Assembly: GCA_964512335.1 (NCBI GenBank)
Contig: CAZEIA010000003.1
Location: 1 to 52,910, forward strand
DNA: 52,910 nucleotides
Direction of reading: 5' to 3'
Source: an uncultured Desulfobacterales bacterium
GTDB lineage: Bacteria > Desulfobacterota > DSM-4660 > Desulfatiglandales > HGW-15
Shown here: in pieces, positions 1 through 52,910 of the stretch
Position numbering within the stretch: position 1 is the stretch's first letter
How the letters are laid out: the number at the start of each line of letters is the position of its first letter
Made by a program: the position numbers and the translations under genes
The notes under the pieces: generated by a model
What the model was told of the DNA's origin: nothing
Seen by the model: only the letters and a program-made list of their open reading frames with translations
The model's database searches: none

Positions 1-55
1 AACCTGCGACCCCCGGCTTGTAAGGCCGATGCTCTCCCAACTGAGCTACCCGCCC
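1..55 (-). tRNA. tRNA-Val (anticodon UAC), 5' 55 nt only; the 3' end lies outside the window
   Basis: Reverse complement of 1-55 reads GGGCGGGTAGCTCAGTTGGGAGAGCATCGGCCTTACAAGCCGGGGGTCGCAGGTT. It shows a 7-nt acceptor arm, a GCTC/GAGC D-stem, a TCGGC/GCCGG anticodon stem around loop CTTACAA (anticodon TAC), and the start of the T-arm. Confidence 0.9.
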
Positions 56-66
56 ATAAGCGAATA

Positions 67-95
67 ATTATGTGGCATAGCCCAAACCTTGTCAA
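67..95 (-). promoter_or_regulatory. sigma70-type promoter for the tRNA-Val gene
   Basis: The minus strand reads TTGACA (95-90), a 17-nt spacer, then CATAAT (72-67). This ends 11 nt upstream of tRNA position 1 (nt 55). Confidence 0.5.
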
Positions 96-101
96 TAGAT
101 A

Positions 102-2555
102 TTAATGGGCCGTCACCTCGGAAATGTCTTTTTCCGCGTTTGCATCCGCTTCTATGCAGTAAGGTTCGCACTCATCCGAGGGCTTGAAGAGTTCCTCCCC
201 CTCTTCGAAGACCAGGGCCTCTCGAAGAACCTGGTCCATATGCTCCACAGGAACCAGTTCCACTTTTTTGAGGACCCGCTTGGGGATCTCCTCAATGTCC
301 TTCTTGTTCTCCATGGGAATCAGGACCTTGGTCACATCTCCTCTGTGCGCGGCCAGAATCTTTTCCTTGAGCCCGCCGATGGGAAGCACCCGTCCGCGCA
401 GGGTGATCTCTCCGGTCATGGCCAGATCCCTTCGAACCGGTTTCCGGGTGAGGGCGGAGACCATTGAAGTGGCCAGGGCTATGCCTGCAGAAGGCCCGTC
501 CTTGGGGATTGCCCCTTCAGGGACGTGCACGTGAATATCGACCTTCTCATAGAACTTTTCCGGCAACCGCAGTTGTCGCGAACGGGACCGCACATAGCTG
601 AGGGCCGCACGGGCCGACTCCTGCATCACGTCTCCGAGCTTGCCGGTGAGCACGAGATTGCCCTTGCCGGGCATTATGGCCGCCTCTGTCTGAAGGAGTT
701 CCCCCCCCACATCAGTCCATGCAAGGCCGGTGGTCATACCGATCTCGTCCTTTTCCTCAGTGCGGCCGTGCCGGAACTTGGGCACACCCAAATACTTGGG
801 AATGGAACTCTGAACAATACGAACCTTTGTGTCCCTGCCTTTGCGGGCAACCTTCTTGGCCACCTTGCGACAGACGGAAGAAAGTTCTCTTTCCAGGTTT
901 CGCACGCCTGCCTCGCGCGTGTATTCACGGATCAGCTTCAGAATAGCGCTGTCTGAAAAGTTAATATTTTCATCTGTTAAACCGTTTTCCTTAACCTGTT
1001 TCTTTACCAAAAACTGCTTGGCGATGTTGAGCTTTTCCAGTTCGGTGTATCCGGGCAGCCGAATGATTTCCATACGATCCTGCAACGGCAACGGGATGTT
1101 GTACAGGTTGTTCGCGGTGGTAATGAACAGGATTTCAGAGAGATCATAGTCCAAGTCCAGGTAATGATCGTTAAAGGCAAAATTCTGCTCGGGATCCAGG
1201 ACTTCCAGCAGGGCCGCAGAGGGATCCCCGCGGAAGTCCGTGCTCATCTTGTCCACCTCGTCGAGGCAGAATACCGGGTTGTTGGACCGGGCCTTCTTGA
1301 GGTATTGAATGATCTTACCCGGAAGCGCTCCTATGTACGTCCTGCGATGTCCCCGAATCTCGGCCTCGTCCCGCACACCGCCGAGAGAAAGCCGAACAAA
1401 GTTCCTCGAGGTGGCACGGGCCACTGACTTGGCCAAGGATGTCTTTCCTACTCCCGGAGGCCCCACAAGACACAGGATAGGCCCCTTGAGCTTCTTGGTC
1501 AGGGTCTTGACCGCAAGGTATTCGAGAATTCGCTCCTTGGGTTTCTTGAGCCCGTAATGGTCCTCTTCCAGTATCAGCTCAGCCTGATTAATGTCGTTTT
1601 TATCTTTTGTCTTCTCCTGCCATGGCAGTCCCAAAATCCAATCAATGTAGTTACGGACAACTGTGGCTTCCGCGGACATAGGGGACATCATCTTGAGCTT
1701 TTTGAACTCTTGCCACACCCGGGCGTTGGCTTCCTTGGGAAGCCGTTTCTTCTTGATCTTTTTCTCAATTTCGTCGAGCTCGGCCTTGAAATCGTCCTTG
1801 GTGCCCATCTCTTTCTGGATCGCGCGCATCTGTTCGTTCAGATAGTAATCCTTCTGGGTCTTTTCCATCTGCTTTTTGACACGGCTCTTGAGGCGTTTTT
1901 CCAGGGAGATGATGTTGATCTCGTACCTGATCATCTCGTAGAGTTTTTCAAGGCGTGCGTCCGCATTCTCGATCTCCAGGAGCTGCTGCTTTTCGCTGAC
2001 CTTAAGGGAGAGATGAGCCGCAATACTGTCTGCAAGGCGCGAGGGATCATCGATCCCGGCCACGGTGTTCACGTGATCCTTGCTGAGTTTATCATTGAGT
2101 TTGACATACTCGTCAAAGCTATCCACCACGGTCCGCATAAGGGCGCTGGTCTGATCCGAGATCTCGTTCGATTCCTCGACACGCTCGACTTCAACTATAA
2201 AAAACTCATGACTGCTGACGAATTCCTGTACGCGGGCCCTCTCCTTCCCTTCAATGAGGGCCTTTACCGTACCGTCCGGAAGGCGCAGGAGCTGAAGAAC
2301 GGCCCCGAGGGTCCCACAAGGGTAAATGTCCTTCTGAGCCGGATCATCCACCTTGGCGTCCTTCTGGGCGGAAAGAAAGATAAGTTTTTCCCGGCTCATG
2401 GCGTGTTCCAGCGCCTTGATGGACTTCTCCCTTCCAACAAATAGAGGAACCACCATGTTCGGGAACACAACCACGTCCCTCAAGGGGAGCAGCGGGTAGT
2501 GCACTTTTTGTTCTTTAAAAACTTCCAATGGATTCTTCTTTGTCAGGTTGAACAT
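102..2555 (-). CDS. lon: ATP-dependent Lon protease (817 aa)
   Basis: Full-length ORF with Walker [10 protein letters not shown] and the protease-domain motif [10 protein letters not shown]. The N-terminal LON substrate-binding region begins [13 protein letters not shown]. Confidence 0.97.
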
Positions 2556-2575
2556 ATCACCTTCATGTCTTGGGG

Positions 2576-3826
2576 TTAGGCATAACCGGCCTGGTTTTCA
2601 TAGATGAGCAGGGGAGACTCCCCGCGCTCAATAACATCATCGTTAATCACGCACTCCCGAACGCCGGCCATGCTCGGAATTTCATACATGATATCAAGCA
2701 TGATCGTCTCGAGAATGGCCCGAAGCCCGCGGGCCCCGGATTTCCGCTTGATCGCATCATTGGCTACGGCAAGGAGCGCTTCATCAGTAAACTTGAGAAG
2801 CACGTTTTCCAGTTCAAAGAGCTTCATGTACTGCTTCACCAAGGCGTTTTTGGGTTCGGTGAGGATGCGTACCAGGGCGTCCCGGCTCAACTCGTCCAGG
2901 GACGCGATGATGGGGATGCGCCCTACAAACTCAGGGATCAGCCCGAACTTGATCATGTCTTCAGGCTGTACCAGGGTCCGCACCTTGTTGGCGTCCTCGT
3001 TCAGCCTGTCTTTGATGGCCGCTTCGAATCCCATGGTCTTGCTTCCGAGACGGTTGCTGATGATCTTTTCAAGGCCGTTGAAGGTCCCGCCGCAGATGAA
3101 AAGGATATTGCTAGTGTCCACTTTTACAAAATCCTGCTGCGGGTGTTTCCGACCTCCCTTGGGAGGCACGCTCGCCATGGTCCCCTCGATAATTTTCAGG
3201 AGGGCCTGCTGCACACCTTCGCCAGAGACGTCCCGCGTTATGGACGGACTGTCTGATTTGCGAGCGATCTTGTCTATCTCGTCGATATAAACAATCCCCC
3301 GGCAGGCGGCATCCACATCGTAGTCGGCCATCTGTACCAGGTTCAGGATTATGTTTTCCACATCCTCGCCGACGTAACCGGCCTCTGTAAGGGTTGTTGC
3401 GTCCGCAATGGTGAACGGGACCTTCAGGATCCGCGCAAGGGTCTGGGCCAGTAAGGTCTTACCCGATCCGGTAGGGCCGATCAGAAGAATATTGCTCTTT
3501 TGAAGCTCTACTCCGTCCATGTCCGCCCGGGTGTTGATCCGCTTGTAGTGATTGTGGACCGCCACCGAAAGTATCTTTTTGGGACGTTCCTGTTCGACCA
3601 CGTATTGGTCGAGCATCTCCTTGATCTCGTAAGGCTTGGGCAGCTTACCGTCCTCGTCCGCACCGGACTCCTGTCCGTATTCCTCGGCAATGATCTCATT
3701 GCAGAGTTGAATGCACTCGTCGCAGATGTAGACCGAAGGCCCCGCGATGAGTTTCTTCACCTCTTCCTGGCTCTTGCCGCAAAAGGAGCAGAGCAGGTCG
3801 TCGCTGGAGTCGTTTTTTCTCGGCAT
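2576..3826 (-). CDS. clpX: ATP-dependent Clp protease ATP-binding subunit ClpX
   Basis: N-terminal zinc finger CSFCGK...CDEC, Walker A GPTGSGKT, and an IGF-type loop region. It lies immediately downstream of clpP. Confidence 0.97.
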
Positions 3827-3841
3827 AAATATATTCCTCTA

Positions 3842-4444
3842 TCAAGTTTCCAGGGAATCCCGGATCTCTCTGTGGGTAATCACCTTGTCCACAATTCCGT
3901 ACTTTTTTGATTCTTCCGCATCCATAAAGAAATCGCGCTCCGTATCTTTTTGGATCTGATCAAGGGACTGTCCGGTATGATGCGACAGCAGCCGGTTGAT
4001 GGTCTCCCGGATCTTGAGGATCTCACGCGCGTGAATGTCAATATCCGTGGCCTGCCCTTGAGCCCCTCCCATAGGTTGATGGATCAAGATCCTGGCACGG
4101 GGAAGGGAATACCGCTTTCCAGGGGCGCCGGCGGCCAGGAGCAGGGCTGCCATGCTTGCGCACTGCCCGATACAGATGGTCGTAACATCGGGCTTGATGT
4201 ACTGCATGGTGTCGTAAATCGCAAGGCCCGCGGTCACGGATCCGCCGGGAGAGTTGATGTACAGGTTGATATCCTTTTCCGGATCCTCGGACTCGAGGAA
4301 GAGCATCTGGGCTATGATAGTGTTGGCCATGTTGTCATGCACCTGCTCCCCGATAAATACGATCCGGTCCTTCAACAAGCGCGAGTAAATGTCATAGGCA
4401 CGTTCACCGCGGCTTGTCTGTTCTACTACAATTGGTATCAGCAT
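3842..4444 (-). CDS. clpP: ATP-dependent Clp protease proteolytic subunit ClpP
   Basis: 200-aa ORF starting [17 protein letters not shown], with the active-site serine context GQCASMAA and the IHQP histidine. Confidence 0.97.
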
Positions 4445-4518
4445 ATGTCTCTCTTTCTTCTATACCAAACGGTACGTCTGACCGGCTTGACCGATACGCC
4501 GCCAAATTCGTGTCATTA

Positions 4519-5835
4519 TCAAGACTCTATTTTGCTTATTTTGTCTGAATCAACTTCTATGATCTTAGAACTATTAATCAGGAAATTCAAGGTCTTTTCC
4601 TCCAGGAGCCGCTCACGGTACGAATCCATGAGGTTCTGGGTCTCATAGAAGCGCCGTATTATACCGGGATCCTGACCGGTTTCAGCGGCAAGGTTTAAGA
4701 ACCCGTTCGATACGTCCTCATCGGTGACGCTGAGGTCGTTCTGCCGGGCGATCTCAGCGAGCACCAGCATCCGCTTCACCCTGGATTCGGCTGCGGGAAG
4801 CAGTTCCTCGCGAAGCTTGTCCTCGTTCAGCCCGGCCTGGTCCACAGTCATTCCCGAACGGGACAGGTTCTGCATAATATTCTGGATCGCGCCGTTCAAC
4901 TCCTGCTCCACGAGGGATTCGGGAAGCGCGAAGTCCACCGTGTCACAGATTTGTCTTGTCAACCGGGTTCTCGCTTCCATGTCGATACGCTTCTCTTCCC
5001 TCTTGGTGAGTTCCTTTCGAACCTCTTCCTTCAAGTCCTCGAAAGTCTCTACGTTGCCGCCGAGCCCCTTGGCGAATTCATCATCCAGCCCGGGGAGCTC
5101 CATTTCCTTGATGTCCTTGAGTTCAATTTGGAAATCGATGCCCTTACCCGCGAGATTCTTATCGCGGTAGTCCTCTTCGAAGTTCACGCGAACCGAGGCG
5201 GGCTCTCCCTTCCTGACGCCGATGATTTGCCTTTCAAACTCCGGGTGGAAATCGCCGGAGCCCACCCTGAGCATGTGATCGTCGGCCTTCAGGCCTTCAA
5301 CGGGTGTACCGTTCTCCACCCCCCTGAAGCTGAACTCGACATGGTCTCCTTCAATGACTCCACGATCTTCCTCAACAGGCCGGAGTTGACCGCGGGCACG
5401 GCGGATCTCCTCGATCTGCCTGTCCACCTCTTCCTGCCCCACGGAAAGGATCTCCTTTTCCACCTCGAGGCCCTTGTAGTCATTCAATTCGAATGTCGGA
5501 CGAACTTCCATTATTGCCGTGTACCTGAACGGCTCGCCCTTCTTGGGCAAGTCGTTCTCGAGGCTCGGCATGTTCAGTGGAAAGGTGTCGTTTTCCTCCA
5601 GGGCCTTTGGAAGCGTATCGTTGATGAGGTCTCTGGTCACGTCATTCAAGACTTCCCTGCCGAACCGCCCTTCTAGGACCTTCATGGGAATCTTTCCGGG
5701 ACGGAACCCGGGCAGACGTGCCTGTTTACCTAGGTCTAGGTAGGCCTTGTTTATCTTGCGCTCAACTTCATCGGCCTCAATTTCCACAATGAGCTTCTTC
5801 TTTACAGGGCTTATCTCTTCTATGCTGCTCTTCAT
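4519..5835 (-). CDS. tig: trigger factor (peptidyl-prolyl isomerase chaperone)
   Basis: 438 aa with the ribosome-binding signature GFRPGKIP near the N-terminus and an FKBP-like middle domain. It sits in the classical tig-clpP-clpX-lon order. Confidence 0.95.
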   Translation of the reverse strand: MKSSIEEISPVKKKLIVEIEADEVERKINKAYLDLGKQARLPGFRPGKIPMKVLEGRFGREVLNDVTRDLINDTLPKALEENDTFPLNMPSLENDLPKKGEPFRYTAIMEVRPTFELNDYKGLEVEKEILSVGQEEVDRQIEEIRRARGQLRPVEEDRGVIEGDHVEFSFRGVENGTPVEGLKADDHMLRVGSGDFHPEFERQIIGVRKGEPASVRVNFEEDYRDKNLAGKGIDFQIELKDIKEMELPGLDDEFAKGLGGNVETFEDLKEEVRKELTKREEKRIDMEARTRLTRQICDTVDFALPESLVEQELNGAIQNIMQNLSRSGMTVDQAGLNEDKLREELLPAAESRVKRMLVLAEIARQNDLSVTDEDVSNGFLNLAAETGQDPGIIRRFYETQNLMDSYRERLLEEKTLNFLINSSKIIEVDSDKISKIES

Positions 5836-6067
5836 GAGAACCTTTCCAAAGTATCCGGGGACAGGGGATTAAAACAAAGATTAAGCACGATCAACGGTTG
5901 TTCAAGCAAAATTGTTGTACCTACAGGAACAGAGTAACGGGTGTCAACCGGTTTGTATGTGTTCATACCATAGCGCCCGTCTTTCTCCGCGGTGCTTGCG
6001 ACCCCTTGGGGTGGATAAAAGCACAAACCATGCCACAAACAAGGGAAGGCTTGGCTTCAAAGATTGA

Positions 6068-6364
6068 TCACTCTTTATTCCGCTTTTTCACCAACTCGAT
6101 GAACTCCTCGAGTTCTTTTTCCGAACCGAACACTTCACTGTACTGGCGCTCGCTCCATACTGAGAGTCCGAGTTCAAAAATGTGGTGAATCAGCCGATCC
6201 GCATTCTCAGCACCCTGGAGCTGTACAGTCTGGTACAGCAGTTCGTTGGGAACCCTGATGGGGTATACGGAAGTGGAGGATGTCTTCAGGGGCTTTATAT
6301 AATCCTGAATATCCTTCAGAATCCTCAAGTTTATATATTTTTTTTTGTACTCTTCCTCGTTCAT
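6068..6364 (-). CDS. hypothetical small protein (98 aa)
   Basis: ORF preceded by the SD-like GAAGGGA 7 nt upstream of the ATG. The charged, helical-looking sequence contains no motif I recognise. Confidence 0.45.
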   Translation of the reverse strand: MNEEEYKKKYINLRILKDIQDYIKPLKTSSTSVYPIRVPNELLYQTVQLQGAENADRLIHHIFELGLSVWSERQYSEVFGSEKELEEFIELVKKRNKE

Positions 6365-6469
6365 GTTGAATCCCTTCGCTCCTTATGACATGTATAGAGT
6401 CTGAAGAGGTCTCCGTCAACCATAAGAAGCCCCGCAGGCGTGCGAGGGCTGAGCCGTAGGAAAACGCCC

Positions 6470-6835
6470 ATGCCCATCTACGAATACCAGGCCGAGCATG
6501 CTGAATCCTCGTGTCACCACTGCCGCAGCCCTTTCGAGGTGCTTCAGGGGCTCAGAGACGCTCCTCTCGCGTTCTGCCCCGAATGCGGTAACCCCTTAAA
6601 AAAACTGATCTCCTGGTGCCGTGCCGCAGTCATGGAGACACCCGGCGAGATTGCCGGCACCGAGAACCGAATCCGCTCGTACGAAAAGGAAGGGATGTGG
6701 AGCCACGCCGCCGAGTTGGCGGACAAGCAGGCGGAAAAGATCAAAGATCCCGACCTCAAGACCAGGGCCCTGGAAAACTACGAAAAGGCCGGTTACGATG
6801 CGGGAACCCTGTCTCGCTACGACCAGGGCGACTGA
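6470..6835 (+). CDS. FmdB-family zinc-ribbon regulatory protein with a C-terminal extension
   Basis: Starts MPIYEYQ, typical of the family, and has paired CxxC motifs (CHHC ... CPEC). The track ORF starts at 6440; the internal ATG at 6470 gives the canonical N-terminus. Confidence 0.7.
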   Translation: MPIYEYQAEHAESSCHHCRSPFEVLQGLRDAPLAFCPECGNPLKKLISWCRAAVMETPGEIAGTENRIRSYEKEGMWSHAAELADKQAEKIKDPDLKTRALENYEKAGYDAGTLSRYDQGD

Positions 6836-7053
6836 GTGTCGCGTTTAATTGCGGGTCGTCGCCCCATGCCGCGGGACCCAGGCACGGCTCTCTCTATCCC
6901 TCTTGACTTGCCCGGTTTTCGGCAAGTATGGTACGGTGCTTGACGCGGCAAGAGACGAATCCTGGGGCTTGCGCATATGAAAGCCTCCGCGTTCCCTTCC
7001 CGGATAGAACCGGGAATGCGCAGGCGCGGCTTTTTCAATGGAGGAACACCAGT

Positions 7054-7728
7054 TTGATCGATCTGTTTGTCAGGGGCGGTGTGTTCATGTACCCCATCCT
7101 GCTCTGCTCCGTCATTGCCCTGGCGATCTTTCTGGAACGTCTCTGGGTAATGAGACGCAGCCAGGTCCTGCCTGAAGAGTTCATTCGAAACGTCGAAGCC
7201 TTGCTGCGACAGCAAAAAGTCGCTGAAGCACTCTACCTTTGCCAGGGACACACATCGTCCATCGCCCGGGTCTTCGTTGGGGGACTCAAGAATACCGGCC
7301 GGGGTATGTGGCTCGTTAAGGAAGGGATCGAGGAGATGGGCGGCCGGGAAGCAGTCGTTCTCGAAAAGCACGTGGGCGTCCTGGCCACCATCGCCAACCT
7401 CACCCCGCTCCTCGGGCTGCTGGGCACGGTTTCCGGCATGATCAAGACCTTCAACGTCATCTCCATCCAAGGTGTCGGAAATCCAGCTCCGCTTGCCGGA
7501 GGTATCGCCGAGGCGCTCGTCACCACCGCCTCGGGGCTCTGTGTGGCCATTCCTACGCTGGTCTGCTACCGTATCCTCAAAGACCGAACCGAGAACCTTG
7601 TTTTCGAGATGGAGGAACACTCCATGGAGATTATAGAGATCCTGGAAGAGGCAAGCGACGGGAGCGTTGAAAACAGCTCAAACGGCCGCCGGGGGACGAA
7701 AGCCGGAGCGTCCTCCAAGAAAGGCTGA
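7054..7728 (+). CDS. MotA/TolQ/ExbB-family proton-channel protein
   Basis: Three predicted TM segments and the LGLLGTVSGMIKTF signature. The most plausible start is TTG 7054, with GGAGGA about 8 nt upstream. The upstream part of the 6928 ORF is not family-like. Confidence 0.85.
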   Translation: MIDLFVRGGVFMYPILLCSVIALAIFLERLWVMRRSQVLPEEFIRNVEALLRQQKVAEALYLCQGHTSSIARVFVGGLKNTGRGMWLVKEGIEEMGGREAVVLEKHVGVLATIANLTPLLGLLGTVSGMIKTFNVISIQGVGNPAPLAGGIAEALVTTASGLCVAIPTLVCYRILKDRTENLVFEMEEHSMEIIEILEEASDGSVENSSNGRRGTKAGASSKKG

Positions 7729-7746
7729 TCAGGACGGAGGAATGTC

Positions 7747-8166
7747 ATGCGATTCAGCCGGAGTCGAAGAGAGGAGGAACCTCGACTGGGGATCGCCCCG
7801 CTGATCGATATCGTATTTCTTCTTCTGATCTTTTTTATGGTCACATCCCACTTCGACCTGGCCTCCGGTGTCAGATTGCAGCTTCCCGAGATGGCAAGCC
7901 GCCTGTCCCAAGAGCCGCGCAGGGAAGCCACGGTCGTCATCGACACGGACGGGAACACTTACCTGGAGGGAGAACCGGTCGAAAAAAATATGTTGGAGGG
8001 GCGGTTTCGAAAGCGTGTGCAGGACGACGGACTCGAACGTATAATACTCCAGGCCGACAAGAATACCCGCCACGGGGCTGTGCTTGGAATTATCGACCTG
8101 GCAAGGGCTGCAGGAGTCCGCTCAGTGATTATCGCTGCACGATGGAAACCGGAGCAGGGCCTTTGA
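7747..8166 (+). CDS. ExbD/TolR-family biopolymer transport protein
   Basis: 139 aa with the N-terminal motif APLIDIVFLLLIFFMV and an SD GGAGGA upstream. It follows the TolQ-like gene after 18 nt. Confidence 0.85.
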   Translation: MRFSRSRREEEPRLGIAPLIDIVFLLLIFFMVTSHFDLASGVRLQLPEMASRLSQEPRREATVVIDTDGNTYLEGEPVEKNMLEGRFRKRVQDDGLERIILQADKNTRHGAVLGIIDLARAAGVRSVIIAARWKPEQGL

Positions 8167-8251
8167 GCGACTCCGATACAATCTTAACGTCCAGTCGGGA
8201 ACGGGACGGAGAGTGGACTAAGCCTTCCCCTCGGGTATCGAGAAGCGCTCT

Positions 8252-8644
8252 ATGGAACTGAACAAAAAGGAAATCATCAGGCTTTCGGTTTTTGTGTTTT
8301 TCGTCCTGATCATTGCCTGGCTGGCCTTTGGCGAACGCGGGCTTATCCACTTGTACAAAATGGAAGGCCAGAGGCAGCAATACAGGAAACGTATTCAGGA
8401 GCTGGAAAAGAAAAACCATGAACTACTTCGCGAAATCGAGAGCCTGCGAACCGACGAGGGTTATATCGAGTCCGTGGCACGCCAGGAGCTGAACCTCCTG
8501 AAGGACAACGAGGTCCAGTTTCATTTTACGCAGGAATCTCGAACCGGCGTCACGACCGGAGCGCCTTTGTCCAGGGGCCGGCGGTCCGGTCCTGACATAA
8601 GCGGTGAAACGGAGCCGAAGGTACTTGGGACCGCATCGGACTGA
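8252..8644 (+). CDS. ftsB: septum formation initiator FtsB/DivIC-family protein
   Basis: N-terminal TM helix, a coiled coil (QELEKKNHELLREIESLRTD), and then the family motif YIESVARQELNLLKDNE. Confidence 0.7.
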   Translation: MELNKKEIIRLSVFVFFVLIIAWLAFGERGLIHLYKMEGQRQQYRKRIQELEKKNHELLREIESLRTDEGYIESVARQELNLLKDNEVQFHFTQESRTGVTTGAPLSRGRRSGPDISGETEPKVLGTASD

Positions 8645-8664
8645 TAATCACCAAACAGGGGAGA

Positions 8665-9471
8665 ATGCACATGGACGACCTTGAGCGGGTTCTCAAAGAC
8701 ATCCTGGAGAGCGATGCTTCGCCCGATACCATTCACTTGGTCCTGTCCAAGCTCATTACAGAAGGACCTGCAGGGCTCGTGATCCGGCATTGCCGAAAGG
8801 CCCTGGAAATACATCCGGCCCATGACGGACTCCGCACACTCCTTGCCGAAGCCTACCTTGAAAGCGGACTAACGGCCAAGGCATCGGATGAACTGGAGCG
8901 CGTGACCCGAAGCCTGGATGAATCTGCGAGGGCCTATGTCCTGCTTGCGGGCGCCTATCAACGTCAGGGACGGCACCATGAGGCGGCGGGCTGCCTTGAC
9001 ATTTACCTGGCCCATAACCCCGCTGATTCAGCGGCCCGTGAATCCCTGGAAAGACTTCGTCCACCTGCCCTCGAAACCGGCCGTGAACCGCTCGAGGACC
9101 GGGATATGGAGAGACCCGATTATCAGTCGGACGAACCAATTCCTGAAATCGCAACGTCCACACTCGCCGAGCTCTATTTCAGCCAGGGCCAGATTGATGC
9201 CGCCATCGAGACCTATGAAAAAGTCCTGGCCCGGTCACCCGGCGATTCAAGGGCGATGGCCCGTCTTAACGAATTAAAGGCCTTGACCGAGGGCTTTCCC
9301 GACCATGCTCCAGGCTATGAATTGCAGATGGAAGCCGCCCCCGCGGAGGACGAACTCCGTGAAGAAGCCCCGGCCTTGGACTCGGAAAAACGGAAAACCG
9401 AAAAAATGATCGCCTTGCTCGAAGGCTGGCTTACACGTATTCAGGAACCAAGGACGAATTCGTCCGTCTGA
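8665..9471 (+). CDS. TPR-repeat protein
   Basis: Repeated A/L/Y-rich 34-residue helical units (e.g. AYVLLAGAYQRQGRHHEAAGCLDIYLAHNP and LAELYFSQGQIDAAIETYEKVLARSP). ATG 8671 is an equally plausible start. Confidence 0.65.
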   Translation: MHMDDLERVLKDILESDASPDTIHLVLSKLITEGPAGLVIRHCRKALEIHPAHDGLRTLLAEAYLESGLTAKASDELERVTRSLDESARAYVLLAGAYQRQGRHHEAAGCLDIYLAHNPADSAARESLERLRPPALETGREPLEDRDMERPDYQSDEPIPEIATSTLAELYFSQGQIDAAIETYEKVLARSPGDSRAMARLNELKALTEGFPDHAPGYELQMEAAPAEDELREEAPALDSEKRKTEKMIALLEGWLTRIQEPRTNSSV

Positions 9472-9476
9472 GGGGG

Positions 9477-10514
9477 ATGAGTCCTTTGAAATTCAAGTTT
9501 GCTGCCACCGGCGTGGGCAGTGTGCCCTGGGTAAACGTGGAACACTCCTGCCGACTGATCCTGGAACAGCTTCCGGAAATGCCTTTCTGGCCTCAGTTTG
9601 TGAATCTCTCACCCTTGGAAGATATGACCCTGCAGTTCAGCGAAGGGCTGCCCGGGATTCGGACTAAAAACAACCATGCTAAGCCTTTTGTAGCCACGGA
9701 AGCGCTGGAAGAAAACATGGCCCTGTTTTACGAAAAGTTTCTGGCCGAAGATCTGGACGCGTTTGCTATCGGCCCTGACCGTGCCCGCGGCCTTTATGCA
9801 CTCCTGGACTTGATCGAAAAGAATCCGCCTTCCCGGAACGGCTTTATCAAGGGGCAAAGCACAGGCCCCATCACCTTTGCCTCCTCGATTTCCCTGGAGG
9901 ACGGCCGGTCTCTTCTCCATGACCCCGGCCTCCTGGATGCGGTCATCAAAGGCCTGTCCATAAAGCTCCTGTGGCAGGCCAAGGTCTTGGGCGGAACCGG
10001 TAGAAGACCAATTCTCTTCATCGACGAGCCGGCTCTCTCCGGCATCGGCTCTGCGTTCTCATCAATGAACCGAGGGGTTGTCGTCCAGGCGCTCAGGGAA
10101 ATGATCCAATACTGTAAAGACAGGTCCGATGCGCTCATCGGTGTTCACTGCTGCGCCAACACGGACTGGCCGATGATCTTTGAGTCCCGCCCGGATATTA
10201 TCAACTTCGATGCTTACGGCTTCATGGATTCTTTCCTTCTTTACCCCGAGGAGGCGACGCGTTTTATCGAAGAGGGAGGAACCATCGCCTGGGGCATCGT
10301 GCCCACAATGGCTTTTGATACGGAAACCACTGCGGCTTCCCTGCATGGGCGTTTGGAGCGCGGCCTTCGGCAACTGGCCGCCCAGGGCGTTAACGAGAAT
10401 GACCTTCGAGCCCGATCCATGCTAACATCCTCCTGCGGCATGGGAACCATGACCGAAGAATCCGCCGAACGATTACTTCGAGTTCTCTCGGAACTTGGTA
10501 GACGAATGCACTGA
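9477..10514 (+). CDS. UROD/MetE-like (cobalamin-independent methionine synthase-like) superfamily protein
   Basis: 345 aa. The overall pattern and the GVHCCANTDW segment resemble the zinc-binding barrel of the MetE/UROD superfamily. This is a weak call made by eye. Confidence 0.4.
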   Translation: MSPLKFKFAATGVGSVPWVNVEHSCRLILEQLPEMPFWPQFVNLSPLEDMTLQFSEGLPGIRTKNNHAKPFVATEALEENMALFYEKFLAEDLDAFAIGPDRARGLYALLDLIEKNPPSRNGFIKGQSTGPITFASSISLEDGRSLLHDPGLLDAVIKGLSIKLLWQAKVLGGTGRRPILFIDEPALSGIGSAFSSMNRGVVVQALREMIQYCKDRSDALIGVHCCANTDWPMIFESRPDIINFDAYGFMDSFLLYPEEATRFIEEGGTIAWGIVPTMAFDTETTAASLHGRLERGLRQLAAQGVNENDLRARSMLTSSCGMGTMTEESAERLLRVLSELGRRMH

Positions 10515-10571
10515 ACAACGGAGGACCGGCGGCCCTGTCTCCCCAGCCTGATCCGCCGGCACTTATGTGAT

Positions 10572-11633
10572 ATGGATACGCGCACGATTTCCAAGGTTTT
10601 CCTCGTCGTTCTCCTCGGGGCCGGAATCCTCCTGGCTCTTCTTTTCTGGACCTATATCTCGGCTATCGTGCTTGGGCTCCTGATAGCCAGCGCCTTCTTT
10701 CCCCTCTATTCCCGTCTCCGCAGCCTGCTGAAGGATCGGGCTCGGCCCGCCTCACTCCTCATGTGCCTGATTATCACAGTGACCCTGATCATTCCCGTAG
10801 GAGGCTTCGTGGGAACCCTTTCGAACGAGGCCTTTGATTTCTACAAGCACAGCCGAACCATGGTCTCCGTCTCCCAACTCGACCAGATGATTCACGGGGA
10901 CAGCATATGGGCAAATCGAATCCGAAGGGTGGCCGGTATGGCGGGCGTGAGCCTCGATGTGGAAGCCTTGAACCAGCTGGCCTCATCCATCGGGACCAAC
11001 GTGGGACTATTCCTTTCACGACAGATCGGCTCTTTAGCGTCCAATCTGCTGAGCCTCCTCATACACTTCTTTCTCATGATCCTGGTAATCTTTTACATCT
11101 TCAAGGACGGAGAGCGCCTCAAGAACTACATTTCGGAACTGCTTCCTTTTCCCCTGTCTCAGCAGGAGCTCATGGTCAACAAGTTCCGGGAAACAGGCCG
11201 CTCCGTAATCCTGGCCAACGGGGTGTCAGGGAGCATCCAGGGAGTTCTGGCCGGCGTTGGGTTCTTCTTTTCCGGCTTAGGGAGCCCTTTTCTCTGGGGC
11301 ACCATAGCGGCCTTCATGGCCTTTCTGCCCCTTGTGGGCGCGTCCATCGTCTTTGTTCCCGCCACCGCCATTCTCTTCCTTCAGGGGAAGACGGGGATGG
11401 GAGTGCTGTTTTTCATCTACAACGTCTCCTACAGCGCCGCGATCGAGTACGTCATAAAACCCCGTCTCATCGGAAAGGGCATGAAAATGAACCCTCTTCT
11501 CGTATTCATAGGAGTGCTCGGCGGGCTCAAGCTTTTCGGCATTCTCGGCGTGGTTTACGGCCCTCTGATAATGACGATCTTTCTGACGCTCGCGGAAATA
11601 TATCGCCTTGAGTATAAGGAAGCCATGTTGTAA
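10572..11633 (+). CDS. AI-2E family transporter (PerM/UPF0118)
   Basis: 353-aa polytopic membrane protein. Its size and hydrophobic layout fit the family, including the C-terminal PLLVFIGVLGGLKLFGILGVVYGP segment. Confidence 0.8.
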   Translation: MDTRTISKVFLVVLLGAGILLALLFWTYISAIVLGLLIASAFFPLYSRLRSLLKDRARPASLLMCLIITVTLIIPVGGFVGTLSNEAFDFYKHSRTMVSVSQLDQMIHGDSIWANRIRRVAGMAGVSLDVEALNQLASSIGTNVGLFLSRQIGSLASNLLSLLIHFFLMILVIFYIFKDGERLKNYISELLPFPLSQQELMVNKFRETGRSVILANGVSGSIQGVLAGVGFFFSGLGSPFLWGTIAAFMAFLPLVGASIVFVPATAILFLQGKTGMGVLFFIYNVSYSAAIEYVIKPRLIGKGMKMNPLLVFIGVLGGLKLFGILGVVYGPLIMTIFLTLAEIYRLEYKEAML

Positions 11634-11757
11634 TTTGAGGTGTTGACTGAATTGAGAAATTCAGGTTTCGTTTGACACTTGAGTCCTCTTAGGTAGCCAA
11701 AAGCAGGAGAGCCGCACGGCCGGGGCAAGACGCACTATACAATCAGGAGGTCATATA

Positions 11758-12246
11758 ATGGATACGGAGAAAATCTTGCGAGGGAAGTGGATTCTCATCG
11801 TAGATGACGAAAAGGACATCCTCGATCTGCTTACTGAAATACTCGAAATGTGCCGAATAGATCAGGCCCTCTCCTTTGAGGAGGGTAAGGAGCTTCTCGA
11901 AAGGAACTCTTACGATGTCGCCGTGCTGGACATTATGGGGGTCAGGGGATACGAACTTTTGGACATAGCAAACAAACGGGGCATTCCCGCTCTGATGCTC
12001 ACCGCCCACGCCCTGACCAAGGAAGATCTCAAGATGTCGGCGGAGAAAGGGGCATCGTTCTATGCCCCCAAGGATGAGATCAACCGCATCGACGTATTCG
12101 TGGCCGATGTAATCGAGGCCAGGGAAAAGAAGCGCAACATCTGGGCAAAGTGGTACGACCGGCTCAGCGGTTTCTACGACCGTCGGTTCGGCCCCGACTG
12201 GCGCGAAAAGGATCCGGATTTCTGGGATCACCTGATCAAGTACTGA
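11758..12246 (+). CDS. stand-alone response-regulator receiver protein
   Basis: ILIVDDEKDILD acidic pocket, phospho-acceptor context VAVLDIMG, and a downstream conserved K. AGGAGG SD upstream and no DNA-binding domain. Confidence 0.85.
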   Translation: MDTEKILRGKWILIVDDEKDILDLLTEILEMCRIDQALSFEEGKELLERNSYDVAVLDIMGVRGYELLDIANKRGIPALMLTAHALTKEDLKMSAEKGASFYAPKDEINRIDVFVADVIEAREKKRNIWAKWYDRLSGFYDRRFGPDWREKDPDFWDHLIKY

Positions 12247-13252
12247 TTCCCCTTTGCACCCCCAATATCTCGAGAAAGGTCTCCAGACGGGTCAGGGTCC
12301 GCCCGTCAAGAGGCCCCGGCCGGTCCCCTTCCAGAGTCAGGATGGGCAGCTTGAGGCTCTCCTTCAGGAGGATATCGTGGATCTGCCGGTGACAAAAGGT
12401 CTGTGTGTAGTGAATGAGGCCGTGAAGGCCCCTTTCCTCTACCGCCTTCCCAATGTCCATGATCCTTTCTTCCAAACCGTATGGATAGGTGTAGATGAGA
12501 TATCGGTCCACGATGTCCCTTCCGCCCACAGGCAGGCTGAACTGACGCTGGACTTCATTGAAAACGATCCTGGCGTCAAAGTGTTCAATGGTCTCGTAAA
12601 GATCGTCAAAAATCGGAGGGACCCCGATGAACCCGAGGCGACAAGATGATTCAAACGGAGAACGGCCGGCGGATTCGGCCATGAACTCGTCCAGGGCCTC
12701 CTCGTAGGCATCCGGATTTGAACCGAAATCCGAACTGCTCACCAAAAACTGGTGGTTCTCCCGGCCGCTGACAACATTTTCTCGATAGGTCATACGGTCC
12801 AGTCGTCGCAGCTTCTCTCGAATGCGGTCCAGTCGTTTCACTGTCGCATGCACACAATCCCAGGATACGTCGAGTTCCTCAAGCAGAAGTCCCATTGCTC
12901 GTTCAAGCAGCGCCCGATTGCGATCGAGGGGGTAGTCGAACCGGTGAACCTTTACCCCCCTTCTCTCCAGGACCTCGGCCAGGGCTACGGTGTTGCTGCA
13001 ATCCCCCCCAGTCACGGCGATTACCCGGTCAAGACCTCTGTCCATGACCACACCGTATATGCCTTTGATCCAGGCGCAGACGGTCCTGGGAAAACCCTCG
13101 GCTTCGGCTGTCTCCAGAAAGGCTTCGGGGTTGGGGGAGGTGATGAACAGGTTGTTCAGGTCCACGGGCCGGAGGCCTGCTGCGTAAACGATCTCCACGG
13201 GAATTGTGGTGGTGAGGCCGATACGGGGGTCGTTTTCACCTGAAGCGGTCAA
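12236..13252 (-). CDS. 2-hydroxyacyl-CoA dehydratase (HgdB/BcrB/HGD-D) family protein
   Basis: 338 aa. N-terminal IGLTTTIPVEIVYAAGLRPVDL and conserved Cys contexts (TVCAWIKG, GGDCSN) are typical of the family. Its 3' end overlaps the convergent response-regulator gene by 11 nt. Confidence 0.7.
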   Translation of the reverse strand: MTASGENDPRIGLTTTIPVEIVYAAGLRPVDLNNLFITSPNPEAFLETAEAEGFPRTVCAWIKGIYGVVMDRGLDRVIAVTGGDCSNTVALAEVLERRGVKVHRFDYPLDRNRALLERAMGLLLEELDVSWDCVHATVKRLDRIREKLRRLDRMTYRENVVSGRENHQFLVSSSDFGSNPDAYEEALDEFMAESAGRSPFESSCRLGFIGVPPIFDDLYETIEHFDARIVFNEVQRQFSLPVGGRDIVDRYLIYTYPYGLEERIMDIGKAVEERGLHGLIHYTQTFCHRQIHDILLKESLKLPILTLEGDRPGPLDGRTLTRLETFLEILGVQRGIST

Positions 13253-13255
13253 GGA

Positions 13256-13903
13256 TCAGACCCTCACAGACACGAACTCACGACTGGGAAGCTCCATGCA
13301 GGTGAGCTTGTTTCCATACACGGCGCCGGTGTCAAGGCCTATCTTGTTGGACTCCACCAAAGGCTCCCGAAAAGGCGTGTGTCCGAACACCACTATCCTT
13401 CCGAAATCACAGTCGGACTGGATGAAGCGCTCTCGTATCCAGAGGAGATCTTCCGGGGTCTGGTCAACAAGGGCCACTCCGGGGCGAAGACCGGCGTGGA
13501 CGGCCAGGTATTCGTCAAGCTCTACGTAGAGTTTAAGTGACCTGAGAAAATCGAGGTGCTTGCCTGGAATCCGCGGAACAGCCGTAGTGTTTTCATGAAT
13601 ACCGTAACTCTCAAGAGTGGTTTTTCCGCCGTTGGCCAAAAACAATCTCGGGTCCCCCGTGTTGAGGTAGTGGATGAAAAGGCTTTCGTGGTTTCCCATG
13701 AGACAGTCCACGGAGCCGGAGCGCTCCCTGAGATCTATAATCAGATCAATGGCACCCTTGGGATCCTCCCCGCGGTCGATGTAGTCCCCAAGAAAAATCA
13801 GCCGGTGATTTTCAGGTTCCCACTCAATCCGTTCTATCAGTCGTTCAAGGAGCCGGCAGCACCCGTGTACATCTCCAATAATAAACGTCTTTTCCACACC
13901 CAA
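13256..13903 (-). CDS. metallophosphoesterase (ApaH/PP-like Ser/Thr phosphatase family)
   Basis: Motifs GDVHGC, GDYIDRG, GNHE and GH are all present, in that order. Confidence 0.85.
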   Translation of the reverse strand: MGVEKTFIIGDVHGCCRLLERLIERIEWEPENHRLIFLGDYIDRGEDPKGAIDLIIDLRERSGSVDCLMGNHESLFIHYLNTGDPRLFLANGGKTTLESYGIHENTTAVPRIPGKHLDFLRSLKLYVELDEYLAVHAGLRPGVALVDQTPEDLLWIRERFIQSDCDFGRIVVFGHTPFREPLVESNKIGLDTGAVYGNKLTCMELPSREFVSVRV

Positions 13904-13943
13904 CCCGTTTGCTCCTTGTTTTTATTCACAGCAAGGTACATGC

Positions 13944-14873
13944 CTACAAAAAGGCGACCCGCATGCGGTCCCTGGGGTCCAGCCTCTCAAGACCCGCCTT
14001 GTGGGCCATATCCAAGGCGTCGCGGAATTCGTCGGCGGTAAGGCGACGGTTGATTATCTCGTCCTGGACCGCATCCCCGCAGGGACGGTACTGGTCCATT
14101 ACGTTCACGTAGGTGTGCGGAGAGATCTGCCGGGCGATAAAACCCGCCACCTCGCCGGTGCCGGCAACCCGCTCGGGCATCACCAGATGTCTCACCAGGA
14201 GACCCCGCGTGGCAATGCCGCGACCATTCACTGCCAGGTCCCCGACCTGTCTGTGCATCTCACGCAAGGCCTCCCGGGCCCTCTCCGGATAGTCGGGCGC
14301 ATTACAGAAACGGCCCGCCCATTTACCGTCCCAGAACTTGAAGTCAGGCATGTATATGTCCACAATGCCCTCCAGGAGACGAAGTGTTTCCACCTGGTCG
14401 TACCCGCTGGAGTTGTAAACCAGAGGAATCCTGAGCCCTGCTTCCGCGGCTATTGTCAAGGCCTCCAGCATCTGAGGCACCACATGCGTAGGTGTGACAA
14501 CGTTTATGTTGTGGCACCCCTGCTCCGACAGCAGGAGCATGATGCGGGCGAGCCCGGCCGCCTCCACCTCGACACCTTCGTTTCCGTGGCTGATGTCGCG
14601 GTTCTGGCAGAAGCTGCAAAGCAGGCTGCACGAGCTGATAAAAATGGTCCCTGACCCGTGCACGCCTACCAGGGGAAACTCTTCCCCAAAATGAGGGCTG
14701 TAGCCGGCTATCCGGGCAAGCCGGCCTGTTCGACAGACACCAAGCTCCCCCGCGAGGCGGTCCACCCCGCAGGCCCTCGGGCAGATCTCACAGTGCTCCA
14801 GCAGGGCCGCAGCCTCAGCCGCCCGCTCTTTCAATCGGCCGCTGCGAGCGAGGTCTAGATATAACGGCTCCAT
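13944..14873 (-). CDS. radical SAM protein, PflX/COG1313-like (activase-like)
   Basis: CxxxCxxC cluster CSLLCSFCQN followed by ISH, plus an N-terminal extra Cys pair CEICPRAC. Confidence 0.85.
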   Translation of the reverse strand: MEPLYLDLARSGRLKERAAEAAALLEHCEICPRACGVDRLAGELGVCRTGRLARIAGYSPHFGEEFPLVGVHGSGTIFISSCSLLCSFCQNRDISHGNEGVEVEAAGLARIMLLLSEQGCHNINVVTPTHVVPQMLEALTIAAEAGLRIPLVYNSSGYDQVETLRLLEGIVDIYMPDFKFWDGKWAGRFCNAPDYPERAREALREMHRQVGDLAVNGRGIATRGLLVRHLVMPERVAGTGEVAGFIARQISPHTYVNVMDQYRPCGDAVQDEIINRRLTADEFRDALDMAHKAGLERLDPRDRMRVAFL

Positions 14874-14958
14874 ATGGGCCCCGGCAAAAAACCGCTCCCT
14901 TCGGCTTATACCGCTTCCCGCCGAGGGGGCTGTCCGGCATGTAAAGACTCGGGCGGGA

Positions 14959-15669
14959 TCAGTCCCGGCCCCCTCCGAATATACGCAACATCAGGAGGAA
15001 GAGGTTAATGAAGTCGAGATACAAGGACAAGGCCCCCAGAATAGCCCCTTTCCGTATGACACCGGCTTCCGCATCCGCCGGCTGGGTCAGGGCCATGTTC
15101 TTGATCTTCTGGGTGTCGTAGGCGGTGAGCCCTACGAAAACGAACACGCCGATGTAACTGACCACCATACTCACGGCGCTGCTCCTTATGAACATGTTCA
15201 CCAGCGACGCAATGATGATCCCGATCAGGCCCATGAACAGGAAACCCCCAAGGGAGGTCAGATCCCGCTTCGTGGTCCATCCGTAAATGCTGCAAGCCAG
15301 GAAGGTGGCGGAGCAGATAAAGAAAGTGCTTACAATGGATTCCCTGGCGTACAATAGAAAAATAAAGGAAATAGTCACTCCGTTAAGCCCGGCATAGAGC
15401 ACGAAGAGTCCCGTAGCCGTCCCTGCACTCATTCGGCTCACCATCCCGCTGATGGAAAAAACCAGGGCAAGCTGGGCAATGATAAGCCCGAAGAAGATCA
15501 GGCTGTTCCCGAAAACCAGATTGAGTATGGCGGGAGAGTTGGAGACGTAATAGGCCACAAATCCTGTAATGGCCAGTCCTATGCACATCCAGTTGTACAC
15601 ACTTCGGACGTAGTCGTTGACAAATACCTCGGTTCGCGTCCTCGCCGCGGACGGATACTCTGCCATCAA
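14959..15669 (-). CDS. Bax inhibitor-1/YccA family membrane protein
   Basis: 236 aa with about 7 TM segments and the family motif AYDTQKI near the C-terminal third. Confidence 0.85.
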   Translation of the reverse strand: MMAEYPSAARTRTEVFVNDYVRSVYNWMCIGLAITGFVAYYVSNSPAILNLVFGNSLIFFGLIIAQLALVFSISGMVSRMSAGTATGLFVLYAGLNGVTISFIFLLYARESIVSTFFICSATFLACSIYGWTTKRDLTSLGGFLFMGLIGIIIASLVNMFIRSSAVSMVVSYIGVFVFVGLTAYDTQKIKNMALTQPADAEAGVIRKGAILGALSLYLDFINLFLLMLRIFGGGRD

Positions 15670-15815
15670 AAATTCCTCCTCGTTGTTGGGGTAGTGTTCT
15701 TCTTAAAGACTCGATTCAGGGCGATTCGACCGGCCTCCAGCCCCCCGCAGGCCTTCCTGTTTAGGGGCTCGGGCAGGCCGTTTTGGGCAAGAGTATAGGA
15801 ATCGCAGGTACCAGT

Positions 15816-16904
15816 TCAAGAAAAATGGGACAGCGAGCGCTTCTGTGTCTTTGATTTTCCGATCCGCTCCAGAAGTCGAACAACACGTTCCCAGACCTCA
15901 TCCACCCCGATAAGGTCCATGCACGAGTCCTCTGGTCGAATACAGGTCTCCTGCCTGCACCCGCAGCAGGGAACTCCCTTGAATACCACTTCACCGAGCC
16001 GGCTCAAAGGCATCCACATGTGAGGAAAGGTGGGGCCGAAGAGGGTCAATGTGGCGCACCCGGCTGCTGCAGCAATGTGAGCCGGGGCCGAGTCGTTGCC
16101 TATGAACAGGCTGGAACGGCTTAGAAGCTCTCCGGTCTCGAAAAGAGTCATATCTGCAGAGCAAAAATCCGGCGGCCTTTCCATGCGGGACTTGACCTCG
16201 TCCAGCAGGGCCTCTTCGCCCGGTCCACCCAGCAGGAGCACCGATGAACGGGTAGTGGCCTGGAGTTTTCGGCCGATCTCGCCGAAACGCTCACTTTTCC
16301 AGCGCCGCAGCGATCCCCGTGCGCCGGGGTGTATAACCACCCACGGCCTTTCCGCTGAAAGGCCTGCGCGATCGATCCTGCGGTCCACGCTGCGCTTCAC
16401 CGAGTCCGGCACGTGGAGCCCCAGTGTCCGCTCAAACCCGTCCAGCCCCAGGACCTTAAGGGAGGCGAGTTGGTGATCCACAATATGATTGGCGGCAGGA
16501 TCAGAGTCCACGAACCGGTTCATGAGAAAATGCGAAAGCCTGCCCGCATGCCGATGGGTGATACGGATCGGGGCCCCGGTCAAATAACAGATCAAGGCTG
16601 CACGATCGCCGTGAGTGTAGTCAATGACCACATCGTATCGCCTTGACCTCAACCGCTTTATCAGGTTAATCTGATATATTATTGATTTGTTTGTTAATTT
16701 TTTGGCCAGAGCATAGTCATAAGTCAACGTTCGGTCAATACACGGATGATGTATGACCACGGGTTCGGTACCCTGGTTCACCAGCACCTCCACCATGGTG
16801 CCAGGCGAGAGGCGCTTGAGGTTTTCCACCACCGGCACCATGCTCAGGGTGTCCCCGATATAGCGAAGCTTGACGATAAGGACACGTTTTCCGTAAAGAT
16901 CCAC
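15816..16904 (-). CDS. glycosyltransferase family 9 (heptosyltransferase-like)
   Basis: N-terminal VLIVKLRYIGDTL and C-terminal GNDSAPAHIAAA motifs typical of GT9. Confidence 0.85.
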   Translation of the reverse strand: MDLYGKRVLIVKLRYIGDTLSMVPVVENLKRLSPGTMVEVLVNQGTEPVVIHHPCIDRTLTYDYALAKKLTNKSIIYQINLIKRLRSRRYDVVIDYTHGDRAALICYLTGAPIRITHRHAGRLSHFLMNRFVDSDPAANHIVDHQLASLKVLGLDGFERTLGLHVPDSVKRSVDRRIDRAGLSAERPWVVIHPGARGSLRRWKSERFGEIGRKLQATTRSSVLLLGGPGEEALLDEVKSRMERPPDFCSADMTLFETGELLSRSSLFIGNDSAPAHIAAAAGCATLTLFGPTFPHMWMPLSRLGEVVFKGVPCCGCRQETCIRPEDSCMDLIGVDEVWERVVRLLERIGKSKTQKRSLSHFS

Positions 16905-16928
16905 AGTCTGTTTTCCGGGACGTCAGGA

Positions 16929-17750
16929 TTAACCGGTTCTCCGTTCCGGGTCGGCCGCGAGTTCTCGCAGTTTGGCGTACTTGAAAAAAGACCCGCCTGC
17001 ATTCATGATCGAGATAACGAGCCCGTCAAACCCGTCCAGGACGCCAAACTCTAATGCATATGTTCGAAAGAACATCCACAGGGCATGAAGGGGAGGCGTC
17101 AGGGGGCCTGCTGTGCGGCCGGAATCATACATTGATCGGGCCGCCAGGTCTGAATAGAGCTCCATCTTGGCAACGATATCGGAGTAAGTCCTGAAACTGA
17201 AGTGCTCAATAGGTGCACTAAGGAGTTGTTCGCGGCCACGGGTGAGCCAGCGCTCATGGACAGCACGACCGTCGAACGATCCATAACGGCGATCTACAAG
17301 ACGAAGGATTCGGTCGGGCCACCACCCGCAGTGACGAATCCATCTTCCGTGCAGAAAGTTCTTTCGTGGAAAGCTGAAGGCAGTCACTGCATTGTCTTTG
17401 GACGACAGCGCGTGCAGGATTGCTTCGGCGGTCTCTATAGGCACCCGCTCGTCCGCATCCAGGACAAGGACCCAGGAGTTCGAGCATGAGTCCACGGCGA
17501 ACTGCTTCTGCCCTGAAAACCCACTCCAGTTCTCCACTATTACACGGGCTCCCAAGGAGTCGGCTATCTCCACGGTTCGATCCGTGCTTCCCGAATCCAC
17601 CACCACGATCTCGTCTGCAAATGAGACGCTCTCGAGACATGCCGGAAGGCGTTCCTCCTCGTTTCGTGTTATGACGGCGACGGAGAGGCCCTTCTCATCT
17701 TCAAGGTCCCTTTTACTTCTGGAATCCCCTCCCCCCATTGGCCCCGGCAT
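16929..17750 (-). CDS. glycosyltransferase family 2
   Basis: VAVITRNEE...VVVDSGSTDRT and DADE motifs. The start codon lies 3 nt after the pfp stop. Confidence 0.85.
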   Translation of the reverse strand: MPGPMGGGDSRSKRDLEDEKGLSVAVITRNEEERLPACLESVSFADEIVVVDSGSTDRTVEIADSLGARVIVENWSGFSGQKQFAVDSCSNSWVLVLDADERVPIETAEAILHALSSKDNAVTAFSFPRKNFLHGRWIRHCGWWPDRILRLVDRRYGSFDGRAVHERWLTRGREQLLSAPIEHFSFRTYSDIVAKMELYSDLAARSMYDSGRTAGPLTPPLHALWMFFRTYALEFGVLDGFDGLVISIMNAGGSFFKYAKLRELAADPERRTG

Positions 17751-17753
17751 GCC

Positions 17754-19856
17754 TTAAGCATCCTCACTTTCCACGGCATTCAGGACCAGGGTGATGGGCC
17801 GGTCTTCCTCCGCCGCTCCGCAGAACCGGATCGGGCCCGGCCGCCGGAACTCGTCTTCGCCCGGATGGGCGGCCAGCCATTTGTCACGCAGGACCCTGGC
17901 CACTCTAAAGGCCGGTGAGTCAACATCCACTACGGTCTTTTCGAGAACCAGGGTCAGTCTGCCTTTCCGCTCCTCCAAGCGCATGAGTGGAGCAATGGGA
18001 ATGCCTAGGGGTTGCCAGCGGGAGAAATCGAGCTCCAGGTTCCGGATGGCCGCCATCTGGCCTGTTGCGCCGTGCGCGATAAGGCTGAAGACACACAATC
18101 CCAAGTTGTAGGTGTACGTGCAGTCGAATCTGGTGGGGTCGTTTCCCCTGCCGTCGTACCCGTAGAAGTGGTTTTGGGTCTTGAACTTCGGCACCGAAGC
18201 CTTGAAGATCTTTTCTACGGCCGATGGAACCGTTTCGTTCTCTGCAATCACGCCCGCGCGGGCCAGCTCCTGCCTGAGCGTCTTCCGGGAAATGATCTCC
18301 CTCCTGACCAGAAGTGGGTCGTCTCCTCCCCAGTTGGAAAACAGGGCCGGGCCGAAGCTAAGCGGGTCCAGGCCGTCTTTTTCCAGGACTTTCCTGTAGT
18401 AATCCGGGGCAACCCCCAACATGTACTCTCCACGATCCCTCAACCATCCAAGGTAATCGCGGACCATTCCCATGACCACCTTGTCCGTCTCCACAAGGGA
18501 AAACTGAAAGTTCCCGTGACTGTCCCGCTCTGAAAGAAGTCCTTCCTGGAAAAAGGAAGGAAGGTCGTTGAAGAGTTCGTCGTCATGGTCGCTCCAGATT
18601 GGAATCAGTCGTTCCTCCCGACAACGCCGGGCCAGTTTATTAAGGTACTCCAGCTTGTCCTCCAGCCTGGGATGCCTGCTGTGAAAATCGCGGTCGTGGG
18701 TGTCATTGTATTCCGCAATGATCTTGCTGAGCTTGATGATAAACGCCTGGATCTCGTTGATGAACTCAAGCACCCCTTCTGGAATGACAATGACCCCGTA
18801 GTTCTTGCCGGCGGCCGCACGCCTCACTATAGCCTTGCAGATGACCCGCGAGAGATGCCTCATGGTAAGGCCGTATGCACCGTAGTCCACCTTCCCTTCC
18901 TTCCGGGCCTTTTCCAGGCGTTCCTCATCCACGTAGTTGCACAGGTCCTCGCCGATCAGGGTCACGGTGGCATGGGTCTGTAGGGCCACCTCCAGGGCCA
19001 GGTGACTTGCCACCCTGCCCATCACCTTGCAGATGTGCCAGTATTTAACATCAGAGCTGCTGTCAGTGCACAGGTTGGAGATGTTGTTTGAAAAGGCCCT
19101 GGCCGCCGTATGAAAGCCGAAAGACATGGCGCACAAGACATTGTTTCGGGCATCCCGGACCTGGATGTCGCCGTCTATGGTCTTGGGGACGCCTATGACC
19201 TGAATGCCGTCATTATAGAGCTCCTGGGCAAGAAAGGCTGCGTTCGTGTTCGAGTCGTCTCCGCCCACGATCACCAGTGCGTCCAGCTCTAGACACCTGC
19301 ACGTATCCCTGGAGAGAGCCATCTTTTCCCGGGAATCGATCTTGGTGCGGCCTGTTTTGACCATGGTAAAGCCTCCCAGGTTGCGGTAGGCGTCCACCAT
19401 ATCATCGGTGATCTCCTCAGCCTCATTCTCTATGATACCGTCGGGACCCATGAGGAAACCAAAGATCCGGGATTCCGAATTGGCGGCCTTGGCCGCATCG
19501 TAGAGTCCGGCGATCACGTTGTGGCCGCCCGGCGCCGGGCCGCCGGAGAAAACTATCCCGATATTCCTCCGCCGGGTAAAGACCGCCTTGAGCCGGTCGT
19601 CGGGATCATCCTCTCGGATTACTTCCTGGACCCGATTTCCAATAATGGAAGGGAGCTGTTTTGCAGCCTGGGAGTCCACGTCGAAGACATACTTGTCAGT
19701 CTCCATGAGATTCGTGTACCTGCCTTGAAACGCCTCGCACCGCGGGGGCTGGAACGCCCTTCGCTCCAATAATTCCCGGCTTGTGCTGGAAATGACATCC
19801 CTTACCTCGGGATGGTCGAGCAATTCCTCCGCACTAGTTTTTGGCTTCTCAGACAT
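17754..19856 (-). CDS. pfp: pyrophosphate-dependent 6-phosphofructokinase (long form, 700 aa)
   Basis: GGPAPGGHNV, GGDDSNTNA and PKTIDGD are present. The Asp and Lys in the last two motifs are the residues that distinguish PPi- from ATP-dependent PFKs. An MGR motif is also present. Confidence 0.85.
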   Translation of the reverse strand: MSEKPKTSAEELLDHPEVRDVISSTSRELLERRAFQPPRCEAFQGRYTNLMETDKYVFDVDSQAAKQLPSIIGNRVQEVIREDDPDDRLKAVFTRRRNIGIVFSGGPAPGGHNVIAGLYDAAKAANSESRIFGFLMGPDGIIENEAEEITDDMVDAYRNLGGFTMVKTGRTKIDSREKMALSRDTCRCLELDALVIVGGDDSNTNAAFLAQELYNDGIQVIGVPKTIDGDIQVRDARNNVLCAMSFGFHTAARAFSNNISNLCTDSSSDVKYWHICKVMGRVASHLALEVALQTHATVTLIGEDLCNYVDEERLEKARKEGKVDYGAYGLTMRHLSRVICKAIVRRAAAGKNYGVIVIPEGVLEFINEIQAFIIKLSKIIAEYNDTHDRDFHSRHPRLEDKLEYLNKLARRCREERLIPIWSDHDDELFNDLPSFFQEGLLSERDSHGNFQFSLVETDKVVMGMVRDYLGWLRDRGEYMLGVAPDYYRKVLEKDGLDPLSFGPALFSNWGGDDPLLVRREIISRKTLRQELARAGVIAENETVPSAVEKIFKASVPKFKTQNHFYGYDGRGNDPTRFDCTYTYNLGLCVFSLIAHGATGQMAAIRNLELDFSRWQPLGIPIAPLMRLEERKGRLTLVLEKTVVDVDSPAFRVARVLRDKWLAAHPGEDEFRRPGPIRFCGAAEEDRPITLVLNAVESEDA

Positions 19857-20147
19857 GAATGTCCTCCATAAGCATATGAAAGAGGCGCTGGCATCCTCTG
19901 TTCATCAAAAGCCATAGTTCTTCAAAAAGGTCCGTGAATCGTGTTCGTGTTCGTGCCTGCCGGATTCACAGAAAAAACGCCTTCAGCCGTAACCGAACGG
20001 AAGACACACATTTTCCGTGCGTTTCCACGGAGTTTCGTCTATCATAATAACGATCGGGCCTATTTGCAAAGGTATTCCTCATGCGACTCGCCTCAAGGCG
20101 GTTTTCCCGTATTCGGCTCCATTCGGAAATCGACAAAGGAGACAGCC

Positions 20148-20645
20148 ATGCCCCTGAAAAAACCCGATTCCGGCACAAAAACATCCAAGGCAATCATTGA
20201 TCTCCTGATCAGCATACCTATATTCGACTCCCTCAAATCCGATGAACTCAAGCTGGCGACGCGATACATGAACCTTACAGACGTCAAAACAGGCGAGGTG
20301 GTTTTCAAAGAAGGGGATCAGGGAACCTATGTATGCTTCGTGGTGGATGGCACCCTCGAGGTGCTTAAAGGGGCGGACACGGGACACCAGGTCGTAATAG
20401 CCAAGCTGGGCAAGAATCGCTCTATTGGAGAAATGGCGGTAATCGACGACTTTCCGAGGTCTGCTACAGTCCGTGCACTGAAGCCGAGCACCCTGCTCAT
20501 CCTCACGCGGGAGGGGTTTGACAGCATACTCGAGGACCATCCACGGACAGGCGTCAAGATACTCAAAGGGCTGGCAAGGCTCCTGAGCCAGAACCTGCGC
20601 AAGACCTCCAGCAGGCTCGCAGACTACATGCTGCCCCTCAGCTAG
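20148..20645 (+). CDS. cyclic-nucleotide-binding domain protein (165 aa, no output domain)
   Basis: cNMP-binding signature GEVVFKEGDQG...IGEMAVIDDFPRSATVRA. ATG 20148 has an AAGGAG SD; the upstream part of the 19941 ORF looks non-coding. Confidence 0.8.
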   Translation: MPLKKPDSGTKTSKAIIDLLISIPIFDSLKSDELKLATRYMNLTDVKTGEVVFKEGDQGTYVCFVVDGTLEVLKGADTGHQVVIAKLGKNRSIGEMAVIDDFPRSATVRALKPSTLLILTREGFDSILEDHPRTGVKILKGLARLLSQNLRKTSSRLADYMLPLS

Positions 20646-21207
20646 CCGCGGCGGCCGGTCAATGCGCGTGGCCTGAGTTCCTGATGAGTTGCTTTTGTGT
20701 TCCCTGGATGCGGGGCCTTGCTGATCCGGCTTTTTGACCTTTTACCGCATAATGGGCTTTTGAGAATGACCATGTATACAGACTCCCTGCTTACCCCCGA
20801 AGACCGCTACCCTCTGAAGAGGCAGGCTGAGTAGCGGTTCGCAGGAGACTGGGTCTGAAATCCTCAGTCACGATTGCTCAGTCCGAAGAGATCCTGCACA
20901 CGCCGCCTGACAGGCAAGTATGAGACAAAGCAAAAAGACAATGCGAATTTCGATGATGGCCCGGCTTATCGACAATACAGCTATCCTTGCGGGTATGGCA
21001 ACAGGAGCCACCTCTTTGGCCTGCTGTTTCAATTTACTGAACTACCGTCAGCAACCACAGCGAGAGGAATGAGAGGCTTGCTTTTTTACTCCTGAATACT
21101 ATAACCTGATCCTGAAACTCAATGACTTTACCGACGAAAAGGGTTCCTTTTTCACGGCCTGGAAACCCATTTCGGGTCGTAATCAAGATATTAGGAGGCA
21201 CAACAAC

Positions 21208-22755
21208 ATGCCCCTGGACGAACTTCTTCCAAAGGCAGTCAAGCTTTATCCCGAAAGAGAAGCAGTGGTGTGCGACGATTTGCGCCTGGACTACCGCTCA
21301 TTTTCCGAGCGGGTCTGGAGGCTGGCCAACGGCCTCGATTCCATGGGTCTTGAAAAGGGTGACCGGGTCGCAATTCTGCACGAAAACTGCCATGTTTTCC
21401 TGGAAGCCTACTTTGCAGCCGCTCATCTGGGCCTGATCCTGGTGCCCCTTAATTTCAGGCTGTCGCCCAGAGAACTGGCCATGATACTCAACGACAGTGG
21501 CTCAGGCGTCCTCATCGCCCAAAGCAAATTCCAGGACGGGGTGAACAGCCTGGCCGGGTTCTCGTGCAACATGCAGCGGATCATATGGACGCAAAAGGCC
21601 GCAGGCCCGGGGGAAACGGCGTACGAAGACCTTCTGGCCGGGCAGACAGCGGTTCCTCCCCGGAACCTCGGCCTTCGGGACGACGATGTGGCCCATTTGT
21701 ATTATACGAGCGGAACCACAGGCAGACCCAAAGGCGTTATGCTGACGCATAAGAACGTCAAGAGCCACGCACTCGGAACCATTGCGGAGCTTAACCTCAC
21801 AGACAGGGATCACTGGTTCCACGTCGCCCCCCTCTTTCACCTGGCGGACGCCTGGGCCACCTTTGCCATCACCTGGGCCGGGGGAAAACATGTGCTCACA
21901 CCTGTCTTTGACCCGCTTCGAGTCCTCTCCCTCATCCAGGAGGAGCAAATAACCCTAAGCAACCTGATTCCCACCATGCTCAACATGATGGTCAACCAGC
22001 CTGAGGTAGGGGACTTCGACTTCTCAAGCCTGAGGGTCATTTTGAGCGGTGGGGCACCGATAGCCCCGGAGGTGGTGCGAAAAATCATCGATACCTTCAA
22101 GTGTGACTACATCCAGACTTACGGCATGACCGAGACCAGCCCCTATTTGACCCTTTCCATTTTGAAAGATCACCTCAAAGGGCTGCCCCGCGAAAAACAA
22201 CTGGAATATAAGGCGAGCACGGGCAGGGAATTTATCAACGTGAGCCTCAAGGTCGTTGACCCTGACGGAAGAGAGGTTGCAAGAGACAACTTGGAGGTGG
22301 GAGAAATAATTGTCAAGGGAGATACGGTGACGCCCGGTTACTGGAACCTGCCGGATGAGACCCAAAAGGCCCTGAAGGACGGGTGGCTTTACACAGGGGA
22401 CCTTGCTGTGGTCAACGAAGAAGAGTATGTCAATATCGTAGATCGTAAAAAAGACATGATTCTGACGGGCGGAGAAAACGTCTATTCCACGGAGGTCGAG
22501 AATGTCCTCTACACCAACAACGCTATCCTGGAGGCCGCCGTCATAGCTGTGCCTGATCCAAAATGGGGAGAGGCTGTCAAGGCCTGTGTCGTGTTGAAGC
22601 CCGGCGAAAAGGCCACTGAAGAAGAAATCATTGCCTTCTGCAAGGCCAATCTGGCAGGTTACAAGGCACCCAAGACCGTTGACTTCCTCGACGCCCTTCC
22701 GAGAACAGGCTCCGGCAAGATCTATAAGAAGGGATTAAAAGACCCTTACGTCTGA
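21208..22755 (+). CDS. AMP-dependent acyl-CoA synthetase/ligase (fatty-acid-CoA-ligase-like)
   Basis: AMP-binding motif YTSGTTGRPKGV, then TGDLA and the C-terminal GKIYKK lysine motif. AGGAGG SD. Confidence 0.9.
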   Translation: MPLDELLPKAVKLYPEREAVVCDDLRLDYRSFSERVWRLANGLDSMGLEKGDRVAILHENCHVFLEAYFAAAHLGLILVPLNFRLSPRELAMILNDSGSGVLIAQSKFQDGVNSLAGFSCNMQRIIWTQKAAGPGETAYEDLLAGQTAVPPRNLGLRDDDVAHLYYTSGTTGRPKGVMLTHKNVKSHALGTIAELNLTDRDHWFHVAPLFHLADAWATFAITWAGGKHVLTPVFDPLRVLSLIQEEQITLSNLIPTMLNMMVNQPEVGDFDFSSLRVILSGGAPIAPEVVRKIIDTFKCDYIQTYGMTETSPYLTLSILKDHLKGLPREKQLEYKASTGREFINVSLKVVDPDGREVARDNLEVGEIIVKGDTVTPGYWNLPDETQKALKDGWLYTGDLAVVNEEEYVNIVDRKKDMILTGGENVYSTEVENVLYTNNAILEAAVIAVPDPKWGEAVKACVVLKPGEKATEEEIIAFCKANLAGYKAPKTVDFLDALPRTGSGKIYKKGLKDPYV

Positions 22756-22797
22756 ATCGATCTCCCTCTATCTGACTCTTTCTCGCGCGCTGAAAGA

Positions 22798-22813
22798 GGC
22801 GGCCGAGGCCGCC
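22798..22813 (+). terminator. GC hairpin downstream of the acyl-CoA ligase gene (possible terminator, no U-tract)
   Basis: GGCGGCC-GA-GGCCGCC lies 43 nt after the stop codon, but no T-run follows. Confidence 0.3.
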
Positions 22814-23291
22814 CCCATCCCTGAACTGAACGTCAGGGCTGTCACTCTGCACCAGCACAAAACCCAAATCTCTCTGTGTGATGACGGCCTTAACCTGGGA
22901 AAGCTACGTCTACAATGAGTCACTGTCGGCGGATCAGCACAACTCTAATCCCCCGCATAAGCCGGAAACGGTGAGACAAGGCGTTGAAATATCTTGATGT
23001 GTCACGAACCTGACCCCGGCCCTGCCTGCGAAAACAGGGCTTATTGCATGTTTAAACACCCTTTTTTCAATGATTCCAGAAATTTGTATCTTATGACGCG
23101 TTTAAGATTTATTCTTGACACACTCCAGTCACGCTGGTACATGTTTATCCAATAAGATAATTTTCTATAAATTTTTACCCATACAGATAACATAATATTG
23201 TCAGTTAAACCAAAGAGGGCTCCAGGTTTTGATAAAGGCTAACAAAACATATATTAAGCACTTTAAACTACAAAATAAGGAGATCTTGACC

Positions 23292-24314
23292 ATGAAAAAA
23301 AGTTCTGTAATAGGCGTTTTGCTCATGTCAGCTTTTGCATTGCTTCTGTTCTCTGGCACTGGGATGGCGAAAACCATCGAACTTAAATTTGCACATGCAT
23401 TTTCGCCGAAGCACACGATGCAGGTTCGGGTGTTTGAACCCTGGGCCGAAAAAATCAACAAAGAGACCGACGGAAAGGTAAAAGTGACATTTTTCCCAGG
23501 CGGTGCGCTTGGAAAGACACCCGACCACTATGAGCTGGCGGAAAAAGGCATTGCAGACATCATCTATATTCTTCACGATTACACGCCCGGCCGTTTTCCT
23601 ATGACTGAGGTCTACAGCCTGCCTTTTATGACACCATCGGCTACGAAGACTTCAAGGGCCATGTGGAAAACATATGAAAACTTCCCGGAATTCCAGAAAG
23701 AATACAATAAGGTCAAAGTCCTTGCCCTTTTTTGTCACCCCGGCGGAGACTTTCACACAGTAAAGAAACCCATTAGAACCGTCGAAGATTTCAAGGGCAT
23801 GAAGATCCGGACTGCCAACCCCTCGGTCACCGAAGCTCTCAAGATTTTCGGAGCCGTTCCGGTCACGACTCCGGTCACCGAGACCTACACCGCTCTTGAA
23901 AGAGGTGTGGTGGACGGCACTGTGGTCCCCTGGGAAGGTCTCGGCATCTTTAAACTGGACGATCTGACCAAATATGCTACCATGGCCGACTTTTACACCA
24001 TGACTATGATGGTGGTTATGAACAAGAGAAAATGGGAATCACTGCCCGATGACGTTAAGAAGGTGATTGACGAAAACAGCGGAATGTCATTGTCGGAATG
24101 GTGCGGCAAGGTTTACGATGAAACGGACGAGCCCTTCAGGAATCAGGCCCTTGAAAAAGGCATCGAGATCATCGAACTTTCCGATGAGGACAAAGAAAAA
24201 TTAAAGAACATGACCATGCCCTTGAGGGAACAGTGGGTCAAGAACATGGAGGCCAAGGGATATCCCGCCCAAGACATATTGGATGCGGCGCTTGAGTATC
24301 TTAAGGAAGAATAA
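23292..24314 (+). CDS. TRAP transporter substrate-binding protein (DctP family)
   Basis: Signal peptide MKKSSVIGVLLMSAFALLLFSGTGMA, then the ELKFAH...W motif typical of DctP. ATG 23292 has an AAGGAG SD. Confidence 0.9.
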   Translation: MKKSSVIGVLLMSAFALLLFSGTGMAKTIELKFAHAFSPKHTMQVRVFEPWAEKINKETDGKVKVTFFPGGALGKTPDHYELAEKGIADIIYILHDYTPGRFPMTEVYSLPFMTPSATKTSRAMWKTYENFPEFQKEYNKVKVLALFCHPGGDFHTVKKPIRTVEDFKGMKIRTANPSVTEALKIFGAVPVTTPVTETYTALERGVVDGTVVPWEGLGIFKLDDLTKYATMADFYTMTMMVVMNKRKWESLPDDVKKVIDENSGMSLSEWCGKVYDETDEPFRNQALEKGIEIIELSDEDKEKLKNMTMPLREQWVKNMEAKGYPAQDILDAALEYLKEE

Positions 24315-24367
24315 ACAAGCGGGCTCTAATCACGCCCCGGTAACAGTAAACTGGAAATTCGCCGTGG

Positions 24368-24402
24368 GAGGAGGCGGCAAGACTTGTTCTTGCCGTCTCC
24401 TC
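24368..24402 (+). promoter_or_regulatory. 15-bp intercistronic stem-loop after the TRAP binding-protein gene
   Basis: GAGGAGGCGGCAAGA-cttgt-TCTTGCCGTCTCCTC (one G.U pair) lies 54 nt after the dctP-like stop and 41 nt before the small-permease start. Confidence 0.6.
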
Positions 24403-24442
24403 TTGACAGATATACAGAACCCGGAGGAGGCTCCAACACCCC

Positions 24443-24946
24443 ATGAAAAGGAAGAGCCTGTTGAAGAAAATGGAGACCATCAGTTCCTTGCTGGCCTACG
24501 TGGGGGCATTTGCCCTTCTCTGCATGATGCTGATCACCACGGTTGATGTGGCAGGGCGATATCTTTTCAGTAAGCCTATCACAGGGGCATTTGAGATTAC
24601 GGAATTCCTAGTGCTGATCCTGATTTTTTCCTTTCTTGCATTTACTCAAGCAGGCAAGGGCCATGTTTCCGTGGATCTCCTGTTTACTCTTTTTCCCCGG
24701 CGGCTCCAGATAGCCATAGATTTGGTTACTCACACAATCTGTCTCATTCTTATGCTCTTGATCACATGGATGGGGGTCGAAAAAGCGCTGGAATTGATGG
24801 CTGTCGGGGGAACATCTCCAAACCTCAAGATCCCGACTTACCCCTTTGTGTTTTTTCTCGCCCTGGGATGTACGGTTATGTGCATTCAGTACCTTTTGGA
24901 TATCATCAAGTTGTTTATGGGCCGAAAGGAGAATACCGCCTCATGA
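24443..24946 (+). CDS. TRAP transporter small permease (DctQ family)
   Basis: 167 aa with four hydrophobic segments. Its stop overlaps the start of the large permease (ATGA). Confidence 0.85.
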   Translation: MKRKSLLKKMETISSLLAYVGAFALLCMMLITTVDVAGRYLFSKPITGAFEITEFLVLILIFSFLAFTQAGKGHVSVDLLFTLFPRRLQIAIDLVTHTICLILMLLITWMGVEKALELMAVGGTSPNLKIPTYPFVFFLALGCTVMCIQYLLDIIKLFMGRKENTAS

Positions 24947-26256
24947 GTTCGGAGATGGTCGGTGTCCTGGGGATCGTCTTTCTCTTTGTTTTGCTTGCCT
25001 TGCGGATGTATATCGGCATGGCCATGGCTCTTGTCGGATTTCTGGGATTATGCGTTCTGGTAGGCGTTCATGCTGGCATAAACATTTTGGGAATCACTCC
25101 CCTTGCGGAAGGTTCCTCCTACACCCTGAGCGTGATTCCACTTTTTGTGCTCATGGGACAGTTCGCCTTCCTTTCAGGAATAAGCTCGGACATTTACAGG
25201 ACTGTCTATACCTGGATGGGACATTTTCGAGGCGGTATGGCCATGGCAACCATCGTGGCCTGCTCCGGCTTTGCGGCGGTCTGCGGTTCATCCCTGGCTA
25301 CCGGAGCCACAATGGGAATGGTGGCCATTCCTGAAATGAAGAAATACGATTACGATTCAAGATTGGCCACGGGATGTGTTGCCGCAGGCGGCACCCTGGG
25401 GATCCTCATCCCCCCCAGTATCGGTTTTGTCCTTTATGGTATCCTCACGGAACAATCCATCGGCAGGCTTTTCATGGCCGGGCTTATACCCGGGATTTTA
25501 CTGGCTTCTCTCTTTGTCATCGTCATCGCCATCCAGTGCAGAATCAATCCCGAAATGGGGCCCTGCGGCCCGGCCACCACCTGGAAAGCCAAAGTCAAGT
25601 CCCTGGGAAACACGTGGGGTATGCTGGTCCTGTTCATTATTGTTATGGGAGGCATATACCTGGGTGTCTTCACTCCTACGGAAGCCGCGGGCGTCGGGGC
25701 ATTCGGTGCTTTTCTTTTTGTACTTCTGAAAAAGAAGTTAAAAATGAACACGTTCATGCAAAGCCTCCTGGATACGGGTAAAACGACGGCCATGATCTTT
25801 CTGATCATTATCGGCGCAAACATGTTCTCCTCCTTTCTCGGGCTGACGAAACTCCCTATGCTTCTGGCCGATTTTACGGCAAACCTGCCTCTGCCCAGGG
25901 TCTTGATTCTCGCATGCATTATCCTCGTCTATTTGGCCCTGGGCTGTGTCATGGACTGTTATGCAATCATGATCCTGACGGTTCCCATTCTTTTCCCGGT
26001 AATTGAAGCATTGAATTTCGACCCAATCTGGTTTGGAGTCCTCATGGTCATTGTTTTGGAGGTCGGACTGATTACACCACCTGTGGGCCTTAACGTATTT
26101 GTTATAAAAGGTGCAGCCCCGGATGTGCCCCTGACGACCATTTTCAGGGGTATTCTGCCTTTTCTGATTGCCGCTTTTATGGCTATTATCCTTATTATCG
26201 CTTTTCCGCAGATTGCGACCTTTCTGCCGGATCGCATGTGGGGCGCCATGGGATAG
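24943..26256 (+). CDS. TRAP transporter large permease (DctM family)
   Basis: 437-aa polytopic protein starting MSSEMVGVLGIVF. The track ORF (24766) extends upstream in a frame that overlaps dctQ and is unlikely to be translated there. Confidence 0.9.
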   Translation: MSSEMVGVLGIVFLFVLLALRMYIGMAMALVGFLGLCVLVGVHAGINILGITPLAEGSSYTLSVIPLFVLMGQFAFLSGISSDIYRTVYTWMGHFRGGMAMATIVACSGFAAVCGSSLATGATMGMVAIPEMKKYDYDSRLATGCVAAGGTLGILIPPSIGFVLYGILTEQSIGRLFMAGLIPGILLASLFVIVIAIQCRINPEMGPCGPATTWKAKVKSLGNTWGMLVLFIIVMGGIYLGVFTPTEAAGVGAFGAFLFVLLKKKLKMNTFMQSLLDTGKTTAMIFLIIIGANMFSSFLGLTKLPMLLADFTANLPLPRVLILACIILVYLALGCVMDCYAIMILTVPILFPVIEALNFDPIWFGVLMVIVLEVGLITPPVGLNVFVIKGAAPDVPLTTIFRGILPFLIAAFMAIILIIAFPQIATFLPDRMWGAMG

Positions 26257-26428
26257 GATATAGGATGCTGCGGTCTCGGGCTTCCCGTTGATTCACCTCA
26301 GCAACATCAAAGGTAATCCGCACCTCGCGTGATTTTCTCAGAGAGTATAATCCGGAATTCACATGGCGGGCTGATTCAAAGGCCTGATCCAACTTCCGGG
26401 CAAGCGATGGAAAATGAGGGCATGAACA

Positions 26429-26821
26429 ATGGAAGAACTGAAACGCTACTTCGAGACCACCAAAGGGACCGGTGTCCTGTCAACGGCGGATGCCGACGGA
26501 TGCGTCGACGCCGCTGTCTATTCACGGCCCCACGTCATGGAAGACGGCACTCTGGCCTTCATCATGCGGGACCGCCTCACCCACAGAAACATCACTGAAA
26601 ACCCCCATGCAGCCTTTCTGTTCATTGAAAACGGTCCGGGCTATAAAGGAAAACGCCTCTTTATCACCAAGGTTCGCGAAGAGGCTGAAAGCGAGCTTCT
26701 ATACGAGCTTCGACGCAGGACGTTTACGGACGAAAAAGACCAACAGGAAGTAAAATACCTGGTTTTTTTCAGGCTCGACAGGGAGCTCCCGCTGGTAGGT
26801 TCGACCGCACCGGAGAAATAG
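26429..26821 (+). CDS. pyridoxamine 5'-phosphate oxidase (PNPOx)-like FMN-binding family protein
   Basis: 130 aa. The GVLSTADADGCVDAAVYS pattern is typical of the split-barrel FMN-binding fold. GAGGG SD. Confidence 0.65.
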   Translation: MEELKRYFETTKGTGVLSTADADGCVDAAVYSRPHVMEDGTLAFIMRDRLTHRNITENPHAAFLFIENGPGYKGKRLFITKVREEAESELLYELRRRTFTDEKDQQEVKYLVFFRLDRELPLVGSTAPEK

Positions 26822-26826
26822 TCCGA

Positions 26827-27564
26827 TCAGTACATCCCTCCGTTTACGGAAAGGACTTGACCTGTGATATAGGAGGCGTCTTCAGAGCATAAGAAGCGAA
26901 CCACCTTTGCCACCTCTTCAGGCCTGCCCATCCGTGCCATGGGTATCATCCGTTTGATGAAATCCCTGGGCACGTCCCCGCTCATCTGTGTTTCGATCAT
27001 TCCCGGCGCAACCACATTGACCCGGATTCCGAGCCTGGCAACCTCGCACGCAATAGAGCGACTTGTACCGATCAACCCGGCCTTTGCAGCCGAGTAATTG
27101 GCCTGCCCCCTGTGGCCGATCAGGCCCGACATGGAGGAGATGCTGATAATGCTCCCTTGCTTTTGATGCATCATTTTTTCAATAACCGGCCGGGTCACAT
27201 TAAAGAAACCCTTCAGGTTGGTATTCAGGACCGAGTCCCATTCCGCCTCGGTCATGAAGACGAAGAGCCCGTCCGCCGTGATTCCGGCATTGTTGACCAG
27301 GACATCGATATGGAGAAATCGGGAGCAGATATCTGCTATGGCAGTGGCGGTGTCTTCGGAGCTGGAGACGTCAAATCGGTTCGTTTCACCTTCCCCGCCT
27401 GCATCTTCTATCATCTGAAGGGTCACCGCTGCTGCGTCATCATCGGATTGGTAATTGATAATGACATAATAGCCCGCTTCAGCCAATTCCCTGCATATGG
27501 CCCTGCCGATGCCCCTGCTTCCTCCAGTGACCAAGGCCGCTTCTCTATCTCTATTTTTGTTCAT
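26827..27564 (-). CDS. 3-oxoacyl-ACP reductase (FabG-like SDR)
   Basis: TGGSRGIG cofactor motif, NNAG, and catalytic S...YSAAKAG. Confidence 0.9.
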   Translation of the reverse strand: MNKNRDREAALVTGGSRGIGRAICRELAEAGYYVIINYQSDDDAAAVTLQMIEDAGGEGETNRFDVSSSEDTATAIADICSRFLHIDVLVNNAGITADGLFVFMTEAEWDSVLNTNLKGFFNVTRPVIEKMMHQKQGSIISISSMSGLIGHRGQANYSAAKAGLIGTSRSIACEVARLGIRVNVVAPGMIETQMSGDVPRDFIKRMIPMARMGRPEEVAKVVRFLCSEDASYITGQVLSVNGGMY

Positions 27565-27660
27565 TTCCCTTTATATCCTCAACACACTCCAAATGGAGCC
27601 ACATGAACGGCGGGTGAATCCCGCCCTGCGAAAACAAGGGTCGTGAAGGGTCGTGTTTTC

Positions 27661-27689
27661 TTGACAAGGTAATTTACTGAAATCATAAA
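27661..27689 (+). promoter_or_regulatory. candidate sigma70 promoter for the ACP/KS/rSAM operon
   Basis: TTGACA (27661-27666), a 17-nt spacer, then CATAAA (27684-27689). Confidence 0.35.
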
Positions 27690-27699
27690 TAATTGTCAA
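27671..27699 (-). promoter_or_regulatory. candidate sigma70 promoter for the FabG-like gene, interdigitated with the plus-strand promoter
   Basis: The minus strand reads TTGACA (27699-27694), a 17-nt spacer, then TAAATT (27676-27671). Confidence 0.3.
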
Positions 27700-27863
27700 T
27701 AGACATCCAGCTCGTTTACGGGACTTGAAAAAACAATTAGTTCACAGATTCAGGATTTTGTTCAGGAAAAAACAAATTGACCCCGAAATCCAATGATAAT
27801 ATTATTGAAAGTTTATGATGTACTTTTTTGATACTTATCGTCACTAACGCGAAGGAACGAAGT

Positions 27864-28130
27864 TTGAAAAATCTGATAAATGAACTCAGGGTCAAGATAG
27901 TTCAGACACTCAACCTCGAAGACATCGACCCGGAAGAGCTCGGTGAAACAGATCAGCTTGTTGGTGGGGAACTGGGGCTTGATTCCATAGATGTATTAGA
28001 ACTGGTAATGATGATCGAAAAGGATTACGGCGTCAGAATCGACAACGAGGAACTGGTCGCCGAGGTCTTTATAAATTTGGAGACCCTGGCGGTCTATATC
28101 AGTGAACATTCGGCGGGGAAAGGCCGTTGA
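27864..28130 (+). CDS. acyl carrier protein (dedicated, cluster-associated)
   Basis: Phosphopantetheine attachment motif GLDSIDVLELV. The likely start is TTG 27864 (GAAGGAA upstream), while the track ORF starts at TTG 27828. The stop overlaps the next start (TTGA). Confidence 0.8.
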   Translation: MKNLINELRVKIVQTLNLEDIDPEELGETDQLVGGELGLDSIDVLELVMMIEKDYGVRIDNEELVAEVFINLETLAVYISEHSAGKGR

Positions 28131-30295
28131 CCGGCGTACGGATCTGTATAGCCGGCATCGGGTTGATCTCCCCGTTGGCGTGCGGGGTCCCGGAGACCTG
28201 GATCGCCTTGAAAGCAGGGAAAAAGGGTATCGGCCCTCTTAAGCTTTTCCCGGTGGCGGAAGGCAGCTCATTGCCGGTCGGAGAAGTCAAGACCCGTCTG
28301 GCTGACCCTGGGGTCCCCAGGACGCACAACCTGGCGCTCATTGCCGCGAAAGAGGCCCTGGCGGGTTCACCCGACCCTCCTGATGCCGTGGTTATGGGGG
28401 TGACCACCGGCGGAATGCTTGAAACCGAGGAGTACTTTAAGACCGGTAAGCCTGTCGGGACAGGGTTCTTATTCCATGCCCCTAGCTCCGTAACCGAATA
28501 CCTGGCTGCACAACTCCGCTGCCCGGGGCCGGTGATCACTGTTTCAACGGCGTGTTCGTCAGGGGTTGCAGCCATCAAGATCGCAGTAGAAATGCTGAGG
28601 GCCAATCAGGCCAAAAGGATCCTTGTGGGTGGTGCGGACGGCCTCTGCCGGCTGACATATTACGGATTCAGGGCCCTTCAGCTGATTGATCCGGCCGGGG
28701 CCAGGCCCCTGGATGTGGACCGTCACGGCATGACTCTGGCGGAAGGGGCCGGCATGATTCTGCTTGAAGCAAGGGAAAAAACGCCGGAGAATGATTCCTG
28801 TGAGGTCCTGGGGGCCGGCCTGTCCTGCGACGCCTATCACCCCTCATCCCCTGATCCCCAGGGGGCAGGCGCTTTGGCTGCCATGAGGGCCGCCCTTGAA
28901 GACGCGGGGATCCTTCTGTCAGGAATCGACTACATCAGTGTCCACGGCACAGGGACCGTTAATAATGATCTCTCAGAAGCAAAGGCCTTAAACGCCCTGT
29001 TCGGCAAGAAGATGCCGCCCCTTTCTTCCGTCAAGGGGGCTATGGGGCACAGCCTGGCAGCGTCGGGGGCCATTGAGGCCGGAATCGCCGCCATGAGTAT
29101 CAGGGGGAGTCTGATACCGGGCACAACCGGCTGTGTTCGGCCCGACCCACGCCTGGGATTGAATCCACTTATCAATCCGCTTGAAGGGGATGTGAACACC
29201 GTCCTTTCAAATGCCTTTGGTTTCGGCGGGAACAATGCCTCGGTGGTTATCGGCCGGCGGGGCTCGATGCGGTTACCGGATACACCGGAAAACGGGCGGC
29301 ATCTTACAGTGACGGGCAGCGCCTGCCTCAGTGGAGCCGGGAATATCATCCAGGCCATACGTGCGGTCTGGGAAACAGGACACTGCCGCGGGATACTCCC
29401 TGACAGGGACTTTTCCTTTAATCTTCCCTCCCGATCCATCCGGCGGTTCAAGCGGCTGTCGCGAATGGCCTTATCCCTGGCCGTTTCGGCCCACGAAAAC
29501 GCAGAAAGCCCTGCTGAACCGGCCTCGGTCTTTTTCAGCACCGGCTGGGGAGCCCTTTCAGAGACATACGGCTTTTTGACCGGACTTGAGTCTTCCGAGG
29601 AGGCGTTTTCCAGCCCTACCGGATTTGTGGGGTCGGTCCACAACGCACCGGCCGGTAACATCGCAGTCCACTTCCGGGCGACCGGTCCTAATATAACGAT
29701 CACAGGTGGTGATTATTCCTTTGAACAGTCTTTGATGACCGCCGGTCTTCTGATAAGAGAAAATCATGTCCCGGCGCTGGTGGTGGGTGCTGACGAGTTC
29801 CACGAAAAGCTCTCCAGGAGTTTTGATCGTTCTGTGGCCGGTTGTGACACGCCGGCCGACGGGGGGGGAGCACTCTGTGTTACGCGTTCCCGAGACCCGT
29901 CAGGCACAAGGATCGCCTCTTTATTCTTTGAAAATCCAAAAAACAATCCTTCGATCATGGGCTCACTGGTCCACAGCCTGGGTGGCATGAAAAGAATCAA
30001 TGCTGCTTATGGGGCCATCTTCGCAGGGATTCCCGGCGCCTGGGAAAATCTCGGCCGCAGGCAGCTCCATGAGTTCTGCACGGATGTGGGTTTCCGGGGG
30101 CCGGTGATCCGGTACCGGCGGTTTACGGGTGAATTTGCCTCGGCGTCGGCCGTGGCAGCGGTCCTTGGCGTCACCTTTGTGAGAGAAGGAAGGATCCCCG
30201 GCGGGTTTGTGGACGGAGGCGATTTCAGCCTGAACGGACAGGGAATTTTGATGCTGGGCCTCGGCGGATTCATAACAGCCGTTGAAATCACCTGA
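28127..30295 (+). CDS. fused beta-ketoacyl synthase / chain-length-factor-like protein (722 aa)
   Basis: The N-terminal half has the full KS triad contexts TACSSG, VHGTGT and GHSLAASG. The C-terminal half (from about nt 29300) is KS-fold-like, but the nucleophile position reads GGDYSFEQ and the His motifs are absent. Confidence 0.85.
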   Translation: MTGVRICIAGIGLISPLACGVPETWIALKAGKKGIGPLKLFPVAEGSSLPVGEVKTRLADPGVPRTHNLALIAAKEALAGSPDPPDAVVMGVTTGGMLETEEYFKTGKPVGTGFLFHAPSSVTEYLAAQLRCPGPVITVSTACSSGVAAIKIAVEMLRANQAKRILVGGADGLCRLTYYGFRALQLIDPAGARPLDVDRHGMTLAEGAGMILLEAREKTPENDSCEVLGAGLSCDAYHPSSPDPQGAGALAAMRAALEDAGILLSGIDYISVHGTGTVNNDLSEAKALNALFGKKMPPLSSVKGAMGHSLAASGAIEAGIAAMSIRGSLIPGTTGCVRPDPRLGLNPLINPLEGDVNTVLSNAFGFGGNNASVVIGRRGSMRLPDTPENGRHLTVTGSACLSGAGNIIQAIRAVWETGHCRGILPDRDFSFNLPSRSIRRFKRLSRMALSLAVSAHENAESPAEPASVFFSTGWGALSETYGFLTGLESSEEAFSSPTGFVGSVHNAPAGNIAVHFRATGPNITITGGDYSFEQSLMTAGLLIRENHVPALVVGADEFHEKLSRSFDRSVAGCDTPADGGGALCVTRSRDPSGTRIASLFFENPKNNPSIMGSLVHSLGGMKRINAAYGAIFAGIPGAWENLGRRQLHEFCTDVGFRGPVIRYRRFTGEFASASAVAAVLGVTFVREGRIPGGFVDGGDFSLNGQGILMLGLGGFITAVEIT

Positions 30296-30356
30296 ACGCT
30301 GACACCTGGTTCCTGGACAGTAATAAATGCGACAAATAGAAAGACAGGGTTTTTGA

Positions 30357-31705
30357 ATGAAGGTATTGCTCATTTCGCCCAACTCCCTGACTACGCCCTA
30401 CCCGGTATACCCCCTGGGTCTTGATTATGTGGCCGATGCAATCAGAGCCGAGCATAAGGTCAAAATCCTGGATATCAACGCCTTGGGGGGGCTCGAAGCT
30501 CTAGGGAAAGCTATTCGGGACTATGTCCCTGACATGGTCGGAATCTCGTTACGAAACATTGACAACACCGATAAAACAGACCCGAGCGTCTTCATGGAGG
30601 ATTATCAGGCGTGTTTAAAGACCGTCCGGAAAAACACCAAGGCCCCGGTGGTACTGGGCGGAGCCGGGTTTACTCTATTTCCCGAACAGATCATGAACGA
30701 ATTGGAAGCTGAGTATGGCATTGTGGGAGAAGGAGAGAGACTGGCCGCACTCCTCAGGGCCATGGAAAAGGGAAAGGATGTTTCCCGTATCCCCGGTATC
30801 GTGACCAGGGATTCGAACAAGGGGGCATTTGTGCCCCTTGACCGGGCATTCGCTCTGAATTGTCGCCCCGAGCCTTCAGGACTGGAGTATTATCTGAAAA
30901 ACGGTGGAATGCTTAACCTTCAAACCAAACGTGGATGCCCTTTCAAGTGCATCTATTGCACCTATCCCGGCATCGAAGGTGACCGGTTACGGCGCATTCC
31001 TCCTGAGGCGGCCGCGGAGCAGGCATTGCGTCTTCAGGAATCAGGGGCACGATACTTCTTTGTGACGGACTCTGCTTTTAATGCCGACTACGCACACAGC
31101 TCCCAGGTGGCCGAGGCGTTCATGGATACAGGAATTTCTATCCCCTGGGGGGCCTTTTTCGCCCCCACGAGCCCCCCTGACGGATATTTCCAGATCCTGG
31201 CCGATGCAGGGCTTTCCCATGTGGAGTTCGGCACCGAGTCATTGTCGGATAAGATGTTGGCGGCGTACGGAAAGCCTTTTCGATCCGATCATGTGATCAA
31301 GGCCCATGAGCGTGCCCTTGATGCAGGCTTATATGTCGCCCACTATTTTCTCCTCGGAGGGCCGGGTGAGGATGCAGACACGATCGAGGACACCTTTTCC
31401 AATATTGCTCGACTCAAAAAAAGCGTCTTCTTTTTTTTTGTGCTATGCGTATTTATCCCGGTACAGCACTTTATGAAATCGCAGCGGAAGAGGGTCAGAT
31501 ATCAAGGGATCAGAGTCTCTTGAGACCGGTTTTCTACGAGCCCGGGCGGATCGGGAGCGATGAAATCGTCCGGAGGCTCAAAAAGCAAGCTGAGGGACGG
31601 CCCAACTGGGTGACGGGGGCGGGAGGTGAAGCCACTACCAGGGTCATTTCCAGGTTATACAGCCGGGGACATACGGGCCCGCTCTGGGAGTACCTGATTC
31701 GGTGA
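30357..31705 (+). pseudogene. B12-binding-domain radical SAM protein (lipid-cluster type), interrupted by a -1 frameshift in a T9 run
   Basis: N-terminal MKVLLISPN...YPLGLDYVA (B12-binding fold) and the CxxxCxxC motif RGCPFKCIYCTY. The frame is lost at T9 (31431-31439). The family-typical continuation ...MRIYPGTALYEIAAEEG... lies in the other frame (31445-31705). One extra T would give a continuous 449-aa protein. Confidence 0.8.
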
Positions 31706-31781
31706 CCCCGTATGCCCTTCAAGGGTTTAATCCCCCTGGGAACACTTCCGGCATAAACCGGAACCACCGTTTCACGGGGCT

Positions 31782-32498
31782 TCACCCGTGGAATGCGTTC
31801 AGACACTCCTGCATGAGATTGACAAGCGTGGCCGGCTTTTTGTCATTCAACAGCACCTCCCCCTCTTCTGTCAATTCCACAACACCGTAATAAGGCCTTT
31901 GTTCAAAGTGAGGTGTCTGCTCGATCATGATAAAAGCCGCTCCAGGCGGTATTTTCGCTGTCGACGGGAAATCCGGAGGACAATTCCCGTCCACTATCCC
32001 TGCAAGGCCTTTTTCAAACTCATTCAACCGCATGTTCAAGAGGAGCGCGCTCAAACTCGAGAGGCCGGCAAAATGGGGGTCATGGATCACATAGGATAAT
32101 CCGGTGGTCCCGTAGTGACCGGCGGCCTCCCCCAGAAAGCAGTTGGGAAGTGTATAGGAAAACAGAATCGGGCTTCCCTGACCCCCGTCACCTTGAATAA
32201 CCGTATCATAATAGTCCATATCGGTCTGAAGACACCCATACACCGTAGAGGCGACGATGCCGATGGGACGCTTTTCCGTCCATTCATGGAGCCCGGCATC
32301 CCTCAACGCAAATGCGATCCCGGCCAGACCCAGTTTGGAAAACTCATCCATGCGGCCGAAATGAGAAAAGGGTTTGTCAGTCACTGCTTTCCGGCTGACC
32401 GGAGGCACGCTGCCGGGGGTCATATCAAAACACTTGCTCTCCCGGCCGCAACCCATTCCCCCGACTGTAACCCAACCCATACCGGTAATGAACGGCAT
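31782..32498 (-). CDS. half-size KS-like protein lacking the active-site cysteine (CLF-like partner)
   Basis: 238 aa starting ITGMGWVT, like a KS N-terminus. There is no ACSS-type nucleophile (the region reads VIHDPHFAGLSSL) and no His motifs. It starts 5 nt after the stop of the upstream KS. Confidence 0.7.
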   Translation of the reverse strand: MPFITGMGWVTVGGMGCGRESKCFDMTPGSVPPVSRKAVTDKPFSHFGRMDEFSKLGLAGIAFALRDAGLHEWTEKRPIGIVASTVYGCLQTDMDYYDTVIQGDGGQGSPILFSYTLPNCFLGEAAGHYGTTGLSYVIHDPHFAGLSSLSALLLNMRLNEFEKGLAGIVDGNCPPDFPSTAKIPPGAAFIMIEQTPHFEQRPYYGVVELTEEGEVLLNDKKPATLVNLMQECLNAFHG

Positions 32499-32503
32499 AA
32501 CAT

Positions 32504-33721
32504 TCAGCCTCCTCTTTCCAGGACAATGACGGCGTTTACACCCCCGAAACCTGAATTGGAGGTCAACAGGTAATCGCCCCGTACGGCAAGAGGTTTGTCA
32601 AAAACTCGGCCCTGAGCCCCCTCGGCAGGACAGGAAAACCCCACTGTGGGCGGCACAATCTGCCGGGCAAGCACTTTCAGGCCCAGAGCAATTTCAATGC
32701 CCCCTGCAGCGCCCAGGGTATGCCCGATGGCCCCTTTGACTGAATACACAGGTGGCCAACACATGCTTGCGTGGTCTCCGAAACACCGGCCGAGGGCTCT
32801 CAGCTCCATGGCATCATTGGAGATCGTTCCAGTACCGTGCGCACAGACGGCACACACTGCTTCTTTTTTCAGGCCTGCACGTCTCAAAGCTTGGTTGATG
32901 GCGCTTGTCAAGCCGTATCCATCAGGATCCGGAGCGGTGATATGAAAGGCGTCATTAGCGGCACCCCACCCGCAGACCTTGCCCAAGGGTGTTTTTCCCT
33001 CGGCTTCAGCCCGTTGTTTGCTCATGAGAAGCAGAGCAACTGCGCCTTCCCCCAGGCTCAGGCCGCTGCGATTAAGATCAAAAGGCCTGCAGGGGGTTAC
33101 GGAAAGAGCGCCTAAGGCGGAAAACCCGGAGAACACAAACTCGGTCACAAGATCCGCACTGCATACGAGTACGGCATCGGTTGTTCCGGAACGGATTAAT
33201 ACGCAAGCCTGCGAAACCGCGATTGCTGAAGAAGCGCAGGCTGCGCTGATGTTTACTCCTTGCTTATTCAGCCCGAATGTCTCGGACACAACCTGCGGAA
33301 AGGATGCGGGAAGGATTTTTTCGGCATGGTACGGCCGGCCCCGTTTAAGCCTCTCCAGCACGTCCACTCCCGCCTTGGCGGTAGCGGTCAAGAGCGATAC
33401 ATCCGAAGGGACAGGCCCCAACCCCCGGGCCAGCCGCGCCAGCAGATCATTCATCATGGAGCCATATCCCGTTGGCTTCAGGTCTGGAATACAGGCCGCG
33501 ACACTGCTCGGGTATTCATCTGCATTGAACCTGTCAATCGAACGGATGGCCGTCTTTGAATTGAGGAGCGCAGGCCATATTTCCTCGAGGCAGTCACCCA
33601 GTGCGGTAACCGCAGCCACACCCGTAATCCAGATTTCTTTTTGCCCCGTCGTATAAGTGAACATCATGACATCTCTTTCAGCATATTTAGCCCAAGGGTA
33701 CATGACCAATATATCGACCAC
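32504..33721 (-). CDS. beta-ketoacyl-ACP synthase (FabF/KS-alpha-like)
   Basis: 405 aa with SAACASSA (Cys), AHGTGT and GHTLGAAG motifs, and GFGGVNA near the C-terminus. Confidence 0.9.
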   Translation of the reverse strand: MVDILVMYPWAKYAERDVMMFTYTTGQKEIWITGVAAVTALGDCLEEIWPALLNSKTAIRSIDRFNADEYPSSVAACIPDLKPTGYGSMMNDLLARLARGLGPVPSDVSLLTATAKAGVDVLERLKRGRPYHAEKILPASFPQVVSETFGLNKQGVNISAACASSAIAVSQACVLIRSGTTDAVLVCSADLVTEFVFSGFSALGALSVTPCRPFDLNRSGLSLGEGAVALLLMSKQRAEAEGKTPLGKVCGWGAANDAFHITAPDPDGYGLTSAINQALRRAGLKKEAVCAVCAHGTGTISNDAMELRALGRCFGDHASMCWPPVYSVKGAIGHTLGAAGGIEIALGLKVLARQIVPPTVGFSCPAEGAQGRVFDKPLAVRGDYLLTSNSGFGGVNAVIVLERGG

Positions 33722-34276
33722 CCCGCGGCAATTCTCCGTTCCGCAAGCCTACTGAAGTCTTCGCCTGAAGGCGAGGGTTTTTCTCCCCTTCCCCGAAGAG
33801 TAACTACCGGGTTTAAGGGTAACACTTGACGTTATTATCGCAATGCGTTAATACCACTTAGCAGGTTATCATTAGGAGATCATACTAAAAATAAAAACTT
33901 GCCACCCATTCATCCAGGCTGAAGTCTTATGGGATATTCTTTGGAGACCACTGGAATCAGCAATTATTGTTTGGGAAAAGATCAATTGTGGTCGATACTG
34001 CAGTTCGCTTTTGTCGCATTTTTGGCATGACTTCACAGTTCTTTTATATCTCCAGTATAGTTACAAACTCTAAGCCACGGCGTATTTGTTTGCGGTATGC
34101 CTTGATTACGAAGTGAATACAATGCATGTTACAACTTCTTAATTTATACTGAGACTCAAGTAATTAATTTCTAGAACAATGTGACAGGCTATGACTTTGA
34201 CTTAAAAATAAAAATCTTATCATTTTTTTCTTTTTTAAAATCATGTCATGACATATAATTATACAGGATAATTAAG

Positions 34277-35788
34277 TTGAACTCGATTCAAAATGTTTTG
34301 GTGGGCTTGCAACCGCCGCTTGTGTGGAAGCACTTTTACGAAATCAGCCGGATCCCTCGCTGCTCGGGTTATGAGGAAAAGATCAGAGAATATGTTATTG
34401 AGGTTGCGCGCTTAAATGACCTTGTCGCCAAGGTCGATAACGGCGGCAACCTGGCCGTGACCCGGCCTGCGGCTCCGGGGTTCGCCGACACGCCGGGGGT
34501 AATCCTCCAGGCACATCTGGACATGGTCTGCGAAAAAGACGAGGATATTGTCTTCGATTTTTCCGCCCAGCCCCTCCAGCTCAAGATCGACGGGGACTGG
34601 TTGAAAGCAGAGGGCACAACCCTGGGGGCCGATAACGGAATCGGAGTGGCGATCGCCCTGGCGGTTCTGGAGGACCGTGAGCTTGAACTGCCCCAGGTGG
34701 AGGCCCTGTTCACGGTATCGGAGGAAATCGGCCTGCTCGGCGCCAAGGCCCTGGCCCCTGATTTGGTAAGAGGGCAAATCCTGATCAACCTGGATACCGA
34801 GAATGTGGACACCTTCTACATCGGCTGTGCCGGTGGATGTGACACTTTCATCGAAATCCCCATGGAAACCGAAATGATCCCAGCGGGGTTCAGGCCGATA
34901 CGAATTGTTATCCAGGGCCTGGCCGGCGGCCATTCCGGCGTGGAGATCCATCAAGGCCGGGCCAATGCCGTCAAGCTGATGGGACGACTGCTGAATGCAG
35001 CCGCCGCGGCAACCGATATCAGGCTGGCATGGATAAACGCCGGAAAATCCGTAAACGTCATTCCCCGCCGGGCTGAAGCCCTGGCCCTGGTGTGTTCCAC
35101 AGCACTGCCTGCCCTGAAAAAACTGCTCTCTGAACTCCGGGCGGTCTTTCAGGCCGAGGTCACCCGGCGCGATAACGGGCTGGATATCCAAATCATCGAA
35201 GAAGCTCCTGTTGACAAGACCACTGTCATGACGCAAGCATGCCAGCAAAGAATTATCAGACTCCTGCTGGCATTGCCATACGGCCCGACCCAACTGGACC
35301 AGACCGTCCCCGGCCTGGTGAAAACCTCCACCAACCCGGCGGCCGTGACCACAGAGCCTGAACAGGTGGTGATCGCCACCAAACAGCGCGGCTCCGATGA
35401 TACGGAAATGCTGGCCCTCAGCCGATCCATAGAAGCTATAGGTCTCCTGGCAGGAGCGAAAGTGCGACAAAGCGGCCATTATACAGGCTGGAAGCCCGAC
35501 ACCGAATCTCCTCTTCTCCAGCTGGCCAAAAAGGTTTTTGAACAAATCAACGGCCGTCCCCCTGCGGTTGAGTCGATCCATGCCGGTCTGGAATGCGGAA
35601 TCCTCGGCGAAAAACTCCCCGGGCTTAAGATGTTGAGTGTAGGTGCCACTATCCACAACGCCCATTCACCTCAAGAAAAAATGAGCCTCTCTTCGGTCGG
35701 CCGGCTGTGGAGCTTTCTGGTTGCATTGCTTAAAGCCCTGTCCAAGGATATGGAAACAAAATGCGGAAAGGATCACCAATGCGCATAA
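34277..35788 (+). CDS. pepD: aminoacyl-histidine (Xaa-His) dipeptidase PepD, peptidase M20C
   Basis: Collinear by eye with E. coli PepD along its length: PPLVWKHFYEISRIPR, VILQAHLDMV, GTTLGADNGIG, TVSEEIGLLGA, IHAGLECG, GATIHNAHSPQE. TTG start with AGGA 8 nt upstream. Confidence 0.9.
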   Translation: MNSIQNVLVGLQPPLVWKHFYEISRIPRCSGYEEKIREYVIEVARLNDLVAKVDNGGNLAVTRPAAPGFADTPGVILQAHLDMVCEKDEDIVFDFSAQPLQLKIDGDWLKAEGTTLGADNGIGVAIALAVLEDRELELPQVEALFTVSEEIGLLGAKALAPDLVRGQILINLDTENVDTFYIGCAGGCDTFIEIPMETEMIPAGFRPIRIVIQGLAGGHSGVEIHQGRANAVKLMGRLLNAAAAATDIRLAWINAGKSVNVIPRRAEALALVCSTALPALKKLLSELRAVFQAEVTRRDNGLDIQIIEEAPVDKTTVMTQACQQRIIRLLLALPYGPTQLDQTVPGLVKTSTNPAAVTTEPEQVVIATKQRGSDDTEMLALSRSIEAIGLLAGAKVRQSGHYTGWKPDTESPLLQLAKKVFEQINGRPPAVESIHAGLECGILGEKLPGLKMLSVGATIHNAHSPQEKMSLSSVGRLWSFLVALLKALSKDMETKCGKDHQCA

Positions 35789-36480
35789 AAGTCATAGTTC
35801 CGGTGGCGACCGACAAGTGGGATTCCCTGGCGGCCTCGCGGTCCGGCCTGCAGTTGAAACCGGAAACCGTCCTTGAAGTGGTTCACCTCACCTGCGGTCC
35901 GGAGGCCATTCAGTCCGAATACACGGAAGCGCAGGCCGCGCCTTTTGTCTTGAAAGAAGTCAAGAAAGGGACTGAAACCGGATGCGATGCCATGGTTATC
36001 TGGTGTTTTTCCGATCCGGGCCTGGCGGCGGCCAGGGAATTGTCCCACGTGCCGGTGCTGGGCATCGGGCACACTTCGCAACTGATCGCCCTAGACCTGG
36101 CCGACCGGGTGGGTATCATCACCACCCTTGATCAGTCGATAAATCGGATTCGACGCAAAATCGCAGCCCGCGGGCTGACGGTCCGCATCCCCTCGGTGTG
36201 GCCCCTTAATATACCGGTCCTGGAATACGACCGGAAAGAGGCCGTCATACAGCGAGCCGGAGAGGTCGCCTCCCAAATGATTGATCAGGACGGGGTTGAG
36301 GGGATCATCCTCGGGTGTGGGGCCATGGACGGGGCAAGGGCCTTTCTCGAGAAAGAATTCGGACTGCCGGTGATCGAACCCGGTCCCGTGACCGTAAAAC
36401 AGGCGGAAACCATCGCCGGATTCGGTCTCTGTCACAGCAAGCGGTCCTATATGAACCCTTTGCCGGTCACCGAACACTGA
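35779..36480 (+). CDS. Asp/Glu/hydantoin racemase family protein (HyuE-like)
   Basis: Starts MRIKVIVPV, as hydantoin racemases do, with two conserved Cys contexts (VIWCFSDPG, IILGCGAM). The start overlaps the pepD stop by 10 nt. Confidence 0.7.
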   Translation: MRIKVIVPVATDKWDSLAASRSGLQLKPETVLEVVHLTCGPEAIQSEYTEAQAAPFVLKEVKKGTETGCDAMVIWCFSDPGLAAARELSHVPVLGIGHTSQLIALDLADRVGIITTLDQSINRIRRKIAARGLTVRIPSVWPLNIPVLEYDRKEAVIQRAGEVASQMIDQDGVEGIILGCGAMDGARAFLEKEFGLPVIEPGPVTVKQAETIAGFGLCHSKRSYMNPLPVTEH

Positions 36481-36561
36481 TCCGCCGGATTACAAAAGTG
36501 CAAAGCCATGATTCCCGGCAGGAACGGAGAAACCTAATAGAACTTTTTTCAGGGAGGAGCC

Positions 36562-37626
36562 ATGGACCTGACAATCGGAACAGAACTGCGAGACGAATAC
36601 ATGAACTGGGAGCTGGAAGCCGGCGCCAAAAAGCTGGTTGAAGAAATGATGCTTGTCAAGCCCGGCGAGACCGTAGCCGTCACCGGGGATACCAGCAGCG
36701 ACATGAGGGTGATCCAGGCCACTGCCAGGGCCGTCCTGTGCGCAGGAGCGATCCCGGTAGTCGTTATCCATCCCACCCAGAGCGAAGGGTATCAAGAGCC
36801 CCCCGCACCAGTAGCCGGGGCCATCGCCAGGTCCGACGTCTGGATCGAGTTTGCCGTGGGGATGATCTTCCTGTCCAACGCATACAAGGCCGCCCTCGAC
36901 AACGGCGCCCGGTATATCTGCCTGACCGGCATGGACGCCCCCATGATGATCAGCACCATCTATCGGGTCAAAATCAAAGAGCTGATCGATATGGGCAATA
37001 TCCTGCGGGACATGGCCCAGGCCGCCGACAAGGTCGAAATCTACAGCCCGGCCGGAACCGCCCTCGAGGCTTACAACCAGGGCCGAAAGGCACGGCAGTC
37101 CGGCAAACTGGCGGATACGCCCGGTGAACCGGTCATGCTGGGCGGGCAGGTCTCCTGGTGCCCCATGGAAGAAACCATCAACGGCAAGCTTGTGTTCGAC
37201 GGGGCACTCTATCCGCCGACAGACATGGGCAAGCTGGGGGCGCCGGTGGAACTGAGCCTGGAAAAAGGCGTGGTTACAAAGGTGGAAGGCGGCGCCGAGG
37301 CCAAACGCTTCGAGGCCTGGCTCGCCTCGTTCAAAGATCCCAACATGTACCGCCTGGCCCATTACTCCATGGGCTTCAACCCCGGGGTGACCAAGATCTC
37401 AGGACGCATTGTCGAAGACGAACGCGTCTTCGGCAGTATCGAGATGGGAATCGGCAGCCAGGGCGCCCAGATCATGGGAAAGACTTGGAAAGCGGCCGCC
37501 CATACGGACGGCATTGTCCTCAATCCGACCATTATCTTTGACGGCGAGACAATCGAAAAAGAAGGCCGGTACGTTCACCCGCGCCTGGTGGAGGCATGTC
37601 AAAGGCTGGGGGTAAGCGGTTATTGA
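36562..37626 (+). CDS. M29 aminopeptidase-fold protein (AmpS/PepS- or NicX-like)
   Basis: 354 aa. The VTKVEGGAEAKRFEAWLASFKDPNMYRLAHYSMGFNP segment resembles the conserved C-terminal region of the M29/NicX family. This assignment was made by eye only. Confidence 0.55.
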   Translation: MDLTIGTELRDEYMNWELEAGAKKLVEEMMLVKPGETVAVTGDTSSDMRVIQATARAVLCAGAIPVVVIHPTQSEGYQEPPAPVAGAIARSDVWIEFAVGMIFLSNAYKAALDNGARYICLTGMDAPMMISTIYRVKIKELIDMGNILRDMAQAADKVEIYSPAGTALEAYNQGRKARQSGKLADTPGEPVMLGGQVSWCPMEETINGKLVFDGALYPPTDMGKLGAPVELSLEKGVVTKVEGGAEAKRFEAWLASFKDPNMYRLAHYSMGFNPGVTKISGRIVEDERVFGSIEMGIGSQGAQIMGKTWKAAAHTDGIVLNPTIIFDGETIEKEGRYVHPRLVEACQRLGVSGY

Positions 37627-37748
37627 TCCCGGCCACTATTAGCTGAAGGCGAATTAAGGTTCATGCGAACCAGGGGTTCCTCTGCAGAAACAATAGGAAT
37701 CCACCAACGAACCATGAACGGACACCAAAGAAGAAGAGGAGGAAAGAT

Positions 37749-39344
37749 ATGCGGAAGGCAATAAAACTGGGAACATTGGCTCTGGTCATGGCAGTGGCCC
37801 TGGGATTGGGACCCGGCAAACCGGAGGTCCGGGCCGCAAAAACCTTAACGGTGGCGTTCACCGCCGATGCCCGGACTTTTGACCCCGGCAGCGCCACCAG
37901 GGACTACACGGGGTATGCGGCTGCGGGCGCCATGTATGACGCCCTGGTGCAGTATGAACGTATTCCCCAGCCGGACGGCACGGTCAAGGTGGACACGACA
38001 AAGATCGTTCCCATGCTGGCCGAAAAATGGGAATTCAACGAGGACATGTCGGAGTGGACCTTTCATCTTCGTAAAGATGCCAGATTCCATAACGGTGACC
38101 CTGTCAACGCTCAGGCGGTGAAATACACATTTTCGCGCTACCAGAAAATGAAACAGGCGGCCAACACGGTTTTGTGGCTGGCCAAGGTCACGGATGAAGG
38201 GATGACGGTGGTGGACGATTATACGATCCAGTTCAAGCTGACCGGCCCCAACCCGCTCTTTCTGGACTATCTGCAGATGCTCAATCTGATGATCCAGAAT
38301 CCCAAGCCCATTGAAGCCAACGGCGGAGTGGTCGAAGGCAAGATCAACGAGTGGGTTGCCAAGAACGATTGCGGCTCGGGGCCCTATGAACTGGTGTCCT
38401 ACAATCCAGGGGTGGAGATCGTTTTCAAGCGCTTTGAAGACTACTGGGGCCCCAAACCCAAGCCCGAGAAACTCGTTTTCAAGATCATCCCCGAGGAATC
38501 GACCCGGGCCATGCTGCTGGAGCGGGAAAAAATCGACATCATGTGGTGGATTCCCTCAAAGGACTATGAGAGCCTGTCCAAAAAGAAAAATCTTAAGGTT
38601 ATCGGCAGGCCCACCATCAAGATCAACTACATCGATATGAACCGAAACAACCCGCCCTTTGACAATCAGACGGTGCGCAAGGCACTGGCCTACTCGTTTC
38701 CTTATGATGCCGTTATCGATGAAGTCCTCTACGGCAGGGCCATCCAGATGACCAGCCCGGCTTCAGAGGGAAGTCCGGGGCACACCTCCGAATTTTTCAA
38801 ATACACGCATGACCTCGAGAAGGCTGAGGCCTTGTTGGCCGAAGCCGGTTACGGTGCGGACAACCCACTCTCCTTCACTTTCCAGTTGGGAGAGGGCCGT
38901 ATCGCCAACAACAAGGAAGTGGCGGTCACCTGGCAGGCCGCGCTGAAAAAGATCGGTGTGAACATGGAAATCAACGTCCTGCCTCAAGCCGTCCACCTGG
39001 ACAAGCTCAAGGCAAAGGAAGTGGACATCTTCATGGTCGCCTGGACGTCGTTCGTCACCGATCCATGGTACCAGTTCGGCTTCCTGTTGGGTTCCGACAG
39101 CTTCTGCAATTACGCCGAGATCAAAGACGAACAGCTGGACGAATGGATCCGCCAGGCTGCAGTCACGATAGAGAAAGAAGACCGCTATGATCTGGCATGG
39201 AAAGTTCAAAAATATGTCTCCGAAAATGATCTATGGATCTATATGTTCCAGCCGATTGCGGACACGGCAATGAACAAAAAGGTCATGGGGTTCTGTCTGA
39301 ACCCTGATGACCAGTTCCATGTCCGGACCGTCTACGTGGAGTAA
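37749..39344 (+). CDS. ABC transporter substrate-binding protein, family 5 (peptide/nickel type)
   Basis: 531 aa with a signal peptide. Its size and motifs (e.g. FHNGDPVNAQAVKYTF, IPSKDYESL) are typical of DppA/OppA-type binding proteins. Confidence 0.9.
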   Translation: MRKAIKLGTLALVMAVALGLGPGKPEVRAAKTLTVAFTADARTFDPGSATRDYTGYAAAGAMYDALVQYERIPQPDGTVKVDTTKIVPMLAEKWEFNEDMSEWTFHLRKDARFHNGDPVNAQAVKYTFSRYQKMKQAANTVLWLAKVTDEGMTVVDDYTIQFKLTGPNPLFLDYLQMLNLMIQNPKPIEANGGVVEGKINEWVAKNDCGSGPYELVSYNPGVEIVFKRFEDYWGPKPKPEKLVFKIIPEESTRAMLLEREKIDIMWWIPSKDYESLSKKKNLKVIGRPTIKINYIDMNRNNPPFDNQTVRKALAYSFPYDAVIDEVLYGRAIQMTSPASEGSPGHTSEFFKYTHDLEKAEALLAEAGYGADNPLSFTFQLGEGRIANNKEVAVTWQAALKKIGVNMEINVLPQAVHLDKLKAKEVDIFMVAWTSFVTDPWYQFGFLLGSDSFCNYAEIKDEQLDEWIRQAAVTIEKEDRYDLAWKVQKYVSENDLWIYMFQPIADTAMNKKVMGFCLNPDDQFHVRTVYVE

Positions 39345-39358
39345 CCGAAACCCTTGTG

Positions 39359-39387
39359 ACCGGGAAACCGCGGGCCGGTTTCCCGGT
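39359..39387 (+). promoter_or_regulatory. perfect 12-bp stem-loop directly after the peptide-binding-protein gene
   Basis: ACCGGGAAACCG-cgggc-CGGTTTCCCGGT starts 15 nt after the stop at 39344. It has no U-tract and is followed by about 190 nt before the permease start. Confidence 0.6.
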
Positions 39388-39577
39388 CAGGCCTGTCAGA
39401 TCCCTTAATTCTCCGAGAGCCTCCCTGAGCCATTGTACCTCCGGGAGCTGATGGAAAAGGAGCAAGCGCCGGGCCTCCAACACCGGGGAATCACCCCGGG
39501 GTGGGAAGCCTGCGCCTTAACGACGGCCTCCCCCTGCGACCACTCCAGAGGCCGCAGTGTCTTTATCGGATGGATCC

Positions 39578-40597
39578 ATGAACATCTGGCGATACATTAC
39601 CCGGCGTTTGTTATTCACCATTCCCACCGTGTTCGGCGCACTGGTGCTCATGTTTATCGTGACCCGGATCCTGCCGGGGGATCCAGTCATGATGCTCCTG
39701 GGCCCGGCTCATGCTTCACCGGAAAACATTGAATCCCTGCGCCAAATGATGGGGCTCGATCAGCCCCTCCCTGTTCAGTTTGTCAAATACGTCGGCCGGA
39801 TCCTGCACGGTGATCTGGGGTATTCGTGGCGGGCCGGGAGTCCTGTCCTTGACGAACTCCTGCGCCGCTTCCCGGCGACCTTCGAACTGACCACATTCGC
39901 CTTTCTGCTCATGATAGTCATCAGCATCCCCCTGGGCGTCATTTCAGGCTACTACCGCAACAAGGCCCCCGATAACGCCATCAGTATTTTTACCGTAGTC
40001 GGTGTCTCAATGCCGATTTTCTGGCTTGGGCTATTGCTTATATATGTTTTTTTCTATCTCCTGGATGTCATGCCCCCTCCCATGGGACGGCTTTCTCCAG
40101 AATATTCCTATCCCGAGCCGGTAACCGGACTCCTCCTGATCGACACCATTCTCGCAGGCGACTGGGAAGCCTTCAGGGGCGCCCTGCACCAGATGATCCT
40201 TCCCGGAATCACCCTCTCTTTTTACAACCTGGCCATCCTGGTGCGCACGCTCAAGGCCGATCTGATCGAGACCCTTGAGGAGGATTACATCAGAACCGCA
40301 CGGGCCATGGGCGTCGGCCTGAAAAAGGTCCTCTTCAAACACGCCCTTAGAAATGCTCTGCTGCCGACGATCACCATGATCGGCGCAGTCTATGGTTCCC
40401 TGCTGGGCGGCTCAGTCCTGACCGAGGTGGTCTTCTCCTGGCCCGGCGTAGGCAGTTATGCCGTGGAATCGATCCAGTATCTCGATTTCGCAGCCCTGCA
40501 GGGCTTCATCGTTTTTTATGTGCTGATCTTTGCCCTGATCAACCTCCTGGTCGACCTCTCCTATGGCCTGATCGATCCCAGGGTAAAGCTGAACTAG
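39578..40597 (+). CDS. peptide ABC transporter permease (DppB/OppB type)
   Basis: Starts MNIWRYITRRLLFTIPTVFG, the canonical N-terminus. It contains the EAA-type loop EDYIRTARAMG. Confidence 0.9.
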   Translation: MNIWRYITRRLLFTIPTVFGALVLMFIVTRILPGDPVMMLLGPAHASPENIESLRQMMGLDQPLPVQFVKYVGRILHGDLGYSWRAGSPVLDELLRRFPATFELTTFAFLLMIVISIPLGVISGYYRNKAPDNAISIFTVVGVSMPIFWLGLLLIYVFFYLLDVMPPPMGRLSPEYSYPEPVTGLLLIDTILAGDWEAFRGALHQMILPGITLSFYNLAILVRTLKADLIETLEEDYIRTARAMGVGLKKVLFKHALRNALLPTITMIGAVYGSLLGGSVLTEVVFSWPGVGSYAVESIQYLDFAALQGFIVFYVLIFALINLLVDLSYGLIDPRVKLN

Positions 40598-40609
40598 GGG
40601 AAGCGAGAC

Positions 40610-41479
40610 ATGTCAGACTCAAAACCGGTCGACACCAACTCCATTAAATACAAATTGAGCCTGTTCATGAAAAACAGGCTCGCCCTGATCGGGCTGGCCA
40701 TCCTGCTGGGGGTGTTTCTGCTGGTGATATGGGGCCCGGTTCTGGCGCCCCACGATCCGCTGGGGGTCGACTTCAAGACCAAGCTCCAGGGGCCGTCGTC
40801 ATCTCACCTCCTGGGAACGGACAATTACGGCCGGGACATCCTCAGCCGAATCTTCAGCGGGGCGCGTTTCACTCTCATGGCTGCAGTGGTGTCGGTTCTG
40901 GTCGGGCTGCTGGTGGGTGCGCCCCTGGGAATCGTTTCCGGCTATTTCGGCGGGCGGTTCGACATGGCCCTGATGCGGATGGTCGATGTTCTGCTGGCGT
41001 TTCCACCTCTCATTCTGGCCATGGCCGTTGTTTCCGGACTGGGACCGTCAATGTTAAACGCCGCCGTGGCCATCGGCGTCTCCTATATCCCTGTCTTTGC
41101 CCGCATGGCGCGCAGCAGGGCTATTCAGGTCAGGCGAATGGATTTTGTCCAGGCGGCCGACGCAATCGGATCGGGCCATTTTCGCATCATGCTGACCGAT
41201 ATACTGCCCAATTGCCTGACTCCCCTCATCGTTCAATCCACCGTTTACACCGGCTACGGTATCCTGTGGGTGGCCAGCCTGAGCTTTATCGGACTGGGGG
41301 CCAAACTGCCTACACCGGAATGGGGGCTTATGATCGCCGAAGGCCGGCAGTATATCGTCACCGGCCAATGGTGGATGACCGTTTTTCCCGGAATGTTCAT
41401 CATGCTGGGCGTCATCGGATTTACCTTGATCGGCGACGGGTTGCGAGAGGTCTTCAACCCCAAGCTGCGACTGAAATGA
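40610..41479 (+). CDS. peptide ABC transporter permease (DppC/OppC type)
   Basis: 289 aa with HLLGTDNYGRDILSR and the MDFVQAADAIG EAA-loop motif. Confidence 0.9.
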   Translation: MSDSKPVDTNSIKYKLSLFMKNRLALIGLAILLGVFLLVIWGPVLAPHDPLGVDFKTKLQGPSSSHLLGTDNYGRDILSRIFSGARFTLMAAVVSVLVGLLVGAPLGIVSGYFGGRFDMALMRMVDVLLAFPPLILAMAVVSGLGPSMLNAAVAIGVSYIPVFARMARSRAIQVRRMDFVQAADAIGSGHFRIMLTDILPNCLTPLIVQSTVYTGYGILWVASLSFIGLGAKLPTPEWGLMIAEGRQYIVTGQWWMTVFPGMFIMLGVIGFTLIGDGLREVFNPKLRLK

Positions 41480-41520
41480 TGGCGCGGCACGACTGAGCAT
41501 GGAAAGAGACACGTATATTC

Positions 41521-42507
41521 ATGGGAAAACATGATGACATACTCCTGGAGGTCCGTGACCTGCAGACCCAATTTCGCACCGATGAAGGTGTCGCCCAGGC
41601 GGTCAGCGGCGTAGACTTTGTCTTGAAGCGGGGCGAAACCCTTGGGCTGGTGGGCGAGTCCGGCTGCGGAAAAAGCGTGACCGCCCTGTCCATCATCCGT
41701 TTGATTCCGGATCCCCCCGGCCGCATCGTCGGCGGGCAGGTGATGTTCAACGGCCGGGACCTGCTCGGGCTGAGCGAATCCGAAATGCGGTCATTGAGGG
41801 GAGGTTCCATCTCCATGATCTTTCAGGAGCCGATGACTTCATTGAACCCGGTATTCAGGATCGGGGATCTGATGAGTGAGGTCATCCGTCTCCATCATGA
41901 CGTTACCCGGGCCGAAGCGAAAGATCGTTCTTCGGAAATGCTTCGCAGTGTAGGCATCTCCGATCCGGCCCGGCGGCTAAGGGATTACCCCCATGAAATC
42001 AGCGGCGGCATGCGTCAACGAGTGATGATCGCCATGGCCCTCTCCAGCCAGCCGGAAATGCTGATCGCCGACGAACCGACCACAGCCCTTGATGTCACCA
42101 TCCAGGCCCAGATCCTCGATCTGATAAACGTGCTCAAGGAAAAGATGGGGACCTCCAATCTGTTCATCACCCACGACCTGGGAGTAATCGCCAAAATGGC
42201 TCAGAAGGTGGCGGTCATGTACACCGGCAGGATTGTGGAAAACGCCGTGGTCGGAGAACTCTTCCGCCACCCTCTTCATCCGTATACCCAGGGGCTGATA
42301 GCGTCGATCCCGAATATGACCTGTCCAGTGCCGCCGGACAGGATGCTGAAAACGATCCCCGGAACCGTCCCCAGCCTTTTCAGGCTGTTGCATGGATGCT
42401 CCTTTCAGGACCGCTGCATCCGGGTCATGGACCGTTGCCGCCGGAAGGCCCCCGAACTTATTGATGCCGGGGCTGGCCATCTGGTGAGGTGTTGGCTGTA
42501 TGAATGA
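41521..42507 (+). CDS. peptide ABC transporter ATP-binding protein (DppD/OppD type)
   Basis: Walker [11 protein letters not shown], signature ISGGMRQR, Walker [10 protein letters not shown], and a C-terminal oligopeptide-type Cys-rich tail. Confidence 0.9.
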
Positions 42508-43474
42508 AACGGCATTGCTGTCCGTTACCGGACTCAAGAAATACTTTTCTGCGGGCGGCGGTTTCCTGGGCGGCCGGAAACTCCATATCAGGGCGGTGGA
42601 CGGGGTCGACCTGACCATATGGCCGGGCGAAACCTTCGGGCTGGTCGGCGAGTCCGGCTGCGGCAAGACGACCCTGGGGCGCTGTGTAGTGCGGCTGGAG
42701 GATCCCACCGACGGGAGGATTGTTTTTCAGGGGCGCGATATCACCGCACTGGATCGTCGGGCGATGAAACCGGTCCGGCGGGATTTGCAGATCGTATTTC
42801 AGGATCCCTACTCCTCGCTGAACCCGCGCAAGACCGTCGGGAGGATCATCACGGAGGCATTCCAGGTCCATGATCTGCTTTCCCCGTCCGGGCGTCTGGA
42901 CCGGCTCCAGGAACTGGCCGGTCTGGTCGGGCTTCGCCCGGAGCAGTTGAACCGTTACCCCCATGAATTCTCGGGCGGACAGCGCCAGCGCATCTGCGTG
43001 GCCAGGGCACTGGCTCTCAATCCCAAGCTGATCGTCGCCGATGAACCGGTCTCCGCACTGGATGTCTCCATCCAGGCCCAGATCATCAACCTCCTGGTAA
43101 AGCTGCAGGAGCAGTTCTCTTTGACCTATATCTTCATCAGCCATGACCTGTCCGTGATCAGGCATATCTGCTACCGGGTGGCGGTCATGTATTTGGGCCG
43201 CATTGTGGAGCTGGCCGATCGGGATCGGATCTTCGGCTGCCCGGGCCATCCCTACACCATCGCGCTGCTGTCGGCTATACCCGCCCCGGATCCGTTCAAA
43301 CAAACCCAACGGGCCCGTCTGGCCGGAGAAGTGCCCAGTCAGGTCAACCCGCCCGAGGGTTGCCACTTTCATCCCCGTTGCCCGAGACGGGGGAAACGAT
43401 GCAACACGGAACCGCCGCAGCTCAAGGAGTGGAAGCCGGGTCACTGGCTGGCCTGCCATTATCCTGAAGCATGA
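42500..43474 (+). CDS. peptide ABC transporter ATP-binding protein (DppF/OppF type)
   Basis: Walker [10 protein letters not shown], signature FSGGQRQR, Walker [10 protein letters not shown]. It overlaps the upstream ATPase gene by 8 nt. Confidence 0.9.
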
Positions 43475-43639
43475 ACCTCGGCCGGGCCACGAGGAAAGCC
43501 CTTGGAAACAGCACGGTCCTTTCCTCTGGACAGGACCGCTTCCGTTGCGTTAAAGAGGAAAAAGGCTTGGCTGGACGAAAACCGGATGTTCCAATCTTGG
43601 TTTAAAAGGCATTGAACTTCATATTGTCGTGAGGATCCC

Positions 43640-44656
43640 ATGAACCTTGCCAAATTTCCCCGCCGGCGGTACACCGCCGGTTCGACTCCGATAGAATTCC
43701 TGCCCCGCTTCAGTGAAGCCCTGGGTGGGCCGGACATTTACATCAAAAGGGACGACCTCCTAGGCCTGACGTCGGGGGGCAACAAGACCCGCAAGCTCGA
43801 ATTCCTCGTCGCAGATGCGCTGGCCCAGGGGGCCGACACCTTGATTACCTGTGGTGCGGTGCAGTCCAACCACTGCCGGTTGACCCTGGCCGCAGCCGTA
43901 AAAGAGGGTCTCAAGTGCCGGTTGGTCTTGGAAGAGCGGGTTCCCGGCAGTTACAACAGCGAAGCTTCCGGAAACAACTTCCTTTTCAGGTTGCTGGGCG
44001 TGGAGGCTATCAGTGTTGTTCCGGGCGGCTCCGACATGACGGCCGCCATGCAGGGGGTGGCCGAGGACCTTGAAAAGCGAGGGCGCAAGGCATACGTCAT
44101 CCCCGGTGGTGGGTCCAACCCCATCGGTGCGAGCGGTTACGTGGCATGCGCCCAGGAGATCCAGGACCAGCTTTTTGAAGAGGGCCTGGCCATCGATCGG
44201 CTCTTGGTGGCTTCGGGCAGTGCAGGCACCCATGCCGGACTGGTCACCGGGTTTATCGGGTGCAATATGAACATCCCCATCGTGGGAGTTGGGGTCAGCC
44301 GCGACGCCGGGGACCAGGAACCGATCGTTTTTGACCTCGCGCGCCGGACCGCCGAACGACTGGGTGTCAATCAGGATATTCCGCGCGATGCCGTGGTTTC
44401 CGTGGGCGGCTACTGGCAGCCGAAATACTCGGTTCCCAACAAGAGGATGGTCGAGGCCGTCAATTTGATGGCCAAGACAGAAGGCATTCTCCTGGACCCT
44501 GTGTACACCGGAAAAGCCATGGCGGGCCTCATTGGTCTCAGCCGCGAGGGGTATTTCAAAAAGGGCGAGAATGTCCTCTTTGTTCACACCGGAGGTTCCC
44601 CGGGCCTGTATGCCTACATCAGACCCTTGCTCGGGCTTGAAGAGGTCGCGGATTGA
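43640..44656 (+). CDS. D-cysteine desulfhydrase / ACC deaminase family PLP enzyme
   Basis: TPIEFLPRFSEALGGPDIYIKRDDL...GGNKTRKLEF (PLP-lysine context) is typical of the DcyD/AcdS family. The two activities cannot be separated by eye. Confidence 0.8.
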   Translation: MNLAKFPRRRYTAGSTPIEFLPRFSEALGGPDIYIKRDDLLGLTSGGNKTRKLEFLVADALAQGADTLITCGAVQSNHCRLTLAAAVKEGLKCRLVLEERVPGSYNSEASGNNFLFRLLGVEAISVVPGGSDMTAAMQGVAEDLEKRGRKAYVIPGGGSNPIGASGYVACAQEIQDQLFEEGLAIDRLLVASGSAGTHAGLVTGFIGCNMNIPIVGVGVSRDAGDQEPIVFDLARRTAERLGVNQDIPRDAVVSVGGYWQPKYSVPNKRMVEAVNLMAKTEGILLDPVYTGKAMAGLIGLSREGYFKKGENVLFVHTGGSPGLYAYIRPLLGLEEVAD

Positions 44657-44722
44657 TCGAGTCGTTCGTTTCAGCTCCCGTTAAGTGAGCGTCGATGCAT
44701 TCTTCCACCGGAGGCCGCATCA

Positions 44723-45469
44723 ATGCAGGAAAAGATTGTCGGCATTATCGGCGGGATGGGGCCGGAGGCCACCGTTGACCTCATGACCCGGGTCATCAAG
44801 GCCACCCCGGCCCTGGATGACGGCGACCACATCCGCATGGTTGTAGACAACAACCCCAAGGTTCCATCCCGCATCAAGGCCCTCCTTGAAGGGAAAGGCG
44901 AAAGCCCGGTTCCCTGCCTTCAGGACATGGCCCGCCGGCTGACGGCCTGGGGGGTCGATTTTCTCGCAATGCCCTGCAACACAGCTCATTATTACCACCG
45001 GGATATCCAGAACGCCGTCACTATCCCCGTGCTGGACATGATCGATCTTGCCGTTCAGGCGGTCAAGAGCCGGAACCCCGACCTTGAGCGCGTGGGATTG
45101 CTCGCGTCAACCGCAGTGATCAGTCTTGGACTTTATGAGCGATCGTTTGCCGAAAACAATGTCGCCGTTGTGACACCCGTCGACGAGTTTCAATCGAACC
45201 TTATGCAGGCCATCAAAAAGATCAAAGCCGGTTCTTACCGCAATGAAGTCATGGAAAGGATTCAGGCGGCCGCGGACAATCTCCTCGAGCGAGGTTCTGA
45301 CGCCCTGCTGGTGGCGTGCACGGAGATTTCCATCGTCGCAGGACAAATCCGATCAACCGTTGAAATGTTCGATTCGGCACAGATCCTGGCCGAAGTCATC
45401 GTCAAGGAGGCACGCAACATGCGCGCCTGGACTCCAACAAGGACATTGACGACCGGCGGCAACGTTTAA
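44723..45469 (+). CDS. aspartate racemase family protein
   Basis: IGIIGGMGPEAT start and two catalytic Cys contexts (MPCNTAH, VACTEISIV). Confidence 0.85.
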   Translation: MQEKIVGIIGGMGPEATVDLMTRVIKATPALDDGDHIRMVVDNNPKVPSRIKALLEGKGESPVPCLQDMARRLTAWGVDFLAMPCNTAHYYHRDIQNAVTIPVLDMIDLAVQAVKSRNPDLERVGLLASTAVISLGLYERSFAENNVAVVTPVDEFQSNLMQAIKKIKAGSYRNEVMERIQAAADNLLERGSDALLVACTEISIVAGQIRSTVEMFDSAQILAEVIVKEARNMRAWTPTRTLTTGGNV

Positions 45470-45686
45470 CATATCATACCTTATGGCACAAACATGCAAG
45501 CTGGCTTGTGAATAGTGAAACCCCTATTTATGCGGTGCAAAAGCTATTAGGACGCCGGGATCTTCCCATGACGGCCCGATATTTTTATGCAAATGATGAA
45601 ACACTTAAGGCAGCATGTCTGCCTAAAGGAGAGGAATCGCTCCACTTCCAGGCTTAGGACAAACCTCCCCGCCGGGTCGTTTTTGC

Positions 45687-46165
45687 CTAGACCCCGGTTT
45701 TGCTTGATAAGTTTACAAAGTAAAGCCTGGCGTACCAAGCCCGCCATTGGCCTACGATAGGGGGCTCCTTGGGTATGCGAACCAGCCGGCGGAGCTCATC
45801 TCCGGCATGACGTCCGCAGGCTGCGATCTCCTGATGGATGTGGTAGGGCCCTTCATCAATGAACTCGGTCCCCCACACAGGCACTGAGTGGTGTAGACCT
45901 GCTCCCCATGGGACGTGGGCAAAAGCGTTTGCTTGTGTCCCGTGTGCCCTTTCTGGCCTCCGCGCTTTCGCTTCTTCTGTTTGCCACGGTCTTTGAAGGG
46001 ACAGTCAGAGGACTGAGGGCGGTCAAATTTTGAGGAGTTCCGGCCGATCAGGGCTTCCAGCTCTTCCACTCGCTTGGCAAGTTATGCGACAAGGGATCAC
46101 ACCGCAGGAGATCTGTGTTGCCAGTCCTCGTCTGTGACGCGGAGATGTTCCGGACGATCAGCCAT
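45687..46165 (-). mobile_element. degraded, 3'-truncated IS66-family transposase remnant
   Basis: The minus strand reads MADRPEHLRVTDEDWQHRSPAV-stop, then ...LAKRVEELEALIGRNSSKFDRPQSSD...KRKRGGQKGHTGHKQTLLP...C.CGG, then shifts frame to ...YHIHQEI.... The NSS..PxSSD and RGGQxGHxGH motifs are IS66 hallmarks. Only about 150 of roughly 500 codons remain. Confidence 0.65.
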
Positions 46166-46392
46166 GGAGCCGTTCCTGGAAGGACCGTTACCATAGCTGA
46201 AGCGTGGCCCCAGCATAAAATCAGGAAATCCGTGAAATTTTTTTACCCTGTAAATCGGTACGAATAAATCAGCCCTGTGGGTACCCGCATTTGCCATTAA
46301 TCATCTGCTGTAGTGCAAAAGATCTAAAGCTGAATGCCGAAGTATCCGATTGGTTTTATGTCGCCTGAAATTTTTATGACCGGAGATTTCAT

Positions 46393-47695
46393 ATGAGCCT
46401 GACGGTACATCAGTGGATTGAACAGGGCAAAGATCTTCCTGTTTTATCTGGATCAATTAGCAAAATAATGAATCTCACCCAGAAGGACGAATCCAACGCT
46501 CAGCAGATAGCTGAAGTCATTAAAATGGACGTGGGGCTCTAAAGAAAATACTGAGGATGCATTTACATGCGGTCTTCTGCACGATATCGGATTAATTGCT
46601 TTATATACATATGACAATGGTAAAGCCGCAGAGATTCTTTATCAAGCAGAAAATAAAGGACGATTATCTCTTGATGAAGAAAAGCAGCTGGCTGGAATTG
46701 ATCATACTGAATTAGGCAGACTACTTGCAGAAAAATGGATGCTTCCAGATGCCGTTAAATATTCAATCTCACACCACCATGACGAGCCAGGTGAGAACAC
46801 AACTCTTTCTGCCAATAGACATCTTGCATATAGTATTTATTTAGGATCACTTGTTGGGGATATTTTCTATTTTGGCAACAAAGATAATAGTATTAGAAAA
46901 TTTATGGAAAGCTGCCATATTTTGTTAGGAATAAACAATGAAGATTCTGATCAATTTTTACATAATATTCATCCTCAGCTGTTAGAGATTGCATCGCATT
47001 TCGATATTGCCATTGGAAGTGGTAATACTTATGAGGAAATAATATGCAAATTGAATGAGGAAATTGCAGCAATTACTATTACAAATGAGGCAGTAAAAAG
47101 CCACCTTACGAGGGCATTCCAGCGGGAACGAGAACTCGCTGCAAAACTGGATGATGCTAATCGAAAGTTACAAGTCTTGGCCAGCAAAGATAGTTTGACC
47201 GGATTATATAACCGTCAGTTTCTCAATAAAATATTAGAAAAGGAATGGCAACAGTGTGTCAGTAATAACAATCCTCTATCAGTAATCATGATTGATATAG
47301 ATGACTTTAAACAAGTTAATGATAACTATGGTCATAAAGCAGGAGATGTCGTATTAATGAAGTTGACTAATACTTTGAGTAAAAATATTAGGAAAACTGA
47401 TTTTCTGGCAAGATATGGAGGAGAAGAATTTGCTCTGGTTATGCCTCAAACTACTTTGGAGAATGCATGTAAGTTAGCCGGTTTACTCATAGAGGTCGTT
47501 CGAAATCTTGAAATTCCATTTGTTGACAAACAATTGGGCTTAACGATAAGTTGTGGAATTTCTACTACCTCAAAGACTTTCGATGATACTCCCGAAGATT
47601 TGATTCAAAGAGCAGATGAGGCGTTATACGCCGCGAAAAAATCTGGGAAAAACCGGATTGCTGTCAAAGCTCAGGTAGCACGGGATCGTGGATAG
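46393..47695 (+). pseudogene. HDOD-GGDEF diguanylate cyclase gene with an internal deletion/frameshift in the HDOD domain
   Basis: ATG 46393 opens an HDOD-like N-terminus (LPVLSGSISKIMNLTQKDESNAQQIAEVIKMD) that stops at 46540. A second frame, open from 46511, continues with the end of HDOD (CGLLHDIGLIALY...HTELGRLLAEKWMLP), a coiled coil and an intact GGDEF domain (RYGGEEF, I-site RKTD). About 80 aa of HDOD are missing. Confidence 0.7.
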
Positions 47696-47798
47696 GTTAG
47701 GATGTCTTGGAATCGAATCAGTTTGCTCACGATCTCAATCGGAGTTCCGGCCCAGGAGGCATAATATATGGAGGTCATGTCATCCAAGATCGCGAGGG

Positions 47799-49406
47799 TT
47801 AGTATTGAGTGGCTGTGCGACCAATTGATATGTCGGCAGGAAGTCTTACAAGAAACGTGCTCCCCCCGGAGGAAAGACAATCAGATGCTGTCTTCATGAA
47901 TGGACAGGCAGAAATTCTTCCCGGGCATTCGTCTGTGTCGTCGGGTATGAATGGGCAGCGGTTGCTTTTGAATGATATTGAAAAGCCATAACGTTGCGAA
48001 AAAACTTTGGTTCGAAGCAGATCTGAACCGGTACCCCCAGCATTGAACTGGTAGGGCCTTTTAGACGCATAGTTCATTGTGTCCTGGGTGTGAAAGAACC
48101 CGTGGAAAACCAACTTCTGGTTTTGCGGGCTGATTCCAACACCGTAATCGCGAAAACCGACACAGATTTCGCTGTCCAAGCTCGTGAGGCTCACTTCGAT
48201 CTTTCCTTCATCCGGGGTGTTTTCCACGGCATTCTTCAAGAGGCCTGCAAATACCTTCCTGAGCAGCGTCTTGTCTGCGTTCACCACATGTCCCTTTTCA
48301 AAAGCCCTGATGATCTCCAATTCCCTTTCCTGCATGGACGATATGGCCTCATTGTAGATGTCGTCCAATAGGTAGAAAAGGTCTATCGCTTCCGGGTGGA
48401 GCGGTTCAAGGTGATAAATGGATTCAATGCGATTCTGGACCAAGGCCAAGGCTTCGGCATGTAAAGAGCTGCAATTCTCGCTGCATTCTTCCACCAGATC
48501 AGCGGCGGACGCTACAATCTGATGGATTCTGTCTTTATCCTGAAAAACCGTGAGGCTGAGGATATCGTCAATCTTGTCCTGAAGATCAACCAACCTCTTC
48601 AAATTGCGCATCCCCCGTTGGAGTACTTTTTCTCTTTGGGGTTTGTCCCGCTCACTAAGGTCTTGCATGAGACTGCTGAATACGGTTGAAATAATCGCCA
48701 GAGGTGTTTTCAGTTCATGCGCCAAGTGATTGATCGCCCTTTCCATAGCCTTATTGAGGCCAGTGAGTTCCTCAAAAAACTTCATGTTTTCCAAGGCGAT
48801 GGTCACGTAGTGGGAAACAAAGGCCAGGAGTTCCAAGTCGTCTTCGGTGAAATCACCCGAACGCTTGTTGAGACACTGAAGGGATCCTATGCAGTGGCCT
48901 GCCCAACTGATAAGTGGAACGCACATGATATTCCGGGTCCTGAACCCCGATTTCTTGTCCACTTCGGAATAGAAACGGGGATCGCTGTATGCGTCATTAA
49001 CCGTGACCGGCGCCCGGTGTTGAAAGACCCAGCCGGCTACACCGTAATCAGCGGGGATGCGGATTTCTCTTTTCTTCAGTCCGACTCCTACAAGCGACCA
49101 GAGTTGGTCTGACTTATCATCGTGCAGAAAGACCGTGCTCCTCGCGGACTCCATCACATCATTGGTCTGATGGATAACTACTTCAAAGAGGCGGTCTCTA
49201 TCCACTTCCGATGTGATAAGCTGTCCCACATGAAAGGCCATTCTATATCTGCGGAGCCGCTCCCGCATAATTCGAGTTTCTTCATTAGGGGCTCTGGGAA
49301 TGTCTTTCAAACTGGTGTCATCGGTATGTGGCATTTCGACCTCCAGGTTGTTTCCCAGGTCATAGAAAGCCGTCTCTTGGTGACTGGGAACAGCCTTTTG
49401 GGACAT
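47799..49406 (-). CDS. GAF-domain sensor histidine kinase
   Basis: GAF region, H-box HELKTPLAII, N-box LLKNAVENTP, G1 FRDYGVGIS and G2 GGTGSDL. A four-cysteine insertion lies in the C-terminal part of the ATPase domain. Confidence 0.85.
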   Translation of the reverse strand: MSQKAVPSHQETAFYDLGNNLEVEMPHTDDTSLKDIPRAPNEETRIMRERLRRYRMAFHVGQLITSEVDRDRLFEVVIHQTNDVMESARSTVFLHDDKSDQLWSLVGVGLKKREIRIPADYGVAGWVFQHRAPVTVNDAYSDPRFYSEVDKKSGFRTRNIMCVPLISWAGHCIGSLQCLNKRSGDFTEDDLELLAFVSHYVTIALENMKFFEELTGLNKAMERAINHLAHELKTPLAIISTVFSSLMQDLSERDKPQREKVLQRGMRNLKRLVDLQDKIDDILSLTVFQDKDRIHQIVASAADLVEECSENCSSLHAEALALVQNRIESIYHLEPLHPEAIDLFYLLDDIYNEAISSMQERELEIIRAFEKGHVVNADKTLLRKVFAGLLKNAVENTPDEGKIEVSLTSLDSEICVGFRDYGVGISPQNQKLVFHGFFHTQDTMNYASKRPYQFNAGGTGSDLLRTKVFSQRYGFSISFKSNRCPFIPDDTDECPGRISACPFMKTASDCLSSGGSTFLVRLPADISIGRTATQY

Positions 49407-49550
49407 ACAGGAAAGGAAGCTGCTTTTCGAGAGGCATGATAGCCGGAATTGCTTTTAGTTTTCAACTACAAAAGCAGAACACTACAAAAGCAGAACCACG
49501 AGTGGTGGCAGGAAAAAGCCCTGGCCGAAGCCGCGGCCTTGCTGGTGCTC

Positions 49551-49577
49551 AAAAAAAAGCCCCGTCGATCTGGGGGG
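49551..49577 (-). terminator. candidate rho-independent terminator after the FmdE-domain gene
   Basis: The minus strand reads CCCC(A)-gatcga-(C)GGGG C followed by TTTTTTTT (A8 on the plus strand at 49551-49558). It lies about 165 nt downstream of the stop at 49740. Confidence 0.45.
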
Positions 49578-49739
49578 ACGAGGACGAAGACACACCCCGG
49601 AAGAACGGCAAGTAGTGCTCGAGCTGATTGACGAGGCCGTTGCACCCGGAGCCCGACTTTGAACCATATGAATTTCACGGGCAAGGGAAACGACCTTCCC
49701 GCATGAACGGCTGCAGCAGAATGAGGTGGTCTTCTCCGT

Positions 49740-50774
49740 CTATTTCGCCATCCCGATCACCGCATAGGGGTCCTCCCCGGCCTGCTTCATGCGCTTCAGG
49801 GCCGATGCATTTACATCCGCGTCCATGAACAGGCTGACGAAGCGCTCCGGCTCATCCAGATAGGGAATCAAGGCCCAGGCGCTGCGAACCCTGGCAGTGA
49901 AGAACGCCGGATTGGACTTGCCGCCCTTGGGGTTGAATTCCTCGGGCGTAAGGCCCGCCAGCTTGTACGCCTCGTTCCAGTCGAACTGTAGCACAGCGGC
50001 CTTTCCGGTCTTGGTCTTGGGATTCCAGCGCACCATGATCCCTGCATAGCGCCCGGCCGGTCCTTCTGTGGCCCGGCCTTCGGCCATGTTCTTGACGAAC
50101 AGGCTCTGCTTGCCGGGTGAGAGATCCAGCATCATTGAGATAGCATCGTCCTTGCACCAAGGCGGGCACGCGAACCAGAAGTACTGCTCTCCGGCCACCT
50201 TGGGGTACTTGTTCAGGACGAAGTGGGCGATGAAGTATCCCGAGGTCACGCCCGGGCAGTAGTGGTTGTGGTGCTCACAGCACTTGAGGAAATCGTAGGG
50301 CGCACCCTTGGCGTGAGCGGTCAACAGGGTGACCACGGAAAAGGCGTCCCCTTTCAGCTTCTTCTGGATCTCGCCGAAGACCACGGGGTCAGCGGCCGAG
50401 TCCCCCTTCATGTTGAATCGAAGGGTCTCTGAGAAATCGCCGTCGTAGCGGATCACCACGGTCTCGCCGTTGTCCTCCCTATGAAGGACTACCAGGAGGG
50501 GATGGTTTACGGGCCGCTGAAAGAAAAGGAGGTTCTTCCGGCCCACCGAGCAGCCGGTCAGATCCTGAAGGGTGTCCACGACCTCCGGGCAGCTCTTGCC
50601 GTTCAGGGCGACGTAAGGAGCGTTTGTCAGGGCGCAGAGCTGAGGGGAGCCCTTCTCGACGTCGAGGTCCTTCATGGCCTGTTGGATCCGAGGAATCATG
50701 GCGTCCGAGGCGAATGCCACCGAAGCCAGGGTCATAACACATGCAAAAACAGCAAACATTTTGATTTTTGTCAT
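49740..50774 (-). CDS. secreted FmdE-domain protein
   Basis: Sec signal peptide MTKIKMFAVFACVMTLASVAFA/SD. FmdE-like metal motif CCEHHNHYCPGVTSGY plus CPPWC. GGAGGAG SD upstream. Confidence 0.6.
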   Translation of the reverse strand: MTKIKMFAVFACVMTLASVAFASDAMIPRIQQAMKDLDVEKGSPQLCALTNAPYVALNGKSCPEVVDTLQDLTGCSVGRKNLLFFQRPVNHPLLVVLHREDNGETVVIRYDGDFSETLRFNMKGDSAADPVVFGEIQKKLKGDAFSVVTLLTAHAKGAPYDFLKCCEHHNHYCPGVTSGYFIAHFVLNKYPKVAGEQYFWFACPPWCKDDAISMMLDLSPGKQSLFVKNMAEGRATEGPAGRYAGIMVRWNPKTKTGKAAVLQFDWNEAYKLAGLTPEEFNPKGGKSNPAFFTARVRSAWALIPYLDEPERFVSLFMDADVNASALKRMKQAGEDPYAVIGMAK

Positions 50775-50811
50775 TTTTTTCTCCTCCTCTGTTTTTTAAA
50801 TCGGCATTAAC

Positions 50812-50861
50812 AAAAAAAGCCACGAGCGTATCCTTCCTTCTGGAAGAGACGCCTTCGTGGC
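50812..50861 (-). terminator. intrinsic-terminator-like hairpin inside the 5' leader of the FmdE-domain gene (attenuator or riboswitch expression platform?)
   Basis: The minus strand reads GCCACGAAGGCGTCTCTTCCAGAAGGAAGGATACGCTCGTGGC followed by TTTTTTT. It has a 7-bp basal stem GCCACGA/TCGTGGC plus the inner stem CTTCC/GGAAG. The U-run ends 38 nt before the start codon. Confidence 0.55.
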
Positions 50862-51371
50862 TACGTTCTAACAATTTGGATGTGCTGACTTCTTTACGCC
50901 GGGCTTCTTGCCCTACCCCTTTTTCACTCGGGGTTTTCTCACGACAACGGATCCTTGTCAAGAAATTTACAGGTGAGAAATTGGTTCTTGTGAGTCAAGG
51001 ATTGATCCGGAACACCTGACTTCATGCCCCTCGCCTCGATTACACATGATACGATAAGAAGGGCTTCTGCTCCTCAGCTCTGAAAATTCGAGCGGAAGGC
51101 CCTTCCATCCCTTCCCGATTCCCCTTGATCCGGCAACATTGTCGATCCGCCGCGGTGCATCGAAGTGGTTGATACTTATCCAGGTAGATCTTGGTGTCGG
51201 AAAAGCACCCCACAAAATCAGTTTCCTCACGGTCGGAATCGATCTTCCGCCGCTGTAAGCCTGCCTGCATTGACAATCCGCAGGCAAAATTCTATGATTC
51301 ATGCCACTACCAATACCCTTTTCTTAGAAAACGTTTGGATTCTGCTCATATGCCCCTCGGAGGACCCTTCG

Positions 51372-52910
51372 ATGAATCGGAAAGGTATGCTGCCGTTTTC
51401 CTTTTGTCTGCTGTTGATCAGTCTCCTCCTCGCAACCGCTCCTTCAGCATGGTCTGACGAAGTAAAGCTTTCTGGAAATATGCCTGATGTTTTGAAGGAC
51501 GTGAAAATCCAGGACGCCTATAAGCCAGCCCGCGGGTTTACCCGGGCCGGATTGGTACATGCCCTCCAGGGAACAGTGGTAGTGGTGCACCGAGCCGATG
51601 GGACAGCCTTTGTCGCTTCCAAGGGGGACCCCATCCACGAAAACGATGAACTCTTCACTTTAGCTGATGCAAGGTGCCGCCTCCGGTTTTTGAGCGAAGA
51701 CGTGGTGAACATTTCCCCGAACACGCACTTCTCCGTGGACACGTTTCTGGATAGTCCGGGAAGAGGAGAAAAGACCTCCCGTTTCAGCCTGCTCAAGGGC
51801 AAAGCCGTATTTTACGCCCTCCGGCTTTTCCGTTACAAGGAAACGCGCTTCAACGTAAAAACGCCTACCGCCGTTGTGGGTGTGCGCGGAACTCGTTTCG
51901 GCGTGCACGTGTTTGAGCTCCGAGCAGACCGGGCTCAGTGGTCCAGAGTGCGAATTGCGGAAAGCGGAAGCGGGATGGTCGCACACCTCGCCGAAACCGG
52001 GTCAGAGAGCAGTCCCAGGACTGGAACCATAGTGGCCTGTGGTGATGGTAAACTGGACGTGATTGATCCCAACACCGGCCAACGACTCGCCCGAGTGAAC
52101 CCGAATGAGGTCTTCAACACTGACTCCGGGCAGAAAACGTTCGATCCTCAGAATCGAACGCTCAACCAGATCGCCGCGGAATCCGAGGTGCAGGAAGTAG
52201 ACGGCGAAGAGGGGGCCTCCGTGGGGAAAGAAGAAACCGAAATGGAGGATACCGAGGGCAAGGAAGGAGATGTGTTGTATCCGTTGGGGGCTTCAGAAGG
52301 AGCGTCTCCTGAAGCCTCGGCTCATGTGCTTGAGGGAATCATCGACACCACGAGTCTTGAAGTACAAGAGGAAGTGACAGAAGGTAGGGAGGATGTCATT
52401 TCGCAGGGAAAGACCTCTGGTCGGGCCTTCGCATATAGCTTTATCATAACAGACGATACATATGGTCAAGCCTGGTTTTCTTCCGGACCTCCCCGAAAGA
52501 GCCCCTTGTATGAATCTGACCAAGCGGAAATAGGTGGCCTTTATTTTCGAACCGGCGGACCGGAGGCGCTCTCGGGCTTTGAGGCGTTCAACGGCAACGA
52601 TTCCGGCCCAAACTATCAGGTTATTTTTCAGGAACAGAATGCTCCTTTGACCGAGGCCATCGTGAATCAGTTCGACTGGGGCACAGGAGGAGACATTTCA
52701 TTGCCTTCTCCTCATACCTTTCAGTATATCAAGATGGATTCCTACAAAGATGAAAGCGGCCACGAATACCTGGAGTGGGGGTATTGGCAAGACACCTCTG
52801 GATCTGAAACAGGAAAAATAGCTTATGATGGAGTCAATGGCTACTTCGCAGCAACCGGTAAGATCTGGCATGTCGAGGGAGACATCACACACCCTGATTA
52901 CATTGACTAC
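51372..52910 (+). CDS. large secreted FecR-domain protein, 5' part (513 codons, runs off the window)
   Basis: Not in the ORF track because it has no stop in the window. I translated 51372-52910 by hand and found no stop. GGAGGA SD 7 nt upstream; signal peptide MNRKGMLPFSFCLLLISLLLATAPSAWS. FecR-type beta region: FSLLKGKAVFYA...FNVKTPTAVVGVRGTRFGV. Confidence 0.75.
   Translation, partial: MNRKGMLPFSFCLLLISLLLATAPSAWSDEVKLSGNMPDVLKDVKIQDAYKPARGFTRAGLVHALQGTVVVVHRADGTAFVASKGDPIHENDELFTLADARCRLRFLSEDVVNISPNTHFSVDTFLDSPGRGEKTSRFSLLKGKAVFYALRLFRYKETRFNVKTPTAVVGVRGTRFGVHVFELRADRAQWSRVRIAESGSGMVAHLAETGSESSPRTGTIVACGDGKLDVIDPNTGQRLARVNPNEVFNTDSGQKTFDPQNRTLNQIAAESEVQEVDGEEGASVGKEETEMEDTEGKEGDVLYPLGASEGASPEASAHVLEGIIDTTSLEVQEEVTEGREDVISQGKTSGRAFAYSFIITDDTYGQAWFSSGPPRKSPLYESDQAEIGGLYFRTGGPEALSGFEAFNGNDSGPNYQVIFQEQNAPLTEAIVNQFDWGTGGDISLPSPHTFQYIKMDSYKDESGHEYLEWGYWQDTSGSETGKIAYDGVNGYFAATGKIWHVEGDITHPDYIDY

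Follow-up and report, generated by a model that had tools for sequence, protein, structure and literature searches.

A compact ladderane-type/APE-like gene cluster of Desulfobacterota whose radical SAM gene probably depends on slippage at a conserved T9 run

We find that a six-gene block in an uncultured Desulfobacterales bacterium is best read, with a probability that we put at roughly 55%, as a compact variant of the ladderane-type/APE-like clusters of Desulfobacterota, one that was probably derived by deletion, is kept by selection and obtains its cobalamin-binding radical SAM enzyme (rSAM) by slippage at a run of nine T residues (T9). The block lies within a contig stretch of 52,910 nucleotides, here called the window.

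All six open reading frames that an earlier note on this DNA had described as adjacent are present. A ketoreductase gene of the SDR type (KR, 26827–27564, minus strand; FabG/FlxB-like, 245 aa) is divergent to an operon that starts with a dedicated acyl carrier protein (ACP, 27828–28130, plus strand; PF00550) and continues with a 722-aa fusion of a ketosynthase and a chain-length factor (KS-CLF, 28127–30295, plus strand), active in its N-terminal half and dead in its C-terminal half, and with the rSAM gene (30357–31705, plus strand), which belongs to family TIGR04072 and is encoded in two frames. On the opposite strand are a Cys-less, KS-like protein of 238 aa that resembles the chain-length factor ApeC (half-KS, 31782–32498, minus strand) and its partner, an active ketosynthase (KS, 32504–33664, minus strand; 386 aa from Met20, in a reading frame open to 33721). 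The intergenic region between KR and ACP (27565–27827) contains promoter-like sites at 27699–27671 (minus strand) and 27777–27805 (plus strand), which are consensus matches only, at 10 of 12 positions each. On one side, the block is flanked by genes for a TRAP transporter and for a PNPOx-like protein; its neighbours on the opposite side encode an M20 peptidase, a racemase and a peptide ABC transporter. As the earlier note had claimed, the block has no adjoining gene for a malonyl transferase, a dehydratase, an enoyl reductase or a thioesterase, and the gene order differs from fabH-fabD-fabG-acpP-fabF; no acyltransferase or export gene was found in the window either. Since the window lacks a dehydratase, an acyltransferase, a thioesterase and an export gene, the pathway is incomplete by itself, and 'self-contained', the note's interpretation of the six genes, does not fully hold.

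The KS-CLF fusion has PF00109 and PF02801 at residues 5–334 and PF13723 at residues 433–567. Its N-terminal half retains the active site (Cys143, His273, His308), while in the CLF-like half, from about position 29291, Asp-Tyr, Phe and Glu stand at the Cys/His/His positions. The closest solved relatives are 9s5h_B, 6kxd_A (Iga11) and 6qsp_A (ApeO). We infer that PDB entry 9s5h is the anammox KS/CLF heterodimer of a recent preprint, which decarboxylates malonyl-ACP and favours short chains (bioRxiv 10.64898/2026.05.19.726425). Inspection of the active-site columns showed that the half-KS lacks both the active-site Cys and the entire C-terminal half; its family holds 539 proteins, and all 120 that were listed are about 235–257 aa long. 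The half-KS aligns with the CLF half of the fusion (hhalign probability 79%, E 1.5e-5), and its AF2 model (pLDDT 88) matches ApeC (6qsp_B, 238 aa, TM 0.58/0.58) and Iga12. The separate KS carries the triad Cys162, His295 and His334 (405-aa numbering), scores 238 bits against fabF (cutoff 493.75) and 236 bits against cispentacin AmcF (cutoff 325), and probably starts at Met20 (33664), because its relatives are called at 386 aa (L170, L171). The active sites, the hhalign match and the ApeC-like fold together back the KS/CLF logic that had been proposed for the block.

The best NCBIfam matches of the KR are the FlxB SDR model (307.9 bits, cutoff 340) and FabG NF004200 (300 bits, cutoff 273), with Pfam domains PF13561, PF00106 and PF08659. 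The ACP has its phosphopantetheine serine, Ser53, at 27984–27986 in the motif LDSID, and scores 62 bits against PRK09184 and just 33 bits against acpP TIGR00517 (cutoff 70.45). Because related proteins are 86–92 aa long, its translation may begin a few codons further on than 27828.

When repaired by the addition of one T, the rSAM is 449 aa long and reaches 389.5 bits on TIGR04072 (cutoff 360), against 333.3 and 41.2 bits for the two unrepaired pieces. This is the NCBIfam family 'lipid biosynthesis B12-binding/radical SAM protein', which the earlier note had correctly named. Its members lie in anammox loci that are candidates for ladderane lipids and in similar Desulfobacterota loci, and this literature gives no established product for it, in anammox bacteria or elsewhere (PMC2649909, PMC10139942, PMC13459092, PMC9902471). 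More distant members occur in operons of the order KR-ACP-hotdog-KS-CLF-rSAM and in a Brocadiaceae locus. The CxxxCxxC motif of the window rSAM lies at 30936–30959. The AF2 model of a homologue with 81% identity (P0001) superposes on TsrM with TMq 0.84–0.86, and the fold is nearest to TsrM, followed by AprD4, MgmA, OxsB, CysS and TokK. TsrM, a cobalamin-dependent tryptophan C2-methyltransferase (PDB 6wte, 6wtf), is the best match in both sequence and fold, although identity is about 21–23% and the rSAM is shorter. The arginine that lies under the corrin (Arg69 in TsrM) does not vary among the homologues. In contrast, TsrM blocks SAM binding with Glu273 (PMC8992657), and at this position none of the 112 homologues with a readable motif, out of 120, has Glu: they carry Val, Ala, Ile, Thr or Leu instead, and non-radical chemistry of the TsrM kind is therefore not expected. 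Unlike that of TsrM, the substrate is presumably ACP-bound.

The rSAM gene is made up of two reading frames, 30357–31523 and 31445–31705, and the frame is broken within the T9 run at 31431–31439 (plus strand), inside the codons for a VFFFF strand. Frame 0 encodes 388 aa, the last 27 of which are an out-of-frame tail, and the −1 frame continues to 31705. Standard decoding would yield the 388-aa protein without the C-terminal domain; the two parts can be joined by an extra U in the mRNA, by a −1 ribosomal shift on U_UUU_UUU, or by a T10 allele. Downstream of the shift, dN/dS is 0.1–0.4, with dS from 0.5 to saturation. Since the post-shift part is under purifying selection, the sequence implies that the full-length 449-aa rSAM requires slippage at T9, whether of RNA polymerase, of the ribosome (−1) or in the DNA itself. 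The earlier note had spoken of a repaired rSAM; the frameshift is no defect but a conserved biological feature, with an identical T9 run and an identical frame break in 10 independent assemblies from five lineages, whereas the run of in-frame relatives never extends beyond T8. Only two T9 runs occur in the 52.9 kb window.

By analogy with the U run of Shigella mxiE, the most likely route would be the addition of one U by RNA polymerase; a −1 ribosomal shift would yield the same 449-aa protein, and no conserved stimulatory RNA structure was found downstream of T9. The closest slippage genes are Shigella flexneri mxiE, where one nucleotide is added at a U run, and dnaX of Thermus thermophilus with its A9, precedents reviewed in PMC1088944. 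As in those genes, a coding-strand homopolymer of nine goes with two overlapping reading frames, the functional product, which is the longer one, is reached with an additional nucleotide, and the organisation is kept across species. The present case differs in concerning putative slippage in a biosynthetic rSAM gene of Desulfobacterota, and in that a T10 allele also exists.

That allele bears on the alternative that survives best, which we nevertheless regard as doubtful: a phase-variable contingency locus in which replication slippage of the T run switches the gene between OFF (T9) and ON (T10), with the sampled populations mostly OFF. One assembly (L174) of the L002 lineage, otherwise T9, has T10 in frame; homopolymer tracts are hypermutable (PMC1088944); and the purity of the tract is kept while adjacent synonymous sites vary. 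Run-length variation at the DNA level, or decay in some strains, is in fact real, because L174 is in frame and the run is interrupted in one protein, P0130. However, the three truncated-protein clusters, with members from NCBI, ENA, JGI, MGnify and Logan, comprise 20 distinct sequences, and the break is of the T9 type in 18 of these, which span five lineages and many sample sources; the other two are the single interrupted run and one in-frame sequence. Of the 11 loci whose run has at least nine residues, 10 carry T9; T8 and T11 variants were not seen; and a collection of 15 billion proteins holds no full-length match above 90% identity to the window protein. A gene that is mostly OFF would also not be expected to hold its dN/dS up to synonymous saturation. 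Phase variation is, moreover, compatible with slippage at the RNA level.

The arrangement in which ACP, KS-CLF and rSAM converge on half-KS and KS recurs with unrelated flanks (L003, L004/L166, L083, L084/L163–165, L170/171), that is, in at least five diverged lineages. The six-gene synteny raised in the earlier note thus stands for five genes and fails for the KR, which adjoins the block in the window and not in the other compact loci compared. The window proteins are 73–76% identical to those of a large cluster, L001 (KS-CLF 73%, ACP 74% to ACPb, KR 76%, and the rSAM within the same range). This cluster type, of about 20 genes, carries ApeI/ApeP-type dehydratases, a thioesterase, acyltransferases and LolA, and at three large-cluster loci (L012, L168, L169) a module ending rSAM477-GT2-halfKS is convergent to it. 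From these comparisons, the block seems to have arisen by deletion from the APE-like cluster and its neighbouring KS/half-KS/GT2/rSAM module, rather than as an independent invention, and the missing steps are probably supplied in trans. That the block is instead a functionless remnant in decay, or housekeeping FAS-II, is very improbable. Compared with the large cluster, the window does lack dehydratases, the thioesterase, acyltransferases, LolA and GT2, and the KR passes one FabG cut-off, but the compact arrangement has been kept among differing flanks, dN/dS is 0.09–0.29 for the four genes tested (ACP, KS-CLF, half-KS and KS), and the ACP and both ketosynthases score well short of the cut-offs for housekeeping acpP and fabF, in an order unlike that of FAS-II.

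Two further accounts of the frame break fare worse still. A split rSAM, in which an N-terminal part of about 388 aa assembles noncovalently with a separately initiated C-terminal part of about 86 aa, is very improbable: an ATG or GTG does follow the run in all T9 sequences and gene callers annotate the second small reading frame, but in-frame homologues, too, have Met, Val, Ile or Leu at this place, which is therefore not a special start, a conserved Shine-Dalgarno sequence was not found 5–10 nt upstream, the break falls within the last barrel strand, and the exact conservation of T9 is left unexplained. Least probable of all is a homopolymer sequencing or assembly error hiding a T10 run in an ordinary intact gene, since, even though homopolymers are error-prone on some platforms and one related assembly has T10, the ten assemblies from several sources and pipelines all read exactly T9, the window protein is identical in NCBI and Logan, the loci consist otherwise of intact genes, homopolymers in other parts of the window (G8 and C8) keep the frame, and the in-frame T8 runs of relatives are read correctly.

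With a slippage-restored rSAM, the dedicated ACP would bear the growing chain. The KS-CLF fusion, a putative covalent counterpart of the anammox amxFabF2/amxFabFmut heterodimer and of ApeO:ApeC, would decarboxylate malonyl-ACP for priming and then extend a short chain; the KR would reduce the 3-keto group, and dehydration would have to come in trans. The rSAM would modify the ACP-bound intermediate at an unactivated carbon, most likely by class-B C-methylation via a 5'-deoxyadenosyl radical and methyl-cobalamin, or alternatively by C–C bond formation. The second pair, the active KS with its ApeC-like half-size CLF, would carry out a further condensation. Whereas gene identities, synteny, purifying selection and the need for recoding are read directly from the sequences, we infer both the rSAM reaction and the product of the locus, and the chemistry is an extrapolation because TIGR04072 enzymes have no known product or activity. 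The methyl-branched, cyclised or polyene-like acyl lipid that the earlier note predicted is likewise a putative product.

Among known systems, the anammox 'Cluster I' (Kuenenia stuttgartiensis KustE3603-3608: amxACP, amxFabZ, amxFabF2, amxFabFmut, a phytoene-dehydrogenase-like protein and a B12 radical SAM) shares the dedicated ACP, the pairing of an active KS with a dead one that serves as CLF, and a cobalamin rSAM of the TIGR04072 type. Between the window rSAM and its counterpart in the Brocadiaceae locus (L030), identity is 36%, and the KS half has 9s5h_B as its best solved relative. Neither locus has a proven product. In the window locus, however, KS and CLF are fused, an amxFabZ-type dehydratase and a phytoene-dehydrogenase homologue are absent, an extra KS/half-CLF pair is present, and the host is one of the Desulfobacterota. 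The APE system of Xenorhabdus doucetiae (ApeO:ApeC, PDB 6qsp) likewise pairs a KS with a 238-aa half-size CLF, and further parallels are PF13723 in the fusion, an FlxB/ApeQ-like KR, and the ApeI/ApeP-type dehydratases and LolA of the window's relatives. Unlike APE clusters, the window locus has a cobalamin rSAM and lacks aryl-starter enzymes, a methyltransferase and a dehydratase.

Also close is type A, the large cluster of Desulfobacterota (L001, L167 and L168, for example), with orthologous KR, ACP, KS-CLF and rSAM, several members of which have the identical T9 run. Several components of type A are absent from the window: dehydratases resembling ApeP and ApeI, two extra ACPs and two extra KS, two further rSAM-like genes, a thioesterase of the 4HBT type, a PPTase-like protein, acyltransferases and LolA. 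The Desulfotalea psychrophila loci syntenic with K. stuttgartiensis (Rattray et al. 2009) are the probable counterpart of type A; no ladderanes were detected in D. psychrophila, the one relative tested (PMC2649909). 'Ladderane-type' lipid gene clusters of this kind are common in sulfate-reducing Desulfobacterota, and the block in the window is probably a reduced but still working version of them.

ORF calling across 26827–33721 recovered the six genes listed in the earlier note, each in the orientation given there. The ketoreductase (KR; 26827–27564, minus strand) is an SDR that scores 308 bits on FlxB (cutoff 340) and 300 bits on the FabG model NF004200 (cutoff 273), and the ACP (27828–28130, plus strand) carries the attachment motif LDS53ID. 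The fused KS-CLF (28127–30295, plus strand; 722 aa) contains PF00109 and PF02801 followed by PF13723. We read its active-site columns against E. coli FabF, used as a ruler only: the N-terminal half keeps Cys/His/His, and the C-terminal half has Asp-Tyr, Phe and Glu in the catalytic columns and is a dead half, with the same kind of active-site loss as the second KS of a Brocadiaceae locus. The separate KS (32504–33721, minus strand) keeps the catalytic triad and likely starts at Met20 (33664), judging from relatives called at 386 aa, while the adjacent half-KS (31782–32498, minus strand; 238 aa) is without the Cys and without the entire C-terminal half. Exact look-ups of the KS, as the 405-aa ORF, and of the half-KS returned no record, and homologues supplied their context. 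In keeping with the earlier note's description of the block, a scan of the ORFs from the window start to ∼44.7 kb turned up no dehydratase, enoyl reductase, malonyl transferase or thioesterase. Its view that the block does not match the housekeeping order also held, and a FAS-II set was rejected on the scores of the ketosynthases on fabF (TIGR03150; 255 and 238 bits versus a cutoff of 493.75) and of the ACP on acpP (TIGR00517; 33 bits versus 70.45), and on a gene order unlike fabH-fabD-fabG-acpP-fabF; the exception is the KR, which passes NF004200.

The contig starts with tig-clpP-clpX-lon and is therefore chromosomal, and the block is flanked by genes for a TRAP transporter, a PNPOx-like protein, an M20 peptidase, a racemase and a peptide ABC transporter. 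We rejected an AMP-binding ligase (21208–22755) and the PNPOx-like gene (26429–26821) as cluster members, since neither is kept beside related loci of this compact layout; the upstream TRAP transporter (23229–26256) is likewise not conserved there and was not counted. At one of these loci, L163, a different AMP-binding gene lies 7 kb away. Elsewhere in the window, the minus strand between 12236 and 17750 encodes a 2-hydroxyglutaryl-CoA-dehydratase D-like protein, a metallophosphoesterase, a 309-aa radical SAM protein, a Bax1-I-like protein, and GT9 and GT2 glycosyltransferases. GC content falls to 0.415 at 46001–48000 versus ∼0.55 elsewhere, and this low-GC segment, around a 318-aa ORF at 46739–47695, may have been acquired.

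The frame of the cobalamin-binding radical SAM gene (rSAM) breaks inside a run of nine T's (T9; 31431–31439, plus strand), and one extra T yields a 449-aa product. This repaired protein scores 389.5 bits on TIGR04072, the ‘lipid biosynthesis B12-binding/radical SAM protein’ family, across model positions 1–443 and above the curated equivalog cut-off of 360 bits, which bears out the assignment suggested in the earlier note; the two ORFs as encoded reach 333.3 and 41.2 bits, each under the cut-off. The next-best families score far lower (BzaD 164 bits, TsrM 130 bits). Both Pfam domains that had been expected are present, PF02310 at aa 12–130 and PF04055 at aa 191–347, and the CxxxCxxC motif reads CPFKCIYC (aa 194–201). 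Homologues number more than 4,900, the closest coming from Desulfobacteraceae and Thermodesulfobacteriota MAGs, and cultured carriers of the family include Desulfonema limicola and Desulfotalea psychrophila. An ACP and KS/CLF adjoin the TIGR04072 rSAM in the window and in most related loci examined.

The AlphaFold model of a homologue 81% identical to the window rSAM (P0001; pLDDT 86) superposes best on TsrM (TMq 0.84–0.86), followed by AprD4, MgmA and OxsB and then by CysS and TokK, two fold relatives that were both solved with pantetheinylated ligands. In TsrM, Arg69 sits beneath the corrin and Glu273 ligates the unique iron, preventing radical chemistry (PMC8992657). The arginine is invariant in the family of the window's rSAM; the Glu273 position, in contrast, is Val, Ala, Ile, Thr or Leu, and never Glu, in the 112 of 120 homologues with a readable motif, so that there is no argument for TsrM-like polar chemistry. 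Ordinary class-B radical methylation or another radical C–C reaction on an ACP-tethered chain would be a reasonable expectation.

The ketosynthases resemble those of aryl-polyene (APE) systems. In PDB searches the active half of the fusion matches 9s5h_B best, then Iga11 and ApeO (6qsp_A at 8.8e-46). Profile alignment pairs the half-KS with the dead half of the fusion (probability 79%, E 1.5e-5), and the AlphaFold model of the half-KS (pLDDT 88) matches Iga12, the ishigamide CLF, as well as the N-terminal half of FabF; against ApeC (6qsp_B, 238 residues) it is of equal length, with TM 0.58/0.58. APE systems pair a KS (ApeO) with a half-size CLF (ApeC), and the window has this pairing in addition to the PF13723 domain of the fusion. 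From these profile and model matches, both KS/CLF pairs are predicted to be of the aryl-polyene type, and by analogy the system would be an APE or highly-reducing type II PKS assembly line plus a cobalamin rSAM. The ApeI/ApeP dehydratases, thioesterase, acyltransferases and LolA-type export of APE systems are not in the window as scanned to ∼44.7 kb, but genes of these types are carried by larger related loci (L001, L167 and L168). Compared with anammox Cluster I of Kuenenia stuttgartiensis, the window has an equivalent, as a fusion, of the KS plus dead KS pair and lacks the amxFabZ-type dehydratase and the phytoene-dehydrogenase-like gene; no hotdog or amine-oxidase family gene was found in the ORFs scanned, from the window start to ∼44.7 kb.

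Clusters of this kind are already known and annotated, and it is the compact layout that is a new variant. Rattray et al. (2009) reported lipid clusters of K. stuttgartiensis that include a B12/rSAM gene and are syntenic with Desulfotalea, Geobacter and Pelobacter, and in D. psychrophila polyunsaturated hydrocarbons were found and no ladderanes (PMC2649909). A ‘ladderane’ class has existed in antiSMASH since version 3, and reports of such clusters, with function unassigned, are routine for Desulfobacterota and for further phyla outside the anammox group (PMC9902471). The pair of FabF homologues in anammox bacteria assembles into a heterodimer of the KS/CLF kind, which decarboxylates malonyl-ACP with a preference for short chains (10.64898/2026.05.19.726425), though none of the cluster's enzymes has been linked to a product (Dietl et al. 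2023, PMC10139942; a 2026 review, PMC13459092; a 2026 preprint, 10.64898/2026.05.19.726425). The statement in the earlier note that the delta-proteobacterial loci have no established product agrees with the 2023–2026 literature (PMC10139942, PMC13459092); a literature search for ‘TIGR04072’ by name found no paper.

To place the compact layout, we collected 174 related loci and identified the ORFs in them through BLAST comparison with a set of reference proteins. A large aryl-polyene-like cluster, type A, is widespread in Desulfobacterota (e.g. L001, L006, L013, L090 and L167–L169). Its left arm, transcribed outward from the ACP, runs through an ApeP-like dehydratase, KR, LolA, a 225-aa gene and a B12-like 422-aa gene, and its right arm runs from the ACP through KS-CLF, rSAM, an ApeI-like dehydratase, a second ACP and two rSAM-like genes to two KS genes, a 4HBT thioesterase and a PPTase-like gene, with some loci adding ACP, KS and acyltransferases. 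In L001 the three divergent radical-SAM or B12-like genes besides the TIGR04072 rSAM lie at 3050–4318, 12134–13261 and 13291–14289 (422, 375 and 332 aa), and these extra type A genes match known families weakly (e.g. Tes 28 bits, NirJ 27–29 bits). The compact type B locus consists of ACP, KS-CLF and rSAM converging on half-KS and KS. It recurs in L003, L004/L166, L083 and L084/L163–165, whose rSAMs are 76–81% identical to that of the window, and in the near-identical strains L170/171, whose rSAM is ∼91% identical; a JGI metagenome scan with the rSAM added two more compact loci. Carriers of the compact locus include the MAG GCA_964591925.1 and the 290-kb contig Ga0272444_10000016. The flanks of type B loci are wholly unlike one another, with MarR plus methyltransferase, PAS kinase or TPR genes. 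Of the six-gene synteny proposed earlier, five genes are therefore conserved across type B, but the KR is adjacent in the window alone. ‘Self-contained’ was consequently too generous a description: the KR is not syntenic, and a dehydratase is presumed to act in trans.

The window's KR, ACP, KS-CLF and rSAM are 73–76% identical to those of type A locus L001, and comparison with L001 revealed no type A orthologue of the window KS or half-KS. The half-KS belongs to a family of 539 proteins, ∼235–257 aa in all of the 120 listed. In large genomes it occurs in a separate module that reads 149-aa gene, KS, half-KS, GT2 and a second B12-rSAM of ∼477 aa (L172 8398–13012; L173 8401–12974; L168 15249–17522), and in type A loci L012, L168 and L169 the half-KS module lies convergently, directly past the cluster. 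GT2 genes also stand beside TIGR04072 rSAMs in many distant loci. The simplest reading of these arrangements is that type B was derived by loss of ∼11 kb between rSAM and half-KS together with loss of the dehydratase/LolA side. Among type B loci, ACP, KS-CLF, half-KS and KS have dN/dS of 0.09–0.29 at dS of 0.5–1.8, and with respect to these four genes type B is under selection and not decaying. More distant rSAM relatives (33–38% identity) sit in operons of the order KR, ACP, hotdog, KS, CLF and rSAM, and the order in a Brocadiaceae locus is KS, CLF and KS, then further along rSAM and ACP; the invariant company of the rSAM is therefore an ACP and a KS/CLF pair.

The earlier note repaired the rSAM frameshift and missed that the break is conserved and biological. 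Ten assemblies from five lineages share an identical TTC-T9-G with the frame break at one and the same codon: the window, L170 (SRR31660264, Logan), L171 (SRR31660263, Logan; 1811–1819), L001 (GCA_051744445.1; 11075–11083), L167 (GCA_046483635.1), L002 (ENA ERZ10759785; 2178–2186), L168 (GCA_046538475.1), L169 (SRR29060563; 6584–6592), L012 (1502–1510) and L013 (10498–10506). The run remains pure T while its flanks vary, and across all related loci in-frame runs at the site are T8 or shorter and every T9 is out of frame. Truncated rSAMs form three protein clusters with 20 distinct sequences (NCBI, ENA, JGI, MGnify and Logan), 18 of which are 388/389 aa long and carry the T9-type break; of the other two, the first shows an interrupted run and the second is a partial protein read in frame. 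The JGI metagenome scan with the rSAM yielded no additional T9 sequences. The only other T9 in the window (6338–6346), which may be intergenic, overlaps a 98-aa minus-strand ORF (6068–6364) upstream of tig. Frame breaks at other rSAM positions were seen in L028 (3903–5245) and L106 (3744–5086), both at ∼aa 120–126, and in L156 (10001–11273; ∼aa 334), and L053 (10001–11348) has many broken ORFs across the locus, resembling a long-read assembly artefact.

A more far-reaching possibility is that T9 is a programmed recoding site, at which transcriptional slippage or a -1 frameshift would set the ratio of truncated to full-length rSAM, with the five-gene core as the minimal natural unit for the ‘ladderane’ rSAM reaction; we give this reading a probability of roughly one in three. 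It would include conservation of the site since the Desulfobacterota lineages diverged to synonymous saturation. Phase variation, in which the length of the run would change in the DNA itself, is a rival to be taken seriously, or else a further layer. Run length does vary in the DNA, as seen in a T10 and in an interrupted run. The T10 is in frame and occurs in L174 (GCA_048620935.1; 7190–7204), of the lineage of L002/L168, on a contig that ends at 7250, 46 nt past the run; it is the only T10 seen, versus ten T9 loci. The interrupted run is that of P0130 (MGnify MGYP006288805967; SVFFFIALC...), a homologue in the cluster of P0084 that is still out of frame, forms an exception to the T9 rule and may be a true pseudogene or an error. 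By neighbour joining, the T9 lineages are paraphyletic, forming a series inside one clade, and two in-frame lineages with interrupted runs (TTC ATC TTT TTT or TTC TTC TTT TTC) are nested among them, indicating either an old origin of T9 with two reversions or repeated origins. A pseudogenised remnant was rejected on dN/dS, both in the core genes and in the rSAM frame downstream of the run: between T9 lineages, the 86 codons past the run in the -1 frame have dN/dS of 0.10–0.40, similar to the upstream 360 codons, at synonymous divergence from 0.5 to saturation. Purifying selection acts on the downstream frame, and the C-terminal part is therefore translated. Sequencing error was rejected on the strength of the 10 concordant assemblies and of G8 and C8 runs within KS-CLF and lon that are in frame in the window, which show that the assembly is not prone to homopolymer errors.

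The 449-aa rSAM thus needs slippage to be made. In the AlphaFold model the run encodes the last barrel strand (VFFFF, residues 356–361), and residues 362–449 form a confident helical C-terminal domain. Known recoding sites are recognized by at least nine A or T residues, or an X_XXY_YYZ heptamer, where overlapping ORFs join, with conservation across species, and the T9 run has these features. Whether one U is added to the mRNA or the ribosome shifts by -1 on U_UUU_UUU, the product would be the same, ...SVFFFFCAMRIYPG... Past the run we found no stimulatory RNA structure (RNAalifold consensus -7.2 kcal/mol, without covariation support; window fold z-score -0.97), and a search of the window for a frameshift-stimulating RNA gave no Rfam match. 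This absence of conserved RNA structure and of an Rfam match mildly favours polymerase slippage over a ribosomal -1 shift. Precedents are the U run of Shigella mxiE and the A9 of Thermus dnaX (PMC1088944), to which we liken the window's T9.

In the pathway that we propose, the KS-CLF fusion would act like the anammox heterodimer, priming synthesis on the dedicated ACP and extending a short chain there; reduction of the 3-keto group would fall to the KR, and a dehydratase would act in trans. The rSAM would then methylate or otherwise rearrange an unactivated carbon of the ACP-bound intermediate, and the ApeO/ApeC-like pair of KS and half-KS could carry out further condensation. The LolA, acyltransferase and GT2 genes of type A loci suggest that the final product may become a membrane lipid.

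For the step that forms the rings or modifies the chain in ladderane biosynthesis, the TIGR04072 rSAM family is the foremost candidate. Anammox bacteria are not genetically tractable (PMC10139942), and the rSAM has resisted heterologous production (PMC10139942, PMC13459092, 10.64898/2026.05.19.726425). Since the conserved context is cut here to five genes under selection, ACP, KS-CLF, rSAM and KS plus the half-CLF would make a minimal set for reconstitution. The conserved T9 leads annotation pipelines to call such genes truncated or split, and naive cloning of the rSAM ORF would yield an enzyme without its C-terminal domain. Our literature search on recoding in radical SAM genes found nothing relevant. 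Within the literature searched, the slippery run conserved in the rSAM is undescribed, and if the recoding reading is true, recoding would be reported here for the first time in a radical SAM gene. If slippage is programmed, a biosynthetic enzyme would join the few cellular genes that rely on recoding.
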